Origin: Escherichia coli
GTDB lineage: Bacteria; Pseudomonadota; Gammaproteobacteria; Enterobacterales; Enterobacteriaceae
Length of the DNA: 64,000 nt
Assembly (NCBI GenBank): GCA_025544715.1
Contig: GCA_025544715.1_4109.3
Strand: one strand, 5' to 3'
In this document: piece by piece, positions 1-64,000 of the stretch
How the letters are laid out: every line of letters starts with the position of its first letter
How positions within the stretch are numbered: position 1 is the stretch's first letter
Notes under the pieces: model-generated
Seen by the model: the letters and a program-made list of their open reading frames with translations, nothing else
Database searches by the model: none
What the model was told of the DNA's origin: nothing
Translations under genes and position numbers: made by a program

Positions 1-1
1 G

Positions 2-220
2 TTATTTTGAATTATACAAGCAGTACAGGTATACCAATGGAGTAAAATGTTCGGAATCTATTATATATATTAACTGAGTAACATATATTCCATATAGATC
101 TCGTGATTTATCTCTGTACATTAACAATGATTTATTTAAGTAAGGATCAACCCAGTACTTAATATCATTGTACTTCAACGTGTTGTTACGGTAACCTGAT
201 AGTTTTGAATTTTTATTCAA
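2..220 (-). CDS. hypothetical small protein (72 aa)
   Basis: Complete ORF with TAA stop at 2..4; C-terminal EHFxxLVxxYC motif shared with ORF 32687..32908. Confidence 0.4.
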   Translation of the reverse strand: MNKNSKLSGYRNNTLKYNDIKYWVDPYLNKSLLMYRDKSRDLYGIYVTQLIYIIDSEHFTPLVYLYCLYNSK

Positions 221-590
221 TTTTCTTACAATTACTCAGTAAGTGAATGATATCATCAGCAGTGAATGGTCCCAATACCAGAACTTCTTCACCATTACCG
301 AAAATGCTCAATGGTACTGATTGTTGACCAGCTAGATATTCAATTTGTTCCAGTTCGAAAATGTCATCAGCAGCATAAACTACCTGCTCCATTTCATTAT
401 CTTTAATCCATGACTGCCAATGTTCTTTAAACTTCTTAGCTTCGTATTCTTGAACATAGTTAGGTGATTCAGGGTTATATTGATGTAACATAGTCATCCC
501 AGCCATTACTAATTCTTTAGGGGATGGTGTAGAATCTTTCAGTACTACGATAGCTTGGATAGTTTTTACTTTAACGTCATTAGCAGCCAT
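213..590 (-). CDS. hypothetical protein (125 aa)
   Basis: ORF in same-strand operon; no motif recognised. Confidence 0.45.
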   Translation of the reverse strand: MAANDVKVKTIQAIVVLKDSTPSPKELVMAGMTMLHQYNPESPNYVQEYEAKKFKEHWQSWIKDNEMEQVVYAADDIFELEQIEYLAGQQSVPLSIFGNGEEVLVLGPFTADDIIHLLSNCKKIE

Positions 591-602
591 TATATACCTC
601 TA

Positions 603-920
603 TTATAGAATGATTTTATTCTCAGGAACGAAAACTTTTGGAGTGTTTTCGATTGCTTTAATAGCATCAACATAAGCATCAACTAATGCAGGGTTTGCAT
701 CACTAACACTAATAATGTTGGATTTATAAAAAATAACATTTTTCTCCATACTAACAAACTCTAGATAATCACGAAGAATGATTTCACCATTTTCGTCAGT
801 CCCTAGTTGTGCTGGGTAGTTAACTACAACAGCTTCAGCAGAATCGGTTTGAAGAACTGCTAGTACTGGGCCAATGTTATTGATGTTTAGTAGTTTAACG
901 GTCATAGTCATTTTTGTCAA
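603..920 (-). CDS. hypothetical protein (105 aa)
   Basis: ORF in operon context; no motif recognised. Confidence 0.45.
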   Translation of the reverse strand: MTKMTMTVKLLNINNIGPVLAVLQTDSAEAVVVNYPAQLGTDENGEIILRDYLEFVSMEKNVIFYKSNIISVSDANPALVDAYVDAIKAIENTPKVFVPENKIIL

Positions 921-930
921 GTCCTTTTGT

Positions 931-1407
931 TTATTTTAGAATATATAAGTGTTTTTCTGCATTGACCAGACGGTGATCAATGATTTCTTTGATAACGTTC
1001 CAGTTACCGCCGCCCAAATCGGCTCCAATTTTCGGGAAATGTACATGAACATCTCGATCAACTTTACAAAAATAATTTAGATGTTTGAACACATCGTCGA
1101 TTGCATCATAACTGACATATTTAGCACCGTCATTACCGTACATTTTTTGGGTAATACAGTTTGCAATAATCAAATTATCGTTAATTGCTGAATATGCAAT
1201 TTGTCCAATTCTAAGAAATCCCATTTCCTTTTCATATGCTTTATAATCATCATATGCCATTGGATAACGATTTCTTAGTTCTTTTGCAAAACCTGAACCC
1301 ATTTTACCCTGTGCGTTACAACCATGAGCAATTATATGTATTGCTGTTTTATCATCTGTTACAGTACTGAATAATTCAAACAGATTACCTCGGTGTTCAT
1401 GAATCAT
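931..1407 (-). CDS. macro-domain protein (ADP-ribose binding/processing)
   Basis: IIAHGCNAQGKMGSGFA and IGADLGGGNW resemble the two glycine-rich ADP-ribose-binding loops of macro domains. Confidence 0.55.
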   Translation of the reverse strand: MIHEHRGNLFELFSTVTDDKTAIHIIAHGCNAQGKMGSGFAKELRNRYPMAYDDYKAYEKEMGFLRIGQIAYSAINDNLIIANCITQKMYGNDGAKYVSYDAIDDVFKHLNYFCKVDRDVHVHFPKIGADLGGGNWNVIKEIIDHRLVNAEKHLYILK

Positions 1408-1425
1408 TATATTCTCCGAAAAGAA

Positions 1426-1449
1426 AGGACTCTGTGGTCAGAGTCCTTA
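1426..1449 (-). terminator. hairpin terminator after 1457..1714
   Basis: aggactctg/cagagtcct stem with T-run on the minus strand. Confidence 0.45.
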
Positions 1450-1456
1450 TTTTAAA

Positions 1457-1714
1457 TTATTCTTCTTCACCGAAACGGATTTTCTTTAATTCTTTTCGAT
1501 GCTTTCTAGCTATTGTACTTTTGTGAAGTCTATTACTGCGTTTTGTGTCTTTTGTAATGTACCATGAATCTTCTGGTGCATCATAATCACAAAATCCATC
1601 TTCCGTAATTGTTCCTAAAAATGCAGATTTTTTAGGAATATTAGTTTGAGCTTTAGCCTGAAATTGACCTTTTGCTAATTGTTCACGAAAACTGAGCATA
1701 ATAGTATCTCCCAA
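1457..1714 (-). CDS. hypothetical basic protein (85 aa)
   Basis: ORF; Lys/Arg-rich C-terminus. Confidence 0.45.
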   Translation of the reverse strand: MGDTIMLSFREQLAKGQFQAKAQTNIPKKSAFLGTITEDGFCDYDAPEDSWYITKDTKRSNRLHKSTIARKHRKELKKIRFGEEE

Positions 1715-1745
1715 ATTGTTAAGAAGAACTTTTTGTTCTTCACAT

Positions 1746-1997
1746 TTATTTAGGGTTGCCAGAAACCTTCACATATTTGATAAATGCCAAAATATCATCT
1801 TTACTAAAAGATTTTACAATAAATTCGACAGCGGAATCATACTGTTCTTGTTTAGATAGATATTCTTTCATCTTGTTAATTTTAATCTGGGCTTTTTCTT
1901 TAGCTATTGAAATATCAGGAATTTTGAACTCTACTCCCAACGTATCAGCTAGTTGTTTTGCACGAGATGATACTTTTTCAATATCCATTAGTTCCAA
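1746..1997 (-). CDS. hypothetical protein (83 aa)
   Basis: ORF in operon; chosen over overlapping plus-strand ORF 1756..2010. Confidence 0.4.
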   Translation of the reverse strand: MELMDIEKVSSRAKQLADTLGVEFKIPDISIAKEKAQIKINKMKEYLSKQEQYDSAVEFIVKSFSKDDILAFIKYVKVSGNPK

Positions 1998-2236
1998 CGA
2001 CCTTCTTTAAGACCTTCAATAAACCCAGTACAACCACCTGGTACATAAATGTCATTTACGAAAATTTGAGGAACTTGACGAACTGGTTCACCACAAATTT
2101 CAGACAGTTTTGAACCATCGATACCTTCAGCAACAATATCTACAAACTCCATTTCAAATTTATTTTGTTCACATACAGCTTTTGCAGTGTCGCAAAATTT
2201 ACAACCAGTCTTGCGACCATAAATTTTAACTTTCAT
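1988..2236 (-). CDS. nrdC: glutaredoxin / NrdC-like thioredoxin
   Basis: CKFC active-site CxxC near N-terminus, VPQIFV...GG motif, about 82 aa; resembles T4 NrdC. Confidence 0.7.
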   Translation of the reverse strand: MKVKIYGRKTGCKFCDTAKAVCEQNKFEMEFVDIVAEGIDGSKLSEICGEPVRQVPQIFVNDIYVPGGCTGFIEGLKEGRWN

Positions 2237-2237
2237 G

Positions 2238-2639
2238 TTATTTCCTTCTATTTCTTTGAAAAGCTTTAACAGCTTTAATAATACTGTTACACATTCGTTC
2301 AGTCAAATACTTTTGACATTCTCGTACATCAATGTACATGAACTTATCCAATTCTGGATGACTCTTACCATATCTATTAGTGTAAGTACTTTTACAAACT
2401 AATTCATCTGGTATTGGTTTGTCTTTGGCAGTATAAAAGAAAAGTACTAACCTTTTTCCCTTTCTATAGGATACATCACCAAGAAACAGAAGATCATCTT
2501 CATCGATTTCGTATCCTGTCTCTTCGAAACATTCACGTACAGCAGCTTCTTTGAAAGTTTCATTACCCTCAGCTTTCCCTTTAGGTAAATCCCAATGATT
2601 CTGTCCGTGTTGTATGTCCGATAAGTATCTGACCATCAC
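2238..2639 (-). CDS. Nudix hydrolase (short N-terminus)
   Basis: Nudix box GKAEGNETFKEAAVRECFEETGYEI; track start is GTG with ATG one codon downstream; only about 14 residues precede the box. Confidence 0.65.
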   Translation of the reverse strand: MMVRYLSDIQHGQNHWDLPKGKAEGNETFKEAAVRECFEETGYEIDEDDLLFLGDVSYRKGKRLVLFFYTAKDKPIPDELVCKSTYTNRYGKSHPELDKFMYIDVRECQKYLTERMCNSIIKAVKAFQRNRRK

Positions 2640-2746
2640 GATAAAATATTATACCACAACTATAACGCATATCTTATCTCTTTGTCATCAATCGATGTTC
2701 AGATACTAATAATTATATCAGTTATTGGTTTTTTGTCCCACTATTT

Positions 2747-3859
2747 TTAGAACATTTGTTTGATTGCTTCGTAACGAAGTTCACAAACAAAATCACGAAT
2801 TTCTGACGTTTCAAGTTCACCATCTTTAACCATTTGCTGAATATCAGGTAATTCAACATCAGTATAACGATCATAAACTTTAATAATTAGATCTTCAAGT
2901 TCTAAATCAATTTCTTTTCGCAAAATGAAGTATTCCAAAACTTTATAAAGGAATTCTTCACCTCCGTTATTTTTAATATTCATATCCAATAAAATATTAC
3001 CCATTTCAATTGGGGTCTTTTTACGGAATGTTTTGATATCATCACGGAAACGTTTGATATAATTACTAAATTTAACATACTTAACTGGAACTTTAATAGC
3101 ACCGTTAAGTACTGAATCATTATTTACTTCTTCATTTTCTAGAAGAATAGACCACAGAAAATATGGTTTATATACATCAGTACAGTTATCTGAAATATAA
3201 TCAATAAGGTCTAAATTCTTTTTGGTCAAAGATGTATTAAACACCTTTTCGTAATAACCAAATTTACTTAGCGTCTTAAGGAACTTTGAAGGCTTTTCTT
3301 CAGAAAATGCTTTTTCGAATTCCACAAAAACACGGTCAGGAACAAGATGATTTAGCTCACCACTATTGACCATTCCAATAGCGAGTTCCTCAGTGCTTTC
3401 ATGAATAGTAAAGTCTGAATAACGAGTAGCAAATCGAGCAAGACGTAACACGCGTAATGGATCTTCTTTAAAATGGTCAGAAACATGACGTAGTACCTTG
3501 TTCTTGATATCAGCTTTACCACCGTATGGATCGATGTGAATTTGTAGTACTGGATCATACGCAATTGCATTAATTGTAAGGTCACGGCGATACAAATCTT
3601 GTTCTAGTGTTACGCCTTTTGTATCCACTTCAAAGCCACCATATCCAGTACCAGTTTTACGCTCAGTACGGGCTAATGCGTGTTCATTACCTTCTGGACT
3701 TAGATATACTGGGAAATCCTTACCTACTTGCTTATAGCCAATACTTTGCAAGTACTTAAGATCAGATTCGGATGCACCAACAATGACATAATCTTTGTCT
3801 TTTGCACGAAGACCCATTAAACGGTCACGGACGTAACCGCCAACCAAATACTTTTTCAT
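2747..3859 (-). CDS. cca: CCA-adding tRNA nucleotidyltransferase
   Basis: N-terminal GGYVRDRLMG...DKDYVIVG head-domain motif of class II tRNA nucleotidyltransferases; 370 aa. Confidence 0.75.
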   Translation of the reverse strand: MKKYLVGGYVRDRLMGLRAKDKDYVIVGASESDLKYLQSIGYKQVGKDFPVYLSPEGNEHALARTERKTGTGYGGFEVDTKGVTLEQDLYRRDLTINAIAYDPVLQIHIDPYGGKADIKNKVLRHVSDHFKEDPLRVLRLARFATRYSDFTIHESTEELAIGMVNSGELNHLVPDRVFVEFEKAFSEEKPSKFLKTLSKFGYYEKVFNTSLTKKNLDLIDYISDNCTDVYKPYFLWSILLENEEVNNDSVLNGAIKVPVKYVKFSNYIKRFRDDIKTFRKKTPIEMGNILLDMNIKNNGGEEFLYKVLEYFILRKEIDLELEDLIIKVYDRYTDVELPDIQQMVKDGELETSEIRDFVCELRYEAIKQMF

Positions 3860-3860
3860 G

Positions 3861-3983
3861 TTATTCCCCCATCAACCAATCACGTAGACGTTCCCAGAAG
3901 CCTTTTGGTTGGTATTCTGGGTATTCATATTCATCAGTGCCTTGCTCGGAAACACCCCAATCTTCTTCTAGCATAGCAATCAT
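3861..3983 (-). CDS. small acidic protein (40 aa), not in ORF track
   Basis: ATG preceded by GGAGG 5 nt upstream; MIAMLEEDWGVSEQGTDEYEYPEYQPKGFWERLRDWLMGE; fills the gap between flanking genes. Confidence 0.4.
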   Translation of the reverse strand: MIAMLEEDWGVSEQGTDEYEYPEYQPKGFWERLRDWLMGE

Positions 3984-3994
3984 AATGCCTCCAA

Positions 3995-4417
3995 TTAAAT
4001 TAATCTGTCACGTAGACGGTCGTAATATTTTTTGTGTATAGCTAGTATACACTGATATGCAGAATAGTCAATACCAAATGTATCATCAATGAACATGTAC
4101 TGATCAAGTGTTTCGGGTCCATTATCATCAACTGGTAATGTCCCTTCTTTTTTTGATAGTGTGTGCCACATCAACTCACTTTCAATATGGTGAGTTGCGT
4201 ATGTCAATTCTATCTTACTTTTTCGTAGTAAAATTAACAATTCATCATTGTCGTCGAGTGCATTACGAAATTTAATACGAACTGTACCCTGGAAATTATT
4301 AGTGTACATAACACGATGATGATTGTATGAAATCAAACCACGCCTTTCAGTACTGATTTCGTGTTCAGCAAAGTACTTTAACGTTTCATTAAATTTTGGA
4401 ATTTTAGTAACGTCCAA
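3995..4417 (-). CDS. hypothetical protein, tandem paralog A (140 aa)
   Basis: C-terminal FIDDTFGIDYSAYQ matches FIEDTFGIDFDTYQ of the adjacent ORF. Confidence 0.5.
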   Translation of the reverse strand: MDVTKIPKFNETLKYFAEHEISTERRGLISYNHHRVMYTNNFQGTVRIKFRNALDDNDELLILLRKSKIELTYATHHIESELMWHTLSKKEGTLPVDDNGPETLDQYMFIDDTFGIDYSAYQCILAIHKKYYDRLRDRLI

Positions 4418-4820
4418 TCACATAATCCTCATAAAGTTCGTATACCCTCATTATACTCTGATATGTATCAAAGTCAATACCAAAGGTATCCTCAATGAAC
4501 TGATATTGCAAAAACTCTTCCTCTGTGGCAGCAATAGGAAGAGTCCCGTTTCGTTGTTCTGGGGATTGAACATCCTCAATATACATCAACACTATACCTT
4601 CATCCAGATTTATATCTATCATAAAAACATCTTCACTATAAAATATGTTATATGTACGGATGAAGAGATTTCCTGTTCTATCATAACTTGACACGTGTGT
4701 TTCATAATACATTTTATCTAAACTAAAGAACAAACCTGTACTATCTGGCTTTTTAGTATTTTTTAATTTAATTTCGATAGCATCAATAATAGGTTTAATA
4801 TCAAACTTTTTCATAGACAA
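4404..4820 (-). CDS. hypothetical protein, tandem paralog B (138 aa)
   Basis: Paralog of 3995..4417. Confidence 0.5.
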   Translation of the reverse strand: MSMKKFDIKPIIDAIEIKLKNTKKPDSTGLFFSLDKMYYETHVSSYDRTGNLFIRTYNIFYSEDVFMIDINLDEGIVLMYIEDVQSPEQRNGTLPIAATEEEFLQYQFIEDTFGIDFDTYQSIMRVYELYEDYVIGRY

Positions 4821-4996
4821 ATCACATACTTATTACTATGTGGGTCGTAACAATATGAATCATTTACCTTAATACCAGGCTTAAGTTCAATAGTTGTTCC
4901 TGTTTCAGTACTGGATTCCGCATCACAGTAAATCATCACACCAACTCCTGCGAGTAATGCTACGATACATACAATTACACCAATGGTATATTCCAT
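4811..4996 (-). CDS. small membrane protein (61 aa)
   Basis: Single hydrophobic helix IGVIVCIVALLAGVGVMIY. Confidence 0.4.
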   Translation of the reverse strand: MEYTIGVIVCIVALLAGVGVMIYCDAESSTETGTTIELKPGIKVNDSYCYDPHSNKYVICL

Positions 4997-5009
4997 TTCA
5001 ATTCCTCGG

Positions 5010-5405
5010 TTATAAAAAGTAATTATACATTTTATTGTACAATATAAAAAGATCTTTCACATTATCATAAGTAATATCAGATACATCATGAATTAATGAT
5101 AACTGAAAAAATGAAGCTTCGTCTATTTCTGCTGGAATTATAACATCACCATCGTCTTCGTCCATTTTATTAGTGTAGTATTTTATGTGATCTACATTCA
5201 ACTCAATAGAGAACGCAATGTTGGTTTTTGTATAATCTTCAATTAATCCAATATATTGAGATTTTTCATTAATAAAAAATCCAATCCCAATACAACGGTT
5301 ATCTGTATATGGATAGTACCATCTATTAATAACTAGGTGTTCAGGTAAGTCCATATCATGTGTTGATATTAGAGATTTTACAATTTCCATCCAGGAATAA
5401 TTCAT
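5010..5405 (-). CDS. hypothetical protein (131 aa)
   Basis: ORF; GGAG RBS after upstream terminator. Confidence 0.45.
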   Translation of the reverse strand: MNYSWMEIVKSLISTHDMDLPEHLVINRWYYPYTDNRCIGIGFFINEKSQYIGLIEDYTKTNIAFSIELNVDHIKYYTNKMDEDDGDVIIPAEIDEASFFQLSLIHDVSDITYDNVKDLFILYNKMYNYFL

Positions 5406-5420
5406 AATTAAAACTCCATA

Positions 5421-5447
5421 AGAAAAGGGACAGAATTAATCTGTCCC
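5421..5447 (-). terminator. hairpin terminator after hpf-like gene
   Basis: gggacag/ctgtccc stem, 7-nt loop, short T-run on minus strand. Confidence 0.4.
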
Positions 5448-5458
5448 TTTAGTCTATA

Positions 5459-5791
5459 TTACTCTTCGTTTTCTGTCAAATCATCAAGAACTGGGTGTTC
5501 TGGATGGTTTCGGCGGTGTAATTTAATGCTTTTGTCTTTACTGAATACAGTTTCCATCTTATCAAAAGATTCAACAATTGCTTTATACAAATCAGCATCA
5601 TCAGCAGTGACTGATTTACTACCAGCAGTTAAAGTTACAGCATATTGAGTTTTATGCTCTTTCTTAACATGAACACCAATGTCTAGTACTGAAGAAGTAC
5701 GGTACTTATCCAGACTTTTTGCTTCATTGTAAATAGCATCTTGGATTGCTGGAGTGATATCAACGTTGCCTTGAATATTTAGATTTAGCAT
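5459..5791 (-). CDS. hpf: ribosome hibernation factor (HPF/RaiA family) homolog
   Basis: MLNLNIQGNVDITPAIQDAI and DLYKAIVESFDKME resemble the N-terminus and helix of YfiA/HPF; strong AAGGAAGGTGA RBS. Confidence 0.6.
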   Translation of the reverse strand: MLNLNIQGNVDITPAIQDAIYNEAKSLDKYRTSSVLDIGVHVKKEHKTQYAVTLTAGSKSVTADDADLYKAIVESFDKMETVFSKDKSIKLHRRNHPEHPVLDDLTENEE

Positions 5792-5807
5792 ATTTCACCT
5801 TCCTTTT

Positions 5808-6734
5808 TTAGAGTGAACTTAACAACAAATCTGCTCGGTTTGTAACTTGACGATACCATAAGGAATTCATGATTTCTTTTTTAAATTTCTTAGGGTTATC
5901 ATTTTTTACGCTTTTCCAAAGCTTATTAAACGTAGCCAATTTATCGACACCCATTGTATAGGACATTTCAAAAAGAATACGTTGTTGTTCTTTGGTCAGA
6001 TTTACTGCTTCTTTTTTCTGCATCAACAATAAAAAGTCATTATATGTTCTTTTCATATCTTGCATTAAAAGTTTATTGGCTTGAGCTTTGGTAATACCGT
6101 TTCTGTACTTAATCGCATCAGATTCTTTTCTACCCAAATAATGCCCATAACCTATTGTATAATTACCTTTCATGTCCTTGTAGGGATGAAATTTAGAATT
6201 GTGGAAAGGAACTCCGACTTTCCCACCAAGTAAACGGCGTTTGTTCTTGGACTGAAATTCAATTGAACCTTCAGCTTCTTTGATGTGATTGACAATTTCT
6301 GGATCATTATAATCAAACAGTACAGTCACATCTGGTAACAATACGTTCTTCAAATCCTCTTTTGTTGGGATAAAGATACCCTGAGAAGTATGAAGAGTAG
6401 CATTTAAATTGATATTTTTCAACAAAATAACATACTCTTCAAGTTGTACATTTTTAGGTTTAAACTTTTTAGCAATAGAATAATAACTATCACCAGGTTG
6501 AACCGTATAATGCTTCTCGCCGCGTGGAACATCCTTTGATATTTCTACCTTTGGTAATTCCTGCTTTTGAATTTGCGTAACTTGTGGTTTTAAATTGTGT
6601 ACCTGACTTTCGTCCGATGATGATACACGATCATTTTGAGAAAAACCATAAAATCCAATCGCAGCGACAAGTACTGTGCAAACTAGAACACCATAAGTAG
6701 TCTTAGTTTTCAGTGCTTTTTTCGCTTGTTTCAA
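5808..6734 (-). CDS. endolysin: signal-anchor + LysM + T4-type lysozyme
   Basis: N-terminal TM, LysM-like HYTVQPGDSYYSIAKKF, C-terminal GNYTIGYGHYL and WYRQVTNRA matching T4 lysozyme; start re-assigned to TTG with GGAGG RBS (track start 6767 is also TTG). Confidence 0.65.
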   Translation of the reverse strand: MKQAKKALKTKTTYGVLVCTVLVAAIGFYGFSQNDRVSSSDESQVHNLKPQVTQIQKQELPKVEISKDVPRGEKHYTVQPGDSYYSIAKKFKPKNVQLEEYVILLKNINLNATLHTSQGIFIPTKEDLKNVLLPDVTVLFDYNDPEIVNHIKEAEGSIEFQSKNKRRLLGGKVGVPFHNSKFHPYKDMKGNYTIGYGHYLGRKESDAIKYRNGITKAQANKLLMQDMKRTYNDFLLLMQKKEAVNLTKEQQRILFEMSYTMGVDKLATFNKLWKSVKNDNPKKFKKEIMNSLWYRQVTNRADLLLSSL

Positions 6735-6902
6735 AACGCCTCCTTTGTTGATTGTTAAGATGGGCAATCACAAAGATGGCAAAGAGGCCATTTGCAAAAG
6801 CCTCATCGGACTTTCTACAGTACAAAAACGTTCTTTTCAAATGTTTAAGTAGTATAGCATATTTTTATTTTATTACAAGACATATTTACTGTAAAAACCA
6901 CA

Positions 6903-7313
6903 TTAATCGTAGTAGGTTCTACCTACAGTTATGTGATATTTAAAGTACTTGGTTGGTAGTCCTAGTTCGTTTCTAATGTGTGTGATGAAATCATCTTCAA
7001 ATTCAATGATAAAGAATGAACCTGGATTCTTTTTATCTTTTACTATCTCAATAGAAGGATTGAACTTTATCTTTACTTTCATTCCATCGTATTTTTTCCA
7101 GAACTCTTCATGTGGTGGTACTTCACCACGCACTATACTAACATGTGCTCCCCATTGAGGATCTTTAACATCAATATGTAAATCAGTTCTGATGAAGTAC
7201 TGGTAGTATCTAACCAACTGTAATGGAAGTTGTAGTACTAACCAGAAGTCCTTCTTCTTTTTCATAGTGCCACGATCTGGATCATACACCAGAGTTCCTT
7301 CCATTTCAATCAT
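6903..7313 (-). CDS. 2H-phosphoesterase-fold protein (LigT/Acb1-like)
   Basis: Two H-x-[ST]-x motifs, HVSI at His57 and HITV at His127, about 70 residues apart; 136 aa. Confidence 0.45.
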   Translation of the reverse strand: MIEMEGTLVYDPDRGTMKKKKDFWLVLQLPLQLVRYYQYFIRTDLHIDVKDPQWGAHVSIVRGEVPPHEEFWKKYDGMKVKIKFNPSIEIVKDKKNPGSFFIIEFEDDFITHIRNELGLPTKYFKYHITVGRTYYD

Positions 7314-7320
7314 ATGTTAC

Positions 7321-7524
7321 CTATAAAATTACATATATGTTTTTATTTTCAATACGAACATATGTTTCCAAAACATCTTTCGGAATTTTATTACTTGTTT
7401 TGAACCATGTAGTATTCTCTACTAAAACAAAAGTTTCACCTTCAGTTTCACCAAATGTACTTAGTGCATAAATGAAGTAATTGGGTGATGCACTACAATA
7501 TATATCAGCATTAATTTCAATCAT
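7321..7524 (-). CDS. hypothetical protein (67 aa)
   Basis: ORF, operon context. Confidence 0.4.
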   Translation of the reverse strand: MIEINADIYCSASPNYFIYALSTFGETEGETFVLVENTTWFKTSNKIPKDVLETYVRIENKNIYVIL

Positions 7525-7527
7525 ATG

Positions 7528-7659
7528 TTACACCACAATAAAGCTTAATACAACGAGTGTAATAAACACACCCACGATGGCAGTCATTTCTGGGTTTGCA
7601 TCATATGTATAGCGTATACATTTTAGAAAATCTTTACCAAATTTCTTTAGTCCATTCAT
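7528..7659 (-). CDS. small membrane protein (43 aa), not in ORF track
   Basis: ATG with AAGGAAAA RBS; C-terminal TM AIVGVFITLVVLSFIVV; stop abuts next start. Confidence 0.4.
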   Translation of the reverse strand: MNGLKKFGKDFLKCIRYTYDANPEMTAIVGVFITLVVLSFIVV

Positions 7660-7670
7660 ATATTTTCCTT

Positions 7671-8027
7671 TTATTTCTTGTGTAAAGGTTCATCACTTTC
7701 ATAATAAATTGTATCATTATTTCGCTCTATAGTAAAGCTCTTTTGACACAACTCTTCAGCTAAACCCTTTGCATAGTTTAATACATCTCGGTTGAGATAT
7801 ACTTCTTCTTTTGGAAAGCGTGGGTACTGAATAATACGAGCACACATCCCACTTTCAAGACCACCCGTGTAGATGTATTCACACGGAATCAATTGTACAC
7901 AAAAACCAAGATTGAATGCAAACTTTCTTGTGTACTCTCTTGCTGTTTGAATATCACCAGCAATATGGATATTCCAGTACTGTGTCTCCACTGTACCTTT
8001 ATCGATGTATTTCATACTCATCTCCAA
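7671..8027 (-). CDS. hypothetical protein (118 aa)
   Basis: ORF. Confidence 0.45.
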   Translation of the reverse strand: MEMSMKYIDKGTVETQYWNIHIAGDIQTAREYTRKFAFNLGFCVQLIPCEYIYTGGLESGMCARIIQYPRFPKEEVYLNRDVLNYAKGLAEELCQKSFTIERNNDTIYYESDEPLHKK

Positions 8028-8044
8028 TTATAGCACTAAAAATC

Positions 8045-8434
8045 TCACTTTCCCAACTCTTCTATGATTCTTTTTATTGAATCATGATTTTCCAGACATA
8101 AAGTACTGTAATTTCTGCCAGTTTTTTCATTGAGGTCGTCGATTTCAATCATAAGATATCCATATGTAATATCTTGAACCCTACTTCGTTTTACCCTTGA
8201 GTACAGCTTGATTGGTACTGATACACGAGTATTCAAAAACAATTCAGATAAATCATAACGATACACCAGGTATTCATTCTTGTAACGCTTACGACTGTAA
8301 GATTCTAAACACTGCGGATAACGTCTATCAAAAATACTGGTCCTTAGCTGAAGATTCATCGGATCTAACTTATGTGAGTAATATTTTTTAATTATTTTCT
8401 CAAAACGCTTAATGTGACGTTTCTTCCATCTCAT
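8045..8434 (-). CDS. hypothetical basic protein (129 aa)
   Basis: ORF. Confidence 0.45.
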   Translation of the reverse strand: MRWKKRHIKRFEKIIKKYYSHKLDPMNLQLRTSIFDRRYPQCLESYSRKRYKNEYLVYRYDLSELFLNTRVSVPIKLYSRVKRSRVQDITYGYLMIEIDDLNEKTGRNYSTLCLENHDSIKRIIEELGK

Positions 8435-8883
8435 GTTCTAACTCCTTTCAATAATACAATAGGAAAATACTGTGTATCTGTATCAGAAATACTATTACAG
8501 TACTCAATAATTTCTTGATGGAGTGTGTTTATATAAATGCTAGGATATGGAATTGGTGTTTGTATTAGTCCAGAACTATAAACACAATCAGTTCTTTGAC
8601 AATCAATATAGTGTGTTGTCGGTATACCTTTACCACGTTCCTCAACTACAATTGAGTACGTGTCAGCAATAAAAATGAACGCATTGTTAATTGATACATA
8701 TTGGAGGGAATACACATCATCATGAACTTCAATCAAAGGACCATCAAAATTCATCAATACCGAACGGCGATATCCTAACACATCACTCATTGCATCGAAC
8801 TGTTCCTGTGATGAAAGATAACAAAAACACGTATCACGACATACGTCAATAAAACGCTTAAATGTTTCTGTTTCTATAAGCAT
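8431..8883 (-). CDS. hypothetical protein (150 aa)
   Basis: Start moved to internal ATG with AAGGAA RBS downstream of a hairpin/T-run; track start 8928. Confidence 0.45.
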   Translation of the reverse strand: MLIETETFKRFIDVCRDTCFCYLSSQEQFDAMSDVLGYRRSVLMNFDGPLIEVHDDVYSLQYVSINNAFIFIADTYSIVVEERGKGIPTTHYIDCQRTDCVYSSGLIQTPIPYPSIYINTLHQEIIEYCNSISDTDTQYFPIVLLKGVRT

Positions 8884-8894
8884 ATAATTTTCCT

Positions 8895-8919
8895 TAAAAA
8901 AGACCCCACATAGTGAGGT
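8895..8919 (-). terminator. imperfect hairpin terminator
   Basis: gacc...ggtc stem followed by T6 on minus strand. Confidence 0.3.
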
Positions 8920-8928
8920 CAAATACAT

Positions 8929-9153
8929 TTAATCGTTATCATCATCCAATGCGTCACGGTAAACATAATAAACATGTGCACCTAGCAGAGCAATAAGTAC
9001 AATAAAGACTAACCAGAATGGTACAAAATGCAGTACTAGAGAAAACGCCAGTACTGTAATAACCATTACAACTGAACTGAAAATAAGACTGACTGCTTTT
9101 TCAAATCCAGATAGTAAATTTTTAAAGATTTTTTTCATAAATGAATCAACCAT
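8929..9153 (-). CDS. small two-TM membrane protein with acidic C-terminus (holin-like topology)
   Basis: Two hydrophobic helices then RDALDDDND tail; topology only, not adjacent to the lysis genes. Confidence 0.4.
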   Translation of the reverse strand: MVDSFMKKIFKNLLSGFEKAVSLIFSSVVMVITVLAFSLVLHFVPFWLVFIVLIALLGAHVYYVYRDALDDDND

Positions 9154-9496
9154 TTTTAATCCTCAAGAAAGTATGCTTACATTTTAGTTTATTACCATAG
9201 AATGAAATAGGAACATTAAACATTTCAATCTTATCTTCTTTCAACAAACGTAGAATATCAGGATCGTTTTTTGTTTGAATACAATGAAGACCATTAACCT
9301 GAATTTCTAAACCTTTCTTTAGATATTCATAAATTTTTTGACGACGCATCCCGCCATAACTATCATTATGCACCACATCACGTAGTTCTTTATATTCTTG
9401 CTTCAATGCTCGGTCTACAAGTGTTCCATCTTTCTTCCTGATCTCTGCAATACATTTATATTGATTTGAACCTCTAAGAGCCATGCTGTACCTCAT
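9146..9496 (-). CDS. hypothetical protein (116 aa)
   Basis: ORF. Confidence 0.45.
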   Translation of the reverse strand: MRYSMALRGSNQYKCIAEIRKKDGTLVDRALKQEYKELRDVVHNDSYGGMRRQKIYEYLKKGLEIQVNGLHCIQTKNDPDILRLLKEDKIEMFNVPISFYGNKLKCKHTFLRIKNG

Positions 9497-9953
9497 TAGG
9501 GTATTTTTTCATCAATTCGTGTAAACGCTGAATCTCTTGTTCTTTTTTTCTATCACTCTCGTATTTTCGAGAAAGTTTCTTTTTTGTATTTGCTTCTTCT
9601 AATCTAATATCAGTACAGAATTTGTCATTTTTTAAAAAATTCTTACGCAATGCATTGTAAACAGCATTGAAATCGTTTCCTAATTCTTTAGAAGTGTCAG
9701 TGTAATTATGAAAATATATGTTATTTGTCATATTTACATGTTCAATTACTGCACCATTATGAGTTACGATAAACATTATATCGCCATACTGTTCATGTGG
9801 TTCTGTACGATACAGATATATATGTTTACGTAGATAATCTTTTAATTCATGTTCAATGCCACTTTGTTCATAACTTTGATATACTAAAACCTCACCATCA
9901 GTTGAACTGTTGTCAGATTCATATGGTTCGCGGATAATTATAAGATTATACAT
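9474..9953 (-). CDS. hypothetical protein (159 aa)
   Basis: ORF. Confidence 0.45.
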   Translation of the reverse strand: MYNLIIIREPYESDNSSTDGEVLVYQSYEQSGIEHELKDYLRKHIYLYRTEPHEQYGDIMFIVTHNGAVIEHVNMTNNIYFHNYTDTSKELGNDFNAVYNALRKNFLKNDKFCTDIRLEEANTKKKLSRKYESDRKKEQEIQRLHELMKKYPNEVQHGS

Positions 9954-9961
9954 ATTACTCC

Positions 9962-10243
9962 TTATACCGGAGATACGGTACTCAACATTAGTAAAGCTGT
10001 ATTTTCATCAATTTCATGATATTTGTCACACACAAGAGTTTCCAACAAATCAGGATGATAATAATAATGTTCATAATCAGTATCATTAGGAATATGATGA
10101 TATACAAATACAATATCAAACACATCATCATCATTTTCACTTTTGAAACGCTTTAATTCATCTACACTTTCAACAAAGCCATATTCTTCAAAAGCAGTTG
10201 TACCATCTGGTAGTTTCATCCATGCACTTGCAACAATTTTCAT
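9962..10243 (-). CDS. hypothetical acidic protein (93 aa)
   Basis: ORF. Confidence 0.45.
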   Translation of the reverse strand: MKIVASAWMKLPDGTTAFEEYGFVESVDELKRFKSENDDDVFDIVFVYHHIPNDTDYEHYYYHPDLLETLVCDKYHEIDENTALLMLSTVSPV

Positions 10244-10260
10244 AAATTTGTGAATCCTTA

Positions 10261-10845
10261 TTATTTTGTAATGTTTAGTTTAGAAACGAAGTATTCTTTG
10301 GCTTCTTCATATGTCATTGAAGTATACATAGGATTCCATTTATCGTCAATATCCATAAGTACTTTAACTTCCATTACATCTTCTGGTGTATAGAATTGCC
10401 ATGTATTGTGATCTGGCTCATAGTTAGGGTCCAGTACAAAAACCGTACCATCCTGACCATAAACTTCTCCATCCTCTAATAGCTCACGGAAGAAATCTTC
10501 TCCAGTAGTTGGGTCTTCGTATGCATTATAAAAACGAAAAACAACATTCTCAACATCAGTTTGGGTAGTACCATCGTCTTCATCATATTCCACCAAACGG
10601 TCCTGATGAAATACTAGGTCAATAGCACCAATGCGAGGTTTATTATGTGGAGTTTTGATTTCTTGCTGGGAATTCAAATCAATACGTTCAGTGCTGATGA
10701 ATACTCCACTAGGGGTAATTTCAATACCAGACACATTTTCTGGTGAATAGTAAGCGTCACACATGTCATCAATGTGCATGTGCTCATGATACACTTCCAT
10801 TTCAGGATTCTGCATCAACAGTGCTGCTAAGTCTTTTGCTTTCAA
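10261..10845 (-). CDS. hypothetical protein, paralog of 11215..11847
   Basis: Shares N-terminal MK..LA.LL.Q.P, TPSG.F and C-terminal DPNTW...SYDEA motifs with the other copy. Confidence 0.5.
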   Translation of the reverse strand: MKAKDLAALLMQNPEMEVYHEHMHIDDMCDAYYSPENVSGIEITPSGVFISTERIDLNSQQEIKTPHNKPRIGAIDLVFHQDRLVEYDEDDGTTQTDVENVVFRFYNAYEDPTTGEDFFRELLEDGEVYGQDGTVFVLDPNYEPDHNTWQFYTPEDVMEVKVLMDIDDKWNPMYTSMTYEEAKEYFVSKLNITK

Positions 10846-11234
10846 TCTTCAATCTCCATAGAATTATCATCATCATAATCATCACTGGTGTACTTAGTTT
10901 TTACCTCAATACCATTCTCATGTAGGTATGTGATAAAACCATTACCATAAACGAATTGATTATAATATGTATTTTCTTCTACATGTGCATCATAATCATC
11001 TTCATAATATGTGGGTATTGTAACATCATGACCGACACTTTGCAAGTACTGGAACAATTCTTTCAGTACTACTTCGATATCACCTTCTTCTGTGCCATAA
11101 CAGTAAGCAGGTTCACCATGAGTGAATTTGAAACCTTTACAGGAAACTGTATAAATATCACTCATTTGTATACCACAATCATCACATTCATGTATAGAAC
11201 AATGCTGGTGGAATTTAATCTTTTTGATTTGCAT
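10842..11234 (-). CDS. hypothetical acidic protein (130 aa)
   Basis: ORF. Confidence 0.45.
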   Translation of the reverse strand: MQIKKIKFHQHCSIHECDDCGIQMSDIYTVSCKGFKFTHGEPAYCYGTEEGDIEVVLKELFQYLQSVGHDVTIPTYYEDDYDAHVEENTYYNQFVYGNGFITYLHENGIEVKTKYTSDDYDDDNSMEIED

Positions 11235-11847
11235 TTAGAAATTCACCAATTTTGGTAGTTGATGCTTTAACATTGAATTCAGAATCAGGAAAATCTTTAG
11301 AAAATGATTCATTTTGTTCTTGTGAAAGTTCTTTTTTCGGTGGAAATAACATTTTGGCTAAATTTTTACCACATTCAATTGCTTCATCATATGACATATT
11401 TTCCCATGTTTCATGCCAAGTATTAGGATCATATTCTGTCAGTACTGAAATGAAATCAATATCATCAGATGTATAACAAACAGCATGTTGATTAGAGAAT
11501 TGTGTTGATTGATTTTTACCTAATAAAACAATTGGCTTTTCATAAGGAATGTTAAATACCAACCCATATTCTAAGCTAAGAACAGTTTGAATATGTGAAC
11601 CCTCCAATTTTGGAGTAATAGTACCATCCTTAAAAAAAATTTGGACGTGACCCAAGAGTGGTGTATGGTATGGAGTAAGTACATTTTCATAATCTAATGT
11701 GGTTTTTACTGTGGTGAAAATACCAGATGGTGTAACCATTAATCTATTATCAAAATTCTGATAATGCAAGTCACTCTCTGCATCATAATGAAAAATGTCT
11801 AGATTCGGTTGAGACAGTAGTAATTTTGCTAATTCATGCGATTTCAT
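11215..11847 (-). CDS. hypothetical protein, paralog of 10261..10845
   Basis: Start re-assigned to ATG (MKSHELAKLL) with GGAG RBS just after a terminator hairpin; track start 11877 lies inside the hairpin. Confidence 0.5.
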   Translation of the reverse strand: MKSHELAKLLLSQPNLDIFHYDAESDLHYQNFDNRLMVTPSGIFTTVKTTLDYENVLTPYHTPLLGHVQIFFKDGTITPKLEGSHIQTVLSLEYGLVFNIPYEKPIVLLGKNQSTQFSNQHAVCYTSDDIDFISVLTEYDPNTWHETWENMSYDEAIECGKNLAKMLFPPKKELSQEQNESFSKDFPDSEFNVKASTTKIGEFLNANQKD

Positions 11848-11857
11848 ATTATTTCTC

Positions 11858-11888
11858 CAAAAGAAAAGGAGAGTCATAGCGACTCTCC
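11858..11888 (-). terminator. rho-independent terminator
   Basis: ggagagtc/gactctcc 8-bp stem followed by ttttctttt on minus strand. Confidence 0.5.
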
Positions 11889-11895
11889 ATATAGT

Positions 11896-12336
11896 TTATT
11901 GTAAAACTTTAAGTTTGTAAAGTGTTCCTTCAACAAAACTCATAATATCTTCTAATGTGTTTACACTGCCGTAATCACCCGATTCTTCAAGCATATCATG
12001 AATTGCTCTGCATTGCTCAACATATTCTTCAAGAATTGGTACACAATCTTCAATTGGTGTAAAACGATAACTATTACCAGTCCCAACTTGTAAAGCACCA
12101 CGATTATTCATGATACCTTCAACAAATGCGTCTACATATTCTGGTAATTCTTTATATAGTTCATCTAATTGTAAATGCTTTGTATAAAAATGACATTGTA
12201 AGTGCCAGTTATGTGCAGCAGAACTTAAAAACAAACTATTTTCAATAAAAGTTAATAGTACTTCATCATATGAATTATCTTCTTCAGTACTTCCGATAAA
12301 GTCCATTACGTGTCGTAAATCATTAATATCTTCCAT
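11896..12336 (-). CDS. hypothetical protein (146 aa)
   Basis: ORF. Confidence 0.45.
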   Translation of the reverse strand: MEDINDLRHVMDFIGSTEEDNSYDEVLLTFIENSLFLSSAAHNWHLQCHFYTKHLQLDELYKELPEYVDAFVEGIMNNRGALQVGTGNSYRFTPIEDCVPILEEYVEQCRAIHDMLEESGDYGSVNTLEDIMSFVEGTLYKLKVLQ

Positions 12337-12368
12337 AATATCTCTCCTTAGAGTTATTCTCTTATTAT

Positions 12369-12797
12369 TTAGTTAATAATAAAGGTAATTTCAGGATTCA
12401 TTTCCGAAACTGCATTTCGTTTACTTCTATCCCATAGTATTCTGTTATTATACAAAGAAGAATCACATACTACAAGTAAGCAATGTCTTAATCTACTTAC
12501 AGTACTTTGATTATTTAAATCAGTTTCTGAAATAAAAAATACATTTTCAGGAACTATTAAAGGAATAGATTTATCAAAAAACAAAACTACAATAGGTCTT
12601 GTTGTATGAACTGATTTAACGAAATCCAAAATACTATTATAAAAATTACTTTCTTTATTAATTACTGACGGATCTTTAATTCTTTTCAAATATTGCTGTG
12701 GTAATTGATGTTCGTCTTTTATCTGGAACTCAAAATATTCTTTGAATAACATTTGTGTTAATTCAGATTTATCGGATATTTTCGTTGTGTTACTCAT
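12369..12797 (-). CDS. hypothetical protein (142 aa)
   Basis: ORF. Confidence 0.45.
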   Translation of the reverse strand: MSNTTKISDKSELTQMLFKEYFEFQIKDEHQLPQQYLKRIKDPSVINKESNFYNSILDFVKSVHTTRPIVVLFFDKSIPLIVPENVFFISETDLNNQSTVSRLRHCLLVVCDSSLYNNRILWDRSKRNAVSEMNPEITFIIN

Positions 12798-12935
12798 TCA
12801 CTTCGTTCTCTCGTAACTCAAGAAGTCACTGCGTTTACTTCGTAAACTAGTTCCTTCTGAAAATGATAATGTACTTTAAAAACTTGACGGGATTTGTTGA
12901 GGACTATTACATCCCCCCGCAGGGGAATGAAGGTA

Positions 12936-12960
12936 ATAAAAAAGAGACAATTAAGTCTCT
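12936..12960 (-). terminator. rho-independent terminator ending the non-coding locus
   Basis: agagac/gtctct stem followed by ttttttatt on minus strand. Confidence 0.45.
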
Positions 12961-13000
12961 CTTGACGATGATGGCATCGGATATTATCGAATTGCGAATT

Positions 13001-13181
13001 TCTCAAATTTTGGACGGATCTTTCTTGTACCAAAATTTAGAGAGCGAAAGCGGGTTGCTCGGTTTCTCTCTATCGCAGTCATATGCAACGGTCGCTGGTC
13101 TTTTCATCAACAGCACTCAGTACTAACTCTATTCGATCAAAGTAGTACCTGTTCTCAAATTTTGGACGCAACTTTCTTGTA
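13001..13181. repeat. direct repeat pair (about 29 bp, 152 bp apart) with associated hairpins
   Basis: tctcaaattttggacg-N4-tttcttgta at 13001..13029 and 13153..13181; first copy sits in a 12-bp bulged stem 13002..13042, second overlaps an 8-bp stem 13164..13192. Confidence 0.6.
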
Positions 13182-13457
13182 AAATTGCGTCCGCTATTCT
13201 TAAACTCCCTTAGCAAATCTGGTAAGGTGCGAACCTTATACATCTATCTAGGAACTCTCTGTATGCTTATCGGAGTTCTTTATACAGCCGTGTCGCCGTG
13301 ATTCGTGGTCTTACATCGTGTTTGTTTAAATGCCAGTACTCTAACAGGTTTCTTCTGCTGTTCGCTACAACGGTAAAGCTCATCTATCCTTTACATTTTC
13401 AAGAGAAGTAGGTTCTCAGTGTCCATTTTTCAATGTCCGTTGTCATTTTCTATATAC

Positions 13458-13466
13458 ATTATATCA
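13458..13466 (-). promoter_or_regulatory. extended -10 promoter element (TGaTATAAT)
   Basis: Minus-strand TGATATAAT downstream of the 13487 stop, reading into the non-coding locus. Confidence 0.35.
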
Positions 13467-13486
13467 TTGGAACATATAATGTCCCA

Positions 13487-13885
13487 TTACATGTATACTT
13501 TTTTTAAATCCTTAGAACAACGATCAAAAATTGTGTTTATGAATTCAACATCTTCGATAATATTCGAATCGTTAGCAACATTTTCATTTCTTGTCGTATT
13601 CCTATATGTGTGTTCAGGATGATTGTATACCACCTTGACTACATTATTTAGGTCTATAAAATTTGACGTTTTTTGCGTATAGGAAGCCTGAAGCTTGATG
13701 AGTTTACCATCATTCTCAAGATTGGTTTTATGAATTAGTTCTTCAATGCCAGTTAAATGGCTATAGCTATCTTTTTCTTTTACAAAAGTAATAGTAACAA
13801 GAACTGCTTTCTCATCTCCCATATCGGAAATGTTTTTTACAGCACTGATAATTTCTAAGTTTGAAAAATCTAATTCTTTAAGCAT
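13487..13885 (-). CDS. hypothetical protein
   Basis: Track ORF 13487..13960 overlaps upstream gene by 74 nt; internal ATG at 13885 follows the upstream stop by 1 nt; start uncertain. Confidence 0.4.
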   Translation of the reverse strand: MLKELDFSNLEIISAVKNISDMGDEKAVLVTITFVKEKDSYSHLTGIEELIHKTNLENDGKLIKLQASYTQKTSNFIDLNNVVKVVYNHPEHTYRNTTRNENVANDSNIIEDVEFINTIFDRCSKDLKKVYM

Positions 13886-13886
13886 T

Positions 13887-14243
13887 TTACAAATATTTCC
13901 ACAAAGTTCGATAAGTGATAATTTCTTCTCTGGTAACAGAAACTTCATTGCACTTAACACCGTCAGTTTCAGTACTGAATGGTTGTACTAGTCTATCTTC
14001 TGTTAAACCTCGTTCATAAGTACAATGATAAAACTTATTTGTGCTCATGTCAAGAAATACGAGATCAAATTCTTCAGTCCACCTTCTGTGTCCTTTGCTT
14101 TCATTGCAGATGATTTTATATTTTACATCTGGTTTAAAAGTTTCAGTACTGTCATCCCATGCACCATAGTCAGTATATTCATCATCTTCATCTAACTCTG
14201 CTAGATGCCACATTAATTGTGGTAAAAAGATTTTAGATTTCAT
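13887..14243 (-). CDS. hypothetical protein (118 aa)
   Basis: ORF with GGAG RBS after terminator. Confidence 0.45.
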   Translation of the reverse strand: MKSKIFLPQLMWHLAELDEDDEYTDYGAWDDSTETFKPDVKYKIICNESKGHRRWTEEFDLVFLDMSTNKFYHCTYERGLTEDRLVQPFSTETDGVKCNEVSVTREEIITYRTLWKYL

Positions 14244-14254
14244 TTATTTTCTCC

Positions 14255-14282
14255 AAAAAAAAGGACTTGAATACTCAAGTCC
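14255..14282 (-). terminator. rho-independent terminator after HNH gene
   Basis: ggacttga/tcaagtcc 8-bp stem followed by T8 on minus strand. Confidence 0.55.
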
Positions 14283-14295
14283 CTATAATATCATA

Positions 14296-14907
14296 TCAAT
14301 CATGTTTATTCAATTTCTTCTGTTCTTTTTTCAAAGCTTTCATATGACGACCAAACTCTCGAACATGCCATAGATGATCGGTTTCCCATAATTCTTGACG
14401 TAACCTACGTTCTTCTAGTAGTTTCGACTTGTCAATGTTATTTTTCTTTTTTTGTACATTAAAGAAATTATTCATATGTTCTTGAAGAAGATTACGACCT
14501 TTAACTTTCTCAAGAAACTCATCAACTGTTTCAGTTTTATTAGAACGTAGTTGATTGCATTTGGAGCACATAGTATTAAAGTTTGTTTCTAAATCAGGAC
14601 CACCCTTAGATGCCAGATGGTTGTGATCAACTGTCATCAACACTTCATAAAGACCACATACAGCATATACATTTAAATGTGGTTTACCATATACTGGATC
14701 AGAACTAAATGAACGTTCAATGCGTACTTCAGTGGCTTCAATCCCACATGCCACGCATTTTGGATTCTTAACAAAAGTAAGAACTTTTTGTGGGAAATAT
14801 CGAAAAGTAATACCATTTAAAGTATAACGTTTCATCTTAGTACTTCGTTGATTTAATTCGTCAAGAAGTGATAATTTTGTCGTATAGTAAACATGATATT
14901 TGTTCAT
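14296..14907 (-). CDS. HNH endonuclease (likely homing endonuclease)
   Basis: CVACG...DHNHLASKGG...N...CSKCNQ HNH/zinc-finger motif; start re-assigned to ATG with AAGGAA RBS (track 14952). Confidence 0.65.
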   Translation of the reverse strand: MNKYHVYYTTKLSLLDELNQRSTKMKRYTLNGITFRYFPQKVLTFVKNPKCVACGIEATEVRIERSFSSDPVYGKPHLNVYAVCGLYEVLMTVDHNHLASKGGPDLETNFNTMCSKCNQLRSNKTETVDEFLEKVKGRNLLQEHMNNFFNVQKKKNNIDKSKLLEERRLRQELWETDHLWHVREFGRHMKALKKEQKKLNKHD

Positions 14908-14908
14908 T

Positions 14909-15217
14909 TTATTCCTTGATATTGATTTTAATATCTTTACCTTGTAAATCACGAATAGTTTTAATTAATGCATCATGTTTTAAAGCACATTCGTTGTATA
15001 CTGCATCCCAACGAGTAAGTACTTTAAGAATTTCTGCACCATCATAACCTTTAAAACCATTTTTGTCAATCATAATTTTTTGTGGTAGAGGTGTATCATC
15101 ATCACATCTTTCTAACAGAATTTCTTGTTTAATTGGTGCAGGGGATTGTAGTTTTACTTGTTCTGCACATCCACTTATAATTAAAAAAGAAATAAACGGA
15201 ACTAATAATTTTTTCAT
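14909..15217 (-). CDS. o-spanin (outer-membrane lipoprotein, Rz1-like)
   Basis: Signal peptide with lipobox ISGC, about 100 aa, start overlaps i-spanin stop (ATGA). Confidence 0.6.
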   Translation of the reverse strand: MKKLLVPFISFLIISGCAEQVKLQSPAPIKQEILLERCDDDTPLPQKIMIDKNGFKGYDGAEILKVLTRWDAVYNECALKHDALIKTIRDLQGKDIKINIKE

Positions 15218-15588
15218 TTGAATTTATTCCTCGCAGCTTGAGAATTTTGTTTTAGTTCATTCAGTACTTTTACACCATCTTCATCTAAACATACATTCTT
15301 ATAAACTTCACGTTCTACAATAAAAGGAACTTTTGTTTCAATAACTTTAGCATTATCTTCCATGATTTTTTTAGTTTCAAGGTAATTTTTTGCATTTTCT
15401 TGTTGCATTTTATCCAAGGCGGTATCAACTTTTTTAGCTATTTGTTGCTCTATGCTTTGTTGATAGCCACTGTAATAAGTATTAGCTTCCCAACCAGCAT
15501 AAGCTGAACCGCCAATCAATAATACAAAAGAAATTGGTTTCCAAAATGGAATAAGAATTTTCGAAACAATTATTTCTAACATACTCAT
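15214..15588 (-). CDS. i-spanin (Rz-like)
   Basis: N-terminal TM then charged coiled-coil-like region; directly upstream of and overlapping the lipoprotein gene. Confidence 0.6.
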   Translation of the reverse strand: MSMLEIIVSKILIPFWKPISFVLLIGGSAYAGWEANTYYSGYQQSIEQQIAKKVDTALDKMQQENAKNYLETKKIMEDNAKVIETKVPFIVEREVYKNVCLDEDGVKVLNELKQNSQAARNKFK

Positions 15589-15641
15589 AATAATATCTCC
15601 TATAGTTGATGATATTATTTAGAGTATATAATTGTATAGAT

Positions 15642-16061
15642 TTACAACATTTTTTGAATATGTTCTGCTAGTTCATACAGCTTAGTTTCATTATTCTCGA
15701 ACTTTTCATCAACTTGAACATTGAATTTTTCTTCTAGTTCCATGACCATTTCAATCCAATCAAGCCAATCAAAATTGAATTTTTCTTCAACTTCCAATTT
15801 AGTAAGATTGAAGTTCGCTAATACATCATTCTCTGATGTATCAGAGTAACGAGTAGTGATGAATTTGACAATTTCTTTTTCAACATCGTTTAATTCACTA
15901 GTTTGATATTCTGGCTGAAGATACCACCATTCTCCCTTATTAATAGATTCCAATTCTTGTTTGATTTCATGCATTACTTTATAACGGTCAGTACTTTTAT
16001 GAATAGAATTAACTTCTTGATTCAATACATGTAGTGCATTTTTAATACGTTCATTTAACAT
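15642..16061 (-). CDS. hypothetical acidic protein with ACP-like helix (139 aa)
   Basis: FDWLDWIEMVMELEEKF resembles the acyl-carrier-protein DSLD helix but Trp replaces the Ser. Confidence 0.4.
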   Translation of the reverse strand: MLNERIKNALHVLNQEVNSIHKSTDRYKVMHEIKQELESINKGEWWYLQPEYQTSELNDVEKEIVKFITTRYSDTSENDVLANFNLTKLEVEEKFNFDWLDWIEMVMELEEKFNVQVDEKFENNETKLYELAEHIQKML

Positions 16062-16074
16062 TTTATCACCTTAT

Positions 16075-16104
16075 AAAAAAAGAGAACTCCATATGAAGTT
16101 CTCT
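16075..16104 (-). terminator. rho-independent terminator after 929-aa gene
   Basis: agagaact/agttctct 8-bp stem followed by T-run on minus strand. Confidence 0.5.
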
Positions 16105-16105
16105 A

Positions 16106-16134
16106 ATTATACATAATTACTTTTTCTATGTCAA
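16106..16134 (-). promoter_or_regulatory. consensus sigma70-type promoter (TTGACA-N17-TATAAT)
   Basis: Minus strand reads TTGACA (16134..16129), 17-nt spacer, TATAAT (16111..16106); upstream of 15642..16061 and the spanins. Confidence 0.5.
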
Positions 16135-16135
16135 G

Positions 16136-18925
16136 TTATAAATCACGGAAACGATTTGGTGTGTTTAAACGGTACATTGAGTATAACCCCAATCCACGCA
16201 TAATCTCACCTGCCCAGAAACCAAAAAACATACCATTATCAGTACCTTCTCTAACTGCTGGACTCCATGATCCATTCATTGGGGAACTTGGATTTACAAT
16301 AACATAATTCTTTTGAAGTTCTAAAACTAAGTTATCAGCGAGTGTCGTTAGACCTTCTATTTTACATCCAGCTAATCCAGCAGCACAAGCCCCAGCTAAC
16401 CACAACCCACACATATGACCTGTAAAGTCCCAATCTGGTCCTTCAACTGTGCCATCTTTATTGAAGATTGTTGGTGAACGACCATCATTATCTTTTTGAA
16501 ATTGAATTAAAAAGTGAATCCAATTCTCACAAAAATCAACAAGATCTGCTGGTGGTTCGATTCCTCTTTCTGCAAGTTCTTGCCATGCTCTTGCAGCCCC
16601 AAAGAATGCACGAGGTTCATACCCGCTCCATGCTTGATCTCCCCAGTGTAGCATTGTGAACGTGTCTGGTTCACCATATTTTAAGTTATCCCAGCGGTTC
16701 CAAACATATGCTTGTGCACATGGACCAACAGTACCGAATTGTTGAGTAAACCATGTTTGAGAATCTTTCATAAAGCTTAACATGTTGCCTAAACGTGTGT
16801 TATCTACTGGTTGGTCTTTAAAACAATATATCACTGGATACTGATAACCAGGATAAGGCAATCCACGCCAACCAGAATACTGATTCGCATACGGGTCAGT
16901 GATGTTAGAAAATGGTATTGTTCCAGGAGTGTAATGCAATGAGTTTAACAAATAATCTTTGATTACACAATCCCCTAACTGTGCAGTATAAGGTGATTCA
17001 CCTGCAATTGTTATTGAGAATGTCATGGTATAGTCATCACCGTCAGCATCCGTATATAATTCTGGAATGTCATTAATACAATACCAATCAATTATTGCAG
17101 CAACACCATCTACTGGGGTTGTATCAGGTAAAATAGTAATATCTTCTAGCTCACTATAAACTGGTGCATCTGGTCTTGGATCAGAACTTGGATGATTTGG
17201 CTGATACCCAGATAAACGTAATGTATCAGAACTTAGTGTGATAGTAGTCCATTCCCCGTGTGTTGCAGGAATCATCCACCACCATCTCCAACCATTATCA
17301 TCTACAATTCGTATATTATAATCATCTTCATATGAACGATATGTGAAAGATTTAACTTCAGACTTATTTGTTGCTAATAACCAAAATCCAATAACAGCAC
17401 CATCATCTTCACCACAAACCAACTGATTAATTGTATCGCGTCTTGTGATTAATATATCAGTACTATATAACATTTCTGATGTAGCTGCACCATAAGGAAC
17501 AACAATTCTACTATCAGCAATTATATAAGGGGAACCATCTGCTTTCTTTTCTCTAACAAATGCACTTAAAGGTGTTAATGAATGTGTGATATTTTGGTCT
17601 TTACTTTCTGGTAAGCCGCAACGATAACGAACAACATCATGGTCATTTTTTGTTTTTGACAATTCCAGTACTGGTTTAAATGATAACGGTTTACCATCAT
17701 CGCACACGCCACCATAGTCAACTAGCAATTTTGAATCAGCATTTACCCTGAACCAAATAGCTTGTTGCTCCATCGTACTCTGTGCACTTTGGTCTTGTCT
17801 GATAGTAATGTATCCTAACGAATTTCTACCAAACTTAGCAATAGCATCACTTGGATAAAAATATTCATAGGAAATACCATCAGTGAATGGTGTGGTTACA
17901 ATTGTACTTTGTCTGAAAAATTTATCTCTGGAGTCGATATCACCATAAGCATAGCATGTGAGTAGTGAACATTTCCAACCCAAATAATGTTTTCTTTCTT
18001 TAGTTATTTTATATAACAAATACGAAGCATCACTGAACCATAATTCTGCATCTGATGCGTTATCAGCAAATTCTAAATTAATTGGAACATGAAGTGGGCG
18101 GTTGTGTTGCATTTCATTTCGTTGAATTATTACACCACCATATTCTACTGGTTGACGATTAGCAAAATTTAATTTATATACACCATTAATTGTTGTATTC
18201 TTTAATTGAACAGTTCCTTTTTCAGATTCGTCAAAACCTTCTGCTAAAATATTACCATCCCAGTCGATTTTTCTACCCATGAAATCAATAACCCAGTCAA
18301 CATCATATTGTTCACCTGGTGTATCCCAATCAACACTACCATCTGGTAATAAAGCTTTTACTGACGCATTTATTTGGTTCCATGCTAAAGCACCTTTGAA
18401 TGCAAATGTCACTTTATCCAAGAACTGACCATAATATGGTGCACCATGTGGTATTTTGCATTGACCATTAGTAAATGTAAATTCTACTCCCTTGAAACCA
18501 CCATGTGTGGGCCAGCCATCATCAGCTAAAGGCCAGTTAGCCAATATAGGTTCTTTTGCATTAACTATCCAGTTACATTGTAGCGGTGTAGGTGGATCTG
18601 GTAATTCACGTCCAGCATAAAAGTACTGATGATATGCGTCCCAATACCACTTTGCCTTATCTAAAAACATTGGATCATTTGTAGCCAGATATGCATAAAT
18701 GTATCCTAAAATTAATAGACTTTGACCTTCTGTTGTCCCGTCACCGTTTGGTTGACCTTCCATTGCAGAATAGTTAATAAAATGGCGGTTGTTCGCCAAA
18801 ACACCCTGATTGTTCACCACATAATGCTGTACTGTTGGGTCTATTGTATCACCAGTATTTCTTTCAATAAATTTGTGATGCCCATAAAGAAGTTGTACAA
18901 TATTATCAATATTATTGTTTAACAT
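16136..18925 (-). CDS. large virion-associated protein (929 aa), possible tailspike/depolymerase
   Basis: Aromatic-rich (W/Y) sequence typical of carbohydrate-active folds; follows tail-fibre-associated ORF; no specific catalytic motif identified. Confidence 0.5.
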   Translation of the reverse strand: MLNNNIDNIVQLLYGHHKFIERNTGDTIDPTVQHYVVNNQGVLANNRHFINYSAMEGQPNGDGTTEGQSLLILGYIYAYLATNDPMFLDKAKWYWDAYHQYFYAGRELPDPPTPLQCNWIVNAKEPILANWPLADDGWPTHGGFKGVEFTFTNGQCKIPHGAPYYGQFLDKVTFAFKGALAWNQINASVKALLPDGSVDWDTPGEQYDVDWVIDFMGRKIDWDGNILAEGFDESEKGTVQLKNTTINGVYKLNFANRQPVEYGGVIIQRNEMQHNRPLHVPINLEFADNASDAELWFSDASYLLYKITKERKHYLGWKCSLLTCYAYGDIDSRDKFFRQSTIVTTPFTDGISYEYFYPSDAIAKFGRNSLGYITIRQDQSAQSTMEQQAIWFRVNADSKLLVDYGGVCDDGKPLSFKPVLELSKTKNDHDVVRYRCGLPESKDQNITHSLTPLSAFVREKKADGSPYIIADSRIVVPYGAATSEMLYSTDILITRRDTINQLVCGEDDGAVIGFWLLATNKSEVKSFTYRSYEDDYNIRIVDDNGWRWWWMIPATHGEWTTITLSSDTLRLSGYQPNHPSSDPRPDAPVYSELEDITILPDTTPVDGVAAIIDWYCINDIPELYTDADGDDYTMTFSITIAGESPYTAQLGDCVIKDYLLNSLHYTPGTIPFSNITDPYANQYSGWRGLPYPGYQYPVIYCFKDQPVDNTRLGNMLSFMKDSQTWFTQQFGTVGPCAQAYVWNRWDNLKYGEPDTFTMLHWGDQAWSGYEPRAFFGAARAWQELAERGIEPPADLVDFCENWIHFLIQFQKDNDGRSPTIFNKDGTVEGPDWDFTGHMCGLWLAGACAAGLAGCKIEGLTTLADNLVLELQKNYVIVNPSSPMNGSWSPAVREGTDNGMFFGFWAGEIMRGLGLYSMYRLNTPNRFRDL

Positions 18926-18926
18926 A

Positions 18927-19463
18927 TCATACTCCTGCTCTAATTAATGCACCGTACCATGTAACTCCTTTATCATATGTTTCTAATGAAATAATATCTT
19001 TTTCACCAATTTCATAAGAAAGAACAACTGGTCTATTATATGACCATTTAACATTTGAACCCCAATTAACGAGGTTAGACCCTGTTTGCTGAGTTAATAG
19101 GATAGTAATTGAATAAACTTCAGTAGGAGCAGCACCAATAGCAATAGTGGTATTTCTGTCAGATAAATTAATATTAAAAACTGTATTACCTGATAGGGGA
19201 TTAATTAAAATATTATTAGAACTCAATACATTATATAACTTGTTACTAGCACTATCATACAATGTTACCCATTCTGTTTCATGATTCTCATTAGTAGCTT
19301 TAGCTTTTATTTTTACATTATTTTCGGAAGAAGTCATTCCAGTCCAGCCAGAAATAATAAAAGAACTGTTTTTATTTGTTCCAAATGATGCAATTACCGA
19401 ATCACTAAGAGAACTATCTTCACCGTCAATAGATCCGAGTACTGACAATGTTAAAACCATCAT
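18927..19463 (-). CDS. tail-fibre-associated protein (178 aa)
   Basis: S/T/N-rich ORF immediately upstream of 929-aa gene; frame closed by TAA just upstream of ATG ATG. Confidence 0.45.
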   Translation of the reverse strand: MMVLTLSVLGSIDGEDSSLSDSVIASFGTNKNSSFIISGWTGMTSSENNVKIKAKATNENHETEWVTLYDSASNKLYNVLSSNNILINPLSGNTVFNINLSDRNTTIAIGAAPTEVYSITILLTQQTGSNLVNWGSNVKWSYNRPVVLSYEIGEKDIISLETYDKGVTWYGALIRAGV

Positions 19464-19569
19464 TTTTAATGTCTACACCAGTTGCACCTGAAAAATTATT
19501 TTGAAATTTAATAACTCCGGTAGTGTGGATATCTGTGAAAATTTGTTGTGCCATACTTAATCCTTGCGT

Positions 19570-19578
19570 TAATTTATA
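19570..19578 (-). promoter_or_regulatory. late-promoter-like motif (TATAAATt)
   Basis: Minus strand TATAAATTA about 15 nt upstream of an AAGGA RBS and ATG at 19554. Confidence 0.3.
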
Positions 19579-19631
19579 TTGAGTATTTATCGAGTATAAT
19601 GGCATTTTTAGTACCATTATACTCATGTATA

Positions 19632-20864
19632 TTACTTATACCATTGCATTTCTCTGATATCAATGATAATTTTTGATGCTAATTTAATGTTTGGTTTTTT
19701 GGGAAGTACTGATTTCTTATATAGAACATCACGAATGTATTGTACTTTATCATCGAAATATTCTAATACTTCTTCATACTTCCACTTACCATTACGAATA
19801 TCCATCAACATTTGTGCATCAGGTCGTTTAACTTGAATAATTCCACTCTGTAATGCTTCTTCTGCACTATTCAAAAGTCTAATTGTGTGCATAGCATGTT
19901 TACAATCGTATCCGTGTTGTGATTCTAAAATAGCACGTTTGGCATTACGATTTTCTTTCCATTTATGATAACTTTTCCTATTCTCACTATTCTCCTGATA
20001 TTCTTTTTCGTTAAATTTTACAATTAGTTCTGGTTTGGTTTTCAACTCTTCAGTACTACGTTCTTTAGAAAAATAACGCAATGAACCATCATGGTTAATA
20101 GTGCTTTCATTAGGATTCTTAACAATCGCAAAAATGTTTTCTCCGTAATGAATTAGTTCATAACCATTATTAAAATTCAATAAATTGAAATCACGATCAA
20201 GAATTTTTTCAGTAGTGTAGTTATGTACTAATCTTACGAAATGATATTGCTTTAATGGATTTTTCGAAACTAACTGCAATGATGTATCACGCATATATTT
20301 TTCAAAATCAATCTTTTTAGCATTAAATGGATGTAAGTTGGATGTATCTAAACGTTCAACAAGATACTGTGGGAATGAATCATACATCCACGCAAGAACC
20401 TCATCGACAGGGTGTTCTTCTAAAATCTCATTTAATCGTTTTTCAGCAATACGCTCTTTATCCATCCAACCGTGATGATTTGTCATACGCTTAATCTGAT
20501 TATATGCATATCCAGTGTATGAAAATGCAATCTTGGAACTAAGAAGTTTTTGGTTAAATGAACGAAGATAGTCATAAATTTCAGTACTTTCAACAATGTG
20601 TTCAGGTTCAACCCAAAGTGATTCAAGAATATTAGGGTTAGCTTCAGTGTATAATTTTAAATACTGATTCAACTCATAGAATTTAGTATCTTCTTCGCTT
20701 TTATCAGCTACCTCTTTGACCTTATAGAAGGGTGTAAGAATAAATTCTTTATTAGCAAGAAAAATACCACGATAATCAGTATCACTTTCAGGTGTACTGG
20801 TTCCGTAGGCTTGTGACCCAGCCAAGTGTTTCACTATTGTTTGTTCAATATATTGGTTATTCAT
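19632..20864 (-). CDS. Pol-beta-superfamily nucleotidyltransferase domain protein (410 aa)
   Basis: N-terminal hLAGSQAYGTSTPESDTDYRGIF matches the GS-x9-13-DxD nucleotidyltransferase signature. Confidence 0.5.
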   Translation of the reverse strand: MNNQYIEQTIVKHLAGSQAYGTSTPESDTDYRGIFLANKEFILTPFYKVKEVADKSEEDTKFYELNQYLKLYTEANPNILESLWVEPEHIVESTEIYDYLRSFNQKLLSSKIAFSYTGYAYNQIKRMTNHHGWMDKERIAEKRLNEILEEHPVDEVLAWMYDSFPQYLVERLDTSNLHPFNAKKIDFEKYMRDTSLQLVSKNPLKQYHFVRLVHNYTTEKILDRDFNLLNFNNGYELIHYGENIFAIVKNPNESTINHDGSLRYFSKERSTEELKTKPELIVKFNEKEYQENSENRKSYHKWKENRNAKRAILESQHGYDCKHAMHTIRLLNSAEEALQSGIIQVKRPDAQMLMDIRNGKWKYEEVLEYFDDKVQYIRDVLYKKSVLPKKPNIKLASKIIIDIREMQWYK

Positions 20865-21262
20865 AGATAAATTGTTAACTCCTTTAAGAAACCATTATAA
20901 TAACGATTAAAGTCATGTTCTAATGTTTTATAATCATCAAAACTAAAACCTAAATTGATAATTGTATCTTCTTGAAAGAAAGTTTCTTCATTCATACATT
21001 CAATAGGTTCGTAATTAATTCCACCTTTGAAAACTTTTGTAAAAAACATTCCATCATTATTAATTTCAACATACATAAAATTATTTTCTGGGTCACGAGG
21101 ACAGACGATATTCAGTGAACTATTTCCACTCGTATTGTACTCATAAGAAATTATATCAAAAGAATCAATACCATAACACTTAGATTTTTCTTTATCGCCA
21201 AATACTTTTCTATCTGTACTCATATTGCGTATAGTGCTATAGATATCATCAACTGTAGTCAT
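20861..21262 (-). CDS. hypothetical protein (133 aa)
   Basis: ORF. Confidence 0.45.
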   Translation of the reverse strand: MTTVDDIYSTIRNMSTDRKVFGDKEKSKCYGIDSFDIISYEYNTSGNSSLNIVCPRDPENNFMYVEINNDGMFFTKVFKGGINYEPIECMNEETFFQEDTIINLGFSFDDYKTLEHDFNRYYNGFLKELTIYL

Positions 21263-21264
21263 AG

Positions 21265-21774
21265 TTAACCACCATACTTTGACTTGTATGTTTCAAGTGA
21301 TAAAGATATACGATTTTGCTTTTTAATTCTTTCATCAATATCCTTTGAATTCTTCACACTTCGGTATACGTCAGCTAATAAATTATAATCTTCTTTATTT
21401 GAGCTATGCTGTGTCCAACCTATGTCTGTTTTAATACGAACACTTGCTTTATTTGACCAGTAAAAGAAACTGAAACCATTTGACCCATCAAAAATATCAA
21501 AAGTATCTACCCAATCACCATAAGGAAAACTCGTCGGGACTGACTCGTGGTCGATTGTGATATCCGATAAATTGTTTGAACAGTACTTCGCAAAGTGATA
21601 AACAATTGGATCACATTTAGATAATTCATATTTGTATTCAATGATAGTTTTTCTATTAGCATCATTGATAGCATATTCTTTCATCAATGGGCTTTTTTTG
21701 ATGATAAGAGTCCACAGAAACGATTCTAATCCGGTTTCATCAACTTTTTGTTTCTTTTTGAAAAATGAAATCAT
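21265..21774 (-). CDS. hypothetical protein, triplicated family member 1
   Basis: Shares NDANRKTIIEYKYELSK-type motif with 21771..22292 and 22299..22865. Confidence 0.5.
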   Translation of the reverse strand: MISFFKKKQKVDETGLESFLWTLIIKKSPLMKEYAINDANRKTIIEYKYELSKCDPIVYHFAKYCSNNLSDITIDHESVPTSFPYGDWVDTFDIFDGSNGFSFFYWSNKASVRIKTDIGWTQHSSNKEDYNLLADVYRSVKNSKDIDERIKKQNRISLSLETYKSKYGG

Positions 21775-22292
21775 TTATATAAACCCTTAATTTTCTGTCT
21801 ATTATGTATATCATTTTGCTGGATTTTCAATTTAGTAAGGTTGTTTCTTACACCTTCAACTCCACGCATTATTTGTAACATAATTAGTGATTCGTCATAT
21901 GTTAGTACATTGCTATTATTATCGATATATACTTTCACTCCACTTTCAAGATAATCATTTTCTTTGGAGTTAAAGTTTCTAATAGCAAACTTAACTTTAT
22001 TTGTTGTATCACTGAATACATATCGTTCCGCACCGTAGAATGTTTTTCCACGAAATAAACCGCCGTCTTCCCACTTCCAACGGCTAGATTCATAATCATT
22101 AACGTAATCAAGGATTAAAGAAAGTAAAGGATGTTTACTTAATTTATATTTTGCTTCTAACAGGATACGTCTATCATTATCTGTGGTGATAATATCCTTT
22201 AGTGAGTAGCTTTTAGATATAATTTTAAAGATAATTTCATGCCAAATTAATGTACTGTTTTGTTTTCCAACTGATCCAAAAAACATATCCAT
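21771..22292 (-). CDS. hypothetical protein, triplicated family member 2
   Basis: TDNDRRILLEAKYKLSK motif. Confidence 0.5.
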   Translation of the reverse strand: MDMFFGSVGKQNSTLIWHEIIFKIISKSYSLKDIITTDNDRRILLEAKYKLSKHPLLSLILDYVNDYESSRWKWEDGGLFRGKTFYGAERYVFSDTTNKVKFAIRNFNSKENDYLESGVKVYIDNNSNVLTYDESLIMLQIMRGVEGVRNNLTKLKIQQNDIHNRQKIKGLYK

Positions 22293-22298
22293 TCCTCA

Positions 22299-22865
22299 TT
22301 AGTATAAATCAGTAATGTCTTTGTATGCATTAATCTGTTTTTGTTGTAATGAAAGTTCATTGAGTTTAGTTACCATCTTATCTACACCAACACGTGTATA
22401 GAAAATAATTAATGAATCTAAATTGCCTAGAGTAATTCTTGAACTGTAAGTTGAAAGTTTTCTTGCATAAACATAAATTTCTTCTTCACTTGGTAAACGT
22501 TTCTCAATCAGCAAGTTTTCCACACCATTCGGCTCATAATCAATCTCGAACTCTACGCCTATCACTGTGTCTTGAATGCGATCCGTATATGAACCACCGT
22601 AAAAATACTCTCTTGGTTTGGATCTCCAACGAGAACTAAATGGGTCTGTTGCGTATTCTTTTACAAATTTGTAAAAGGACATTTTACTGAGCATATACTT
22701 CATCTCAATTAGTGCTTTGCGGTCATCATCAGTTTTAAACTCTGCTTTGAGCGATGGACTTTTACACAGTAACTTAACTAAATTGTTGTACATCTTTAAT
22801 GTACGTTGTTCTTTCATTTCTTTGATTTTGTGACGTTTTGGTGGTGGTAATAAAGATTTGACCAT
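22299..22865 (-). CDS. hypothetical protein, triplicated family member 3
   Basis: TDDDRKALIEMKYMLSK motif. Confidence 0.5.
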   Translation of the reverse strand: MVKSLLPPPKRHKIKEMKEQRTLKMYNNLVKLLCKSPSLKAEFKTDDDRKALIEMKYMLSKMSFYKFVKEYATDPFSSRWRSKPREYFYGGSYTDRIQDTVIGVEFEIDYEPNGVENLLIEKRLPSEEEIYVYARKLSTYSSRITLGNLDSLIIFYTRVGVDKMVTKLNELSLQQKQINAYKDITDLY

Positions 22866-22902
22866 AATTTCCTCCTATTTTTATTCAATTATACACATAA
22901 AA

Positions 22903-22930
22903 GAAAAGCCCGTCAATAGACGAGCTTTAA
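22903..22930 (-). terminator. imperfect hairpin terminator after tail-fibre operon
   Basis: aaagcccgtc/gacgagcttt stem (one mismatch) then T-rich run on minus strand. Confidence 0.35.
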
Positions 22931-22932
22931 AT

Positions 22933-25662
22933 TTATTTCCAACGTGTACCTGGACCTGATGGTACACCAGTACTGGCAGGTATCGCTGAACCACGTTTCG
23001 TTGTACTTGGGCGATATGTCAAAAAACGAGTCACTTTTTCAGTATCAATCGAAGTAATTCCTGAAGTTCCAGTAACTATCTTACCAATGTAAGTGCTAGT
23101 TAAAGATTCATCAATAGTTTCAGTACTAATAACATATGACGCTTTCTTAGTATTCCTGTTCATTTGTATATACAAATAGAACGTAGTATTAGCTGGATTA
23201 CTTTTTACCGTACTTAAATCTACACTTTGTATAGGTAGTCTGTCGAAAATTCCACCTAAAAACACCGGAACTTCACGTGTAAAGTACACTGAGAATCCTT
23301 GTGCAACGTCTTGTGATACTACCACAATCTTTTCTTTAACGCTACCATTTCCGCTAATTAAACCATCCATTTCAGCAGATGTTGTACCAAAAACGCTGAA
23401 TACAGATTTGGTTTGATAGTCAGAATCTTGAAAATTGTAATATCCAAAACCAACACCAGGAATAACACCATGTTGATATGCTGCACCGAGTTGGATGTAA
23501 CTAGATGACAAAAAACGATTTGATGTTATGACACCATCTACCGTTTTAGCTATCATCATCTTAAATTGTGCATTACCTGGTTGTGAAAATTGATGAACTG
23601 CATCAACACCAATGTAACCGAATCCTGAATATTTAGCAACTGTTAGACCAGTACAACGTTTCATATATGCTTCAGTAATAATTCCTGTAACAGAACTAAG
23701 TGTCTCATATCTAGTACTTACCAATGAAGCTGAAGTTATGTTAGTTCCAGATAATACAACATCAACTTCGGCATAAATTGCATAACCTTGGTTATTGTTA
23801 AGATTATATGCTGAAACTACTGCAATGGATTTAGAAAAAGTATTATCAGGTACATAATATAATACAATTTGTCCAGATAGTGTACCAACAATGCCAGAGT
23901 TTCCTAGATTAGCAAAAATATCTTGTTTTAATGATTCTAATACCGTTGGTTCTATTGTATATGTTTCATCAAATTCTAAAGTATCTGGGTTTAATAATCC
24001 ACCACTTGTTTTATATACACCTTCAATGAATGATGTTCCATAGCATCTAACACTACCATCGGTATCAACAAGAGAAATCATAGCAGTGTATGTAAAATCA
24101 TCACCTATTTGTTTACGATTAGATTGTGGTGCAAAACCATTTAATGTAGTATTATTTTGAACTGAGTTATATTGATATGTTGGTTGTGAGCCTATTTCAG
24201 AAAAAACAGTATTATTATAATTATATGTTACATCATCATACGTACCAGAACATGCTAATAATATTTTTCTATTATCGATGAAACGTACACCTAATAGGTT
24301 TGCACCAACAGCACTACCAAAAACTGGTAAAACGTTTGCATTTATAACGTTACTTGCGGATCTAGTACTAGCAACCCATGAATCAAACGGTGTGCCACTA
24401 ACCTTATATCGTTGTAGACCATAAAATTCAGTTGAACTCCATCTAAATTTAGATGCAAATACTAAACCATCTTTGGTTTGACATAAACCACCTGCGTTTC
24501 CTAATACACCAGCAGCAGTTGTCCCAGTGAAGTTGACCATATCGATTTCAAATGGGTTAGAAACTTGAAATCCATTATTATATGAAACTGTAGCAGGAGC
24601 ACGAGCAGAACCATCTAGTGACATAGATTTTGAGTTTATATTATAAACAAAACTGATACCAGTACCATACACTGTTGAAATATATAAAGGTGTAACCATT
24701 CTATGTGTTGGGTATAAAGTTACACGTATTTTGGATAAATCAGTACTAACGTTTGCTTGTATATTAAAGTCTGTATAATCCGAAAATTCTACACGTGAGA
24801 CTGGTGATGTAACTTCGAATAATGAATCCGAGCTAGTACCAACACTATATAATCTATCAAACACTCTTATGTTATTAGATGCAGAATAACTTGTATTTCT
24901 AACAGTTTGCCCTGATAATCCAGTAACTTTTGTTAATGATGCCATTGAGCTTGCTTTCACATCACTTAGCTCTACTGTATAAATTGAAAGTGCTAATCCT
25001 AAATTAGAAACACTTTTATCTTTACACCAAATATATACTTTTGTTCCAACAATATGAGTATATATAGGCATATCATTACCAAAAGAAGTACTTGGTACTT
25101 TAGCATGAATATGTGATACTTCGTTGAATGTACCATTAGTTATAGTAAAAATATAATTATCTTCTGTACTTAAACATCCAAGCATTTCATAACCATTAGA
25201 GCCAATAAAATACTTAATATTCTCTGTACTACTCATAATTGAAGGTTTATACATTGAATTGGTTGAAATAACACTTTCTTGTGAAATCATGGTTATATTT
25301 CTGATTTCTCGTATAAATGAATAATAAAAACCTTTAGTACTGCCATTCGTCCCACTACGTAGAACAACAGCAGTACCATCATCTTCAATAATAGTCGGTT
25401 GAACAACTTGATCACTTGACATAGGTGTAGCACCTTCATACGACCCACTTACGTTTAATGGTAAGTAATCCATTTCTCCTACACGTGATATAGGCAACAT
25501 ATCTAAAATACTTTGAACTTCAGAACGCTTGTATATTGGATATTGAACAATTCCAGTATTTGCATTCGGTGAGGTTCCATTGAAAGTACGCATAGCGTAC
25601 CTTCCTCCAATTGCTAAGTTCCCAAGGATCTCGGCACTTCCTATAATTCGTTTTGATGACAT
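22933..25662 (-). CDS. tail fibre protein (909 aa)
   Basis: S/T/N/G-rich beta-type sequence; N-terminal MPIS..G..YLP..VSG and DGT.VLLRSGTNGS shared with 26278..28974; C-terminal domain shared with both neighbours; start re-assigned to MSSKR with AAGGAA RBS (track 25752). Confidence 0.6.
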   Translation of the reverse strand: MSSKRIIGSAEILGNLAIGGRYAMRTFNGTSPNANTGIVQYPIYKRSEVQSILDMLPISRVGEMDYLPLNVSGSYEGATPMSSDQVVQPTIIEDDGTAVVLRSGTNGSTKGFYYSFIREIRNITMISQESVISTNSMYKPSIMSSTENIKYFIGSNGYEMLGCLSTEDNYIFTITNGTFNEVSHIHAKVPSTSFGNDMPIYTHIVGTKVYIWCKDKSVSNLGLALSIYTVELSDVKASSMASLTKVTGLSGQTVRNTSYSASNNIRVFDRLYSVGTSSDSLFEVTSPVSRVEFSDYTDFNIQANVSTDLSKIRVTLYPTHRMVTPLYISTVYGTGISFVYNINSKSMSLDGSARAPATVSYNNGFQVSNPFEIDMVNFTGTTAAGVLGNAGGLCQTKDGLVFASKFRWSSTEFYGLQRYKVSGTPFDSWVASTRSASNVINANVLPVFGSAVGANLLGVRFIDNRKILLACSGTYDDVTYNYNNTVFSEIGSQPTYQYNSVQNNTTLNGFAPQSNRKQIGDDFTYTAMISLVDTDGSVRCYGTSFIEGVYKTSGGLLNPDTLEFDETYTIEPTVLESLKQDIFANLGNSGIVGTLSGQIVLYYVPDNTFSKSIAVVSAYNLNNNQGYAIYAEVDVVLSGTNITSASLVSTRYETLSSVTGIITEAYMKRCTGLTVAKYSGFGYIGVDAVHQFSQPGNAQFKMMIAKTVDGVITSNRFLSSSYIQLGAAYQHGVIPGVGFGYYNFQDSDYQTKSVFSVFGTTSAEMDGLISGNGSVKEKIVVVSQDVAQGFSVYFTREVPVFLGGIFDRLPIQSVDLSTVKSNPANTTFYLYIQMNRNTKKASYVISTETIDESLTSTYIGKIVTGTSGITSIDTEKVTRFLTYRPSTTKRGSAIPASTGVPSGPGTRWK

Positions 25663-25678
25663 CTTTCTTTTCCTTAAT

Positions 25679-26266
25679 TTACCAACCAATTGTACCAGTT
25701 TCTGATGGTTTCCCAGTACTGACTGGGAATGAAGAACCTTTTTGTGTAACACTAGGTCTATATGTACTAAATCTGGATACTTTATTAATGTTTATATTTG
25801 TAATGCCACTTGTACCAACGGTAAGAGTTCCAATAAACATTATAATTTCAGATTCTTGTATTTGTGTTGGTGATACTTTATATATTGGTTCACCGAGAAC
25901 TAACGTTGCATATACATATTGTGTTTGTGTCCCAGATGAAACTGTTGAAGCAAAAATAGAAACTGCTGGAAATTTATAAAGATAACCACCAATAAATGAT
26001 GGTATTTCTCTATTAAATGTAAGACTATAACCAGACGAAGTAATATTTAGACTTGCATCATCATACAATTCACCGTATTGTGTGAGTGGTAATCCATTTA
26101 CAATAAAATTAACTTCATCTTTAGTAATAGAGGGGAATGTACATTCCCCATTTGAATTTGTTGGGTAATAAGTCATATTATTACCTAATACACCAAGTCC
26201 AGTACTTTTACCCTGTACTGTAACTTGTTGCATTGCCTTAAGGTCTGCTCTTATTTTATATGCCAT
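25679..26266 (-). CDS. tail fibre distal-domain paralog (195 aa)
   Basis: Standalone copy of the C-terminal roughly 130-aa domain of both long fibre genes, ending ...TYRPS...KGSSFPVSTGKPSETGTIGW. Confidence 0.55.
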   Translation of the reverse strand: MAYKIRADLKAMQQVTVQGKSTGLGVLGNNMTYYPTNSNGECTFPSITKDEVNFIVNGLPLTQYGELYDDASLNITSSGYSLTFNREIPSFIGGYLYKFPAVSIFASTVSSGTQTQYVYATLVLGEPIYKVSPTQIQESEIIMFIGTLTVGTSGITNININKVSRFSTYRPSVTQKGSSFPVSTGKPSETGTIGW

Positions 26267-26277
26267 TATGTAATCCT

Positions 26278-28974
26278 TTACCAGTTTATGGTTCCTGTTT
26301 GTGATGGTAGACCGTAGCTAACTGGGAACGATGAACCTGCTGATTCAAGTGAAGCACCAAATATATCTAAACGTGAACGTTTTTGTATATTAATTGTTTC
26401 GATTTGAATTGCATTAGTTTGAATTGTACCTATCCAAAAAATATTATATGCAGTTGTTCCTGTTTCAGAAATAACATCAGTAGTTATGTAATAGTTTGCC
26501 AATCCTTGGTCCAATTTAACATATACATAAAATGTTGTATTTGCTGGATTAGACTTAATAGTTCTCAAATCAATATTTGAAACTGGTAGTGAAAATGACT
26601 TACCTGAAAGAATAACTGGTGTTTCTTCTGTAAAATATACAATAAACCCTTGAGCAACGTCCTGTGATACTACGTTAATTGGGCTACCTTGTGCAGTCCA
26701 GTTATTATAGTCTGTAATCGTTGTCCCATATTTTTTGAATGTCATTTTATTTGAGTAATCCATTGGTTCAAAAATTCCAAAACCAATACCAGGTAACGCT
26801 GCTGGTTGACTTCCCTGTTCATAACTGGCATGAGAACCAGTAATTATAAAACTTGTAAATTGTGCAGTTGATTTAGTTACATATGCTCTAAATTGATGAG
26901 TTGCAGTATTACCTATTGTTGGATGTGATAATGGGTCAGAACCACCAATGAAGTAGAATGAACCTCCATCATATATTGTCAAACCAACAGAAGAAGATGC
27001 AATCGAACCATTTCCAGTTGGTGTAAAGTTATCACCATACGTATTCTCAAGTACTAAACGCTTGAATGTAATAGATGTAATATTACCAACTCTAGTATTG
27101 ACGTTAACTTCAGCAATTCTAATATAGTTTCTATAATCATTAGTAATTGTACTCAACATAACAAAAGCTGGAATGTCTGTTTGTTGTGGAACAAATAGTG
27201 TCATATCACGGTATGCTTGTGGTGATAAATTCCAATCACTTAGAACTTTAGCATATTCAGTATTTCTAAAATTGTCCAGTACTGATTGTGTAACACTTAT
27301 AATGCCTGTACCATTTAAGTTTTTATCATAGGATAATGATTGTGAATAACGTTGCCCAACCATAAAAATACCACCATTGGTTGTAACAGTTGACCCAGAA
27401 ATACTACTAATGAAAATTCTATTATTTGCATTATCATCAACGTTAGCACGTTCAACTGTAGGTTCATAACCTTGTATTGTTCCTAAAGATAATGATTTAA
27501 ATGTAAAATTAGGAGTACTTTTATGAACTGCATATGATGGTCTAAATCCACCACTACCTGATGCACGTGAATATTGTTTAGTACTGTTATCTGGTAGTAA
27601 TTCTACACCATTAATAAATGAACCAACCGCTGAACCAAAAGACGGGCGAACTATACCACCTTTGAAGTCAGTAGAAAGTACAGCACGCACATTCAGCATA
27701 CTATAAACTATTTGAATAGGAAACTTAGCTTTTTGCATAAGCAATGGTTCTGCTAAGTTTGGACATGCAGTACAAAATGCTTCACCTGAATTTAAATAAA
27801 AATATGAACTGTAAATATTCCTTGCATTTGCATGGTTATACAATGGATCGTTATTTAAAACGTTTCCAGTAGGAACTAATGCTGAACCGGTATCAGTAAT
27901 AACTAATGGTGCTTGGTATGAACCAATATCATTACCTGCATCTAATGTACATTGTTTAGTACTCATGTTGAATACAAAACTGTAACTATGTTGTGGTCGT
28001 GTATTATAAGTTGCCATTGTGAACCAAGCATCACCATTCATTCTAAAGCGGAAGTTCTGTGTACCTGGCTGCTGTGCAACACATAAATCGATTGATGTCA
28101 TGTAAATCCCAATACCACGTAGATTTTTTGGAACATACACATAAGGTTTATCAGCGATATTTGTTGATGTTACCTGATTAGTTATAACCATATTATTTTG
28201 TGCAGAATAAGTTGTGTTATAAAATGTTTTAGTAGTCCATCCAGTAACACGAGTTGCGGTATAAGTACCATTACTGATATTATAAACCACTTTAACTACA
28301 ACTAATTGTAATTGGTTATTTGCATTAAGTACGTTAAAAACATATATAGAACCATCTTCTGCCATCATAGCATATTCAATACCACCTTCAGGTGATATAT
28401 CTGCTTGGTTAACGAAAAAACCAGTATGCAATTTATCATCTAATGTACCATTAGTAATTGATATGAACAAACCATTAGTACTGTTAGAAGTGTCTACATA
28501 TCTACCGAGTAAAATATTTGGATCAGTATTGTATAAGCCAATTGCGACTCGATTAGAACCGAAAAAACCAGGCTTGTATTGACGACTGGTGTTAATTGTA
28601 CGGCTCATGTCATCAACTGATAATGCGTTAGCCAAATATGAATAAAATAATCCCTCAACACTACCGTTTGTTCCACTACGTAAAAGTACTAGTGTACCAT
28701 CGTTTTCTAATAAAATTTTATTTCTACGTTGGGTCTGGTTTTCGGATGCACCATTGAAATCTCCAGAAACACCAGCAGGTAGATAGTTTTGTGAACCATA
28801 ATGGGAGATTGGCATCATGCTTACTATATCTAGTACTTCATCTCTGGAATACGTGTCTAATTCCATGTTACCATTTGAATCAAACACTTGTTCATTTATT
28901 CCTTGAATTGTTCTTTTACCATTAACTGTCACATTATGTGTGACATCTAAGCCACCATATATTTTCTTTGACAT
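26278..28974 (-). CDS. tail fibre protein (898 aa)
   Basis: Paralog of 22933..25662 at both termini; preceded by TATAAATA late promoter. Confidence 0.6.
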   Translation of the reverse strand: MSKKIYGGLDVTHNVTVNGKRTIQGINEQVFDSNGNMELDTYSRDEVLDIVSMMPISHYGSQNYLPAGVSGDFNGASENQTQRRNKILLENDGTLVLLRSGTNGSVEGLFYSYLANALSVDDMSRTINTSRQYKPGFFGSNRVAIGLYNTDPNILLGRYVDTSNSTNGLFISITNGTLDDKLHTGFFVNQADISPEGGIEYAMMAEDGSIYVFNVLNANNQLQLVVVKVVYNISNGTYTATRVTGWTTKTFYNTTYSAQNNMVITNQVTSTNIADKPYVYVPKNLRGIGIYMTSIDLCVAQQPGTQNFRFRMNGDAWFTMATYNTRPQHSYSFVFNMSTKQCTLDAGNDIGSYQAPLVITDTGSALVPTGNVLNNDPLYNHANARNIYSSYFYLNSGEAFCTACPNLAEPLLMQKAKFPIQIVYSMLNVRAVLSTDFKGGIVRPSFGSAVGSFINGVELLPDNSTKQYSRASGSGGFRPSYAVHKSTPNFTFKSLSLGTIQGYEPTVERANVDDNANNRIFISSISGSTVTTNGGIFMVGQRYSQSLSYDKNLNGTGIISVTQSVLDNFRNTEYAKVLSDWNLSPQAYRDMTLFVPQQTDIPAFVMLSTITNDYRNYIRIAEVNVNTRVGNITSITFKRLVLENTYGDNFTPTGNGSIASSSVGLTIYDGGSFYFIGGSDPLSHPTIGNTATHQFRAYVTKSTAQFTSFIITGSHASYEQGSQPAALPGIGFGIFEPMDYSNKMTFKKYGTTITDYNNWTAQGSPINVVSQDVAQGFIVYFTEETPVILSGKSFSLPVSNIDLRTIKSNPANTTFYVYVKLDQGLANYYITTDVISETGTTAYNIFWIGTIQTNAIQIETINIQKRSRLDIFGASLESAGSSFPVSYGLPSQTGTINW

Positions 28975-29008
28975 TGTATATCCCTTATAAATTAGATATT
29001 AGTTAATG

Positions 29009-29016
29009 TATTTATA
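29009..29016 (-). promoter_or_regulatory. T4-type late promoter TATAAATA
   Basis: Exact TATAAATA on minus strand 35 nt upstream of the tail-fibre ATG at 28974, just after the nrdG terminator. Confidence 0.5.
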
Positions 29017-29024
29017 TACATAAC

Positions 29025-29045
29025 AAAAAAGCACCCAACGGGTGC
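29025..29045 (-). terminator. rho-independent terminator after nrdG
   Basis: gcaccc/gggtgc stem, 3-nt loop, T6 on minus strand. Confidence 0.55.
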
Positions 29046-29050
29046 TTATG

Positions 29051-29521
29051 TTAAAAATCTTTATTTTTATATAGTATTCTTTGATTATTTGAACCACGGA
29101 AAGGTAATTTTAAATTCTTTTCGGACTCGATAAACTTACCATCAACTAATACATCTAAGTACTGAAGTATATCTTTAGAATGATTTTTCATAATCTCATC
29201 TAAAGTATACCCACTCCAGCACCAAATAGTTTTACTAGGATAAGTTTCTTTAACTACTTTGCATAGATTTAAAACTTCATCTATATTCTTTTTCATTAAT
29301 GGATCGCCGCCTAGAAGTGATAAACCACTAACATATGGTTTTTTTAGTTCCTGTAGTATAATCTCAACTGTTTCAGTACTGAACTCTTGACCACTTCTGT
29401 AGTCCCATGCTTCTTCATTGAAGCAACCATCACATCCGTGCGAACACCCACTAACAAATAAAGAGCAGCGAACACCCTCTCCATTTACTAAATCATCCTT
29501 GATTATCGTCTGGTAATTCAT
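29051..29521 (-). CDS. nrdG: anaerobic ribonucleotide reductase activating protein
   Basis: Radical-SAM-like CSHGCDGC cluster; 156 aa; close to T4 NrdG in length and N-terminus. Confidence 0.85.
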   Translation of the reverse strand: MNYQTIIKDDLVNGEGVRCSLFVSGCSHGCDGCFNEEAWDYRSGQEFSTETVEIILQELKKPYVSGLSLLGGDPLMKKNIDEVLNLCKVVKETYPSKTIWCWSGYTLDEIMKNHSKDILQYLDVLVDGKFIESEKNLKLPFRGSNNQRILYKNKDF

Positions 29522-29825
29522 CTAATATTGCACTCACTATTTCGACAAGAACATCGCCGTGACATGATTTGGGTTTACAGAAACAACCAAGGCGTTTCCC
29601 TGCGAGTTCAAGTAATTCATCAATCTTAACTTCTCCACAAGAAATACGTTCAATAATGTATTCTCTGAATTTTTCAATTGATTCTTCTCTTGTACTAACA
29701 ATGAATTCGGCTTTGGTTTGTTTATCTTTAATATGGGTAAATGGGTTTCCCCATTTAGACCCACGCCCAATATACACATCATACGGTTCTTTGTATTTGT
29801 TAACCACAATTGGCTTTAAATCCAT
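29493..29825 (-). CDS. conserved hypothetical protein (110 aa)
   Basis: YIGRGSKWGNPF ... CFCKPKSCHGDVL motif pair; lies between nrdD and nrdG. Confidence 0.45.
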   Translation of the reverse strand: MDLKPIVVNKYKEPYDVYIGRGSKWGNPFTHIKDKQTKAEFIVSTREESIEKFREYIIERISCGEVKIDELLELAGKRLGCFCKPKSCHGDVLVEIVSAILDELPDDNQG

Positions 29826-29833
29826 AATTTACC

Positions 29834-31639
29834 TTATTTGTGCTGAATACGCTCACAACACTCTTGTTGTTTGCCTTTATTGAATCCACGCGAAGAAGGA
29901 TTACCCAAGTAACCAGAAACACGACGAATCACTGAGATTGTCTTCTCATTACGATTATCACATACCGGACAGTGGAAACCATGTTTATCTACACTGAACT
30001 CACCCTGGAAGCCACATTCATAACAATGGTCAACGGGTTGGTTAATACCAAAATATGGTATCTTCGTGTAAGCATAGTTAACTAATGTTTCAAGTGCTTG
30101 AATGTTGTTTGCTAAGTTTGGAGATTCAACATAACTGATGTTTCCACCGTTACTTAGGTAAGCAAAGCCTTCTTCATAACTCCATTTATCAAATGGAGAA
30201 CTTTCTACCCATACTGGTTGATGAAAGGAATTTGTGATGTAATCACGTTTTAGTACTGACGGATATTTTGCTTCAATACAACGTGCAAATTTATAACAAA
30301 GTGACTCTGCTGGAGTTCCATATAGACTAAAAGCTATATTACTCTCTTTTTTGAACTCATCACATTTTACTTTCATATAATTCAGTACTGACATACAAAA
30401 CTCCTTACTGATAGAACCAGTGAGGATTTCTGAACATTCAACAAGTCCAACATAACCAATACTAATACTAGCATAACCATTGTAAAATAGCTTGTCAATG
30501 GTTTCTTCTGCACCTAAACGTGCTAATGCACCTTCCATGAACAAAATTGGATTTTGCTTTGCTTTAGTGCCTTTTAAACGCTCTACGCGGTTCATCTGAG
30601 CACGATATGCAATATTCATATGCTCGTCTATCTTATCAAAAAACTCTCCGTCAGAAGCACTCTCAAGAGCAATTAGAGGTAAATTGATAGAAACCACACC
30701 TAAATTGAAACGACCGTTGTATTGTTCATTTCCATTAGAATCTTCCCATTTTCCTAAGAATGAACGACAGCCCATCGGTGTTACCGCAGTACTACTACTT
30801 CCAGTCACTTTGTGATTTAATGGTACGGAAACAAAGTCAGGGTAGATTCGTTTTGATGCACAACGCATAGCTAACTGTTTAAGGTCATAATTACTATCAT
30901 TGGTATTCATGTTTATACCATCTTGTAAAAAGAAAATTACTTTAGGAAACACTGGAGTAATCTTATCTTTACCTAAACCATTCTCATGAACTTTTAAGTA
31001 CTGTTCAGTGATTAATTTACCAAATTTAGAAGTGTTAAGACCTAAACTAAGAGAAATAAATGCAGCTTGACCATTAGTACTAATCATTGAATTAGTTTGG
31101 TAAAGTAATGTTTGGCAGCCATCGTATACTTCTTTTCGTAGTTCTTCTTCAATGAATTCATCACTTAGATTATATTTCTTTTGTTTTTCTAACAGCTTAT
31201 CCCATGACTTTTGAACGTAAGGTTCTAATCCGACATCAATGTGAGCCAAAGATTGACCACCATACTGGGAACTGGCAACAGCTTGGACAATTTGTGTCAG
31301 TACTGTACATGCTACACTAAAACTCTTTGGTTCTTCAATTTTAGCACAACCAATGGTGAATCCATTTTTTAGCATATCTGGGTAGTTAACTAAGCAACAG
31401 TTGGTTAATGGGCTGATATAGTAGTCTAAATCATGGATATGACCATAACCATCATTATGCCACTGCATTAGCTCATTTGGAATAACATCTTGTGAATAAT
31501 GCTTAGATAGGATACCTGCAAGTAAATCCCTGTGTGTATTGACGCATTTCGCATCTTTGTTCGCATTTTCGTTTGTAAGATCAGTATTGCTCTGATTGAG
31601 GAAATTCGTTACGTCAGTATATAATTTATCTAATTGCAT
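29834..31639 (-). CDS. nrdD: anaerobic ribonucleoside-triphosphate reductase (class III)
   Basis: Alignable along its length to T4 NrdD, including LTNENANKD, NCCLV, the C-terminal zinc ribbon CYECG...CPVCD and glycyl-radical tail RVSGYLG; start set to ATG with AAGGAA RBS (track 31702). Confidence 0.9.
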   Translation of the reverse strand: MQLDKLYTDVTNFLNQSNTDLTNENANKDAKCVNTHRDLLAGILSKHYSQDVIPNELMQWHNDGYGHIHDLDYYISPLTNCCLVNYPDMLKNGFTIGCAKIEEPKSFSVACTVLTQIVQAVASSQYGGQSLAHIDVGLEPYVQKSWDKLLEKQKKYNLSDEFIEEELRKEVYDGCQTLLYQTNSMISTNGQAAFISLSLGLNTSKFGKLITEQYLKVHENGLGKDKITPVFPKVIFFLQDGINMNTNDSNYDLKQLAMRCASKRIYPDFVSVPLNHKVTGSSSTAVTPMGCRSFLGKWEDSNGNEQYNGRFNLGVVSINLPLIALESASDGEFFDKIDEHMNIAYRAQMNRVERLKGTKAKQNPILFMEGALARLGAEETIDKLFYNGYASISIGYVGLVECSEILTGSISKEFCMSVLNYMKVKCDEFKKESNIAFSLYGTPAESLCYKFARCIEAKYPSVLKRDYITNSFHQPVWVESSPFDKWSYEEGFAYLSNGGNISYVESPNLANNIQALETLVNYAYTKIPYFGINQPVDHCYECGFQGEFSVDKHGFHCPVCDNRNEKTISVIRRVSGYLGNPSSRGFNKGKQQECCERIQHK

Positions 31640-31774
31640 TGTACATTCCTTGTATTTTGAAATCATCTGGGGGTGAAGATATTTAATATCACCAGACAAC
31701 ATTATAGCGTCAGAACAGGTTATTTCTCTTGACCTATATCAAGGAAAAGTCACATTGGTTTTTATTTGCACAAA

Positions 31775-31799
31775 TAGAAAAAGCACCACTAGGGTGCTT
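31775..31799 (-). terminator. rho-independent terminator upstream of nrdD
   Basis: aagcacc/ggtgctt stem followed by T-run on minus strand. Confidence 0.45.
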
Positions 31800-31901
31800 T
31801 AAAGTACTGCTAATATAACAACTGCCCAAATTAACAGTAATACATTGGTTGGGGCTGAAAAAATCATATATGCAGCAATTGCACTACAACCTATGACAAG
31901 T

Positions 31902-32087
31902 TTAGCTAGTCTCATCTGGACTCCATGTAATAGTCACTGTGAACGTCCCTTCCTGAAAACCAAACTCATCTTGTGGGATTTGTTCAGCTAATGGGTTAAA
32001 TCTTGAATCGAAGGCTTCATGTACGTCTCTTTGAATATCATAGAGACTTTCACCATCATATTCTTTTTTAAATATTACACTTCCCAT
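31902..32087 (-). CDS. hypothetical protein (61 aa)
   Basis: ORF. Confidence 0.4.
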   Translation of the reverse strand: MGSVIFKKEYDGESLYDIQRDVHEAFDSRFNPLAEQIPQDEFGFQEGTFTVTITWSPDETS

Positions 32088-32100
32088 AATATAACTCCTA

Positions 32101-32316
32101 CTACAAAACGTTACAGTAGAACTGAATGATGTAAGGAAATAAAGGATTATTTACGTATGTTGCAAAATTAGCTATTGTAACTTTTTTATAGTACGAGTTG
32201 TGAATTGTTATAATAGTGTGAGGATCTATTGATTCTCTATTAGAGAGTTCAACAAAACGCCCACACTTCATATAAGCCTTACCATAATAATCGTAAATTA
32301 TATCGTATTTTTCCAT
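32101..32316 (-). CDS. hypothetical protein (71 aa)
   Basis: ORF. Confidence 0.4.
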   Translation of the reverse strand: MEKYDIIYDYYGKAYMKCGRFVELSNRESIDPHTIITIHNSYYKKVTIANFATYVNNPLFPYIIQFYCNVL

Positions 32317-32721
32317 TTATTCAGGATCTTTGTTTTTATCAACTGTGTTGTTTTTATTCAAATCAATTTGTAAAGCCATTGCAGCTTCAGCATTTTCTTC
32401 ATGTGTGCCATTGAATTTATACCCATTCTTAATGAGATTCACTGTGTAGTACTTATTATAAAGAAATGCCCAAACGATCATCGCAATAGTACCTACAATC
32501 CAAAAAGACACTGCGTTTAGGATGAAGTAAATTACAAATGCACCAATGAACGTAATAAAGTCACCACGGAACAATGCAGGGAAAGGTCCAAAAAATAATG
32601 TAGTCCAAGAAAAACCAAAGAAACCATCTTTGCGTTGTCCTACATTTTCATTTTTTAAAGAAATTGTTTTAGCCATTTTTAATCTCCTACTTTTTATTTG
32701 GGTTTGGTATGCAGTACACAA
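32317..32721 (-). CDS. membrane protein (134 aa)
   Basis: Two or three hydrophobic helices. Confidence 0.45.
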   Translation of the reverse strand: MCTAYQTQIKSRRLKMAKTISLKNENVGQRKDGFFGFSWTTLFFGPFPALFRGDFITFIGAFVIYFILNAVSFWIVGTIAMIVWAFLYNKYYTVNLIKNGYKFNGTHEENAEAAMALQIDLNKNNTVDKNKDPE

Positions 32722-32908
32722 ATACTAAATGATTAAAATGTTCTGTATTCGCATACTTTGCTAAGTCGGTTATGATGAAGTTTGTATCTTTAAATCTGCC
32801 ATCATTGAATGTTGTGATTTGAAAACGTAGTTCAGGTGCAAAAATATAATAATAGAATATATCATTTACACACCCAACAGTATGTTTAGCATATCTTTCA
32901 ATTTTCAT
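32687..32908 (-). CDS. hypothetical small protein (73 aa)
   Basis: C-terminal EHFNHLVFVYC motif shared with ORF 2..220. Confidence 0.4.
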   Translation of the reverse strand: MKIERYAKHTVGCVNDIFYYYIFAPELRFQITTFNDGRFKDTNFIITDLAKYANTEHFNHLVFVYCIPNPNKK

Positions 32909-33273
32909 GTGTGGATGATCTCTTTTACCCCGTATTCATAGATTGCCAATGAGCAAATCTCACAAGGTTTTGCTGGAACTGGAATTCCATCTTTACTTAC
33001 ACGAGCAATCAGAAGAGTATGAACTTCAGCACGTGCAGCAAGTAAACATGAAATTTCAGCATGAAGAAACTCACCTTGTGGTCGCCCAGCACGAATTGCG
33101 AAACCCTTCTGTACTGGGTGAGTCTGTGTATAAGAATTTGTGCGAGTTGCTAGTACTCTACCTTTTTTATCAAGTGCACGAGCAATAACACGATACCGTT
33201 TGTAATTTCCTACTTGTTCAATAGGCGGCATCTGGCGTAATTCTTCGATTAGTTTCTCCAATTTACTATTCAT
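32905..33273 (-). CDS. cytidine/deoxycytidylate-deaminase-fold zinc deaminase (122 aa)
   Basis: HAEISCLLAA ... PCEICSLAI, the H(A/C)E and PCxxC zinc-ligand motifs. Confidence 0.55.
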   Translation of the reverse strand: MNSKLEKLIEELRQMPPIEQVGNYKRYRVIARALDKKGRVLATRTNSYTQTHPVQKGFAIRAGRPQGEFLHAEISCLLAARAEVHTLLIARVSKDGIPVPAKPCEICSLAIYEYGVKEIIHT

Positions 33274-33896
33274 AAGTCTAAGTCTATACCTTTTTCAATA
33301 GATTTCTCTAGAACCCAAAGTTTACATTCTTCACTCTCCAAATGTATCTTTGCCTCTTTCTGTTGTTCTATTGTACAAGACTTTATGAATTCACGCAAGG
33401 CTTCTATCGTATTTTTTAAATTTTTTATATCATCGATAATTTTTTCTTTGGTTTCTTCATCGATTACACATGAACTCCAACTGTGTCGTTCCTCCCAAAC
33501 AGTTTTAGTAGGATTATAAATTGATGGAGTAGATTTGAATGCATGGATCTTATTAAAGGTATCGTCCGCTTCTTGTTGGGTGTAATCACCATATGTTCTT
33601 AGCACATTTTTGTATAATTCATCAATGGCCTCTTCATACGTATCACCACCACAATCCAATTGATAATCATGTGCTTGTACCCATTCGTCGTCTTGCTCAA
33701 TATACATTGGTGAAAGAAATTCTACCCAAAATTGATTCTTTGTATTCAATGCTTTGAAATCTTCAATTCGATTTGTCATTGGACACACATCATGAGGTTC
33801 AATATCAATCCTAGCTGGAACCATATCTTTGTTTATGAATTTAGGATGACCCAAAATCCACCAGTACTTTTCCGATGTAGTCATAATAATCTCCAA
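33270..33896 (-). CDS. hypothetical protein (208 aa)
   Basis: ORF. Confidence 0.45.
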   Translation of the reverse strand: MEIIMTTSEKYWWILGHPKFINKDMVPARIDIEPHDVCPMTNRIEDFKALNTKNQFWVEFLSPMYIEQDDEWVQAHDYQLDCGGDTYEEAIDELYKNVLRTYGDYTQQEADDTFNKIHAFKSTPSIYNPTKTVWEERHSWSSCVIDEETKEKIIDDIKNLKNTIEALREFIKSCTIEQQKEAKIHLESEECKLWVLEKSIEKGIDLDL

Positions 33897-33930
33897 TTAA
33901 AAAGTACTGCCCGTGATGGCAGTACTGATG

Positions 33931-34290
33931 TTAAACGTAACGTTTCTTTTTATAATCATACCCTACTGCTTTGTAAAAGTCAAACAAAGAAGCATGTTCA
34001 AATGTAGGTAATAGATCATATGGGTGCTGATAGTTCGCAATACCAACAATAGCCATCATTGATTCAGCAGTTCTTACGTTCTCACTATCCCATTCATCTA
34101 AACGCCAAAGTGAGCAAAGTACCTCTCGTTCATGTTGCTTACCCAGAAAGAATCCAGCTTCACGGTCACGAAATGCACCTACACTGACAGTACTTTTGTA
34201 CCAGTCTTTTTCACCATATAATGGCATACGGATAATATGTTTTTCTTTAGCTTCTCCAAAGCGATGAAGAAATGCTACATAATCACTCAT
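33931..34290 (-). CDS. hypothetical protein (119 aa)
   Basis: ORF. Confidence 0.45.
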   Translation of the reverse strand: MSDYVAFLHRFGEAKEKHIIRMPLYGEKDWYKSTVSVGAFRDREAGFFLGKQHEREVLCSLWRLDEWDSENVRTAESMMAIVGIANYQHPYDLLPTFEHASLFDFYKAVGYDYKKKRYV

Positions 34291-34457
34291 AATTTATAAC
34301 CCATTACAGGTTTGTTATGATCCGGTTCGTAAGACTTTTCAGTACTGAACCCTCTGAAATTACCACGTCCTGGATTTGGACAAGCCATCCCTTGTATTGA
34401 ATGCTTACCCTTATCTTTGCCACAATTTTTACATTTGTAGCCAATTACTTCTTTCAT
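34287..34457 (-). CDS. small zinc-ribbon-like protein (56 aa), not in ORF track
   Basis: MKEVIGYKCKNCGKDKGKH...MACPNPG; ATGA stop/start overlap at both ends. Confidence 0.4.
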   Translation of the reverse strand: MKEVIGYKCKNCGKDKGKHSIQGMACPNPGRGNFRGFSTEKSYEPDHNKPVMGYKL

Positions 34458-34684
34458 TGTGCATCCTTCGGAACAGTATTAAGACGTTTGCGATTCACAA
34501 TCTTCCTGCACATGAGATTAAGATCTTGCCCATGACGCATAGTATGACATGCATATAGTGTTCCTTGATGATTTAGTTTTGTTAAACCTTGACGGATGAT
34601 TTCAGCATCCATCTCATCAACTTTAGGAGCACAGCCACTGAGAAATACAATAGAAGAAATAATAAAAATATATAATAATTTCAT
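34454..34684 (-). CDS. lipoprotein (76 aa)
   Basis: Signal peptide with lipobox LSGC. Confidence 0.5.
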   Translation of the reverse strand: MKLLYIFIISSIVFLSGCAPKVDEMDAEIIRQGLTKLNHQGTLYACHTMRHGQDLNLMCRKIVNRKRLNTVPKDAQ

Positions 34685-34687
34685 AAT

Positions 34688-34867
34688 TTAATCACCTATA
34701 CATAAGTACTCGATTGATGGTTTACCATTAACTAACACAATTCCAGTGTGAGTTAATACACAGTTGTCGGGAGCTTCTTCAAACACTGATACGTAAATGT
34801 ATGAACCATTACTAACTGAACAAGATAATACCATAATAACTGCGATTAGTACAAGTAAAATTTTCAT
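34688..34867 (-). CDS. small secreted protein or lipoprotein (59 aa), not in ORF track
   Basis: Signal-peptide-like MKILLVLIAVIMVLSC; ATGA overlap with upstream gene. Confidence 0.35.
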   Translation of the reverse strand: MKILLVLIAVIMVLSCSVSNGSYIYVSVFEEAPDNCVLTHTGIVLVNGKPSIEYLCIGD

Positions 34868-35523
34868 ATAAACCTACTTTTTGATTTATGTAATGCAATT
34901 TGTACTCGTGTAATGAACTCACGCTGTACTTCTTCAGCACTGTATCCTTCATATTGTGTCTTGAAAAGTTCCATTGCTTTTAGTGCCATCTGTACAGAAA
35001 TGTCTGTAATACTTTCTGTACTGGTGCTTTCAAATACGTTTTTGAGAGTTAGTTCACCATCACAAACATCATCAACTACAACTGGGGTATTGTTTTGTTC
35101 ATCAATGTAACGTAAAGCTTTGTACTCTGCTTTTGTTAGATTTTCATACCAACGTGGGTGGTGGAACAAATCATGCATTGTAACTTTTGCTGCTTCCATG
35201 AGAAGTAATAGCTCTTCATTTCTGCGAATATGTTTTTCTTCACCTTTATGATTTTTGTAAGTATATGCACAACGCATAATGGCTAATCGAACTTCACCTG
35301 CTTTGGTGATAGTGTATGAATGTATTGCATTATCATAATCACTTTCCCATTTCTGACCAGCATATTCGTACCAAAGTTCATTAGTTTCCCATTTAATGAA
35401 ATCAAATTCTAACAAACTGTCAATCAACTTAGCCAAATTACCACTGTACTCACGGCTAATGATATTGAAACCACCATTGTACTTTGCAAGGTACAGAATC
35501 TTTTCTTGAGTTACATTTTTCAT
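34864..35523 (-). CDS. hypothetical protein (219 aa)
   Basis: ORF. Confidence 0.45.
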   Translation of the reverse strand: MKNVTQEKILYLAKYNGGFNIISREYSGNLAKLIDSLLEFDFIKWETNELWYEYAGQKWESDYDNAIHSYTITKAGEVRLAIMRCAYTYKNHKGEEKHIRRNEELLLLMEAAKVTMHDLFHHPRWYENLTKAEYKALRYIDEQNNTPVVVDDVCDGELTLKNVFESTSTESITDISVQMALKAMELFKTQYEGYSAEEVQREFITRVQIALHKSKSRFI

Positions 35524-35861
35524 TACATGTAATCCTTGATGTATTTTAGCAGTTTAGATTTCTCTTCGGTACTTAATGATTTCTTGTTCATTAAATGTTT
35601 CATTTCTTGACGTTCAATTTCTTCACATCTTTTAGATTCAGCTTCAATTCGTGTATTATATTCTTCGTCAGTTTCTTCTCTGGTCCAAATTACATTGTAT
35701 CCATGAAAACCGCCATAACCACTGTCTGGTGAAAGACTAATGTGACCGTTATATTCAGCACGATACTTATTAAGAGTGTCAATAAAGGTATCAATGCCAC
35801 ACGGTTCAATTTCAATATAACCAATCACTACAGTAACGTCAATTTTGTTCATAAAGTTCAC
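35523..35861 (-). CDS. hypothetical protein (112 aa)
   Basis: ORF. Confidence 0.45.
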   Translation of the reverse strand: MNFMNKIDVTVVIGYIEIEPCGIDTFIDTLNKYRAEYNGHISLSPDSGYGGFHGYNVIWTREETDEEYNTRIEAESKRCEEIERQEMKHLMNKKSLSTEEKSKLLKYIKDYM

Positions 35862-35879
35862 CTATAAAATTAGGGAGCA

Positions 35880-36437
35880 TTAGCTCCCTTTGTATTGATG
35901 TTTACGTTTAGTACTGTATTTCCAGCCAGTACTGTGTCTTGTTCTGATATCGTCCCAATACGATGGTAATGAACGCATCTTACGTCTTCCACGTATATCA
36001 GGTTCCCCCTCATCCTTCAGTACTGCACAAGCCATACGACGCTCTTGTTGAGTCTTAGGACGCTTGTATCGGGAGTGGTTATGTTTGTACATATACGAAC
36101 GCTTATGTCGCCATTCCGTATCACGAGCTTTGCGTTTATGTTCCCAGTACTCATTATAGAGTATCATGTATTCACCCATAAGTAAATCAGGAGATACAAG
36201 TAATCCTTTTTCAGTACAAAGATAATAACCCACAAACTCTTCTGGGAACATTTCGTAATAGAAACGGTTCTTCCAAAAAGTTTCACGATTCTTTTTGTTG
36301 AATTCTGCTAAATCAAATTTCATCTTACTGTGGAAACGATCTATCCCTTGATGGTCAGCAATGTATTGAAGTAGATCGTCTACAATCTCAACTTTACCAG
36401 AATCGTGATACAACGTAAATGTTTGGTCAAAAAACAT
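35880..36437 (-). CDS. hypothetical basic protein (185 aa)
   Basis: ORF; GGAG RBS. Confidence 0.45.
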   Translation of the reverse strand: MFFDQTFTLYHDSGKVEIVDDLLQYIADHQGIDRFHSKMKFDLAEFNKKNRETFWKNRFYYEMFPEEFVGYYLCTEKGLLVSPDLLMGEYMILYNEYWEHKRKARDTEWRHKRSYMYKHNHSRYKRPKTQQERRMACAVLKDEGEPDIRGRRKMRSLPSYWDDIRTRHSTGWKYSTKRKHQYKGS

Positions 36438-36533
36438 ATGAAATCTCCTTTAAGTTAAAATAACCTAATGGAAAGTCATTCTTCCTTTAATACATGTTCT
36501 CATGATTTGTTCCTTTTGTCAAGATATAGATAT

Positions 36534-36558
36534 AAAAAATCCCTGCCAAAAGACAGGG
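36534..36558 (-). terminator. rho-independent terminator after 62-aa gene
   Basis: tccctg/caggga stem flanked by A/T runs; a second 9-bp inverted repeat (ggagttctt/aagaactcc) lies at 36591..36644. Confidence 0.45.
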
Positions 36559-36663
36559 ACGAAAAACTGAAATAACACATGGAGTTCTTTTTAATTTAAT
36601 AAAAAGTATTATTATTCTTATAAAAGTATTTATTAAGAACTCCACAATATGGCTTCAAATGAA

Positions 36664-36852
36664 TCAAAAACCTTTCTGAGCTACTAGTTCACGGTACTGT
36701 GCACGAGTTAGTACACCTTGTTTGCGTAGAGCTTGTAGACCGGATAGGGTTTCACTCTTACGTTGTTCGTACATACGTTGTTCTTTGGATTGAATAACTT
36801 TCTCTTTCTTAACTTTTGCTACTGGTTCTTGTTTCTTAGGTTGTTTAGCCAT
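36664..36852 (-). CDS. small Lys-rich protein with SHOCT-like C-terminus (62 aa)
   Basis: N-terminal KKQEPVAKVKKEK, C-terminal LSGLQALRKQGVLTRAQYRELVAQ; AGGAG RBS. Confidence 0.45.
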   Translation of the reverse strand: MAKQPKKQEPVAKVKKEKVIQSKEQRMYEQRKSETLSGLQALRKQGVLTRAQYRELVAQKGF

Positions 36853-36883
36853 TTTATATCTCCTTCTGTATTATGATAACAAC

Positions 36884-36917
36884 ATTATATCATGTATGGG
36901 ACATAATGTCCCATACA
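36884..36917 (-). promoter_or_regulatory. extended -10 promoter with abutting 25-bp palindrome (candidate operator)
   Basis: Minus-strand TGATATAAT (36892..36884) immediately downstream of the perfect palindrome tgtatgggac-ataat-gtcccataca (36893..36917). Confidence 0.45.
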
Positions 36918-36920
36918 ATA

Positions 36921-38360
36921 TTACATATTTTCTTCAGCAAATTCAGCCAGTGGTGAACGAACAACACCTTCTAGTTCGATGACACGACAACCTGCCCAGT
37001 CTTTAAACTTCTCAGTTACATAAGTCAAACCACTGTTAACTGGACTAATAAACTTACTGTCAATCTGACTCAAGTTACCCATAATTACTACTTTACAGTT
37101 TAACCCTGCTCGTGTCAAGATGGTTTTTGCTTGTGCAGGTGTAATGTTTTGGAATTCATCAACTACTAGAATAGTGTTGGTGAATGAACGTCCACGTACA
37201 AAGTTTAGTGCTTTAAATTGAATAACATTACGTTTCATAATCTCTTCAATACTACCTTGTGGGTTAGCATCATCTTTATGAAGAAACTCTAACGCATCAA
37301 TCGCGGCTCCACAGAATGGAATCACTTTTTCTGCTTCTGAACCTGGCAAGAAACCAATATCTTCAAACTGTGAGTCTTGAGTTTTAGAGAAGATGATTCG
37401 GTCGTATTTACGTTTTTCCAGTACTAATTCCAATGCAGTAGCAATCGTAATTAGTGTTTTACCAGTACCAGCAGAACCTAGCAGTACTGTTAGATGTACA
37501 TCAGGATCGAGAATACTGTTGATAGCGAGTGCTTGTTGGATATTCTTTGCTTTAATATCCCATACTTTAGCACGTAAAGCCACTGATTGTCCAATGTCTT
37601 GGAATACCAAAATATCTTCTGGTGTTAGTGTTCCATCATCTTCCTCAATTGCTGATTGTCCTTCGTACACAAATAATACGTCAGCATCATCATATAGGTA
37701 ATCACCGATGCATAGATTTTGTGGAAGCAGATGTTCAATCAAGCTTTTAGAAATGTAATGATACAAACGACGACCAACTTGTTCGGATTGAATATTAGTA
37801 TTGGTTAAGTTGCTGTATACTTCCCAAAAATTGATTTCCAGATGGTGTTGACCAATGTGAATCAAATCACTATCACCAATAACAATATCATGGCGATAAT
37901 CTTGTACCTCGACACCATAACTTAGTGCTTTGATACGCATGTTGATATCACGAGTTACCAGTACTGATTCTGTTGCTAAAGCTACCAGAATGATTTTATC
38001 ATCAGGTACAGTACTTTTGAGAAGGGTTTGAACTTTCTCTTCTGTACCTTTAGTACGAATTAGTGCCTCAGCTTCTTCGTTTGTAATAACAAACAATTTG
38101 CTATCAGGATTCATATTGGTATGAACATCAGCAATATTAACACCAGTACTACTAATCTCGTCATGTGATGCATCTGCAATAATTGCTTCAATGTTACGAA
38201 TAGCAACACGTGCATCGCGTGAAACATCTACATTACGACTCTTAATCGAATCTAATTCTTCCAGTACTGTAAATGGTAGAATGATTGCAGCACCATCAAA
38301 AGCAATAGATGCATTAGGGTCAGATAGTAGTACGTTTGTGTCAATTGTATATTTTTTCAT
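36921..38360 (-). CDS. phoH: PhoH-like ATPase with N-terminal PIN domain
   Basis: N-terminal PIN-like IDTNVLL...D, Walker A GSAGTGKT, 479 aa. Confidence 0.8.
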   Translation of the reverse strand: MKKYTIDTNVLLSDPNASIAFDGAAIILPFTVLEELDSIKSRNVDVSRDARVAIRNIEAIIADASHDEISSTGVNIADVHTNMNPDSKLFVITNEEAEALIRTKGTEEKVQTLLKSTVPDDKIILVALATESVLVTRDINMRIKALSYGVEVQDYRHDIVIGDSDLIHIGQHHLEINFWEVYSNLTNTNIQSEQVGRRLYHYISKSLIEHLLPQNLCIGDYLYDDADVLFVYEGQSAIEEDDGTLTPEDILVFQDIGQSVALRAKVWDIKAKNIQQALAINSILDPDVHLTVLLGSAGTGKTLITIATALELVLEKRKYDRIIFSKTQDSQFEDIGFLPGSEAEKVIPFCGAAIDALEFLHKDDANPQGSIEEIMKRNVIQFKALNFVRGRSFTNTILVVDEFQNITPAQAKTILTRAGLNCKVVIMGNLSQIDSKFISPVNSGLTYVTEKFKDWAGCRVIELEGVVRSPLAEFAEENM

Positions 38361-38420
38361 AAAACATCCTTGAGTTATGAGTACATCCTTGTACTCGACT
38401 AATGTTATTGACTCGGATTA

Positions 38421-38723
38421 TTACATATTTGGTTCGTATTCAACATAGCAACGTGAACCTCGAACCTTTTCTTCCCAGCACTCCTGGTAAACAAGTTGAC
38501 CAATTGAAACTGGTTCTCTTGATAGTCCATTACGTACTTCACCACTTTGGGTTTTATACATGAATGAACATTTGGACTCGCTACATTGTCCTAAACTAAC
38601 AACTTCTGCGGTATTGTAGTGAATGTTGGTACGCTTAGTGTTCTCGTGATACTGTCCGAACCAAAGAACTCCTGCACCTAACAGAACAGTACAAATAAGA
38701 CTTTTAATGTGTGTTTGAATCAT
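38421..38723 (-). CDS. exported/membrane-anchored protein (100 aa)
   Basis: N-terminal hydrophobic segment; Cys-rich. Confidence 0.45.
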   Translation of the reverse strand: MIQTHIKSLICTVLLGAGVLWFGQYHENTKRTNIHYNTAEVVSLGQCSESKCSFMYKTQSGEVRNGLSREPVSIGQLVYQECWEEKVRGSRCYVEYEPNM

Positions 38724-39040
38724 AATGCGTTAAATCCATTGTTTAAGTATGTTTCAATATTAATTTTACCAACAGGATTACTACTGTGAACAAAGTACTC
38801 AAACGGTTCTTTAATATTATTATCAAACATATAATCAATAAGAAACTTAGCAAAAGAATATCCAGTCTTTTCGTCTTCGCTCACATCACCCAAGTCATGG
38901 TCGAATGATACAAATGCTGGAATTCCATTTTCAATAACATATTCACATGCACTTTTAAAGTCACGACATACCACCATATCTTGGTTTGGATAATATAGAT
39001 TTGCATCACGAATATCATCCAAAAACATTGAGTAAGACAT
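38720..39040 (-). CDS. hypothetical protein (106 aa), co-transcribed with Nudix/Sir2
   Basis: ORF overlapping upstream gene by 4 nt; no motif recognised. Confidence 0.45.
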   Translation of the reverse strand: MSYSMFLDDIRDANLYYPNQDMVVCRDFKSACEYVIENGIPAFVSFDHDLGDVSEDEKTGYSFAKFLIDYMFDNNIKEPFEYFVHSSNPVGKINIETYLNNGFNAL

Positions 39041-39049
39041 GTTAAACTC

Positions 39050-39601
39050 CTATAGATAACTAATTAGTAAGTTTTCTTTTTGAACCAGATACTCCAATTC
39101 TTGTTTTGCTGTACCGATGAAGTTCTGTGTCATAAGATTATTATATCCCGCTTCTCGATTTTGTCCCTTAGAATAACGAGAAATATGACATAAATTTACA
39201 CCAGCAACTTCAGCACTCGCATGTTTAGCATTAGTGTATCCATCTCTAATGTGTTTCAACTCGTCATAGCTTACTTCATAGCTAAAACTATGACTGTTTG
39301 CACCTGGGTAAATTTCAAAAGTTTTGAGTGGTCGGAGATGGGAAACAAAAATATTGTAATCCATTTCTTCTTGAACTTCACGACGCAATGCATCTTCTAA
39401 TGAGATATCAGTACTTTCTACGGTTCCACCACATCCACCAAGAAGACCATCCCATCGTAATTGTAGTAAAACTAAATTTACTTCTGGTATATCATTCAAC
39501 TCATAGTTTTTGTAAGGGTTGCATTTTCTTGCAAAGAAATAACAAAATACAAAATTTGCACGTGAGCCATATTCACCAAAGGGAACTTCTTTAACACTCA
39601 T
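39050..39601 (-). CDS. Nudix hydrolase (183 aa)
   Basis: Nudix box GGCGGTVESTDISLEDALRREVQEEM; ATGA overlap with Sir2 gene. Confidence 0.55.
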   Translation of the reverse strand: MSVKEVPFGEYGSRANFVFCYFFARKCNPYKNYELNDIPEVNLVLLQLRWDGLLGGCGGTVESTDISLEDALRREVQEEMDYNIFVSHLRPLKTFEIYPGANSHSFSYEVSYDELKHIRDGYTNAKHASAEVAGVNLCHISRYSKGQNREAGYNNLMTQNFIGTAKQELEYLVQKENLLISYL

Positions 39602-40356
39602 TTCATACGTTCCTTAATTATAGTCTCTAGATGTGGTATTGCTTTGGTTGCTGGCTTGATAACTTTTTCATTAAACAAAAAATCATTATCATTTTTACGA
39701 ATGTTAACATTAACACTATAACATGGCAATGCTGCTGCTAATCTCGACCATACCAGTACTGTATCGCTACTACCAATTACAATAACTGTATCATTTTCAT
39801 TAAGAGATTTCAACACATTATTTCGTTCTTCGTAAATTGGTAAGCGAATACCATCAACATAACGATGATATTCTCCAATCATTACTACATTTGGTTTAGC
39901 AAAAACATCATGCTTTGGTATGTATGGTTCGTATCCGCAGTTAATAACATTATAATCATCGGAATTAATACTATAATTTTCAATAACTTCGCACAAGTTT
40001 CCATGAAGTTTAAGCTCATGACCACCAATACGAGTATAAAGATCATCCATGTTAGAAGTCATATGAAGGAAGCAATCACCATATTGATCTTCTAACGATT
40101 TTATAAAATAATGCATTGCATTGGGTTCGCATTGTCCCAATTTTACACGTAATGTATTATAGAAGGAATGAACAACGTGATATTTTGTAGTTAAACTAGC
40201 AATGTTACATACATCATTAATTTTAAATGTATCCCACAAACCATCATCAAATCGAAAAGGTTCCATACCACTTTCAACGGAAAGTCCTGCACCTGATATA
40301 ATCAGTAATCGTTTTTTACCTTCATTGCTTATAAATTTTTCTGATATCATATTCAA
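39598..40356 (-). CDS. Sir2-family (sirtuin-fold) NAD-binding protein
   Basis: ISGAGLSVESGMEPFR (GAGIS..SG.P.FR) and SNMDDLYTRIGGHELKLHG (NxDxL...LHG catalytic His); no zinc-ribbon CxxC pairs seen. Confidence 0.6.
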   Translation of the reverse strand: MNMISEKFISNEGKKRLLIISGAGLSVESGMEPFRFDDGLWDTFKINDVCNIASLTTKYHVVHSFYNTLRVKLGQCEPNAMHYFIKSLEDQYGDCFLHMTSNMDDLYTRIGGHELKLHGNLCEVIENYSINSDDYNVINCGYEPYIPKHDVFAKPNVVMIGEYHRYVDGIRLPIYEERNNVLKSLNENDTVIVIGSSDTVLVWSRLAAALPCYSVNVNIRKNDNDFLFNEKVIKPATKAIPHLETIIKERMK

Positions 40357-40359
40357 TCC

Positions 40360-40554
40360 TTATAAAAAACCAATTAAATATATTGATAATAACAGAATGA
40401 TTCCAATATGATAGGCATACATAAAATTATTATCTTTGTGATAACCTTTGGATGTCAAGTCCCTATATAAGCATTTAGCATTGTTATAAATTACAACAAT
40501 AGAAAAAACTATAAAAAAACTCAAAACCCATTCATAAATTGTGTATGCCATCAT
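40360..40554 (-). CDS. small two-TM membrane protein (64 aa)
   Basis: Two hydrophobic helices. Confidence 0.4.
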   Translation of the reverse strand: MMAYTIYEWVLSFFIVFSIVVIYNNAKCLYRDLTSKGYHKDNNFMYAYHIGIILLLSIYLIGFL

Positions 40555-40572
40555 CTATTCTCTCTTATAATT

Positions 40573-41169
40573 TTAATACTTTAAAACATCAAACTCTGCA
40601 CTTACACTAGTTACATTATCACTGACAATTTTAAAAATTGATTTGATGCGTTCATGTAGTGGTACTTTTGATTCATTCTCAACTTCAATATATGCTTGCA
40701 TTGCTGCAATAGCATGATATGTCCCGCTACCTACGGCTGTGATTCGTGTTTTCGGTTGAAGAACTGAAAAATCTTCTTGAACTTCATAAATTGTATGATT
40801 GTGGAGAATGATGAACTGACCACCACCTACTTCTTGTGAAGGATCACGAGAACCCCATTCCTCTTTGAACATTTGACGAATAATAGGAATAACTTTCAGT
40901 ACTAAGTACTGTGGGAACGTCTCATTGGCATCTTGCTGTGGTAGATTCAAACTGTAAGTAAGAAGTTGACCCATACGGAATGATGTGGTGTAACCAATCG
41001 CCATAATTTCTTTTGTACGGGTCAAACCAGCATCATCATTGATTTTAATGAATTCTTTCTCAAATACTTTAGGCTCAGTTTGAACTGATTTTGTGAAACC
41101 ATTACTTCCTAGTTTGTCCCCTGCAATAAAAGAAGTTACACCATCAGTGTGTGCAATGATACATGTCAT
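40573..41169 (-). CDS. HslV/proteasome-beta-like Ntn-hydrolase peptidase
   Basis: MTCIIAHTDG...IAGDK and ITAVGSGTYHAIAAMQAY resemble HslV TTIVSV...IAGDGQ and IAIGSGG.YA.AAARAL; start re-assigned to ATG giving N-terminal Thr (ATGA overlap with upstream stop; track 41238). Confidence 0.55.
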   Translation of the reverse strand: MTCIIAHTDGVTSFIAGDKLGSNGFTKSVQTEPKVFEKEFIKINDDAGLTRTKEIMAIGYTTSFRMGQLLTYSLNLPQQDANETFPQYLVLKVIPIIRQMFKEEWGSRDPSQEVGGGQFIILHNHTIYEVQEDFSVLQPKTRITAVGSGTYHAIAAMQAYIEVENESKVPLHERIKSIFKIVSDNVTSVSAEFDVLKY

Positions 41170-41426
41170 AAAATAGCTCCAATTGCAAATAAAGTTGTAT
41201 ATAAAATATAAATCAATGTACCTAATAACATTAGACACACCAAATATGATGTTGCCAGAACATAATAAATTATTGCTTCAAACTTTGAATTGAACTTCAT
41301 TGTTGTGTTATCAATAAAGCCATTTTTGTAATCTTTGTAAATGAAAACTGTTAGGAAAAGTACAGTAATATACATCACTACTGTAGCATAAAAAATAATA
41401 GATGTCAAATTTTGGATGTTTGTCAT
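41166..41426 (-). CDS. membrane protein (86 aa)
   Basis: Multiple hydrophobic helices. Confidence 0.4.
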   Translation of the reverse strand: MTNIQNLTSIIFYATVVMYITVLFLTVFIYKDYKNGFIDNTTMKFNSKFEAIIYYVLATSYLVCLMLLGTLIYILYTTLFAIGAIL

Positions 41427-41496
41427 AGTTATATAATCTCAATATAATTAATAACAAAGGAAGTACAACATAATCATCCTGTTATTTTAATTATTT

Positions 41497-42105
41497 TTAT
41501 TGGTTTACTGATCCATATCGGATTAGTTCAGTTTTTGTCAAGATAACAACATCTTCACCACGAGAACGGCTAACTTTATATAGAACGTCTGGTGGAATTC
41601 CATTTGCAGAATATAGTGTAAATAGAAAACCTACTTTAGTTGCCATTTCTTCAGTAAAAGTTGATAGCTGCCTAACTGATACAAAAGAATTATCACCGTC
41701 TTTAACATTACTTTTAATAGAAATGTTATGAAGTCCCAGTACTGAGCGATTTATCATGTATCGCTTTTCAAAAGCTACACTAAAGAATACCACAGTACAT
41801 GCTGAGTTGCAATACCTAGAAACAATTAAATTTATACCATTGTCTCTAACGAAGTTTGCCATTTTAATTCCAGCATCAAAATCACCACCTGGTGATGTGA
41901 TTGTAATGGTATCATAGTGTTCTTTATCATACAACTCCATCATACGCTTGAGTGATCCATCTGTAATATCTGAGATGAAATATACATTACGTGTTTCTGG
42001 ATTGTACTTTATCACATTTTTACGTTCAACACCAGCACTGGCTGGAAAATTTATCAACATCAGAAGCATTACTGCTTGTACTACCTCAAGCCATAGTCTT
42101 TTCAT
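41497..42105 (-). CDS. secreted ClpP/S49-fold serine-peptidase-like protein
   Basis: Signal peptide MKRLWLEVVQAVMLLMLINFPASAG; ITSPGGDFDAGIKMANF resembles the ClpP/SppA SPGG serine motif; AAGGA RBS. Confidence 0.45.
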   Translation of the reverse strand: MKRLWLEVVQAVMLLMLINFPASAGVERKNVIKYNPETRNVYFISDITDGSLKRMMELYDKEHYDTITITSPGGDFDAGIKMANFVRDNGINLIVSRYCNSACTVVFFSVAFEKRYMINRSVLGLHNISIKSNVKDGDNSFVSVRQLSTFTEEMATKVGFLFTLYSANGIPPDVLYKVSRSRGEDVVILTKTELIRYGSVNQ

Positions 42106-42133
42106 AACAAATCCTTAATTTTGGTTAGGAAGA

Positions 42134-42141
42134 TATAAATA
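42134..42141 (+). promoter_or_regulatory. T4-type late promoter TATAAATA (plus strand)
   Basis: Exact TATAAATA about 147 nt upstream of the only plus-strand gene pair. Confidence 0.35.
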
Positions 42142-42287
42142 ATATAGTACTTAAACACTTAAGTCAAACTTTTTCTGTACTTAACTCAAATTTCCCTCAT
42201 CAGATAATCCCCTTAGTACAATCACTGTGAAGATTCTATCACAAACCCATACCAAATGTAAAGCTTTTTTTATAAGGAGTGCCCTTC

Positions 42288-44213
42288 ATGGGAAAACCAA
42301 TTGCAGGACAAGACCAATTTCCATTCACTATAGGTGGATATTTAGTTGATGGTGCAAACATAAAAGGTACAACATATGTAAAATCGTTGTACATCTACAA
42401 ACAGCGTTCCTCTGATTTGTATGATTTAATGGATTCAAATGGAACAATATATCGTTTTATTCGTATTGTTGGATATGGTCAAGATGGTAACAGATTAAAT
42501 TATTTTACACCAGCAGAAGAAATTGTACCAAATCTGGCGACCAATACATTTTTTATAAAAGTTCAAGATGCTGAAAGAAATATATTTTCATTTGTTAGAT
42601 TGTACCAATTAAATAAAATAATAACATTCGATGGTGATTATATTTTTAGAAAAATAGATAAAGATCGTTATCTAAGTGGTGTGTTAATTCAACCATCATT
42701 AACTACATTACAAGTTGGTAAAACCAGTTCACTGCATTGTGTATTCTACCCTAATGATTACTATGATACTGATGGAACTTGGTACATAAACGACCATTCT
42801 GATATAAATCCAGAAATACCTAGTAAGTATGCTAAAATCATAGAATATAATAAAAATGAAGTATCTATTGAAGGAACATCGGTGGGTATGTCAATACTTT
42901 CATTTGTTCCTAAAAATAATAAATCCATAATTTCACATTCTCTTATTAACATTGTTAATGAAAATGTAGATATAGAATACATGGTTGCCGAAAGAAGTTC
43001 TCCATTTTTTAATCATTATATTGGCAATGAATGGACTATTCAAATAGTCACATATCCGTATGACGCGACTATACAATACCCTCTTGAAATCGTAATCGAT
43101 GCGGAAGTAGATCCTTATATGAAAATTGCCACTACCGAGTTAGTTGGAGTCTCTGAAAATAATAAAATATATACATTTAAATCAACACTTGAGCCAGATT
43201 TAGAATATTATATAGATTATTATCCACAAATCACCTTCACTATGAATGAACCTTACAAATTTAGTGCATTGTTTGAAAATAAAATTTGTTTGTCTGGTTG
43301 GGAAAGATATTGTGAAAAAATTACCAGTCCTGGAAAGTTATTTTCTATTGATGAATATGTACGTCCAAACACGACTAAAACATTAAAATATTGGTTAATG
43401 AATGATTATGACCAACATATGTATCCAATACGTTCAACTGATGATGAAATTGCCACAATTGATGTAACAACTGGTATATTGAGAACTTACGATAAAAGAG
43501 GAACAGTATCTTTCTATACAAATTATACTGATATAACTACTGGGGCCATTAGTCAAGATGAATATTTAGTTGGGAAACTAACCGTTACAGACGATGTGTA
43601 CGATTTAATCGAGGTAGAACCATCAAATATACAATATATGTTCCCAAATCAATCACAACAATTCACGTTAACTGGTTATAGAGAAGGTTATCCAAATACA
43701 TCTTTTAATGTTAATGTAAGTATGTTGAACAATTATGCAACTTCTTCAAACAATATCGTCACTATTAACGAAAATACATCTAATAACTCTAGATTTAAGA
43801 TAGTATCAGATTTCAATGGTAATTATAAAAACTTTAGTAGTATATATTCTAATCAAACACCATCTATTATAGTAAAAACAAATCCAAATGATTTAACTCC
43901 AATACAAAGTATTGATGTTTCTGAAAATGAAATTTTATCTATAAGAATGGCTGAAGAAAATGAAATAGATGATTATAAAGTTAGTTTTTATCCAAAACCA
44001 AATTATTGTGTTAATTATGAACTTGAAATTGTATCATATGATAATACTATAATTGAAATATATGATAAAGAAAATGCATTAAAAAACGGGCTAAATTATT
44101 ATGGTAATATTATGTTATACATAACACCAAAAAGTCCTGGAAGTACCGAGATTGTTGTTAGATCTGTTCATTACCCAGATGTACAACAATCTGTAAAAGT
44201 AGTTGTTTATTAA
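42288..44213 (+). CDS. virion-surface-type protein with bacterial Ig-like (Big_2-like) repeats
   Basis: ATG with AAGGAG RBS (track gives GTG at 42279); segments such as IQPSLTTLQVGKTSSLHCVFYPND and the C-terminal block fit Big_2-like patterns; N-terminal 110 aa duplicated in next gene. Confidence 0.5.
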   Translation: MGKPIAGQDQFPFTIGGYLVDGANIKGTTYVKSLYIYKQRSSDLYDLMDSNGTIYRFIRIVGYGQDGNRLNYFTPAEEIVPNLATNTFFIKVQDAERNIFSFVRLYQLNKIITFDGDYIFRKIDKDRYLSGVLIQPSLTTLQVGKTSSLHCVFYPNDYYDTDGTWYINDHSDINPEIPSKYAKIIEYNKNEVSIEGTSVGMSILSFVPKNNKSIISHSLINIVNENVDIEYMVAERSSPFFNHYIGNEWTIQIVTYPYDATIQYPLEIVIDAEVDPYMKIATTELVGVSENNKIYTFKSTLEPDLEYYIDYYPQITFTMNEPYKFSALFENKICLSGWERYCEKITSPGKLFSIDEYVRPNTTKTLKYWLMNDYDQHMYPIRSTDDEIATIDVTTGILRTYDKRGTVSFYTNYTDITTGAISQDEYLVGKLTVTDDVYDLIEVEPSNIQYMFPNQSQQFTLTGYREGYPNTSFNVNVSMLNNYATSSNNIVTINENTSNNSRFKIVSDFNGNYKNFSSIYSNQTPSIIVKTNPNDLTPIQSIDVSENEILSIRMAEENEIDDYKVSFYPKPNYCVNYELEIVSYDNTIIEIYDKENALKNGLNYYGNIMLYITPKSPGSTEIVVRSVHYPDVQQSVKVVVY

Positions 44214-44229
44214 TAAGAGGAAATAAAAT

Positions 44230-44607
44230 ATGAAAGCTATAGCAGCACAAGGTAAATTACCATTCAATATCGGCGGCTTTTGTGTAACCGCAGCTAATAT
44301 AAACGGTGAATTGAAATATAACTTGAACATCTTTAATCAACGTTCTAGTTGTGTTTACGATCTTATCGACACTGATTTTAATGTTTATCGTTTTGTAACT
44401 ATAACAAGTTTTGATAAAGATAAAATCAGATTAGACGCATCTAAAACTGCACTAGAGATTGCACCAACTTTAGCAAAAAATACTTTTTGTATTAAGATTG
44501 ATGATAGTGCATTTGCCGAATCATTCCAGTTTCATAAAATTAAATTGAGTACTGGAGAAATGAAATATCACCCTTGGGATTTGTATTATTGTAACATCCC
44601 TGGTTAA
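44230..44607 (+). CDS. standalone paralog of the N-terminal domain of 42288..44213 (125 aa)
   Basis: Shares G.LPF.IGG..V..ANI.G...Y, QRSS.vYDLiD, YRFV.I, NTFcIK; AAGAGGAAA RBS. Confidence 0.5.
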   Translation: MKAIAAQGKLPFNIGGFCVTAANINGELKYNLNIFNQRSSCVYDLIDTDFNVYRFVTITSFDKDKIRLDASKTALEIAPTLAKNTFCIKIDDSAFAESFQFHKIKLSTGEMKYHPWDLYYCNIPG

Positions 44608-44639
44608 CAAAAAAGGAGCCACAAGGCTCCTTTTTTTTA
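44608..44639. terminator. bidirectional rho-independent terminator
   Basis: A7-ggagcc-acaa-ggctcc-T8; ends both the plus module and the convergent minus gene. Confidence 0.6.
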
Positions 44640-44894
44640 TTCTACAGTATTAAGCTTCTGACAAATCATGTCAGCTTCTACTCGGTCTTTATAATAAATG
44701 GTAAATCCAAATCTACTTGTTACCCTTTTCTCACTACGGTGTATACAGTTTACAATATAGTACTTATTATTTTGTGCAGAAAAACGAACTTCATAATTTC
44801 GAAAATAAGTATTAGGTTCATCTATAGCAACTATATATAACATAAAAATGAAAAGCACTATTATTAGAAAAGCAATAATAATTATTACTGTCAT
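44637..44894 (-). CDS. membrane-anchored protein (85 aa)
   Basis: N-terminal TM IIIIAFLIIVLFIFMLYIVAI. Confidence 0.45.
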   Translation of the reverse strand: MTVIIIIAFLIIVLFIFMLYIVAIDEPNTYFRNYEVRFSAQNNKYYIVNCIHRSEKRVTSRFGFTIYYKDRVEADMICQKLNTVE

Positions 44895-45370
44895 TTATCA
44901 AGACCCTTATCATAAATGCAATTAACAATAATTCCAGCATCTTCCAGTACTTTAATAGCTTCTGGTGGTGTACGAGGATAATTTTTGAGATAAATTACAC
45001 GTGAAATACCACTACCCGCAATCAACTTAGAACAAGTATAACATGGTTGTAGTGTTGTGTAAAGAGTAGCACCTTGACGTTCAGTAGGAGAACTATAGAG
45101 TAAAGCGTTCATTTCGGCATGGATTTCATGAATATTACTCCACTCATGATGTTGATGCTTTGCTTCATCACTAACCCAGTCTTGAAAAGACCCATCATTT
45201 ACTAAGTGTTGATTCACGTCACAGCAATTTGGTTGTTTTGATGGAGTACCATTGTATCCAGTACTCAATACTCGATTATTTTTAACAATAACACAACCAA
45301 CTTTTTGTGAAATACATTTACTTTCCTCAGCAACTACTTCTGCTATCTTCAACCAAGTCGTATGTTTCAT
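44891..45370 (-). CDS. cd: dCMP deaminase
   Basis: HAEMNAL and PCYTCSKLIAGSGI zinc motifs, N-terminus like T4 Cd; start set to ATG (MKHTTW), track 45382. Confidence 0.8.
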   Translation of the reverse strand: MKHTTWLKIAEVVAEESKCISQKVGCVIVKNNRVLSTGYNGTPSKQPNCCDVNQHLVNDGSFQDWVSDEAKHQHHEWSNIHEIHAEMNALLYSSPTERQGATLYTTLQPCYTCSKLIAGSGISRVIYLKNYPRTPPEAIKVLEDAGIIVNCIYDKGLDK

Positions 45371-45851
45371 TATAAGCTCCAATACTTAACAATGCGTTTT
45401 TACACAAATCATGAATTTTCATAACTCGAATATAGTTTAACACATCTGTTTCATTAATTTCAAATGGTTTATCTGCATATGTAGACCACGTTTGATTTAA
45501 TTCAATAACAAATGTAATTTTATCTGTATCCATAATATTATCACAAAATCTACGAAAATCTTGCTCTTCATCGGAAAGTCTGAAATTTAAATCATTTTTT
45601 AAACCATTAACTGTGAAGCAAATACCAGTACTGTAACCTATGCAAATATCTTCAATATCATATAATCCATAAATTAATTTAGAGATAAACGTGCTATATT
45701 TGTTTCTATGATAATAGTTTAATATTTCTTTTTTAATATTATTTTCAATATCAGTAGTTTTTTGTAATGTAAGTTTAATTAATTCTAATGTCTTGATTAT
45801 GTTATCTAACCAGATATTAGTATCATCTATACTTAGGTGTGTGTATTTCAT
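45327..45851 (-). CDS. hypothetical protein (174 aa)
   Basis: ORF. Confidence 0.4.
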   Translation of the reverse strand: MKYTHLSIDDTNIWLDNIIKTLELIKLTLQKTTDIENNIKKEILNYYHRNKYSTFISKLIYGLYDIEDICIGYSTGICFTVNGLKNDLNFRLSDEEQDFRRFCDNIMDTDKITFVIELNQTWSTYADKPFEINETDVLNYIRVMKIHDLCKNALLSIGAYNETYDLVEDSRSSC

Positions 45852-46377
45852 TATGTCCCTCTAGATTCCAATCATCAACGAGTTTAGAACAAACTTCCAT
45901 ATGATTATAGTACTTTTCATTCAATACATAAGGTTTATTATGATATTGTCGTACATCAGTGAATATATCATAATTTCTATATATGAATGACATATTTTTG
46001 TGCATGAATTCTATAGTTTTCCAAATCTTTTCTATATCATATAAAATTGTTTTTAATGATAAACCTGTAAGCTTTGAAATTCTTTCAACTTTAAAACCGG
46101 ATAACATCATAGTATTATTGTGTTTAGTCAAATAACTATATCCAATTGAACTATGTATCATTTCTACACTATCAACTTGTGTTATTGTTTTTAAAAATGA
46201 CTTTAAATTTCTATTAAACCAATACCACTTTTTGTTTTTATTATAACATGAATACCATTTCTTCAATATATCAATTGCTTCAGAATTAATTTTCAAAGCA
46301 AACTCATCAATTAAAAACATATGATGATAAAAAATATCACTTTGTTCTTCAGTTAAATTATATTGCTGCATATTCAC
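45823..46377 (-). CDS. hypothetical protein (184 aa)
   Basis: ORF. Confidence 0.4.
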   Translation of the reverse strand: MNMQQYNLTEEQSDIFYHHMFLIDEFALKINSEAIDILKKWYSCYNKNKKWYWFNRNLKSFLKTITQVDSVEMIHSSIGYSYLTKHNNTMMLSGFKVERISKLTGLSLKTILYDIEKIWKTIEFMHKNMSFIYRNYDIFTDVRQYHNKPYVLNEKYYNHMEVCSKLVDDWNLEGHNEIHTPKYR

Positions 46378-46456
46378 CTACCCTAGTAACAATGATTCCT
46401 TGGGTATTTAGCTTATATAGATCATTTTTTGATCGATGAAAATTGATATACAGCAA

Positions 46457-46485
46457 TAAAAAGAGGAATCCAGTACTGGATTCCT
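46457..46485 (-). terminator. rho-independent terminator
   Basis: aggaatcc/ggattcct stem with AGTACT as the loop, T-run on minus strand. Confidence 0.5.
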
Positions 46486-46495
46486 ATTTGTAATA

Positions 46496-46942
46496 TTATT
46501 TTTGATATGGGGTGTACTGATATTTTTCACAATCAGAAACAGTTAGGACACCTTCATCATAACCATATTGAAGTACAAGGTCAAATGCTTTATCAACCAT
46601 AGCAACAACATCTTTATAACGAACAATCTTATGAGATTGATTCTCAACTGCTTTCATAATCCCCATTAGCAACCAGCGACCTTCATCGGTGTGTAATTTA
46701 GCAAAACGTGGACGCTTTGTTGCTGCCATAATATCAGTCCATTCAGCTTTAAAAATGTGTGGACGTTTTGGAATATCATATAGTGTAGTAGGGAAAGTTA
46801 CATTATTTTTCTTCATTGCTTCTGCTTGTGCTGCACGATAGCCCTGACGATATAATGGATGCTGCATTTTTAGCTGTTCAGCACTTAGAACTACTTTTGC
46901 TTTGTATGCGTCATAACCATCTTTATATTGTGCATTGGACAT
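46496..46942 (-). CDS. hypothetical protein (148 aa)
   Basis: ORF. Confidence 0.45.
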   Translation of the reverse strand: MSNAQYKDGYDAYKAKVVLSAEQLKMQHPLYRQGYRAAQAEAMKKNNVTFPTTLYDIPKRPHIFKAEWTDIMAATKRPRFAKLHTDEGRWLLMGIMKAVENQSHKIVRYKDVVAMVDKAFDLVLQYGYDEGVLTVSDCEKYQYTPYQK

Positions 46943-46943
46943 A

Positions 46944-47261
46944 TTATTCTTTTACCTCATCAGTTTGAATGTATTTTTTGTCAGAGAATGTACCGTGTTC
47001 TTTACGCACAGCTTCTGCATGTTGAACCGCATCAACTGGATTAATGTTCTTTTTAATTAGTACTTCTTTCATTAATTCAAGTACAATTGCAAAACCATTT
47101 AGTACACGCTCAGATTCATCCACATTTTTTAACTCAAGTGCTACTGCACTAATTTGATCGAACGCAACATTAATAAAATCGGAATCTTCTAATACATTTG
47201 CTACTTCCGTATTATTACGTACTAGTACTTTCATATAATCTCCACAAAGATGATGCCCCAA
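46944..47261 (-). CDS. hypothetical protein (105 aa)
   Basis: ORF. Confidence 0.45.
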   Translation of the reverse strand: MGHHLCGDYMKVLVRNNTEVANVLEDSDFINVAFDQISAVALELKNVDESERVLNGFAIVLELMKEVLIKKNINPVDAVQHAEAVRKEHGTFSDKKYIQTDEVKE

Positions 47262-47282
47262 ATTGAGGCATCAAAATCTATC

Positions 47283-47978
47283 TTACACCCACTCTTCCAC
47301 ACCACCGCGACGCTTAACTAAGTACTTGCCTTCTTCGTTACGTGGTCCAAGAATAATACCATCAATGAAACCATGTTCACCATATTCAAGTGCTTCTTCT
47401 GCATTTAACCACAAATCTCGGTCAGCATCTTTTAGTAATTGTTCATGTGATACACCTACTGCTTCTGCAATTTCTTTGGTCAACAATGTATTCAGTGCAT
47501 CAGAATGTTGTAGTGAAATCTTCTGGTCTGTAATTAGACCTTGTGTACCAGAACTTACTTGGTGACACATGAAGTATGAGCGTTTACCACCTAAACGGAA
47601 ACCTTTAGTTCCAATAACAGATTGTGTATAGCAACCCATTGATGCTGCATAACCCATAACTACAGTGCGAATTGGGGAAATACAAGACTTAGCAACGTCT
47701 GCAATACCCAAACCTGCGTGTACTGAACCACCTGGTGAACTAATGTAGAATGTAATAGGGGAATCACCTTGTGAGTCTAACCACACCAATTGTTGTTTGA
47801 TGATATGTGCCATTTGATCATTGAAATCAGTATCAAGGAAAATGATACGGTCTTGCATCATACGAGATGCTAGATCATATGTACGTTCTGAACCATTAAC
47901 TTTCTCAACTACGTAAGGAATAGAAATGTTACGTACTTCGCCATTAGCATAACCACCAAACATGAATTGTTCAACCAT
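47283..47978 (-). CDS. clpP: ClpP-family serine protease
   Basis: RIIFL, YISSPGGSVHAGLGIAD (catalytic Ser region), AASMG, CHQ(V) His region all align to ClpP. Confidence 0.75.
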   Translation of the reverse strand: MVEQFMFGGYANGEVRNISIPYVVEKVNGSERTYDLASRMMQDRIIFLDTDFNDQMAHIIKQQLVWLDSQGDSPITFYISSPGGSVHAGLGIADVAKSCISPIRTVVMGYAASMGCYTQSVIGTKGFRLGGKRSYFMCHQVSSGTQGLITDQKISLQHSDALNTLLTKEIAEAVGVSHEQLLKDADRDLWLNAEEALEYGEHGFIDGIILGPRNEEGKYLVKRRGGVEEWV

Positions 47979-48012
47979 TGTTAATTTCCTCTATTATTTC
48001 GTTGTTGTGAGT

Positions 48013-48041
48013 ATTATATCACTAAGATTTAAAATGTCCAA
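48013..48041 (-). promoter_or_regulatory. sigma70-type promoter (TTGGAC-N17-TGaTATAAT)
   Basis: Minus strand: -35-like TTGGAC (48041..48036), 17-nt spacer, extended -10 TGATATAAT (48021..48013); upstream of clpP. Confidence 0.45.
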
Positions 48042-48042
48042 A

Positions 48043-48465
48043 CTATTTTACTGGAATATTTGAAAAGAAATCAGTCATCCAATACGCCGTTTCTTTGTTG
48101 AATAATACTGGATCAAACTTAAGTAACTCAACATGACTTGTATCATACACGCTTGTATCGGTAATGTCAAACAAAGTTTTAGTACTGAATAGTGGGTTAC
48201 TCACTAGAAAGTAGTAATCAGCAGTACTGCTAATGTCATCATAAAACACACCGTCATACCATCCATCATCATATACAAAAACAGAATCGTCTTGAAGATA
48301 GTAAACTTCTATATGTAAACTCAAGATCTTCATGGTTTCAATCATTTTTGCCGTATGAGGATTTAACTTATTGACATTTTCAAACACATAAGAGTGTTTT
48401 TCATTCATATCAACAAATGAAAATATTCGTACTGCACGTATATTCATATTACTCCAAATAAACAA
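48043..48465 (-). CDS. hypothetical protein (140 aa)
   Basis: ORF. Confidence 0.45.
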   Translation of the reverse strand: MFIWSNMNIRAVRIFSFVDMNEKHSYVFENVNKLNPHTAKMIETMKILSLHIEVYYLQDDSVFVYDDGWYDGVFYDDISSTADYYFLVSNPLFSTKTLFDITDTSVYDTSHVELLKFDPVLFNKETAYWMTDFFSNIPVK

Positions 48466-48832
48466 GTGAATTAATGAAATCGTATTTCAATTTATCATCC
48501 ACATCATTTAAATCAACTTTAATCATCGGAGAATGGGAACGTATAGACAGTGTTTCCATAAAGTACTGATTAAGTTTGTATGTATGGAAAAGATGAGTAT
48601 CACCTTTCATCACCACCAACACTTCCCCGAACAGATCACTGAGTTCAACTTCAGTACCACTTGAGTTAAACCCATAACGATTCTTTAATGTACGTGGTTC
48701 TTTATTTCGATAATAATGCACAGCTTTATTACTATTCACTAACAAGTGATGATATGCATTACTATAAACTGAGCAAATAACTCGGCTTGGATAATTGGTA
48801 TATTCTGGTAGTTCAAAATAAATCAATGACAC
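48449..48832 (-). CDS. hypothetical protein (127 aa)
   Basis: ORF. Confidence 0.45.
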   Translation of the reverse strand: MSLIYFELPEYTNYPSRVICSVYSNAYHHLLVNSNKAVHYYRNKEPRTLKNRYGFNSSGTEVELSDLFGEVLVVMKGDTHLFHTYKLNQYFMETLSIRSHSPMIKVDLNDVDDKLKYDFINSLVYLE

Positions 48833-48844
48833 TGTATCCTCACA

Positions 48845-49636
48845 TTAAATTTCAAATACAAATTTAGGATTGTAATCAAAATTCTCACAAGCTCCACTAT
48901 ACGATTCATAGCCTCGTGGATTACAAATGATACGTGTCTTACCAATGTGGTAGTCAAAGCTACTATGAACATGACCATGAATCCAAACATCAGCACCCAA
49001 ATCTTCAATGTACTGATCCATATCGGAACAGTAACAACCATTCAGTGAATCATTTTTATATTTTGGTGAAACACTTTGATAACTTGGTGCGTGATGAGTA
49101 ACCACGATGACCTTGAAATCATTATCATGCATAAAGCGAACTGTGTCAATAGAATTTTTGATAAATTGTTTATCTTTGTGATGCATAAACTCAGTATCAT
49201 CAGGTGTCAGTTTCTTACGCCAAGGCTCGGTTGTTGTTCCATGACGGATATGTTTGTAATCGTTCATCTTCTGACGAGCATCAAACTTCGTCAAAGAATT
49301 ACCTTTATCGAAGTCTGTCCACAGAGTACTACCAACAAGCAGTACTCCATCCAGCCATACAAATTTGTTTTGCAAAAAGATGAAATTTGGAATCTCATCT
49401 TGCATATCGGACAGTACTTTATGCGTTTTGATGATATTGGAACCATAATATTCATGATTGCCAGGAACCAGTACTACATTTTTGAACTGCTTACACAGTG
49501 ATTCGATACCAGTACGGTAACGACTGCGTTTAACTTCATCGAAGTCCCCAGCAATGATCAGTACTGTATCACTGTAATCACCACTATGGAGGTAATCAGT
49601 GCCACCGTGTACATCAGATGTTACAACAAATTTCAT
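48845..49636 (-). CDS. calcineurin-like metallophosphoesterase
   Basis: SDVHGG, GDFDE, GNHEYY, HHAP, GHVH motifs; start set to ATG with GGAGG RBS (track TTG at 49648). Confidence 0.7.
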   Translation of the reverse strand: MKFVVTSDVHGGTDYLHSGDYSDTVLIIAGDFDEVKRSRYRTGIESLCKQFKNVVLVPGNHEYYGSNIIKTHKVLSDMQDEIPNFIFLQNKFVWLDGVLLVGSTLWTDFDKGNSLTKFDARQKMNDYKHIRHGTTTEPWRKKLTPDDTEFMHHKDKQFIKNSIDTVRFMHDNDFKVIVVTHHAPSYQSVSPKYKNDSLNGCYCSDMDQYIEDLGADVWIHGHVHSSFDYHIGKTRIICNPRGYESYSGACENFDYNPKFVFEI

Positions 49637-49655
49637 AATTACCTCCAATAAATGG

Positions 49656-51074
49656 TTAACCTAATGATTCAATAATACTGTTTGAGAACACTTCAACCGC
49701 ACTCTCACGAATTTCTAAGATACGAGTATAATCGTCACAAGTGTTTTTGTCAAATCTAAATTCAATAAACACAGGTAAGAACAGTGATGGTTCACCAGTA
49801 CGCTTGTCGAATACAATGTCATTACACTCAACAGTAACCACTTTACCAATAAGTTCTTGCATTCTTTCCCAAATGGTTTTAAATGTCCATTCAGCATCTT
49901 TTTCGCGGATGCCTGTTCCTACGCTTACTTTTAGTGTACCACAAGCACTTTCCAGTTGTAAAGAACCAAGCATACCTTTACGTTTACCTTCACCTTTATT
50001 GAAACCAACAATACGCAAGTCCAGTTGCATTTTCAATTTCATTTTCAACTGCTTAGGAGAAGTATGAGATTTCCAGATACCATCTTCACATTTCAGTACT
50101 GAACCTTCTTCACCTTCAGCCATGAGTTCGCTATTGTACTCAAATGCTTCTTTGATATTTTGGACTTTACGATAACCTACCATACGAACAAATTCACTAC
50201 CCAATGCATTGATTGCACCTTCAAGAATCTCTCGGCGTTCTTTACGTTTTACATTCCATACACCTTCACAGAAAGCATCATATGGCACGACATCCCATAG
50301 AACGAATACTGTACGCATTGCTTCGCTTTGGTTAATGGTATCCTTACCTGCTTTCTGAATGATCCCGTTGCCAGTTGTACGTGGTAGAATAGTTTCCCCA
50401 TCAGTATCAAGTACCAACCCTTCCCCCATAAAGACTACACCACTACTGAAACGTTCATCTTTACTTTGGATGATGTGAGCAAGACCTGCCATCTCACCAT
50501 CACGACAACCCAGGAAGTCGTACAGTTTGCCATTACGGGATGTAGAAGTTAATGAACCATTAATGACAACGTGGTTCAAGTACTGACCATCCATTTTCAC
50601 TTCTGATATAGCGTAACCATAATCTTTGAAGTTGATGTTCTTTGCAGTCTTTTTGTCAATCAAAGAACAACGCATATATGGTTCGTCTTTGATGAATCCT
50701 TTACCAAACACATCATTGCAGTTCTTCTCCTGAATACCACAATCAAGGTTCTTAGTGAGCATTTTACGGAGAACTTCCTGATCATCTTCAGATACAGAAC
50801 CCAGTACTGAAGCAATGAAATCACGCCCCGCATTTCCTGTCACATCACGCTTGTAAATGCATTCCAGCTTATCAATTGCTTCATCTAACGTCATATGTTG
50901 ATATACGTCATCAGCGACTGGTAGCTTCTTATAGCCACTTACGATAGAAGGGTCGAGAGTATATTTCAGAACTTTTTGTAAAGTTACATTATCTTTATTT
51001 TGTTCAAGAATAGCCTTTTTGCCCAGAGTACTGCTAGTATTTTTAATGCTTTCAAGAATTGCTAAAATGCTCAT
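49656..51074 (-). CDS. ATP-dependent DNA ligase (T4 gp30-like)
   Basis: N-terminus MSILAILESIKNTSSTLGKKAILEQNKDN is close to T4 ligase; adenylation motif KMDGQ; 472 aa; AAGGAA RBS. Confidence 0.9.
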   Translation of the reverse strand: MSILAILESIKNTSSTLGKKAILEQNKDNVTLQKVLKYTLDPSIVSGYKKLPVADDVYQHMTLDEAIDKLECIYKRDVTGNAGRDFIASVLGSVSEDDQEVLRKMLTKNLDCGIQEKNCNDVFGKGFIKDEPYMRCSLIDKKTAKNINFKDYGYAISEVKMDGQYLNHVVINGSLTSTSRNGKLYDFLGCRDGEMAGLAHIIQSKDERFSSGVVFMGEGLVLDTDGETILPRTTGNGIIQKAGKDTINQSEAMRTVFVLWDVVPYDAFCEGVWNVKRKERREILEGAINALGSEFVRMVGYRKVQNIKEAFEYNSELMAEGEEGSVLKCEDGIWKSHTSPKQLKMKLKMQLDLRIVGFNKGEGKRKGMLGSLQLESACGTLKVSVGTGIREKDAEWTFKTIWERMQELIGKVVTVECNDIVFDKRTGEPSLFLPVFIEFRFDKNTCDDYTRILEIRESAVEVFSNSIIESLG

Positions 51075-51085
51075 TGTATATTCCT

Positions 51086-52288
51086 TTATAGATAATACTT
51101 TCCAATATAAAGTGGATTACTAATTGATAGTTGAACGTGACACGGCTTATCTTGGTAGTAACGAGAACTTGATGTTTTGCGTTCATTTGGTGGGAAGAAT
51201 GGTGAACGATAACCGTTCCATGTACTAAATGATGTGTGCTCATTAATATCAACATCCATTGACATAATTCCATTATCATCAATTTGAACTGGGTATGCAC
51301 TAAAGCGTTCAAATTTATCATTATAATGAATATTATAATCCCCGCTACGTCCATAATAACTACGTGTTGTATTATTACTTACACCAAAAAATACGCGATA
51401 AGATTGTTCATTATCTTTAGTCATAAATGGTACGTTCTCGTTGAAACGTCCATTATTCATAAGATCATCAACATTTATTTCTTCATATTTAATTTTTAGG
51501 TCTTTTGCTTTAAATGATTTATTGTGTACCAGTACTGGAATGTTAGATTCACCTAATGGGTTATGTCTGTTTGTTCTATAGCTTTGCCAAAATTCATTAG
51601 CAAGTTTAATTTCTTCATCTGCCGTAGTCTTCTTATTCAAGAGTGCACGAGGTTCCAGATTGTAATTATCCAAACGTTGATTCAATGCATAAGTTCCACG
51701 AGTACTGTTATAAAGTAAATGATAAACAGAACTTTTGTCGGGGTATGCAAATTCTTTAGTTTTCTTTATACAAATTGCATGTACTTTACCGCAGTAATAG
51801 TAATCTTCTTTGAGATACGTGAAGCCATCACCAACTTTAAGACCTGCTACAGTTTCTTTTTGTTGTTCTTTTTTATTTTCTTTTTCAACTAACTTAGCAA
51901 ATGTTTTTGTTTTACCATTAATTAATTCTAAGTTATTGTTGAAAAACATTGGGTCTACAAAAACACCTTTGATTATATCGTTATTGATAATTAAATCATT
52001 CATGTTTTTGGCACTAATCATAAATTCAAATCCTTCTGGGTGACGGATTGTGAAATATGTTTCTCGTGCATGAATTGTTAATTTATCAACTACACAAAAT
52101 CCAGTAGTTGGAACGTTGTCAATATATAACGATGGAAGATTGTTCTTCTTTGCCCAGTACTCTGCTCTCTCTTTCTTTGTTTCAAACGCTTTTGTATGTG
52201 ATTTTGTTGCATCGATAATAAAACCATCAACTTGGTTGTGGTTTACATAGGAACGTGCAACAAATAACTTCTCTGGAAAATCCATCAA
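51086..52288 (-). CDS. hypothetical protein (400 aa)
   Basis: Long ORF; no motif recognised. Confidence 0.5.
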   Translation of the reverse strand: MMDFPEKLFVARSYVNHNQVDGFIIDATKSHTKAFETKKERAEYWAKKNNLPSLYIDNVPTTGFCVVDKLTIHARETYFTIRHPEGFEFMISAKNMNDLIINNDIIKGVFVDPMFFNNNLELINGKTKTFAKLVEKENKKEQQKETVAGLKVGDGFTYLKEDYYYCGKVHAICIKKTKEFAYPDKSSVYHLLYNSTRGTYALNQRLDNYNLEPRALLNKKTTADEEIKLANEFWQSYRTNRHNPLGESNIPVLVHNKSFKAKDLKIKYEEINVDDLMNNGRFNENVPFMTKDNEQSYRVFFGVSNNTTRSYYGRSGDYNIHYNDKFERFSAYPVQIDDNGIMSMDVDINEHTSFSTWNGYRSPFFPPNERKTSSSRYYQDKPCHVQLSISNPLYIGKYYL

Positions 52289-52704
52289 ATAGTCCTCATT
52301 GTACTGATTGCTTTTAGTGTGTCAAACAATGCACCATATTTTACTTGCATTAGTTGATCACCCGCAGGAAGATTCATACGCATAACAGCCATGTCTTCAA
52401 TCATTTCAGACGTACACAGTACTGCTACACAGGTAATAGCATCATTTAATCCAGCTTCATTGAATTTGGCAAAAGGAACTTTTCCCTGTTTGCTAAGGTT
52501 GTTATAATAAGAATTTAATTTATCATGTCCACCAGCATTTAGTACTACAATAGTTTCGTGTTCATAGTACCATTCATCAATAATAGTACTGAAAGCAGTA
52601 CCTTCATATTCTTTAATTAGTTTAACACCAGCATGGAATGCTTGAATACCAGCTTGGACACCTTGACAGTACATATTAGTTAAGCAATACAATTTCATTT
52701 CCAT
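52285..52704 (-). CDS. hypothetical protein (139 aa)
   Basis: ORF. Confidence 0.45.
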   Translation of the reverse strand: MEMKLYCLTNMYCQGVQAGIQAFHAGVKLIKEYEGTAFSTIIDEWYYEHETIVVLNAGGHDKLNSYYNNLSKQGKVPFAKFNEAGLNDAITCVAVLCTSEMIEDMAVMRMNLPAGDQLMQVKYGALFDTLKAISTMRTI

Positions 52705-52922
52705 ACCTCTTGTTTTTCTACATAGCCTTTCCCATCACAGTGTGGACAAGCAAAAAAGCTGCGGTAATCTTCTGACGGTACTTGTTGTGTTCCATTACAT
52801 GTAGGACACACTTTACGTGCACCCGAAATAATACGTTCATGGTGTTCAGCTTGTTTAGCTGAATCAAAAATACGACCATCTTCAGTTTGGTATTTTTCTA
52901 CCATAACTTGAATTACTTTCAT
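52695..52922 (-). CDS. zinc-ribbon protein (75 aa)
   Basis: CPTC ... CPHC pairs. Confidence 0.45.
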   Translation of the reverse strand: MKVIQVMVEKYQTEDGRIFDSAKQAEHHERIISGARKVCPTCNGTQQVPSEDYRSFFACPHCDGKGYVEKQEVWK

Positions 52923-52932
52923 TTCTATTTCC

Positions 52933-53202
52933 TTATAAAAATGTTAAATCTTCAGTACTTAATTGTGATAATTTACCATCATATTCAATTTCAACATATA
53001 CATTTTGGTCATAAACAGCAACTACACGTTTAATAACTCCAATCTTCACTACATTCTTTTTGTAGTAGAACTCAACTGAACAACCAATAAGTTTATTTGA
53101 TAGAATCTCACGTATTTGATTAGCATGATCTTTTAGGATAGAATTAATAGATTTTTTCATAATATATCTATCATTCAAATATTTTTTAACTACATCATGC
53201 AT
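52933..53202 (-). CDS. small protein, LIGxxV family member
   Basis: KLIGCSVEFYY motif shared with multiple small ORFs in 52.9-60.8 kb. Confidence 0.45.
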   Translation of the reverse strand: MHDVVKKYLNDRYIMKKSINSILKDHANQIREILSNKLIGCSVEFYYKKNVVKIGVIKRVVAVYDQNVYVEIEYDGKLSQLSTEDLTFL

Positions 53203-53207
53203 AATTA

Positions 53208-53951
53208 TTACCTTTTGAAACGATTGAATGAGTACTCATCTTTTTCTTTACGTAAGTATCTCATCCCACCACTTTGTGGAGTAGCAAGAGTTAAGTCACC
53301 CGTCAAGAACTGACTATCAATCCAAATGCGATTACCATAAATGAGTGGTTCAGTAACGGCTGTATGTCCACTAAAGACACAATGCACTCCATCTAACTTA
53401 GGTGCATAATAGGTATTATTCATTCTACAATAATCGAATGTTTTCCTATCCCACAAGCACTTATCAATTATATCAGCACTAAGTGATTTTGTCCCATTAA
53501 CAAATCGTTCCCATGTTGTATATTCCAACGGAACTCCAGCATGAACTAACCCAATCTTCAATCCTCGGTGATTGATTTGGATAATCATGGGTAAATCTTT
53601 TAAGTACTGACGAAAGAATTGAATGCCTGTTCCTCCAACTTCATCAAGGAATTTATCACCACCATTACTTATCCAACAATGATACCAATCTCGAAGTGTT
53701 TCCGAATCAACGCACATCATCTCATGATTACCCGCAATCATGTAACGATTTTCTCCGAACAAAAATTCAAAAAGGAGCTTTGAATTTTGTTCTCCACGGT
53801 CGATAATATCACCTACACTGAAAACATAATCATTGTGTGTAATACCAAATTCTTTCACTGTAGCATCCCATAGTTTACCATTACCATGCAAATCACCTAC
53901 AATGTATAAATCTTTATCATCAGGTACGGTTACTTCTAAGAAATGTTTCAT
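53208..53951 (-). CDS. Ser/Thr protein phosphatase (lambda-PPase-like metallophosphatase)
   Basis: GDLHGN, GDIIDRG, GNHEMM motifs; start set to ATG (MKHFLEV) with GGAG RBS (track 53966). Confidence 0.75.
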   Translation of the reverse strand: MKHFLEVTVPDDKDLYIVGDLHGNGKLWDATVKEFGITHNDYVFSVGDIIDRGEQNSKLLFEFLFGENRYMIAGNHEMMCVDSETLRDWYHCWISNGGDKFLDEVGGTGIQFFRQYLKDLPMIIQINHRGLKIGLVHAGVPLEYTTWERFVNGTKSLSADIIDKCLWDRKTFDYCRMNNTYYAPKLDGVHCVFSGHTAVTEPLIYGNRIWIDSQFLTGDLTLATPQSGGMRYLRKEKDEYSFNRFKR

Positions 53952-53953
53952 TA

Positions 53954-54205
53954 TTACTCCAACCATATAATATTAGTGTGTTTAGTAACTTGTGTTCCAG
54001 CAAAAGAACCATCTTTAAGATAAGTATTAATTTTAAAACGCCATTCACCACCACTAATATACATATCAGTAATAATATACTTTCCATACCCTCTAGAGTT
54101 TATTAATCGTACTTCTTGACCAATATATTTTGGCTTCAGATCATTTATAAAATCATCAGCCAAAGACATAAGATATCGCAAATGTGATAAGTCGTGGTTG
54201 AACAT
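53954..54205 (-). CDS. small protein, LIGxxV family member
   Basis: KYIGQEVRLIN motif. Confidence 0.45.
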   Translation of the reverse strand: MFNHDLSHLRYLMSLADDFINDLKPKYIGQEVRLINSRGYGKYIITDMYISGGEWRFKINTYLKDGSFAGTQVTKHTNIIWLE

Positions 54206-54420
54206 TATTTCTTTCTCTTATATTTGTTAATAATATCTTGGGTAAGTGAAATAAAAATATATACTAACGTTACAGGCCAAATAATAGCCATCAGTGCTGC
54301 TGTTTGGAGATTCATGATAATCATGAATTCATCTTTAAAACAACCCCAATTAAGTACTAGAAAGTTGGTTATAAATGTAACAAATGCTACAAATCCATAT
54401 ATTGCAAAAAATGTTATCAT
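54205..54420 (-). CDS. small membrane protein (71 aa)
   Basis: Two hydrophobic helices, KYKRKK tail. Confidence 0.4.
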   Translation of the reverse strand: MITFFAIYGFVAFVTFITNFLVLNWGCFKDEFMIIMNLQTAALMAIIWPVTLVYIFISLTQDIINKYKRKK

Positions 54421-54422
54421 AA

Positions 54423-54752
54423 TTATTCCTCATCATCCACTAAAACAAGATAATCCAAACTCAACTCTGTATCTATGTAACAATCACAATTCAAGTACTC
54501 AATTTCAGCACCTATAGTTCTCCCATTCTTAAATATCTCAATGATTTTCATTCTAGTATTGGGATTAATGTGTTCAATGTCGTATTCGTATTCAGGGTCA
54601 ATATACTGACTTGTAATACGTTTGATGTATTGTTCCGAATATCGTACAGTTTTACCTATAAGATCATTACTCAACGTCTGATAAAAATCATCTTGAATTT
54701 TGAATAATGACCTATAAAAAATATTATGTTGAATTAGTGGTTTCATAGACAT
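54423..54752 (-). CDS. small protein, LIGxxV family member
   Basis: DLIGKTVRYSE motif. Confidence 0.45.
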   Translation of the reverse strand: MSMKPLIQHNIFYRSLFKIQDDFYQTLSNDLIGKTVRYSEQYIKRITSQYIDPEYEYDIEHINPNTRMKIIEIFKNGRTIGAEIEYLNCDCYIDTELSLDYLVLVDDEE

Positions 54753-55381
54753 TAATCACAACTTCCAGAAGATGAACTTGAATCAGAACTAGAGCTATCA
54801 TAGGAACAAGAATCAGAGGAAGAACTGCTGTGACGGCTATAATCACTGTAATCATCATTGTTGTAGATTGGTGATGTTACGATTGCTGCTGCGGTCGCTG
54901 CCGTTGCAATTTGTGCAGTATGGTCATGAACACCTAGTTGTGGTTCATCCTTAGATTTACCTTTGTTCTTACCTTTAGTGTAACGAGCTTTCTTTGCAGT
55001 TTTAGTATTTTTCTGTGCTTTAGGAGCTTTTGGTTTCACATCTTCAACGACTGGAACTACATTCACTACAACTTTAGGGTCAGTTTCTTCAAGTGTATTA
55101 TACACTTTAACTTGCATTTGCACTTCAACTTCTTTAACTTCTTCTTTAACTTCTGGAATAACTGTTTCTGGTGCTGGGGTGATTTTATCAAGTTCTTCAG
55201 TAATAAAGAAGCTTGTATTTTTCTCACCTAGCATAACAAGAAGACCAATAGCAATCACTGGACTTAGTACTGTACCAAGTACTACATAACCTAGAACACT
55301 TCTGTTATAGTTATATGCAAGCATACCAGAAATAATAATACCGATTACATATGCACTGCTAAGAATAATTGGGGTTAACAT
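54752..55381 (-). CDS. membrane protein with Lys-rich linker and Ser/Asp-rich C-terminal tail
   Basis: Two N-terminal TM helices, KAPKAQKNTKTAKKARYTKGKNKGK, C-terminal SSSSSDSCSYDSSSSDSSSSSGSCD. Confidence 0.45.
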   Translation of the reverse strand: MLTPIILSSAYVIGIIISGMLAYNYNRSVLGYVVLGTVLSPVIAIGLLVMLGEKNTSFFITEELDKITPAPETVIPEVKEEVKEVEVQMQVKVYNTLEETDPKVVVNVVPVVEDVKPKAPKAQKNTKTAKKARYTKGKNKGKSKDEPQLGVHDHTAQIATAATAAAIVTSPIYNNDDYSDYSRHSSSSSDSCSYDSSSSDSSSSSGSCD

Positions 55382-55685
55382 ATTCTACTCCTTTGTATAT
55401 AAATTTACTAACTTCTTCGATGTATAAAGACGTCCCTAAACGTTCATTTAGAACTAACCAAGCACCAAAACCACATCGAATCTCGGATATATGAAACTCT
55501 TCTACACTGTAATTTGAATACGCCTTAAATGGACATATTTCATCAGATATACTTACCACATAGTTATTACTAATTGAATCTAACACTTGGGTATTGTATA
55601 AATTATTAGTACTGAAAATGTGCATTAACGAACTAGAAAGCATCTCGAATGTCTTTTCTAAAATTGTTAAAAACGAACCATTCAC
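55359..55685 (-). CDS. hypothetical protein (108 aa)
   Basis: GTG start with GGAG RBS 8 nt upstream. Confidence 0.4.
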   Translation of the reverse strand: MNGSFLTILEKTFEMLSSSLMHIFSTNNLYNTQVLDSISNNYVVSISDEICPFKAYSNYSVEEFHISEIRCGFGAWLVLNERLGTSLYIEEVSKFIYKGVEYVNPNYS

Positions 55686-55716
55686 TTCAACTTCTCCACA
55701 TTGGTGATGTAATCAA

Positions 55717-55725
55717 ATTATATCA
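55717..55725 (-). promoter_or_regulatory. extended -10 promoter element (TGaTATAAT)
   Basis: Minus-strand TGATATAAT within inverted repeat ggtgat...atcacc, about 30 nt upstream of 55359..55685. Confidence 0.35.
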
Positions 55726-55742
55726 CCGAATTCTGATACGTC

Positions 55743-56048
55743 TCATGATATTCGCATTTCATCTATATATAATGAACATGATTCAGAATTATCGTCTAAA
55801 CTTAAACCTAAATCAACCATTAAACCACAATGAGTTCCCCAGAATTTCTTTATGTATAGTTTTTTCCTACTATTACCTAAATCATAAACATATTCATTTT
55901 TAAACATACTTTTTAATTCTTCACATATACATTTTACTATCTTCATTAATTGATTATGATATTCGTATGGTATCCCATCAAGTTCGTTAATTATTAATGC
56001 AAAACCATTATCATAGTACTTTAGCTTATTGAATGTTTGTATATCCAT
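55743..56048 (-). CDS. hypothetical protein (101 aa)
   Basis: ORF. Confidence 0.4.
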   Translation of the reverse strand: MDIQTFNKLKYYDNGFALIINELDGIPYEYHNQLMKIVKCICEELKSMFKNEYVYDLGNSRKKLYIKKFWGTHCGLMVDLGLSLDDNSESCSLYIDEMRIS

Positions 56049-56345
56049 TTAATATATAATCTCACTAGCTTCTATTGTGTAGACACCATCATCAGTCATT
56101 AATCTTACTGCAACTTTAATATTACTAGACAATCGTGTAACTATCAATCCAATAATTATACCATCCTTTAAAGTACCATTATGGTATCTTACTTGTACTT
56201 TAGTTTTGTTATCAATTAGGTATCTTCGAATATAATGAATTTCAGTTCTAAACAGTTCTAAGTAAACTTCACTATATTCCTTATCTGAACCGTCTGAACA
56301 CCAGTACAATAAATTTACTTGTTCAAATAATTTTTTTATATTCAT
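56049..56345 (-). CDS. small protein, possible LIGxxV family member
   Basis: Weak match (YLIDNKTKVQVRY). Confidence 0.4.
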   Translation of the reverse strand: MNIKKLFEQVNLLYWCSDGSDKEYSEVYLELFRTEIHYIRRYLIDNKTKVQVRYHNGTLKDGIIIGLIVTRLSSNIKVAVRLMTDDGVYTIEASEIIY

Positions 56346-56644
56346 AAAAATCTCACAGATTTAATATTACTAGTTACATGATTAACCCAAGTGTTATCGA
56401 ACTTGTAAACAATTGTATTAAGTGATTTATGAAAATTAACCTCAGACACCACAGCCTTGGAACCATTGATTACACAGACGGTTGACGGTAAATTATTTGC
56501 TAATATCTCTTTTTCATCTAAAGATAGTGAACTAATACAATCATAATAGAGAGGTTCAAGAACTTGTTCAGTACTGAGAAATTCAAAAGAAAGATCATCT
56601 ATTAGTTTTATGTAATCGAATAAATTATGATAATATTCATTCAT
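56342..56644 (-). CDS. hypothetical protein (100 aa)
   Basis: Start re-assigned to ATG (MNEYYHN) with AAGGA RBS (track 56701). Confidence 0.4.
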   Translation of the reverse strand: MNEYYHNLFDYIKLIDDLSFEFLSTEQVLEPLYYDCISSLSLDEKEILANNLPSTVCVINGSKAVVSEVNFHKSLNTIVYKFDNTWVNHVTSNIKSVRFL

Positions 56645-56891
56645 TGCAGATCCTTTTAAATTTAGCATTATTAGAATATGTATATGAATGACCAAAATCA
56701 TTTACGCCATGTACATTTAGTACACCGTCACTGAAATAAATTCGTTCAATAGTGAGTTCACGTTTATAATCCCAATCATCATACCAGCACAGAACACGAA
56801 TACCTTTGTACTTTGTAGTTAAATCATTTTCTAATATAGTCAAGTAATCAATATGACTTTTGAATATCTCTAAGTCCTGCTCAAACATCAT
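56637..56891 (-). CDS. small protein, LIGxxV family member
   Basis: KYKGIRVLCWY motif. Confidence 0.45.
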   Translation of the reverse strand: MMFEQDLEIFKSHIDYLTILENDLTTKYKGIRVLCWYDDWDYKRELTIERIYFSDGVLNVHGVNDFGHSYTYSNNAKFKRICNE

Positions 56892-57148
56892 TGTTCCTCG
56901 TATAATTCTATATCATCAACTCCAACTTGGCGAATTGCAGTACTTCTGTTGAATGTATTTTTTTCAAACAAACATACTGTTAAACGTATTTCACACTTCA
57001 ATGCACTGTAATAAATCATATCAATAACACCATATGTTTCATACATTTCTACGTATACATTTCGACCTAAATACTTTTCTTCTAAATCAGTAATTAGACT
57101 ATTGATAAGATTACCTATCTGTGTTATATCTGTGTGAAATTTATCCAT
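56888..57148 (-). CDS. small protein, LIGxxV family member
   Basis: KYLGRNVYVEM motif. Confidence 0.45.
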   Translation of the reverse strand: MDKFHTDITQIGNLINSLITDLEEKYLGRNVYVEMYETYGVIDMIYYSALKCEIRLTVCLFEKNTFNRSTAIRQVGVDDIELYEEQ

Positions 57149-57324
57149 TATAATAAACCTCTCACATAAAACATTGATGAAAATAGATAATCATTAGTAC
57201 TTGTGTTTAGTTGTTTAGAAAAGTTATATTTTTTATCTTTATTTTCGTATAAAGACAATCTATAGAACATTTCTATATTTTCTAAGTATTCTTTTTGTAA
57301 CAACATCTGTGTTTTTACATTCAT
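57148..57324 (-). CDS. hypothetical small protein (58 aa)
   Basis: Start re-assigned to ATG with AAGGT RBS just after the pseT terminator (track 57393). Confidence 0.35.
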   Translation of the reverse strand: MNVKTQMLLQKEYLENIEMFYRLSLYENKDKKYNFSKQLNTSTNDYLFSSMFYVRGLL

Positions 57325-57340
57325 TACAATATACCTTAAA

Positions 57341-57368
57341 AGAAAAAGGGACCAACATATGATCCCTT
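57341..57368 (-). terminator. hairpin terminator after pseT
   Basis: aaaaggga/tccctttt stem followed by T-rich run on minus strand. Confidence 0.4.
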
Positions 57369-57373
57369 TTGTA

Positions 57374-58306
57374 TTAGAAATTTCCTTCTGCAACTTGAAA
57401 AACTTTCAAGCCAAGTAGTTTACGCCACATGAATACAACTTGATCGCGGTCATCATAAACCTTTTTAACATCGTAATGATCAACCACATTTTTCATGTAC
57501 AGGTCGAATTTTACAACATCATCGGGACGTTTATCATCGATGTCTCGCATAAACAATGCATCGTAAGGAACACCCCAATTCTTAAGCCACTGTTCGGTAT
57601 CAGCACGACACCCTTCAGTACGCCCACTCATGACGATAATCTTGCGTTTATGAAAAACTGCTTCAGCGATAATAGACAAAATAACTTCTTCATCTGGTGT
57701 ATCCTGAAGAACAGTACTTTCATCGTAAGGATTACGACCCCATTTATGAGCAAGAGTACCGTCAATATCAACGATAACAGCAGCTTCTCGTGAATTACCA
57801 TAGTAACCAATGTGCATGGCCTTACTATAATAGTACGTATCTGCCATAGTGTCAATGATATTATCTTGTACAGAACGCTCACGCATGAGGTTACGTTTCT
57901 TACAAAGTTTTACGAACTCTTTAATCTTAAAGAAAACATGAACATCTGCACCACGATCTTCATTCGGTACAAAATCTTCGTAGAAGTTCTTTTCTTTGTA
58001 GTCGTATTCATTATCTTTAGCCCAACGTTTCCATTCATCACGGAAATGTTGTTTAAGGTTCGTATCGGACACAATGATGTTCCAACCATTCTCTGCTGCT
58101 GAATTTGCTGCACTGAACTGCATTTTAGTTACGTACTGCTCATTAGCGTCGTTGAATTTGTATGCATCATGTGACCCAGCCATAGATTCACGAATATCAT
58201 CACGGTTGATGTTGATAGTCTTTGATTTGGCATTTTTAATTTCTTGAACTGCCCATGTAGTTTTACCACAACCAGGCAACCCAACTGTTAGTGTAATAGT
58301 TGGCAT
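57374..58306 (-). CDS. pseT: polynucleotide 5'-kinase/3'-phosphatase
   Basis: Walker A GLPGCGKTT, phosphatase DxDGT motif IVDIDGTLA; overall similarity to T4 Pnk. Confidence 0.85.
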   Translation of the reverse strand: MPTITLTVGLPGCGKTTWAVQEIKNAKSKTININRDDIRESMAGSHDAYKFNDANEQYVTKMQFSAANSAAENGWNIIVSDTNLKQHFRDEWKRWAKDNEYDYKEKNFYEDFVPNEDRGADVHVFFKIKEFVKLCKKRNLMRERSVQDNIIDTMADTYYYSKAMHIGYYGNSREAAVIVDIDGTLAHKWGRNPYDESTVLQDTPDEEVILSIIAEAVFHKRKIIVMSGRTEGCRADTEQWLKNWGVPYDALFMRDIDDKRPDDVVKFDLYMKNVVDHYDVKKVYDDRDQVVFMWRKLLGLKVFQVAEGNF

Positions 58307-58318
58307 TATTACTCCTTG

Positions 58319-58633
58319 TTACTCAATGAATTCAACATCTTCGAGTTTGTGCCATCCTCTTGAAAGGTTTCTTGTTCCGTTATTGTATTCAGTGTATACA
58401 AAGCATTCACCATTTACTAAATTACCAATAGCAGTACGCGATACTTTAACATCAAGAATTATAGTACTGAACCATTCTCTGATTGTATGATCCCAGCATT
58501 TAACTTTACATCCAATCAATGTTTTCTTAAAATCGAAAACGTAATCTTCGACCATTGATTCGACAGATTCTATTAGTTCCTTTTCAATGTACTTTAACTT
58601 TTCGATCCTCTCAAATGCAAGTTCTTTATTCAT
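58319..58633 (-). CDS. small protein, LIGxxV family member
   Basis: KTLIGCKVKCWD motif. Confidence 0.45.
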   Translation of the reverse strand: MNKELAFERIEKLKYIEKELIESVESMVEDYVFDFKKTLIGCKVKCWDHTIREWFSTIILDVKVSRTAIGNLVNGECFVYTEYNNGTRNLSRGWHKLEDVEFIE

Positions 58634-58639
58634 ATGTCC

Positions 58640-58894
58640 TCAATTATCTAGAACATCCACTATCAAACAAGCTTCAATAACGAAACAATCATCTAATTCA
58701 AAGAGTAATTGATAGTCATCAGAAAACTTCACTTTAGTAATGTAAGCACTTTCAATTCCACCACTATGATAAGAACTATATAAAATACATTTACCTGTAT
58801 ATTCCTTACGGATACGACTAAATTCTTCATATAAATGAGTAATAAACGTATCCGCAGTTTTGTTGTAGTATTTTAGGTCACTTACTGTGCTCAT
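58640..58894 (-). CDS. small protein, LIGxxV family member
   Basis: KEYTGKCILYSS motif. Confidence 0.4.
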   Translation of the reverse strand: MSTVSDLKYYNKTADTFITHLYEEFSRIRKEYTGKCILYSSYHSGGIESAYITKVKFSDDYQLLFELDDCFVIEACLIVDVLDN

Positions 58895-59108
58895 TAACTT
58901 TTCCTACTCCAAATCGTTTGGAGATTTTCACAAGTACAGATTCATCACAACGAATACTAGCTGTATCATTGGATGAACTGTACTTTAATGGGGTCCACTG
59001 TAATTGAGATTCTTCTAGGAACTTGATACATCTGAAGTAATCTTTCAGAGAAAGAAATTTAACTACTGACATATCCTGAACAATACTATGCTGAACTTCA
59101 ACTTTCAT
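58878..59108 (-). CDS. hypothetical protein (76 aa)
   Basis: ORF. Confidence 0.4.
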   Translation of the reverse strand: MKVEVQHSIVQDMSVVKFLSLKDYFRCIKFLEESQLQWTPLKYSSSNDTASIRCDESVLVKISKRFGVGKVNEHSK

Positions 59109-59117
59109 ATGAACTCC

Positions 59118-59375
59118 TTATAGTGGATCAAATTTATTTTCACGTTTCGATGTATAGCGAGTTACATCATGTATTCTCGGCTTAACACCTTTTGGTTTCC
59201 TTTTCTTCTTGTATTCAGTACTACTACATCCGAAGGTATTCTCGATTCGTTTCTTACTTATCTTCACACCTTTCATTGAGCGTTTGTGCTGTAATTCATC
59301 GATTTCTTCTTGTATTTTCCTGAACTCAGTCGGAGAAAGGGAACCGTCATTTTTATACTTAGGTTTAGCCATCAC
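59118..59375 (-). CDS. hypothetical basic protein (85 aa)
   Basis: Lys/Arg-rich. Confidence 0.4.
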   Translation of the reverse strand: MMAKPKYKNDGSLSPTEFRKIQEEIDELQHKRSMKGVKISKKRIENTFGCSSTEYKKKRKPKGVKPRIHDVTRYTSKRENKFDPL

Positions 59376-59402
59376 TTCTCCTTGTGCTTAGGCTAGATAG
59401 TA

Positions 59403-60545
59403 CTAAAAATCCTTTAGTACAATTTTCATGTATTTTATAAGAGTCTCTTTGTAATCAACTTTCTTATTGTTATACATTGCAAAGGCCAAGCCCTGACGAT
59501 TCAGTTCATTAGTTAAACACTCCTGAACCTTCATTGCGAATTCCTTTCGCTCCAAGTGCTTGTGTTCCTTGACGAAGCTTTCTACTTCATCTTGTAATGC
59601 ATTATAGCACGAAAATACCAATTGTTCCATTCTTAATATCTTTTGCATAGCATATTCATCAGTACTGAACAATTGTTTTAAATCATCACTTGAACCATTT
59701 AATACGGCTTCATATAAATGAGAATCAATAATAATACTATCTTTTGTAAGATGTAATGAACTGTACCAGTCAGTCTTTATTTTACACATTGTTCCATTAT
59801 TTAGGATGCACACAAAACCCTCAATATCAAGCATTTTATGAACTTCCTCCACGCTTTCACGGAAGGTATTTCGTACCGGAAAAGTGTGATGAATATCTTT
59901 TCCTGTCATATTAGTACTGTACTGTGCAAGACATGGAAACTTATCACGTAGTGCTTTACCACATAGCAACTCACCACTCACACGATGTCGAACGTTCAGT
60001 ACAAACAGTTGTTCTACCTGATATGGTAATACAATTCGGTACTCTGGGCTTGTATACTCCATATTAACTGTGTAACCTAAACGTTCCGCTTCGTCGATGT
60101 ACTGATACAAATTCTGGTTCTCGTTAATAAGTCGAGTACTGTTAATCGCATGGTCAGAATACAATGCAGTATGTGATTTACAACGAATCTCACCATCATT
60201 ATCACGATAAGTACTGATGATCGAACCATCCAACTTAGGCATAACTACCGCAATGTCATCGCATGTGGTGTTAGCAGGGAACATTGTAGCAGGATTCTCG
60301 TAAGCATTAAAGAACTTTTTCATTGTACGTGCTGCACAACGTATCATGTCACCTTCTTCATCAATTTCCCACATAGAGCCACGGGTTTCCAACGCATTTG
60401 GTTGCATGAAATCAGTGTATGATGCTAGACGATAACTGAATACACGATACGTACCACCAGCAGGACTTTTATGATCCACATAAAAGAACGCATCGTTTGT
60501 ATTACATAAGTGCATTAAATCTTCATATATTTGCAAAAGGGTCAT
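59403..60545 (-). CDS. rnlA: RNA ligase 1
   Basis: Adenylation motif KLDGS and N-terminal similarity to T4 RnlA (GGTYRVFSY, ETRG, KFFN). Confidence 0.85.
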   Translation of the reverse strand: MTLLQIYEDLMHLCNTNDAFFYVDHKSPAGGTYRVFSYRLASYTDFMQPNALETRGSMWEIDEEGDMIRCAARTMKKFFNAYENPATMFPANTTCDDIAVVMPKLDGSIISTYRDNDGEIRCKSHTALYSDHAINSTRLINENQNLYQYIDEAERLGYTVNMEYTSPEYRIVLPYQVEQLFVLNVRHRVSGELLCGKALRDKFPCLAQYSTNMTGKDIHHTFPVRNTFRESVEEVHKMLDIEGFVCILNNGTMCKIKTDWYSSLHLTKDSIIIDSHLYEAVLNGSSDDLKQLFSTDEYAMQKILRMEQLVFSCYNALQDEVESFVKEHKHLERKEFAMKVQECLTNELNRQGLAFAMYNNKKVDYKETLIKYMKIVLKDF

Positions 60546-60805
60546 TTTATTACCTCTATGTCTATATCAGTTCCATAATATGATATTAATCCATCATCTG
60601 ATTCACACTGAATAGACAACTCAGATTCATAATATGTTACTTTATTCACTGTTAGTACTTGTTCTTCAATTTTTCCAGAAAAATAATTCATCTCACGTAC
60701 ACGAACTTTAGTTCCTTTAGGGAGTTCTTCAGAGATTTTTCGAACAAGTTCATAAGCAGCCTGTTCAAGTGTGTACAGTAATTGTAATCTATCTTGGATA
60801 TTCAT
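60542..60805 (-). CDS. small protein, LIGxxV family member
   Basis: LPKGTKVRVRE motif; start re-assigned to ATG (MNIQDRL) with RBS (track 60850). Confidence 0.4.
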   Translation of the reverse strand: MNIQDRLQLLYTLEQAAYELVRKISEELPKGTKVRVREMNYFSGKIEEQVLTVNKVTYYESELSIQCESDDGLISYYGTDIDIEVIK

Positions 60806-60806
60806 A

Positions 60807-61496
60807 TTATTTCCACCAACTGGTATCACGTCCATTAGACAAAGATTCATTGTACTGTCGTCTGAAATTTGTTTCAGGGTTATTATTCATTGTACTAATG
60901 AAATTAAATTTAGTAACTTCTTGGATATATCTAATAACACTATCTTTAAATTTAATAGTACTGAAATCTAAATCCAAATGTTCATAAGATACTGGATGAC
61001 AAAACTCATGTGTACGCAACGATGGCATGGTATCCTTAATGTATTGCACAGTGTTAATCATTGCATTGTATTCCGGCATAGCACGCATCATCATTAGCTG
61101 AAAGTGTTCTTCCTCTGACATTGACTCATCCAAATCAATAACGACTTCATCATTTTTAGAGTCATAAACTTTAATGGTACTCTTGGTTGGATCAAGCATA
61201 GCCCACTCTGGATACAGGCATGTTTTCCAAAAAGGATTATTGCACTGAAACATACTAATGAGATTTTGATCTTTATCAAAAATAGCAAATCCAAGATCCG
61301 AACTTGGTTGTACTTCACATACACAAATATCGTAAGACGAGTCTTCAGTACTGAGTGAACCAACTACATTTGATATATGTGAATATGGAGTTTCTCTTGA
61401 CTCCAACTGAAATGTACTTTCAATTCGATTGATTTGTGGATGTAATGTAATTACACCCCTTAGTACATATAAAATTCTATCTAAATCTTTAATCAA
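60807..61496 (-). CDS. hypothetical protein (229 aa)
   Basis: ORF. Confidence 0.45.
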   Translation of the reverse strand: MIKDLDRILYVLRGVITLHPQINRIESTFQLESRETPYSHISNVVGSLSTEDSSYDICVCEVQPSSDLGFAIFDKDQNLISMFQCNNPFWKTCLYPEWAMLDPTKSTIKVYDSKNDEVVIDLDESMSEEEHFQLMMMRAMPEYNAMINTVQYIKDTMPSLRTHEFCHPVSYEHLDLDFSTIKFKDSVIRYIQEVTKFNFISTMNNNPETNFRRQYNESLSNGRDTSWWK

Positions 61497-62071
61497 AATT
61501 CTATCCCCGTATCAGTTAATTTCGTTCCGTCCATGTACTTAACAGTTATTTCAATGCGTCGATCAGTACTCAATTTTTGAAGATCATTGTAGTACAATTT
61601 AAATTCTTCAAAGAACTCAAGTGGTGGAATATCGTATAAAGTACTAATCTGGAAGTGCTCAGGTAATCCAAATTCCAATATATCAATCTTAGGCATAAGT
61701 CCATCGGCTGCTGCACCTTCTGGAGTACTGCTATCTGCTACATAAAACATAGAATTACCATGACGCTGGATAACGAATATGCAATCATCTTCACTTACAT
61801 AAATCATATTTCCAAGGTATGGATCGTTATCACACCAATTATCATGGACGAGTTGTTCAACTTGAAGTAAATCTTTTATAATTCCCTGACCACTATCGTC
61901 AACTAGAATATGTAAACCAGAACAATCTTTGCTCAACCAGCGGTATCTTGCATCACATCCTGATTCCATAAATGGATATTTTGAAAAATCCATATCAGTA
62001 CCATTATAAAACCAATCGTACCACTCATTACGCATACTAATCAGCTTAGTACTTAATTCTAATACATTCAT
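61493..62071 (-). CDS. hypothetical protein (192 aa)
   Basis: ORF. Confidence 0.45.
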   Translation of the reverse strand: MNVLELSTKLISMRNEWYDWFYNGTDMDFSKYPFMESGCDARYRWLSKDCSGLHILVDDSGQGIIKDLLQVEQLVHDNWCDNDPYLGNMIYVSEDDCIFVIQRHGNSMFYVADSSTPEGAAADGLMPKIDILEFGLPEHFQISTLYDIPPLEFFEEFKLYYNDLQKLSTDRRIEITVKYMDGTKLTDTGIEF

Positions 62072-62078
62072 TTTAGTT

Positions 62079-62381
62079 TTATCCTCTTAATTTAATAGTA
62101 CTGGCTGGATATTCTACCAAAGTATTATCTGGTAATCCTATACAGTAATAAGGGAAATACCCCATCTTTATATTAATACCAATTAAAATTCCTGTTTTAT
62201 ATGAAGTATTAATTCCATAGTAATCGTCTATATCAACAGCAAGTCCATATAATGATATGTTACAATCCTTGATATATCGGTCAAACATTTTATACATTGC
62301 AGAATATAAAGTTCCATTGGATTGTCTCACCAAATCTGCCAACATTTTGATAGTACTGTTAATTAAATCTATACTGAACAT
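62079..62381 (-). CDS. hypothetical protein (100 aa)
   Basis: ORF. Confidence 0.45.
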   Translation of the reverse strand: MFSIDLINSTIKMLADLVRQSNGTLYSAMYKMFDRYIKDCNISLYGLAVDIDDYYGINTSYKTGILIGINIKMGYFPYYCIGLPDNTLVEYPASTIKLRG

Positions 62382-62393
62382 CTTTGTACCTGC

Positions 62394-62418
62394 GAAAAAA
62401 GACCAGCAAACGCTGGCC
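62394..62418 (-). terminator. rho-independent terminator
   Basis: ccagc/gctgg core stem followed by T6 on minus strand. Confidence 0.45.
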
Positions 62419-62425
62419 TAAAAAT

Positions 62426-62707
62426 TTAAATTATTTCATAAAGACAATATACACCATCAACGCCAGCATCAGGAAAATCAACATAGAAATTCACACTAAC
62501 AGTGTCGTAATCTATATCAGTGATTCGTCCGGTTTTACCTACACTTTTTACAAATATATCAGTACCAAGATACACGAACTCAAATTCGTCCGCATACTCT
62601 TTTATGATATCTGCGAACCAACAACCACACCTAGGTTCTGTGTTAATAATTTCAAGATATAATGTAATATATTGTTCGTATGTCCATGTGTGTAGATAAA
62701 AATCCAT
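62426..62707 (-). CDS. hypothetical protein (93 aa)
   Basis: ORF; chosen over antisense ORF 62384..62662. Confidence 0.45.
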   Translation of the reverse strand: MDFYLHTWTYEQYITLYLEIINTEPRCGCWFADIIKEYADEFEFVYLGTDIFVKSVGKTGRITDIDYDTVSVNFYVDFPDAGVDGVYCLYEII

Positions 62708-62717
62708 AGCAGTTTCC

Positions 62718-63452
62718 TTAGAAATATATCATACCCATCAATTCAGAATCGTCGGGGCGAGTATAACCTTGCTTCTTAACTTTAAAATAGAATGATTCAT
62801 GCTCTTCTAAATTATAACGTTTTTTCAAGCAACGAGTATATGTCTGGCAGTTCGGTGAAACCCATTCATAGATATGAACACCATCTTCATTATAACCATT
62901 AACACTACAACGATTACCTTCATGTTTCATGTAATTTTTACTTTTTTCAGTAAATTCACGAGAATATGCAGTACTTGGTGCTTTGTATTCAAAAGGAACT
63001 TCAGTCATACGAAAATAAAAGTATTCTTCGTCTTCATCATAACCCAAGAGCACAGTGTTAGTTTCACGTACATTGTAATGATTCTTACTTTTTAATTCAT
63101 TTTCATATATATCGTTAAGAACTTCAGCAAATACAATCTCAGGTGCAGCATCTGGATCTGACACACCACTAATTCTTCTTTCAATGATAAAATCTGTGAA
63201 TTTACGGTCTTCGACTATATCTTCGTTCATATAAAGACTAACAAACTTATCCTTATATGTCTTGACACTATATTGCTTACTTTGCACTTCACTATAAACG
63301 TCAGCTAACAAGTTTTCTTGTCCACATTGAACACCACTTACAGAGTAAGCACATGCATGTTCAGCCATTACTGATGTTAACATTTGAAAATTAGCAATAT
63401 TTAGTTGGTTTGCCATTTCGGTAGCAAATTTAATGTTATCTATCATTTTCAC
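62718..63452 (-). CDS. hypothetical protein (244 aa)
   Basis: ORF. Confidence 0.45.
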   Translation of the reverse strand: MKMIDNIKFATEMANQLNIANFQMLTSVMAEHACAYSVSGVQCGQENLLADVYSEVQSKQYSVKTYKDKFVSLYMNEDIVEDRKFTDFIIERRISGVSDPDAAPEIVFAEVLNDIYENELKSKNHYNVRETNTVLLGYDEDEEYFYFRMTEVPFEYKAPSTAYSREFTEKSKNYMKHEGNRCSVNGYNEDGVHIYEWVSPNCQTYTRCLKKRYNLEEHESFYFKVKKQGYTRPDDSELMGMIYF

Positions 63453-63473
63453 ATTCCTTGTGTTTATGATTTT

Positions 63474-63938
63474 TTAAACTTTTATTTTTTTCTCTAGTAG
63501 ACATAAACATATATAGTCAATTACAATACCAATGTCCTCAACATCAAATGTTTCAGTATACCCATCACCAAAAATCCTTTTTGGTAATTTACTGCTATTT
63601 TTTAATAAACTTATAATGTTATATTCTATATTTTTCACAACTTCGGTATTACCAGTAAAATAATATAATTCATCAACTATAAAATTAGTTTTCGATCTAA
63701 TACTTATTATTCTAGTTTGATCAAACCTTGTTGATATACCAACTTTATATTTTATTAATATATTATCTTCATAAATTCCAATAATGTATAATTTACATTC
63801 ATTCGGAACTTCTCGTACACAATTACAATTTAGAACTCCACACTTAACTCTACTATACGGTACATATTTGTTGAAGTTACATTCAGTACAGAAAAAACGA
63901 GCCGGTTGTTGTGTACCCTTGTATGATGTTTTATCCAT
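63474..63938 (-). CDS. zinc-ribbon + T5orf172/GIY-YIG-like domain protein
   Basis: N-terminal CTEC...C..C.C then LYIIGIYEDNILIKYKVGISTRFDQTRI, resembling the GIY...KIGxT...R pattern. Confidence 0.4.
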   Translation of the reverse strand: MDKTSYKGTQQPARFFCTECNFNKYVPYSRVKCGVLNCNCVREVPNECKLYIIGIYEDNILIKYKVGISTRFDQTRIISIRSKTNFIVDELYYFTGNTEVVKNIEYNIISLLKNSSKLPKRIFGDGYTETFDVEDIGIVIDYICLCLLEKKIKV

Positions 63939-64000
63939 ATGTAATGTATTGGAATACTCTCGAATTTTCTCGGTTATCGAAGAATAAGCCTCATCAATAG

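Follow-up and report, generated by a model that had tools for sequence, protein, structure and literature searches.

What does a perfect 25-bp palindrome do in the short gap between two phage genes, when one of its ends adjoins an extended -10 promoter element? The initial annotation of this locus, which lies in a stretch of 64,000 nt of DNA (the window hereafter), took the palindrome for the operator of a dimeric regulator acting on the promoter of a small Lys-rich protein, and argued against a terminator from the lack of a T-run. The same letters could be read as the terminator of the upstream gene, as an element acting at the level of DNA, or as two signals lying on top of each other. These readings are weighed here against the sequence of the window and that of related phages.

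The phoH gap and its palindrome

Judged by its sequence identity, the window is Asteriusvirus DNA, from a jumbo phage of E. coli similar to 121Q. The 2.6-kb query spanning positions 35800-38400 shares 99.4% identity with Escherichia phage 121Q and 97-98% with about 20 other jumbo phages of E. coli and Salmonella, those fetched being classed as Asteriusvirus. Over the 86 nt around the palindrome identity is 100% in slurp01, G17, Sharanji and others, and this 86-nt element is matched by 33 GenBank records. A crude ORF map places 106 of the 110 genes of the window on the - strand, which is also the strand of all the features of the locus. The upstream gene (36921..38360) encodes a PIN-PhoH protein of 479 aa (Pfam PhoH, 7e-44; PIN_4, 8e-20), called PhoH-like in the annotations of 121Q and related phages; its stop codon in the ORF list, TAA, occupies 36921-36923. 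The next ORF (36664..36852, with its ATG at 36852) encodes a Lys-rich protein of 62 aa that PHROGs assigns to phrog_24119, a family of function not known. The small-ORF unit is closed by a canonical Rho-independent terminator, a hairpin followed by TTTTTT (36539..36560), which was found by a terminator scan and is annotated in G17 and UE-S1.

The gap between phoH and the 62-aa ORF measures 68 nt and reads, on the coding strand, TAA-TAT-TGTATGGGAC-ATTAT-GTCCCATACA-TGATATAAT-GTTGTTATCATAATACAG-AAGGAG-ATATAAA-ATG, from the stop codon of the first gene to the start codon of the second. The palindrome (36893..36917) lies inside it and is directly followed by the extended -10 element TGATATAAT (36884..36892). 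A further 31 nt lead from there to the ATG, and they include the Shine-Dalgarno sequence AAGGAG (36860..36865), 7 nt 5' of the start codon; the annotation of UE-S1 has a ribosome-binding site in this position. Otherwise the gap carries no annotation in any record examined.

The ORF itself is as the initial annotation described it, small and rich in lysine; the SHOCT-like C-terminus reported with it does not hold up at the Pfam threshold, the match having E = 0.013 and 15.6 bits for a cut-off of 27. The protein has only 12 clusters of close homologues, all of them Asteriusvirus-like, and no relative in the PDB. Its AlphaFold model consists of a disordered basic N-terminus and then two helices, with no recognisable DNA-binding fold. 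Searches of Pfam and PHROGs found no DNA-binding family for this protein or for the downstream 185-aa ORF, and the upstream 100-aa ORF, scanned against PHROGs only, matches a membrane-protein family. Taken together, the searches with the 62-aa protein and its model neither help nor hurt the operator idea decisively.

The palindrome reads TGTATGGGACATAATGTCCCATACA on the + strand (36893-36917) and has perfect 12 + 1 + 12 symmetry, so that the initial description of a 25-bp palindrome adjoining an extended -10 is borne out by the letters at 36893-36917 and 36884-36892. When up to three mismatches are allowed, no second copy is found in the 64-kb window and no match at all in 100 dinucleotide shuffles, and the longest inverted repeat detected in these 64 kb has the palindrome as its seed. 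As phoH sense RNA it gives an 11-bp stem with a 3-nt loop, beginning 4 nt past the phoH TAA, with a predicted folding energy of -17.1 kcal/mol (z = -3.2 to -3.4 against shuffles). The stem is not followed by a U-rich tract, because the -10 box comes directly after it; UGAUAUAAU forms the tail, and the hairpin is not among the terminators called by the scan. Efficient intrinsic termination is therefore not expected of this stem, and termination would be partial at most. The earlier observation that a T-run is absent was thus correct, and the step from there to the absence of a terminator is outweighed by comparative evidence for a counterpart of a phoH terminator, which is presented below.

Other roles for the palindrome were considered and rejected. 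RNase III needs a stem longer than 11-12 bp, and the stem here, of 11-12 bp, is too short for such a site. A hairpin promoter of the N4 type was likewise set aside, and so was an antisense promoter built on the other arm, because neither TGnTATAAT nor any good -10 stands at a suitable distance on the + strand.

A probable promoter of the small ORF

The initial annotation had placed the palindrome at the -35 position of a promoter for the small ORF. This placement is supported, and the left arm of the palindrome itself carries the -35-like sequence, TGGGACA at 36907..36913, within which GGGACA (36912-36907) lies 17 nt from TATAAT. The assignment of this element is based on the conservation of its GACA, on motif enrichment and on the match to a predicted promoter class of phage CBB, and that of the extended -10 on its sequence and on the invariance of TGnTATAAT.

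GGGACA matches the sigma-70 consensus at only four of six positions, and sigma-70-like matches are no commoner between 30000 and 45000 than in shuffles (77 vs 77.1). Both observations speak for a reading in which the gap holds a hairpin or terminator only, the match to TGATATAAT being inactive and the small ORF being expressed by read-through from phoH. We regard this as unlikely in view of the behaviour of the promoter sequence among relatives. An alignment of ten Asteriusvirus genomes, which span 99% down to 80% identity over the region, shows TGnTATAAT and the GACA of the -35 to be invariant while the flanks, including the 5' UTR, diverge. An extended -10 also precedes the small ORF in JNE01, EJP2 and metagenomic relatives (RaK2 has TATAAT without the TG), and a full TTGACA stands at the right spacing in the sister lineages Turkey5, A4, RaK2 and L116. 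The promoter of JNE01, moreover, has remained with the small ORF despite the insertion of a gene upstream. Finally, the pattern TGRRACA-N13/14-TGnTATAAT is strongly enriched: it occurs five times in the window for an expectation of about 0.01, always on the gene strand, three times with N13 (0.01 expected) and twice with N14 (0.00 expected). The census of this promoter class covered the 64-kb window and the first 50 kb of 121Q, and in the latter the class is found 5' of replication and structural genes.

A related motif has been described before. 'Promoter 1', a divergent RpoD-like sequence of the form TGAAACG/TGGAACG-N13-TGnTATAAT, was predicted with MEME in CBB and noted in GAP32 (Buttimer et al. 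2017, PMC5259590, Table S6). The likeness to this class, which is a predicted one, consists in a TGRRAC(A/G) 7-mer followed by a perfect extended -10 and enriched in a RaK2-like phage genome. The Asteriusvirus form differs in having TGGGACA, TGAGACA or TGGAACA as its 7-mer, and the element at this locus is TGGGACA-N14-TGATATAAT, with N14 in place of the class-typical N13. The literature searched gave no transcript mapping for any Asteriusvirus. On the evidence of conservation and of membership in an enriched motif class, which supports the promoter half of the initial annotation, the promoter is probably real and of a phage-specific class.

Hairpins after phoH in related phages

The gaps between phoH and the small ORF were gathered from GenBank relatives and from metagenomic contigs encoding homologues of the 62-aa protein, and each was folded. 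Every relative has a stable hairpin 4-29 nt past the phoH stop, and hairpins of all types fold beyond shuffles (z -3.2 to -5.4); what differs is their sequence and their register with respect to the promoter. Type A, to which the window belongs, comprises 33 GenBank records and metagenomic contigs L122-L124 and L127, and has GGGACA in the left arm, the right arm filling the promoter spacer and the arms standing 5, 4 or 3 nt apart. Type B (Turkey5, A4 and contigs L119-121) has a consensus TTGACA and then a hairpin that straddles the -10, with an arm distance of 6-7 nt; its arms read GCGTCCAT...ATGGACGC in one version and GTGTTCAT...ATGAACAC in the other, Turkey5 and A4 differing by two compensatory pair changes. 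Type C (contigs L116 and L117) has the hairpin GGTACTG(A/G)ACA...TGTTCAGTACT with TTGAC(A/T) in its loop and an arm distance of about 11 nt; the right arm adjoins TGATATAAT and the left arm resembles the stem of the RaK2 terminator, CGGTACTGA. The arm sequences of types A, B and C are unrelated to one another.

In the remaining relatives (type D: RaK2, EJP2, JNE01 and L125) hairpin and promoter are separate. In RaK2 a hairpin with flanking A- and T-runs is separated by about 30 nt from TTGACA-17-TATAAT, behind which lies a longer small-ORF homologue, and in EJP2 about 250 nt lie between the hairpin and the promoter. JNE01 (L013:145-1540) and L125 carry a gene of 426 aa inserted exactly between TAATAAT and TGATATAAT, with its breakpoints at the hairpin edges; phoH has a new hairpin behind it, and the promoter that remains at the small ORF, TAGACA-16-TATAAT, has none. 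The inserted gene, which encodes three CapR homology domains and has a GTG start, lacks an evident promoter and may itself be mobile. As it stands after the phoH hairpin without a visible promoter, the hairpins there would leak and could not be complete terminators.

Phages that lack the small ORF extend the series. Yen9-04 and CBB have a G-rich hairpin and a T-run after phoH, and BF has a G-rich hairpin without a T-run. The next ORF in 7t3 is an unrelated one, and there the hairpin and T-run after phoH are followed by TGATATAAT. Canonical terminators are present at the orthologous post-stop position in Yen9-04, CBB, 7t3 and RaK2. A scan of IMG/VR with the 3' end of phoH returned 92 loci, of which only 121Q was relevant, and added no diversity. 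As far as the compared sequences tell, the hairpin keeps to the phoH 3' end and the promoter to the small ORF, which would make the palindrome of the window the product of the two being compacted onto each other.

Changes within the stem can be followed among close relatives. The type-A relatives keep the stem, and the changes seen are one G.U pair and one compensatory replacement of G-C by A-U. Five type-A genomes share the G.U pair, and the G-C to A-U replacement is that of L127; another G.U pair is found in L117. Pairing within the sense-strand RNA would tolerate changes of this kind, and the loop differs in both sequence and length (ATTAT, ATAAT, GTACT, ATTC, ATTA). The covariation within type A, which amounts to one compensatory and one G.U pair, is not significant (121 of 500 shuffles equal it), and because of this the case for the hairpin rests mainly on its turnover between lineages.

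The same comparisons bear on the operator. According to that reading a dimeric regulator, perhaps the 62-aa protein, would sit on the palindrome and, by covering the -35 and spacer, repress the promoter. A perfect dyad that covers both the -35 and the spacer of a conserved promoter, with no T-run after it, is in its favour, as are the palindromes that overlap the core promoter in types B and C too, and symmetric changes in both arms would also be expected of a co-evolving operator. However, the site is a single one in 64 kb even when three mismatches are allowed, and the distance between its arms is not fixed within type A (5, 4 or 3 nt) or between this type and types B (6-7 nt) and C (about 11 nt), the arms of which are unrelated and lie at other promoter registers. 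The promoter of JNE01 and L125 has no palindrome, asymmetric changes of the G.U type persist in several genomes, and plain terminators occupy the orthologous sites in other genera. Nor is there an obvious regulator: no HTH or RHH family match was found in the small protein or in the one neighbouring ORF scanned, and the model of the small protein is a disordered tail with two helices. With a unique site, unfixed spacing, hairpin turnover, separation from the promoter and terminators elsewhere, the operator for a dimeric regulator is unsupported, and we consider it improbable. The initial annotation had preferred the operator to a terminator, naming a palindrome that works only as a phoH terminator as the alternative that would speak against it; the comparative series favours a counterpart of the phoH terminator.

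An element acting at the level of DNA, either a hot-spot of recombination and gene shuffling or an extruded cruciform, with no role in RNA, would account for the insertion in JNE01 and L125, where the breakpoints fall exactly at the hairpin edges. It could also draw on a twin promoter elsewhere in the window (13458-13486), which differs from its 121Q counterpart by a patch of eight changes that makes it cassette-like, and on the proposal that PeSLs (promoter-early stem-loops), the composite elements of T4-type phages discussed below, are recombination sites (PMC2839356). The insertion is a single example, however, and the CapR-bearing insert may itself be mobile; above all, recombination leaves unexplained why a stable hairpin follows phoH in every lineage. 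This makes a purely DNA-level role very unlikely.

Our preferred explanation, which we hold to be likely, is that the gap contains two overlapping signals, the promoter of the small ORF and a hairpin that is the counterpart of the phoH terminator and acts in RNA. What the sequences show directly is the anatomy of the gap, the pattern of conservation, the enrichment of the motif and the separation of the two parts in relatives; promoter activity, the start site, termination or attenuation and the RNA polymerase holoenzyme that would read the promoter are inferred. TGGGACA, 14 nt and TGATATAAT would form the promoter that drives the 62-aa ORF, with a predicted start near 36877, and transcripts reading out of phoH would form the 11-bp hairpin. 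Compaction would have brought the two signals together in such a way that the left arm now provides the -35-like element, the right arm fills the spacer and the -10 replaces the U-run of a terminator. A hairpin of this origin, with its U-run replaced by the -10, most likely acts at the RNA level, where it could attenuate read-through from phoH, protect or stabilise the 3' end of the phoH mRNA, or both. RNA polymerase would then restart at the promoter for the small ORF, and the unit would end at the terminator at 36539-36560. As a consequence, the gap cannot be cleanly split, because phoH and the small ORF would share one stretch of 25 bp.

The overlap might be more than a by-product of compaction. 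At least three hairpin registers have been re-invented over one promoter, which raises the thought of selection for physical coupling, an idea to which we give only a small chance. If the overlap were functional, several mechanisms could be imagined. First, a polymerase paused at or released from the hairpin would be handed directly to the promoter. Second, the hairpin would insulate the promoter from occlusion by read-through. Third, a phage factor recognising TGGGACA could bind the inverted pair as a dimer, and this would make the palindrome a regulatory switch instead of two passively fused signals.

Other sites in the window and known composite elements

The window contains a single look-alike of the cassette, TGGGACATTATATGTTCCAATGATATAAT (13458-13486, - strand), a class promoter of the form TGGGACA-N13-TGATATAAT. 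Its spacer differs from that of 121Q (L112:1038-1066) at 8 of about 20 positions and its flanks at few. The version of the spacer in the window, ATGGGACATTAT...ATGATATAATGT, resembles the cassette at 36884-36917, and the difference may be the result of gene conversion between promoter cassettes. This promoter heads a stretch of about 490 nt (~12960-13452, - strand) that has no credible ORFs and a terminator at ~12965-12990. The stretch is nearly identical in 121Q, with few differences, and is conserved as DNA across genera (69% in GAP32, 71% in Erwinia phage Kaldavass); the GAP32 counterpart sits in an unannotated gap of 900 nt. A class promoter of its own precedes the stretch in each of the three aligned relatives, A4, GAP32 and Kaldavass, and among the 90 pairs that RNAalifold predicts from four sequences, 27 show compensatory changes. 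Scans of the whole window with Rfam at gathering level and for tRNA and tmRNA gave no match, the 490-nt stretch included. The unit is a candidate for a new structured non-coding RNA of RaK2-like jumbo phages, a proposal built on its conservation and predicted pairing, and it is probably more interesting than the palindrome, which matters little on its own.

Terminators and promoters also meet at other places of the - strand. A canonical terminator at 22866-22932, AAAGCTCGTC-TATT-GACGGGCTTT followed by a T-run, carries the -35 sequence TTGACG in its loop and 3' arm, with TATAAT 17 nt downstream. The order is reversed at 16062-16135, where a consensus TTGACA-17-TATAAT is followed after a few nt by a terminator-like hairpin and T7, ahead of the next start codon, a layout that looks like an attenuator or an inverted cassette. 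Since both sites combine terminator and promoter, overlapping signals appear to be a habit of this genome.

Further sites were noted in passing. A perfect class promoter, TGGGACA-N14-TGATATAAT, lies at 53467-53496 (- strand) inside an ORF of 252 aa (53208-53966), and either it is an internal promoter or the ORF has been over-called. At 19590-19631 (- strand) a 13-bp hairpin without a T-run follows a stop codon and has TATAAT in its left arm; it is followed by ATATAAATT, a sequence similar to a T4-type late promoter, and by a start codon that lies 5' of the one in the crude map. A canonical terminator at 28975-29050 (- strand) is directly followed by TATAAATA, which is the T4 late-promoter consensus, and this putative late promoter agrees with the predicted late class of CBB and GAP32. 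Lastly, the crude ORF map shows 729 nt (6174-6902) without an ATG-initiated ORF of at least 50 aa.

How does the phoH gap compare with systems already known? With repressor operators such as lambdoid OR/OL and LexA boxes it shares dyad symmetry over the -35 and spacer, and it differs from them in having no repeated sites, no conserved half-site or spacing and no identifiable regulator. With intrinsic terminators it shares a stable, G/C-containing hairpin a few nt past the upstream stop codon, at the position held by terminators in Yen9-04, CBB, 7t3 and RaK2; it differs in that the stem lacks a U-tract.

The closest parallel is found in the PeSLs, composite promoter/terminator motifs of the T4-type phages RB49/phi1, PST and nt-1 (Arbiol et al. 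2010, PMC2839356; Comeau et al. 2014, PMC4122927). Their elements come in the order stop codon, A/T-rich stretch, -35, stem-loop, -10, Shine-Dalgarno sequence and ATG (PMC2839356). Most of the stem-loops occupy the interval from -35 to -10 or lie over the -10; they may overlap either box, and they have stems of G-runs and C-runs with G-T pairs (PMC2839356). In lacZ assays PeSLs gave both promoter and terminator activity (PMC2839356; PMC4122927). The locus described here resembles them in several respects. Boxes of the sigma-70 type, GGGACA-17-TATAAT with a TG, lie between a stop codon and the Shine-Dalgarno sequence and ATG within a gap of 68 nt, and 19 of the 23 nt 5' of GGGACA (GAAGAAAATATGTAATATTGTAT) are A or T. 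The stem-loop spans the -35 and spacer, relatives show registers over the -10 and around the -35, and the stem is likewise made of a G-run and a C-run with G-T pairs. The several positional subclasses of PeSLs in related genomes are matched by types A, B and C. The gene insertions between close relatives at PeSLs may have a parallel in the one case of JNE01 and L125, which is suggestive, although the insert may be mobile by itself. There are differences as well: the host is a RaK2-like jumbo phage, not of the T4 type as those papers define it; the -35 is TGGGACA, the form specific to the class, and not the sigma-70 consensus; and the stem-loop is unique in 64 kb, with one weak look-alike (13458-13486), and does not belong to a repeated, conserved family. 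Because host, -35 and the non-repeated stem-loop differ, we do not file the element as a member of the PeSL family.

Since a compact terminator/promoter layout is already known from T4-type phages, the finding is an ordinary one: a composite terminator/promoter element that was previously unannotated, in a phage group that was already known from sequencing. Its practical value would lie in the annotation and engineering of these phages, which are candidates for therapy. The series of relatives can also be regarded as a natural experiment on the merging of terminator and promoter during genome compaction, ordered from the two being separate (RaK2, EJP2, JNE01), through a hairpin around the -35 and a hairpin supplying the -35, to a hairpin over the -10. 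To the composite cassettes known from large T4-related phages the finding adds an element of at least 33 deposited Asteriusvirus genomes, and it suggests that the composite terminator/promoter design extends to RaK2-like jumbo phages.

What the first reader, a model, noticed from the sequence alone, without database searches (positions are those of the whole stretch)
38720..40356. Sir2-like / Nudix / small-ORF operon, with macro domain and 2H-phosphoesterase elsewhere
Three overlapping co-oriented genes encode a sirtuin-fold protein with GAGLS..SG..PFR and a catalytic-His LHG motif, a Nudix hydrolase with a canonical Nudix box, and an unassigned 106-aa protein. With the macro-domain gene (931..1407), a second Nudix (2238..2639) and the 2H-phosphoesterase candidate (6903..7313), the phage carries an unusual set of NAD+/ADP-ribose/nucleotide-signal enzymes. 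Bacterial Sir2 domains act as NADases in several defence systems, so a phage-borne Sir2 with a Nudix partner suggests counter-defence or host NAD manipulation.
Basis: partly seen in the sequence, partly recalled or inferred. Interest (0 to 1): 0.65.

Follow-up and report, generated by a model that had tools for sequence, protein, structure and literature searches.

The report
Phage sirtuin–Nudix–cREC NAD/ADP-ribose gene module
A jumbo E. coli phage carries a tightly packed trio of genes (a zinc-less sirtuin, a NUDT16-like Nudix hydrolase and a "cREC" receiver-fold enzyme) that is real and conserved, but it was already annotated and described computationally as a probable NAD-dependent RNA-repair module, and its function has never been tested.

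Summary
The window is a 121Q/PBECO4-type Asteriusvirus jumbo phage (98.7% identity). It encodes, on the minus strand, a sirtuin (39598..40350), a Nudt16-like Nudix (39050..39601) and a 106-aa protein. That third protein is not unassigned: it belongs to Pfam cREC_REC (E=1.5e-22). A membrane protein and a PIN-PhoH gene follow. The macro, second Nudix and 2H-like genes also check out.

The sirtuin is a CobB/SIRT5-like fold that has lost all four zinc cysteines. It has no match to defence-system models, so the analogy to defence Sir2 NADases is not supported.

The five-gene core is invariant in three Rak2-like jumbo-phage genera, and Nudix and cREC are fused in some. In unrelated phages the same zinc-less sirtuin clade sits beside RNA ligase 1, cREC and a kinase (rV5-like), or a Swiss-army-knife RNA-repair phosphatase (T5).

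This neighbourhood was described by Iyer et al. 2022 as a predicted NAD-dependent RNA-repair system with the sirtuin as a Tpt1/KptA analogue. I found no experimental test.

New caveat: sister phages place an Acb1-family (anti-CBASS) gene and NAMPT/NMNAT directly upstream, which keeps a counter-defence reading alive.

Verdict: real, already known, function open, moderate interest.

The parts
39598..40350 (-). Zinc-less class III (CobB/SIRT5-like) sirtuin, 250 aa from ATG 40350. The ORF can also be read from TTG 40356.
   Evidence: Family: Pfam SIR2 E=3.7e-20; phrog_2162 E=2e-77. Structure: nearest solved sequences and folds are E. coli CobB; AF2 pLDDT 91.8. Residues: GAGLS, FR, N/D and the catalytic His are invariant, while all four Zn-ribbon Cys are lost across the phage clade. 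No PADLOC hit. AGGA RBS before ATG 40350.
39050..39601 (-). Nudt16-like Nudix hydrolase, 183 aa. Its start overlaps the Sir2 stop by 4 nt.
   Evidence: Pfam Nudt16-like E=1.3e-18 and NUDIX E=7e-7; phrog_9999 E=8e-91. Solved relatives are X29/NUDT16, E about 1e-12. REVQEE at residues 74-79. It is fused to cREC in CBB and in P0182.
38720..39040 (-). cREC (cyclic-phosphate-processing receiver) domain protein, 106 aa.
38421..38723 (-). 100-aa protein with an N-terminal TM helix. Its start overlaps the cREC stop by 4 nt. Conserved member of the gene string, function unknown.
   Evidence: phrog_14661 E=4e-44; hydropathy. A gene annotated as membrane protein holds the same position in CBB and RaK2.
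36921..38360 (-). PIN-PhoH protein (PIN nuclease domain plus PhoH ATPase), 479 aa. Conserved downstream neighbour.
   Evidence: Pfam PhoH E=7e-44 and PIN_4 E=8e-20. Same position in CBB, RaK2, L099 and IMG/VR loci L018-L024.
40360..40554 (-). 64-aa two-TM ORF directly upstream of Sir2. Probably a real small membrane protein; whether it belongs to the module is unknown.
   Evidence: The reading frame is kept, with many substitutions, in Turkey3 (79% DNA identity). Annotated in ph0011 but not in 121Q.
931..1407 (-). Macro domain protein. Candidate ADP-ribose-1''-phosphate phosphatase or ADP-ribose hydrolase.
   Evidence: Solved macrodomains 2fg1/2afc E about 1e-15; Poa1p 6lfu E=9e-7. phrog_335 E=1e-45. 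The Pfam Macro hit is only 16.4 bits.
2238..2639 (-). Second Nudix hydrolase, annotated NudE nudix hydrolase in 121Q.
   Evidence: Pfam NUDIX E=1.1e-12; phrog_1185 E=5e-47; 121Q annotation.
6903..7313 (-). Probable 2H phosphoesterase (2H-SAK-like). Not an Acb1 family member.
   Evidence: Pfam 2H-SAK 25.6 bits, cutoff 27. Motifs HVSI at 57 and HITV at 127. No similarity to the Acb1-like genes of sister phages.
57374..58306 (-). T4-type polynucleotide kinase-phosphatase (Pnkp). Possible partner in RNA repair.
   Evidence: Pfam HAD_PNKP E=8e-44 and AAA_33 E=4e-14.
59403..60545 (-). T4-type RNA ligase 1. Possible partner in RNA repair.
   Evidence: Pfam RNA_lig_T4_1 E=9e-16 and T4_Rnl1_C E=7e-17.

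Best explanation
The sirtuin, Nudix and cREC genes form one NAD+-consuming module whose most likely job is clean-up of damaged RNA ends. This is the model Iyer et al. proposed in 2022.

Shown here:
- The three genes are tightly packed and co-directional; the junctions are a 4-nt overlap and a 9-nt gap.
- Each keeps an intact set of family-defining active-site residues.
- The sirtuin has a canonical NAD-binding sirtuin fold but no zinc site.
- cREC has a receiver fold with conserved Asp, His and Ser residues.
- Nudix and cREC are fused into one polypeptide in sister phages.
- In unrelated phages the same sirtuin clade and cREC lie beside RNA ligase, polynucleotide kinase and RNA-repair phosphatases.

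Inferred pathway:
1. A host nuclease cuts tRNA or mRNA, leaving 2',3'-cyclic phosphate ends.
2. cREC, and/or the 2H enzyme, opens the cyclic phosphate to a 2'-phosphate.
3. Kinase and Rnl1 seal the break.
4. The sirtuin then does what Tpt1/KptA does. [quoted passage not shown]
5. cREC opens that by-product, the macro protein removes the phosphate, and the Nudt16-like Nudix splits the ADP-ribose pyrophosphate to AMP plus ribose phosphate.
For: - Gene packing and family calls.
- Active-site conservation: sirtuin G22/G24/S26, F34/R35, N102/D104 and H118 in the 252-aa numbering; cREC D8, D9, R11, D47, H48, D49, S86 and N88; Nudix REVQEE.
- Nudix-cREC fusion in CBB_121 and P0182.
- Vequintavirinae phages: Metallophos, Rnl1, cREC, AAA_33 kinase and Sir2 in a row in PVP-SE1 and KpS11; pEp_SNUABM_01 shows phosphoesterase, Rnl1 and an ATPase upstream of Sir2, but no cREC was detected there. 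This mirrors fungal Trl1 (ligase plus kinase plus cyclic phosphodiesterase) followed by Tpt1.
- T5: Sir2 is followed by HAD_SAK_2, an RNA-repair phosphatase.
- cREC is translationally coupled to Rnl2, with Rnl1, a kinase and Metallophos nearby, in a T4-like contig.
- Of 73 non-Rak2-like IMG/VR cREC loci, 19 have an RNA ligase and 34 have at least one RNA-repair-type gene within 6 kb.
- The window itself encodes Pnkp, Rnl1, an RlaP nucleotidyltransferase, a CCA-adding enzyme, a Poa1p-like macro protein and a 2H-like protein.
- Loss of the Zn ribbon in all phage lineages fits an altered substrate-binding small domain.
- The published prediction is the same.
Against: - No biochemical or genetic test exists for any component.
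- The phage already has a complete T4-type Pnkp/Rnl1 pathway, which never creates a 2'-phosphate (established T4 biochemistry).
- The sirtuin is acidic (pI 5.85), unlike the typically basic Tpt1 (my recollection, not checked here).
- Several acyl-lysine tunnel positions are conserved or conservatively replaced, e.g. the Val of 'PNVV' and the Ile of QNID (Met here); Skliros et al. reported the same for the Vibrio homologue.
- In 3 of 6 phage lineages examined (phi92-like, Vibrio schizoT4-like, 7-11) the Sir2 neighbours show no RNA-repair family.
- Immediate cREC neighbours are heterogeneous, and I ran no matched control for the 6-kb enrichment.
- None of the 73 non-Rak2-like cREC loci has a Sir2.
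- The '2H' gene next to Sir2 in sister phages is an Acb1-family member, a family known for anti-CBASS activity rather than RNA repair.
- Relatives of the Nudix are fused to Ham1/ITPase or HD domains, not to ADP-ribose enzymes.
- Synteny within Rak2-like phages may simply reflect shared ancestry.
Confidence: 0.38

Rival explanations
1. Counter-defence against nucleotide or NAD-derived immune signalling. The module belongs to an anti-immunity 'NAD island'. The Nudt16-like Nudix and cREC would degrade host ADP-ribose-derived or cyclic-phosphate-bearing signal molecules, or the products of Acb1-type cleavage. The sirtuin would consume or transfer ADP-ribose from NAD+ to inactivate a host factor or signal. 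This is.
For: - In sister Rak2-like phages a Pfam Acb1 member (56-58 bits) lies directly upstream of Sir2: CBB_118, L018-L024 and L099.
- Acb1 is an experimentally proven anti-CBASS enzyme that works through a cyclic-phosphate intermediate.
- NAMPT and NMNAT-type genes (the NARP2-type NAD reconstitution enzymes) lie 0.5-5 kb upstream in RaK2, CBB, BF and L099. In Vequintavirinae, PVP-SE1 has NAMPT plus PRPP synthetase near the cluster, and KpS11 and pEp_SNUABM_01 have PRPP synthetase.
- Iyer et al. 2021/2022 also consider cREC, Nudix and macro domains as degraders of soluble ADP-ribose signals.
Against: - This window's lineage has neither the Acb1 nor the NAMPT neighbour: ClpP-like and HslV-like genes sit there instead, and no 121Q-type record is among the 45 best NAMPT hits.
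- The sirtuin is not of the defence-type SIR2 family.
- An NAD-consuming enzyme is an odd weapon for a phage that needs NAD+.
- Thoeris gcADPR signals have glycosidic links, not cyclic phosphates (my recollection; one abstract seen describes them as glycocyclic ADPR).
- This reading does not explain the RNA ligase, kinase and HAD-SAK linkage in rV5-like and T5 phages.
Confidence: 0.24
2. Host-protein deacylase. The phage sirtuin acts like CobB, removing acetyl or succinyl groups from host or phage proteins (for example activating acetyl-CoA synthetase) to retune metabolism. The Nudix and macro proteins would dispose of the O-acyl-ADP-ribose by-product.
For: - The closest sequence and fold matches are E. 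coli CobB and SIRT5.
- The catalytic His and NAD-site residues are conserved.
- The YxxR anion-binding motif of CobB/SIRT5 is kept in T5, rV5-like, Vibrio and phi92-like homologues.
- Skliros et al. 2016 proposed this role for Vibrio phage Sir2, reporting a conserved acetyl-lysine tunnel and transcription peaking 20 min post infection.
- Nudix and macro enzymes are known to process O-acetyl-ADP-ribose (for macro; Nudix from established knowledge).
Against: - All four Zn ligands of the small domain, which helps form the peptide-binding cleft in characterised sirtuins, are lost.
- NCBIfam CobB models score 85-93 bits against cutoffs of 243-320, so this is not a CobB equivalog.
- In the 121Q subclade the YxxR arginine is shifted by one residue and the CobB 'VYP' substrate loop is not conserved.
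- This reading gives cREC no role and explains neither the Nudix-cREC fusion nor the RNA-repair neighbours.
Confidence: 0.18
3. RNA 5'-end (cap) metabolism. The Nudt16-like Nudix would remove NAD, ADP-ribose or other nucleotide-metabolite caps from host or phage RNA, as mammalian NUDT16 does. The sirtuin would convert NAD-capped RNA ends, and cREC would process the resulting phosphates. Alternatively the Nudix is simply an IDP/ITP house-cleaning enzyme unrelated to its neighbours.
For: - The Nudix is specifically of the NUDT16/X29 decapping family.
- Family members are fused to, or sit near, Ham1/ITPase, which matches the IDP-ase activity I recall for human NUDT16.
- As I recall (established knowledge), reviews describe NUDT16 acting on non-canonical caps and on ADP-ribosylated nucleic acids; papers on these topics were listed but not read.
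Against: - There is no direct evidence.
- Among phage records the Nudix is confined to Rak2-like jumbo phages plus four Aeromonas phages. In every Rak2-like neighbourhood examined it lies between Sir2 and cREC and is sometimes fused to cREC, which argues that it works with them.
- The Aeromonas LAh_9 context is uninformative.
Confidence: 0.1

Closest known systems
Type-1 phage sirtuin-centred 'NAD+-utilizing RNA-repair' neighbourhood of Iyer, Burroughs, Anantharaman and Aravind 2022 (Viruses 14:1977; prototype Serratia phage BF); cREC defined in Iyer et al. 2021 (Viruses 13:63)
   Same: Same clade of jumbo phages. Same sirtuin, Nudix, cREC and PIN-PhoH string, with Nudix and cREC fused in BF and CBB.
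   Different: In this window Nudix and cREC are separate genes. The adjacent 2H (Acb1-type) gene of BF and CBB is absent; the only 2H-like gene here belongs to another branch (2H-SAK-like) and lies about 31 kb away. The paper's model is a prediction only.
E. coli CobB and human SIRT5 (class III sirtuin protein deacylases)
   Same: Best sequence match (E about 3e-22) and best fold match (TM 0.77-0.86). GAGxS, FR, N/D and the catalytic His are conserved.
   Different: All four Zn-ribbon cysteines are lost. Gln of TQN[IV]D is replaced by Ser/Ala/Thr. There is a clade-specific VCN motif and a roughly 12-aa insert after 'GE'. Scores lie far below the NCBIfam CobB cutoffs.
Fungal/plant tRNA ligase pathway: Trl1 (ligase, kinase, 2H cyclic phosphodiesterase), Tpt1/KptA, Cpd1 and Poa1p
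   Same: Proposed working analogy: cyclic phosphodiesterase (cREC or 2H), kinase, Rnl1-type ligase, an NAD-dependent 2'-phosphate remover, then clearance of Appr>p by a cyclic phosphodiesterase and a macro phosphatase. The window's macro protein matches Poa1p at E about 1e-6. The Tpt1 mechanism is summarised in PMC11417386.
   Different: No homology to Tpt1: this is a sirtuin Rossmann fold, not an ART fold. cREC is a receiver fold, not 2H. The activity has not been demonstrated.
NUDT16 / Xenopus X29 (U8 snoRNA decapping; as I recall also IDP hydrolysis, ADP-ribose and NAD-cap removal)
   Same: Pfam Nudt16-like, above its cutoff. The alignment runs almost end to end, and the Nudix box has the same extended spacing with SLE(D/E)xLxRExxEE.
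   Different: Roughly 30% identity or less. Phage-borne, and sometimes fused to cREC. Substrate unknown.
Acb1 (anti-CBASS 2H phosphodiesterase, Hobbs et al. 2022) and NARP2 (NAMPT plus NMNAT NAD+ reconstitution)
   Same: These validated counter-defence families are the immediate upstream neighbours of the same Sir2-Nudix-cREC string in sister Rak2-like phages.
   Different: Neither is adjacent to the module in this window, and no Acb1-like ORF was found anywhere in its 64 kb. NAMPT was not searched for in the window itself; no 121Q-type record appears among the 45 best NAMPT hits. No homology to the three genes themselves.
Defence-system SIR2 NADases (ThsA, DSR1/2, SIR2-HerA, SIR2-Ago)
   Same: Same superfamily and the same NAD+ substrate. 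Those domains also lack the Zn ribbon (my recollection, not tested here).
   Different: No PADLOC model is hit. The best matches are canonical deacylase sirtuins, not defence SIR2 domains. No sensor or partner domain is present.

Membership tests
Sirtuin superfamily (Pfam SIR2 PF02146) | Profile match above the curated cutoff | tested here: met
   73.1 bits against cutoff 24, covering profile positions 1-178 of 180.
Sirtuin superfamily (Pfam SIR2 PF02146) | NAD-site residues (GAGxS, FR, N..D) and the catalytic His | tested here: met
   G22, G24, S26, N102, D104 and H118 are invariant and F34/R35 near-invariant in 23 sequences.
Sirtuin superfamily (Pfam SIR2 PF02146) | Sirtuin fold: Rossmann large domain plus small domain | tested here: met
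   AF2 pLDDT 91.8; Foldseek TM 0.77-0.86 to CobB.
Canonical protein-deacylase sirtuins (CobB/SIRT5 type) | Four-cysteine zinc ribbon in the small domain | tested here: not met
   The cysteines are absent in this protein and in all phage lineages aligned, but present in the cellular outgroups. Also noted by Skliros 2016.
Canonical protein-deacylase sirtuins (CobB/SIRT5 type) | NCBIfam CobB equivalog score | tested here: not met
   85-93 bits against cutoffs of 243-320.
Canonical protein-deacylase sirtuins (CobB/SIRT5 type) | NAD-dependent lysine deacylase activity | not testable with these tools
   Needs an enzyme assay.
Defence-type SIR2 NADase effectors | Match to a model of a known defence system | tested here: not met
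   No PADLOC hit at E<=0.1.
Nudix hydrolases, Nudt16-like subfamily (PF22327) | Profile match above the curated cutoff | tested here: met
   67.9 bits against cutoff 27; NUDIX 29.7 bits against 21.1.
Nudix hydrolases, Nudt16-like subfamily (PF22327) | Catalytic REUxEE core of the Nudix box | tested here: met
   R74-E75-V76-Q77-E78-E79; aligned with RELxEE of X29/NUDT16.
Nudix hydrolases, Nudt16-like subfamily (PF22327) | Canonical GX5EX7REUXEEXGU spacing | tested here: not met
   There are 11 rather than 7 residues between E62 and R74, and G is replaced by D at the 'xGU' position. The longer spacing matches NUDT16/X29.
cREC (Pfam cREC_REC PF20274) | Profile match above the curated cutoff | tested here: met
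   80.5 bits against cutoff 27.
cREC (Pfam cREC_REC PF20274) | Conserved acidic/His/Ser constellation (DD..R, FDHDL, HSxNP) | tested here: met
   D8, D9, R11, D47, H48, D49, S86 and N88 are invariant and H85 near-invariant in 44 sequences. All are present here.
cREC (Pfam cREC_REC PF20274) | Receiver (CheY-like) fold | tested here: met
cREC (Pfam cREC_REC PF20274) | Cyclic-phosphate phosphodiesterase activity | not testable with these tools
   This is predicted only, by Iyer et al. 2021/2022. No solved structure or assay was found.
Iyer et al. 2022 type-1 sirtuin RNA-repair neighbourhood | [quoted passage not shown] | tested here: met
   The genes run contiguously at 36921..40350.
Iyer et al. 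2022 type-1 sirtuin RNA-repair neighbourhood | Linked 2H phosphoesterase | tested here: not met
   No 2H gene is adjacent. The Acb1-type 2H of CBB, BF and L099 is absent from the 64-kb window. A 2H-SAK-like candidate lies about 31 kb away.
Tpt1/KptA RNA 2'-phosphotransferase (as a functional class) | Homology to the Tpt1 (ART-superfamily) fold | tested here: not met
   The fold is a sirtuin Rossmann fold. Any equivalence would be analogy, not membership.
Tpt1/KptA RNA 2'-phosphotransferase (as a functional class) | NAD+-dependent transfer of an RNA 2'-phosphate, yielding Appr>p and nicotinamide | not testable with these tools
   Needs biochemistry or tpt1-delta complementation.
Macro domain (931..1407) | Homology to solved macrodomains | tested here: met
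   2fg1/2afc E about 1e-15; 5e3b E=8e-12; Poa1p E=9e-7. The Pfam Macro hit itself is below cutoff.
2H phosphoesterase (6903..7313) | Two HxS/T motifs and a profile match | tested here: inconclusive
   HVSI at 57 and HITV at 127 are present. Pfam 2H-SAK scores 25.6 bits, just under cutoff 27, and covers only the C-terminal 50 residues. No solved relative by sequence.
NARP2-type NAD+ reconstitution (NAMPT plus NMNAT) | NAMPT and NMNAT genes next to the module | tested here: not met
   They are present in RaK2, CBB, BF and L099. In this window the genes upstream of Sir2 are a small TM ORF, an HslV-like gene and a ClpP-like gene.

The most novel reading that the evidence does not exclude
The zinc-less phage sirtuin clade (T5, rV5-like, Rak2-like and others; 987 phage records) would be a non-homologous replacement of Tpt1/KptA: an NAD+-dependent RNA 2'-phosphotransferase built on a sirtuin scaffold. 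cREC would be a new class of metal-independent cyclic phosphodiesterase built on a receiver-domain scaffold. Together with a NUDT16-like Nudix they would form a complete phage-encoded pathway that heals 2'-phosphate and cyclic-phosphate RNA ends and clears the ADP-ribose by-product. The idea has already been proposed in print but never tested.
Probability: 0.3. Interest if true: 0.8.

Novelty: already known. Interest (0 to 1): 0.38.

Why it matters
If the RNA-repair model is right, sirtuins would gain a new reaction class, with a phosphate rather than an acyl-lysine as the acceptor. Receiver domains would gain an enzymatic role outside two-component signalling. A gene present in nearly a thousand sequenced phages, including the classic phage T5, would finally have a function.

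If the counter-defence reading is right instead, the module would add to the catalogue of phage tools against NAD- and nucleotide-based immunity, next to Acb1 and NARP2.

In either case the sequence finding itself is not new. The genes are annotated in GenBank relatives, cREC is a Pfam family, and the neighbourhood and its predicted role were published in 2021-2022. The open question is experimental, and tractable phages such as T5 make it directly testable.

Tried and rejected
- Defence-system models (PADLOC): no hit for Sir2 or cREC, so the defence-Sir2 analogy was dropped.
- Promoter scan: the best sigma-70-like site (40458..40429) lies inside the conserved 64-aa ORF, and its -35 is not conserved even in 121Q. 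The overall count (38) is within about 1.6 sd of the shuffles. I rejected it as an operon boundary.
- Sequence search of solved structures with cREC and with the 2H candidate: nothing usable.
- Literature searches for experimental work on cREC, phage sirtuins or a phage Nudt16-like Nudix: only the two Aravind-lab analyses and the 2016 Vibrio-phage transcript/modelling paper. The NARP3 paper turned out to be unrelated.
- Sir2 neighbours in phi92-like, Vibrio schizoT4-like and 7-11 phages: no Pfam families detected, so there is no support there for either model.
- Unbiased Pfam scan of 120 immediate cREC neighbours: heterogeneous and mostly unannotatable. The RNA-repair link shows only at the scale of a few kb.
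- Cluster-name look-up for distant Nudt16-like relatives: no names. The Aeromonas LAh_9 Nudix context is uninformative.
- Similarity between the window's 2H candidate and the Acb1-like genes: none.
- I could not inspect model coordinates, so surface charge and the substrate cleft of the sirtuin model were not analysed.

Full report
**Identity of the window.** A 3.5-kb stretch around the finding is 98.7% identical to Escherichia phage 121Q and 94-96% identical to PBECO4, SP27, phAPEC6 and other Asteriusvirus jumbo phages of roughly 310-385 kb. The RefSeq record for 121Q already names gp476 'Sir2 (NAD-dependent deacetylase)' and gp477 'nudix hydrolase'; gp478 is 'hypothetical', gp479 'membrane protein' and gp480 'PhoH-like'.

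**Checking the observation.** The three ORFs are present on the minus strand.
- The sirtuin matches Pfam SIR2 (E=3.7e-20) and phrog_2162 (E=2e-77).
- The second protein matches Pfam Nudt16-like (E=1.3e-18) and NUDIX (E=7e-7).
- The sirtuin most likely starts at ATG 40350 behind an AGGA ribosome-binding site, not at TTG 40356.
- Sir2 and Nudix overlap by 4 nt. Nudix and cREC are 9 nt apart, with a GGAG overlapping the stop codon. cREC overlaps a 100-aa membrane-protein gene by 4 nt, and a PIN-PhoH gene follows 60 nt later.
- The Nudix box is the NUDT16/X29 variant: REVQEE is intact, but the upstream G/E lie four residues further away than in the canonical motif.

The genes named elsewhere in the window also hold up.
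- The macro protein is weak in Pfam but matches solved macrodomains at E about 1e-15 and yeast Poa1p, an ADP-ribose-1''-phosphate phosphatase, at E about 1e-6.
- The second Nudix is clear.
- The 2H candidate scores just under the Pfam 2H-SAK cutoff and has two HxS/T motifs.

**The sirtuin.**
- Its nearest solved relatives by sequence are bacterial CobB entries, including E. coli CobB 1s5p (E about 1e-22), followed by archaeal Sir2 and SIRT5.
- A high-confidence AlphaFold model (pLDDT 91.8) superimposes best on CobB (TM 0.77-0.86), then on archaeal Sir2, SIRT5 and other canonical sirtuins.
- It hits no PADLOC defence model.
- It scores far below the NCBIfam CobB cutoffs.
- In the large protein database its relatives form a tight clade down to 43% identity, followed by a sharp drop to cellular CobB-like proteins.
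- Within that clade the NAD-site residues and the catalytic His are invariant, but all four zinc-ribbon cysteines are gone, the Gln of TQN[IV]D is replaced, and there is a clade-specific insert.
- tblastn finds homologues in 987 phage records, including T5-like, rV5-like, phi92-like, Vibrio schizoT4-like, 7-11 and Rak2-like phages. Representatives of all of these share the zinc-less small domain and a common VCN...GY...KPNVVxFGE signature.
- The zinc loss, a conserved acetyl-lysine tunnel and a deacetylase hypothesis were already published for the Vibrio phage homologue, with transcript timing as the only experimental datum.

**The Nudix.** It belongs to the NUDT16/X29 family. It is much more narrowly distributed than the other two proteins.
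- There are 13 clusters, all at 56% identity or more, in the word-indexed search.
- There are 75 phage records: about 71 Rak2-like jumbo phages plus four Aeromonas phages.
- A sensitive search finds 241 distant representatives. Among the 20 long ones, one is fused to cREC, two to HD domains and one to a Ham1 ITPase.
- The family as a whole is therefore not dedicated to ADP-ribose. Only its jumbo-phage branch is tied to cREC and Sir2.

**The cREC protein.**
- It carries every invariant residue of a 44-sequence alignment: D8, D9, R11, D47, H48, D49, S86 and N88, with H85 near-invariant.
- No solved structure or experimental study exists.

**Gene context, tested independently.** Within Rak2-like phages the core string Sir2 - Nudt16-like Nudix - cREC - membrane protein - PIN-PhoH is invariant in Asteriusvirus (this window), Alcyoneusvirus (RaK2) and Mimasvirus (CBB), even though the sirtuins are only 43-60% identical. 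In CBB, Nudix and cREC are one 299-aa polypeptide. Because these phages are broadly syntenic, that conservation is weak evidence on its own. The fusion is stronger.

Independent lineages are more informative.
- In Vequintavirinae (PVP-SE1, KpS11) the order is metallophosphatase - RNA ligase 1 - cREC - AAA_33 kinase - Sir2 - DNA ligase. pEp_SNUABM_01 has a similar row, but no cREC was detected there.
- In T5 the next gene after Sir2, about 320 nt downstream, is a HAD_SAK_2 'Swiss-army-knife' RNA-repair phosphatase.
- In a T4-like contig cREC is translationally coupled to RNA ligase 2, with Rnl1, a kinase and a metallophosphatase nearby. In a Malaciobacter genome it follows a metallophosphatase.
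- Of 80 IMG/VR cREC loci, seven are Rak2-like. Of the other 73, 19 have an RNA ligase within 6 kb and 34 have at least one ligase, Pnkp, kinase, metallophosphatase, RlaP or CCA-adding gene. None has a Sir2.

Limits of this evidence:
- Several of those loci are near-duplicates, and I ran no matched control.
- The immediate flanking genes are heterogeneous and mostly unannotatable.
- In phi92-like, Vibrio and 7-11 phages the Sir2 neighbours show no recognisable family.
- Taken together, the RNA-repair association is real but moderate.

The window itself encodes T4-type Pnkp and Rnl1, an RlaP nucleotidyltransferase, a PTH2-like protein and a CCA-adding enzyme.

**What is already published.** Iyer et al. 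2021 defined cREC and predicted that it is a cyclic-phosphate or cADPR-processing enzyme. Iyer et al. [quoted passage not shown] They also described the rV5/Mydo and T5-like (SP15) variants. They proposed that this distinct sirtuin clade removes RNA 2'-phosphates in the manner of KptA, with the partner enzymes resolving cyclic phosphates or degrading ADPr>P. My analysis reproduces their contextual observations. I found no experimental follow-up.

**A caveat that I did not find in the passages I read of that work.** A metagenomic relative (L099, Nudix 47% identical) has the order NMNAT-Nudix ... NAMPT ... Acb1 - Sir2 - ORF - Nudt16-like - cREC - PIN-PhoH.
- The gene directly upstream of Sir2 in CBB (CBB_118), in L099 and in all seven IMG/VR Rak2-like loci is a bona fide Pfam Acb1 member, at 56-58 bits against a cutoff of 27.
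- Acb1 is the experimentally proven anti-CBASS 2H phosphodiesterase, and it acts through a cyclic-phosphate intermediate.
- NAMPT lies 0.5-5 kb upstream of Sir2 in RaK2, K64-1, BF, CBB and EJP2. NAMPT and/or PRPP synthetase also lie near the Vequintavirinae cluster.
- The module thus sits, in sister lineages, inside what looks like an NAD/anti-signalling island. The '2H' that helped motivate the RNA-repair reading belongs to a family known for counter-defence.
- In this window's lineage those neighbours are replaced by ClpP-like and HslV-like protease genes plus a small two-TM ORF. No 121Q-type phage appears among the 45 best NAMPT matches.

**Mechanism and weighting.** I commit to the NAD-dependent RNA end-repair model as the single most likely explanation, at about 0.38.
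- It is the only model that gives all three proteins a role.
- It explains the Nudix-cREC fusion as two successive steps on one small-molecule by-product.
- It fits the ligase - cREC - kinase - Sir2 row in rV5-like phages, which parallels Trl1 plus Tpt1.
- It is chemically natural: in both sirtuins and Tpt1 a nucleophile attacks NAD+ C1'', and the ribose 2''-OH then attacks the adduct.

Against it:
- There is no assay.
- The sirtuin is acidic.
- Several acyl-lysine tunnel positions are conserved or conservatively replaced.
- The phage already has a complete Pnkp/Rnl1 pathway that never makes a 2'-phosphate.
- Sister phages have Acb1 and NARP2-type neighbours.

The rivals are counter-defence signal degradation (about 0.24), CobB-like host-protein deacylation with by-product clearance (about 0.18) and RNA cap or nucleotide house-cleaning (about 0.10).

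**Verdict.** The feature is real, intact and conserved, but it is already annotated and already interpreted in the literature. The defence-Sir2 analogy was not supported, and the third gene was overlooked. Interest is moderate: the sequence adds nothing new, yet the underlying question, what a sirtuin present in about a thousand phage genomes does, remains open and directly testable.

Noticed in passing
window 40360..40554 (-): A 64-aa ORF with two predicted TM segments ends 3 nt before the Sir2 ribosome-binding site. It is unannotated in 121Q. Its reading frame is intact, despite many substitutions, in Turkey3 (79% DNA identity), and it is annotated in ph0011. It is probably a real small membrane protein.
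   Followed up: partly
window 3995..4417, 4404..4820 and 5010..5405 (-): Three tandem ORFs of about 131-140 aa with no Pfam hit. The first two share a C-terminal 'GTLP...FI(D/E)DTFGID(Y/F)..YQ' motif, so they look like tandem paralogues of unknown function.
   Followed up: no
L003 7273..7719 (CBB_118); L099 3366..3815; L018-L024 at about 3.8-4.4 kb: A Pfam Acb1 (anti-CBASS 2H) family gene lies directly upstream of Sir2 in the CBB-, BF- and GAP32-type jumbo phages. CBB_118 is annotated 'structural protein'. If that annotation reflects virion proteomics, the enzyme may be packaged and injected.
   Followed up: partly
L101 (RaK2) 644..4302; L003 2640..5847; L099 1..2866: NAMPT and NMNAT-type (cytidylyltransferase-like, with a Nudix domain in L099 and by annotation in CBB) NAD-salvage genes lie just upstream of the Sir2 module in other Rak2-like genera. 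They are missing from this window, and no 121Q-type record is among the 45 best NAMPT hits. This suggests the Asteriusvirus lineage lost them or replaced them with ClpP-like and HslV-like protease genes.
   Followed up: partly
window 40573..41238 and 41497..42105 (-): An HslV-like peptidase (phrog_1040) and a ClpP-like protease (phrog_26024; weak Pfam CLP_protease hit) sit immediately upstream of the module. These are phage-encoded, protease-like genes of unknown role.
   Followed up: no
window 57374..58306, 59403..60545, 19632..20864, 52285..52704, 2747..3859 and 5459..5791 (-): A dense RNA and translation maintenance kit: T4-type Pnkp, Rnl1, an RlaP (RNA-repair pol-beta family) nucleotidyltransferase, a PTH2-like peptidyl-tRNA hydrolase, a CCA-adding enzyme and an HPF/RaiA homologue (the last by position and the 121Q annotation only).
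   Followed up: partly
L008 4207..4530; L009 4229..4552: In two marine phage contigs a second, divergent cREC-like ORF (107 aa; E about 1e-9 to 1e-10 against my cREC HMM) lies two genes upstream of the cREC gene, with a ClpS gene between them.
   Followed up: no
P0181-P0330 set; L100 1570..2247: Distant Nudt16-like relatives include one fusion to Ham1/ITPase and two to HD_4. A Ham1-like gene lies 3 kb upstream of a Nudt16-like gene in L100. This hints that the ancestral role of the family is clean-up of non-canonical purine nucleotides, as I recall for human NUDT16 (IDP hydrolysis).
   Followed up: no
L003 7731..7973 (CBB_119): An 80-aa 'phage zinc binding domain' protein (PF23903, E=6e-17) lies between the Acb1-like gene and Sir2 in CBB-type phages. 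It is absent from this window.
   Followed up: no

Follow-up and report, generated by a model that had tools for sequence, protein, structure and literature searches.

The closest described counterparts of the proteins analysed here are bacterial ClpP (MEROPS S14) and the E. coli ClpAPS N-degron protease, HslV (ClpQ) and BPH in group I of the proteasome-like family, the signal- or anchor-bearing proteins SppA (S49) and NfeD, and, on the phage side, the ClpP-like prohead proteases and T4 gp21 (S77). Comparative-genomics surveys have already treated jumbo-phage ClpP, which Iyer et al. (PMC7824862) proposed to be deployed against host proteins, and phage proteasome homologues, among which PPH is ~140 aa long and lacks helix H2 (Fuchs, Alva and Lupas 2021, PMC8665760).

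Three protease genes of a jumbo coliphage can be set beside these systems. The ClpP encoded here has the catalytic triad, oxyanion residues, loop motif near the N-terminus and pro-region of bacterial ClpP, and Escherichia phage 121Q, a close relative of the source phage, has a full-length ClpA with its docking loop in place and a ClpS-domain protein, as in E. coli ClpAPS. Unlike in E. coli, the phage clpP, clpA and clpS are virus-encoded and scattered over the genome, with no operon; the docking tripeptide is IGM instead of IGL, the ClpP docking pocket deviates at several residues, the C-terminus of ClpP is longer by ~20 residues, and the ClpS-like protein (181 aa) is larger than bacterial ClpS. 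A second protein, referred to as HslV-like, has the fold of HslV and BPH together with their Thr1/Asp17/Lys33, Gly47-equivalent and GSG positions. It resembles the phage-associated PPH, AAH and CPH (PMC8665760) in being compact, without propeptide, spread among tailed phages and near HslV/BPH. The third, ClpP-like protein shares with SppA and NfeD a ClpP/crotonase-type fold, in its case placed behind a putative N-terminal signal or anchor; unlike SppA, it uses Ser-His and not a Ser-Lys dyad, and its nucleophile is surrounded by a family-specific invariant CxSxC motif. ClpP-like prohead proteases and T4 gp21 are likewise phage-encoded, and ClpP-like head proteases share the fold, whereas the three genes described here lie outside the head module, which holds its own gp21-type protease.

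Three protease genes in an Asteriusvirus genome

The analysed stretch of DNA (64,000 nucleotides, hereafter the window) derives from an Asteriusvirus (Rak2/121Q group, Rak2-like jumbo coliphage) with ~97% identity with Escherichia phage 121Q. Its minus strand carries three intact protease genes (Table 1), each where the initial annotation had placed it, and the 121Q homologues of the HslV-like, ClpP-like and ClpP proteins are labelled 'protease (ClpYQ-like)', 'protease (ClpP-like)' and 'ClpP-like', respectively. Profile searches and structure models agreed with the earlier view that three distinct protease folds are present. The possibility that catalytic residues are absent on alignment was checked as well, and the Ser/His or Thr residues were found to be present and invariant in their families. 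The three genes are already known, since they are annotated as proteases in 121Q; the observation is real and ordinary.

Table 1. Features of the protease loci in the window
Feature	Coordinates	Strand	Remarks
64-aa ORF, two hydrophobic segments, directly 3' of HslV-like gene	40360..40554	-	
HslV/proteasome-like Ntn threonine peptidase	40573..41169	-	198 aa, = 121Q gp475
86-aa hydrophobic (membrane) protein	41166..41426	-	= 121Q gp474; 64% aa identity in phage Turkey3
ClpP-fold protein (ClpP-like)	41497..42105	-	202 aa, = 121Q gp473
Promoter-like site TTGACT-17-TATTAT, 5' of ClpP-like gene	42139..42167	-	putative, weak evidence
GC-rich hairpin just 3' of clpP stop, terminator-like, weak T tail	47251..47273	-	
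Canonical ClpP	47283..47978	-	231 aa, = 121Q gp464
Sigma70-type promoter, extended -10, TGGACA-16-TGaTATAAT, 5' of clpP	48013..48040	-	sequence match and conservation

The three proteases probably have independent origins, are probably catalytically active, and probably none of them matures the head. The reading that we prefer, and hold to be rather probable, is that the Asteriusvirus carries three intact proteases with roles outside the head: the core of a ClpAPS machine, a threonine peptidase and an envelope-directed hydrolase of ClpP fold. The analysis shows which folds and catalytic residues are present, how the families are conserved and distributed, where the genes map, that the prohead protease is a different gene, and that the virion proteome of one phage lacks all three proteins; complex formation, partners, cellular location, substrates and expression timing we infer.

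The HslV-like threonine peptidase

The longest ORF of the HslV-like gene spans 40573..41238 and opens with GTG; the actual start codon is an ATG further in, at 41169. Translated from there, the protein begins MTCIIAH. This start was assigned because M1-T2 is invariant in 43 family members with identities down to ~30%, because GGAG lies 7 nt 5' of the ATG, because this ATG and the stop codon of the preceding ORF share the sequence ATGA, and because the 121Q annotation has the identical start. The earlier proposal that the re-assigned start exposes an N-terminal Thr was upheld. As in E. coli HslV, this Thr would be exposed simply by removal of Met, a step for which host methionine aminopeptidase is the predicted enzyme. 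In the family of 43 sequences, M1, T2, D18, K34, G59, G147 and G149 are invariant; in mature numbering these comprise Thr1/Asp17/Lys33, with G59 as the equivalent of Gly47 and a GSG motif at 147-149.

Single-sequence searches of the PDB with the HslV-like and the ClpP-like protein returned only noise (recoverin, fluorescent proteins), and family profiles were used instead. The HslV-like family profile matched HslV entries of the PDB (E 1e-9 to 3e-7), with the E. coli and H. influenzae HslV chains aligned over their full length and T2 falling on T1 of HslV. The protein itself matched the PHROG 'peptidase HslV family' (E 1.5e-24). Its AlphaFold model (pLDDT 92.5) is an Ntn alpha-beta-beta-alpha sandwich with four flanking helices (64-73, 85-104, 150-162 and 171-185), for which HslV and BPH were the best folds; Foldseek gave 1.8e-10 for HslV and TM 0.72-0.77 for BPH, and proteasome beta subunits were matched too.

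The designation 'HslV-like' is apt for a remote homologue of the proteasome family and does not extend to an HslV orthologue, as the protein scored 18.3 and 19.2 bits against equivalog cut-offs of 157.75 and 137 (NCBIfam TIGR03692 and NF003964). A Pfam Proteasome search with the window protein gave no match. It further differs from HslV in a distinctive GYTTSFRMGQLL motif, in an insertion of ~15 residues (40-56) carried by the Asteriusvirus proteins, and in belonging to a phage without HslU. Identity with PPH was ruled out by the length of 198 aa and the four flanking helices. Within the proteasome-like family, the protein belongs to a large branch carried mostly by phages; at least 595 relatives were found in IMG/VR, and 197 phage records have one, T5-like phages among them.

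Among 86 loci of this branch, no neighbouring family occurred in more than 9, and ClpP-like neighbours were found in only ~4. In one metagenomic phage contig (L003), a weak ClpP-like gene lies directly 3' of the HslV-like gene, and at the syntenic position of Klebsiella phage K64-1 the ClpP-like gene is kept and the HslV-like gene is absent. An obligate pairing of the two genes was rejected, given the lack of recurrence over the 86 loci and the K64-1 arrangement. With no conserved neighbour and absence from the K64-1 position, the HslV-like gene is therefore regarded as an accessory gene of uncertain importance. The protein may act as a self-compartmentalised threonine peptidase, with no unfoldase partner predicted to be encoded by the phage.

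Canonical ClpP and its phage-encoded partners

ClpP was recognized by Pfam CLP_protease (PF00574) with 141.3 bits against a cut-off of 20.2. ClpP chains of the PDB matched with E-values from 1e-36 to 1e-26 (best 1.4e-36), and identity with E. coli ClpP is 36%. The triad S113/H139/D188 and the oxyanion residues G84/M114 correspond to S97/H122/D171 and G68/M98 of E. coli; the N-terminal loop motif is conserved, and the pro-region measures ~18 aa. The gene was present in 161 phage records, including all Rak2-like groups sampled.

Matches to a promoter of the clpP type are at chance level in AT-rich DNA by themselves (71 sites found, 71.7 expected). Comparison of the window with 121Q, Turkey3 and Klebsiella phage K64-1 demonstrated that GACA, TG and TAnAAT of the site are invariant while the flanks diverge, the core being conserved from Asteriusvirus to Alcyoneusvirus. 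With the full triad and a promoter core conserved across genera, the earlier description of a canonical ClpP behind a sigma70-type promoter was confirmed, and this genuine S14 peptidase would be transcribed by host RNA polymerase.

The partners of this ClpP appear to be encoded elsewhere in the phage genome. In 121Q, gp581 matched E. coli ClpA over its full length (E 2.4e-180); its SIGM aligns with SIGL of ClpA, so that an IGM loop stands where ClpA has the ClpP-docking IGL loop. The ClpS-like adaptor gp48 scored above the Pfam ClpS cut-off. ClpA-like genes were found in 178 phage records and ClpS-like genes in 72, with the Rak2-like genera covered. E. coli ClpX and HslU, used as tblastn queries against the entire genome of 121Q, matched only the D2 domain of gp581, and no AAA+ unfoldase domains were found in the large ORFs of the window. 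The ClpA and ClpS of the source phage, whose genes both lie outside the window, we infer from 121Q and other Asteriusviruses.

The initial annotation had put forward host ClpX, ClpA and HslU as candidate partners. For ClpP this is probably wrong: as 121Q encodes an orthologue of ClpA together with a ClpS-like adaptor, and neither ClpX nor HslU, ClpP is most likely the proteolytic chamber of a phage-owned ClpA-ClpS-ClpP machine. Its substrates in the infected cell would be selected proteins of the cytoplasm, of host or phage origin and possibly bearing N-degrons. In the unfoldase-docking pocket, several residues differ from E. coli ClpP (Y60T, F82S, F112L and L114G), and docking to any particular unfoldase is therefore uncertain.

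A possibility compatible with this reading, to which we give limited credence, is that ClpP and the HslV-like protein dock onto host ClpX, ClpA or HslU and redirect host proteolysis. In its favour, the docking pocket of ClpP is partly retained, as is the loop motif near the N-terminus, and deployment of jumbo-phage ClpP against host proteins has been proposed (PMC7824862). Since the phage has neither ClpX nor HslU, any HslU for the HslV-like protein would have to come from the host. However, the phage encodes a complete ClpA, whose docking loop reads IGM, as well as a ClpS-like adaptor, and the clade conserves both, which makes a private partner for ClpP the simpler solution; the ClpP pocket residues, too, are unlike those of E. 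coli. The HslV-like protein, moreover, is distant from true HslV, and its relative BPH has no known unfoldase.

The ClpP-like protein with a hydrophobic N-terminus

The ClpP-like protein begins with MKR, followed by a hydrophobic helix at residues 2-18 and ASA|G. In the window protein, Pfam CLP_protease scored 16.7 bits, under the cut-off of 20.2, and the same profile was matched by 10 of 11 close relatives (best E 8.9e-7). The structure model (pLDDT 93.5) consists of the N-terminal helix and a ClpP fold, and the best 50 PDB matches by Foldseek were all ClpP chains, with TM up to 0.73. S101 and H126 align with the catalytic Ser and His of ClpP. Across 2,752 representatives of a wider family, S71, G73, G74, C99, S101, C103 and H126 are invariant, giving the motifs S-x-G-G and C-x-S-x-C. 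A conserved third, acidic catalytic residue was not found: the equivalent positions 184/185 vary among 11 relatives (ED, EK, SR, NQ, DT). The closest bacterial relatives are chromosomal proteins of 230-260 aa in Vibrio, Shewanella and Pseudoalteromonas, labelled 'peptidase' or hypothetical; they are uncharacterised, and no curated family covers the CxSxC protein.

Of the earlier label 'ClpP/S49-like', the first half stood, given the S14-like fold and the Ser-His pair, and the second was rejected. The Peptidase_S49 profile gave no match, no invariant Lys that could form a Ser-Lys dyad was found in the family, and the SppA domain model was touched by just one of 42 relatives (E 0.003).

The earlier view of the N-terminus as hydrophobic and signal-like was upheld. 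In the preferred reading, this segment would carry the Ser-His hydrolase into or across the inner membrane, and its substrates would be proteins or peptides of the envelope or periplasm. It is quite unlikely, in our judgement, that the protein is not exported and that the helix serves as a membrane anchor or oligomerisation helix of a cytoplasmic catalytic domain. Such an arrangement would fit Glu7 and Gln10, which are invariant within the helix and unusual for a cleavable signal peptide; it would also fit the K64-1 homologue, which has neither an AxA cleavage motif nor a basic N-terminal region. Together these features suggest that the helix may be a membrane anchor instead of a cleaved signal peptide. 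The gene, in addition, adjoins two small membrane-protein genes. On the other hand, the N-terminus is hydrophobic, signal-like or lipobox-like in 117 of 150 relatives, and most of the wider family begins with a classical signal peptide or a lipobox-like segment; K2-R3, a hydrophobic core and ASA|G occur in the window protein; and the invariant Cys pair around the nucleophile would suit an oxidising compartment.

Possible roles during infection

An extended form of the preferred reading, which we put forward tentatively and consider rather unlikely as a whole, is proteolysis in several compartments by the Rak2-like phages. It would combine a private, host-orthogonal ClpAPS, an unfoldase-free threonine peptidase and an exported, disulfide-framed hydrolase that cuts envelope proteins. 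The altered ClpP pocket and the IGM loop would be products of co-evolution, and ClpAPS would use N-degrons to remove proteins of host defence or regulation. That the proteases may remodel host proteostasis, as the initial annotation put it, is a proposal with a precedent in the literature (PMC7824862).

Phages are known to inhibit host proteases, and the diverged ClpP pocket could suit a non-productive interaction. The three proteins might on these grounds serve mainly as decoys or inhibitors, occupying the unfoldases or proteases of the host and thereby shielding phage proteins, with catalysis secondary. We consider this very unlikely, as the catalytic residues of each of the three families are invariant over hundreds of divergent homologues, which argues for selection on catalysis.

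If active, the proteins would mean that this phage group delivers a near-complete degradation toolkit (ClpA, ClpS, ClpP, a proteasome-like peptidase and an exported ClpP-like protein), and a tractable system for the reshaping of the host proteome by a large virus or for the evasion of protein-based defences. As a finding from a genome scan it contributes little that is new, since public annotation and comparative-genomics papers already cover the genes and the roles they are likely to have. The phage proteasome-like and exported CxSxC ClpP-like branches are large and wholly uncharacterised, so that their first biochemistry would annotate thousands of sequences.

Head maturation

In 121Q, a T4 gp21-like protease (gp601) adjoins the scaffold and major capsid genes at 333-337 kb, in a head module at 330-337 kb, and the three protease genes lie at 214-220 kb, ~115-120 kb away; the head modules of phAPEC6 and Sharanji hold a gp21-like protease as well. 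The virion proteome of phAPEC6 includes gp227c as prohead protease, and the homologues of the three proteins, gp345c, gp346c and gp353c, are missing from its list. These data agree with the initial annotation, which had placed none of the genes near head genes and thought them unlikely to be prohead proteases, and a head-protease assignment was rejected.

RefSeq and PHROG nevertheless term ClpP 'head maturation protease'. ClpP is matched by PHROG 94 and by related families of ClpP-like head proteases, the NCBIfam model 'head maturation protease, ClpP-related' was weakly matched by 31 of 42 relatives of the ClpP-like protein, and a single ClpP peptide (4.5% coverage) was detected by mass spectrometry of a phage CBB virion preparation. 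That one or more of the three mature the virion is, even so, most improbable in view of the gp21-like protease within the distant head module, the phAPEC6 proteome, the full cellular type of ClpP with ClpA and ClpS in the same genome, and a clpP promoter of sigma70 and not late type.

Small neighbouring genes

The stop codon of the gp474 equivalent overlaps the start of the HslV-like gene, and the two genes are thus probably translationally coupled. The 64-aa ORF on the other side of the HslV-like gene is conserved yet unannotated in 121Q and Turkey3.

Phage background and prior annotation

The DNA has a G+C content of ~33%, and Escherichia phage 121Q (Asteriusvirus, 348.5 kb) is 97% identical to its region 40000-48000 across 78% of the region length. 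About twenty further Asteriusviruses, including PBECO4, phAPEC6, G17 and Sharanji, match at 93.5-94%. The part without a 121Q match is a 1.9-kb plus-strand ORF of 644 aa. The three protease genes named in the initial annotation (HslV-like, ClpP-like and canonical ClpP) were all recovered, with coordinates and profile and fold evidence in agreement, and its structural interpretation was largely right. Their 121Q counterparts are labelled ‘peptidase HslV family; protease (ClpYQ-like)’ (gp475), ‘protease (ClpP-like)’ (gp473) and ‘head maturation protease; protease (ClpP-like)’ (gp464), so the finding is already in public annotation. The genes are of known kinds throughout, annotation and printed discussion precede the present analysis, and the overall interest is modest. 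Literature searches revealed no experimental study of any of the three.

Coordinates of the protease genes and other features in the window
Feature	Coordinates	Strand	Remark
RNA-repair/tRNA-related genes	2747..3859, 19632..20864, 57374..58306, 59403..60545	minus	
Two adjacent ORFs, 939 and 898 aa	22933..25752 and 26278..28974	minus	
PIN-PhoH fusion protein, 479 aa	36921..38360	minus	
Sir2 (252 aa), Nudt16-like Nudix hydrolase (183 aa), cREC protein (106 aa)	38720..40356	minus	
64-aa ORF	40360..40554	minus	two hydrophobic segments; between HslV-like gene and Sir2
HslV-like gene	40573..41169	minus	start is ATG at 41169
ClpP-like gene	41497..42105	minus	
644-aa ORF	42279..44213	plus	absent from 121Q and other Asteriusviruses
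12-bp-stem terminator, strong	44609..44636		past plus-strand structural genes; transcription of the two strands converges here
Perfect 9-bp-stem palindrome	46464..46485	both	scored as terminator
GC-rich hairpin, terminator-like, weak T tail	47273..47251	minus	directly past stop codon
ClpP gene	47283..47978	minus	Pfam 141 bits
Promoter-like site TGGACA-16-TGaTATAAT	48040..48013	minus	ahead of clpP

A proteasome-like Ntn peptidase

The longest ORF of the HslV-like gene begins at a GTG (41238). The initial annotation had re-assigned the start, exposing an N-terminal Thr, and this was borne out: the ATG is preceded by GGAG, overlaps the stop codon of an upstream 86-aa ORF as ATGA, is the start used in 121Q, and corresponds to an invariant Met-Thr that opens the family alignment. 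A threonine in second position allows removal of Met by methionine aminopeptidase; like E. coli HslV, the protein would need no propeptide for Thr exposure. Among 43 homologues, down to ~30% identity, M1, T2, D18, K34, G59, G147 and G149 are invariant; numbered without the Met, this gives Thr1, Asp17, Lys33, the Gly47 equivalent and the GSG motif of HslV/proteasome beta subunits.

Pfam gave no match for the window protein itself, and the NCBIfam HslV equivalogs scored it at 18-19 bits against cut-offs of 137 and 158, which excludes an HslV orthologue. The family profile nevertheless found HslV chains among structures (E 1e-9 to 3e-7), with full-length alignment to those of E. coli and H. influenzae. 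The AlphaFold model (pLDDT 92.5) matched HslV (E 1.8e-10), BPH (TM up to 0.77) and proteasome beta subunits. Together, the low equivalog score, the profile match and the modelled fold indicate a predicted proteasome-like Ntn peptidase near HslV and BPH.

The family is large and chiefly phage-borne: in IMG/VR, one peptide pattern alone gave no fewer than 595 confirmed matches. Among isolated phages it is present in 197 records, T5-like Epseptimaviruses, Aeromonas phages and Vibrio phages among them, under the labels ‘peptidase HslV family’, ‘proteasome subunit’ or ‘putative proteasome’. Its surroundings differ among phages, and the top neighbour family recurred at no more than 9 of 86 loci. PPH, AAH and CPH are phage-spread proteasome homologues within the HslV/BPH group (Fuchs, Alva and Lupas 2021, PMC8665760). 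Identity with PPH, which has ~140 aa and no helix H2, was rejected.

On a 119.7-kb metagenomic phage contig (locus L003, 8001..9542), a distant HslV-like gene (36% identical) lies 15 nt ahead of the gene for a 324-aa protein whose weak ClpP-like core reads CPGGS ... CASAA ... H (64% hhalign probability with the ClpP-like family). Such pairing is no general trait of the 86 loci. In two Myxococcota genome contigs (L005/L006), a bacterial family member is the last gene of what looks like an operon, together with a ParA/MinD-like ATPase and three uncharacterised proteins (281-416 aa), a context wholly unlike those in phages.

A ClpP-fold protein with a hydrophobic N-terminus

All 14 near relatives of the ClpP-like protein are found in Rak2-like jumbo phages. 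Their alignment shows invariant S71-P-G-G, C99-x-S101-x-C103 and H126; profile alignments with ClpP structures place S101 and H126 at the catalytic Ser and His. The Asp position (184/185) is without conservation. The protein scored 16.7 bits, slightly under the Pfam ClpP cut-off of 20.2, and the Pfam model matched 10 of 11 relatives. In the AlphaFold model (pLDDT 93.5), an N-terminal helix (2-18) and a linker precede a ClpP fold with a long handle-like helix, and all 50 top PDB matches were ClpP chains.

An exhaustive profile search returned 2,752 representatives of a wider family (E up to 0.001), and S71, G73, G74, C99, S101, C103 and H126 were invariant in a 42-sequence sample. The N-terminus was strongly hydrophobic in 117 of 150 representatives, and in many of these it resembled a signal peptide or a lipobox. 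Those with names are ‘peptidase’ or hypothetical proteins encoded on the chromosomes of Vibrio harveyi, Aliivibrio, Shewanella, Pseudoalteromonas, Moritella and Janthinobacterium, most without a recorded Pfam domain. At the N-terminus of the window protein, K2-R3 is followed by a hydrophobic stretch and ASA|G; Glu7 and Gln10 in its N-terminal helix are invariant, and the homologue in Klebsiella phage K64-1 has no AxA site. The segment may be either a signal peptide that is cleaved or a signal anchor. Of the earlier description as secreted and ClpP/S49-like, the ClpP fold and signal-like N-terminus were retained; S49 was dropped, as no S49/SppA signal was seen. It is best described as a putative Ser-His hydrolase with a ClpP fold, exported or membrane-anchored, from an uncharacterised family.

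Canonical ClpP and its proposed phage-encoded partners

The designation of the third gene as a canonical ClpP was upheld. Its best ClpP match in the PDB had E 1.4e-36, and it shares 36% identity with E. coli ClpP, with S113/H139/D188, G84/M114 and the N-terminal loop motif kept, a ~18-residue pro-region and a ~20-residue C-terminal extension. It carries changes at several residues presumed to form the IGF/IGL docking pocket (Y60T, F82S, F112L, L114G). ClpP was found in 161 phage records, including every Rak2-like group sampled, PA5oct-like phages, Atu_ph07, phage G and Lak phages.

The good sigma70-type promoter claimed for clpP is, as a site alone, at chance level for DNA this rich in A+T (71 such sites vs 71.7 expected), but its GACA, TG and TAnAAT are invariant in the window, 121Q, the diverged Asteriusvirus Turkey3 and K64-1, with diverging flanks. 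This conservation supports a working promoter with an extended -10, which would imply transcription by host RNA polymerase.

A full-length match to E. coli ClpA (E 2.4e-180) was obtained for 121Q gp581 (762 aa), which has both AAA+ modules, D1 and D2, plus a D2-small domain, and whose SIGM aligns to SIGL in the ClpP-docking loop of ClpA; it is a true ClpA orthologue. A ClpS domain in gp48 scored over the Pfam cut-off. When the whole 121Q genome was searched by tblastn with E. coli ClpX (query sequence confirmed by a 100% match) and HslU, the gp581 D2 domain was the only match, indicating that 121Q has neither ClpX nor HslU. ClpA-like genes occur in 178 phage records and ClpS-like genes in 72, conserved throughout the Rak2-like clade; ClpA conservation among these phages was already reported in the Atu_ph07 paper. 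ClpP, ClpS, ClpA and ClpX are on the jumbo-phage gene list of Iyer et al. (PMC7824862), who proposed host proteins as ClpP targets.

In the simplest interpretation, phage ClpP would supply the peptidase activity in a ClpAPS machine that the phage itself encodes, its partner genes lying outside the window and known from 121Q. The proposed remodelling of host proteostasis is a plausible prediction. For ClpP, this functional reading should shift away from host unfoldases, towards phage ClpA and ClpS.

In 121Q (NC_025447.1), gp48 (34461..35006) adjoins IF3-like and KTSC/DnaJ-like genes, and gp581 (298257..300545) is set amid tail and baseplate genes. Two GroES-like co-chaperonins (gp58, gp615), a DnaJ-like protein (gp457) and an ‘Hsp70’ fragment (gp558) are also present, altogether a broad proteostasis gene set.

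Exclusion of a head-protease role

In the complete 121Q genome, the head module is located at 330.7-336.8 kb and comprises portal gp598, gp601, scaffold gp602 and major capsid protein gp603. The view that the three genes are unlikely to be prohead proteases was confirmed: gp601 is a separate gp21-like ‘capsid maturation protease’, their 121Q homologues sit far off at 214-220 kb, and the homologues gp345c, gp346c and gp353c are absent from the virion proteome list of phAPEC6, which gives gp227c as prohead protease. Sharanji also has a separate prohead protease. The sole contrary datum is one ClpP peptide (4.5% coverage) in a virion preparation of phage CBB.

Gene neighbourhood and other features

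On the minus strand, the transcription order is ClpP-like, 86-aa membrane protein, HslV-like, 64-aa membrane protein, Sir2, Nudix, cREC receiver domain and PIN-PhoH. K64-1 has ClpP, dCMP deaminase, the ClpP-like gene, cytidyltransferase, nicotinamide phosphoribosyltransferase, membrane proteins, Sir2 and Nudix, and the HslV-like gene is absent at this position. ClpP and the ClpP-like gene are thus ancestral to the neighbourhood, and the HslV-like gene is an accessory insertion found here in Asteriusviruses and not in K64-1.

The 86-aa and 64-aa ORFs are both conserved in Turkey3. The latter, intact in 121Q as well and annotated in neither, is probably a real small membrane-protein gene. The cREC of the 106-aa protein is a ‘cyclic-phosphate processing receiver’ domain. 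The Sir2-Nudix cluster, with the nicotinamide phosphoribosyltransferase and cytidyltransferase that precede the same pair in K64-1, suggests a module for NAD+/ADP-ribose metabolism, which may be aimed at NAD-depleting defences. Virions of phAPEC6 contained its PIN-PhoH homologue, gp341c (8 peptides, 31% coverage), an unexpected location for a PhoH-like ATPase.

The 644-aa ORF has just a 132-nt remnant, gp472, as its 121Q counterpart. Its C-terminal ~480 aa had no match in 50,697 phage records or in Pfam. The N-terminal ~165 aa are paralogous to the adjoining 125-aa virion protein (44230..44607) and to Ig-domain ‘structural’/‘major tail’ proteins of RaK2 and K64-1; the phAPEC6 homologue of the 125-aa protein, gp347, reached 75% coverage in virion mass spectrometry. 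The 939-aa and 898-aa ORFs, without a Pfam domain at E up to 0.001, apparently correspond to 121Q hypothetical proteins gp501 and gp499. The RNA-repair/tRNA-related genes include a CCA-adding/poly(A) polymerase-family and an RlaP-type nucleotidyltransferase, the two covered by the domain scan; the other two correspond by size and gene order to 121Q polynucleotide kinase (gp443) and RNA ligase (gp438).
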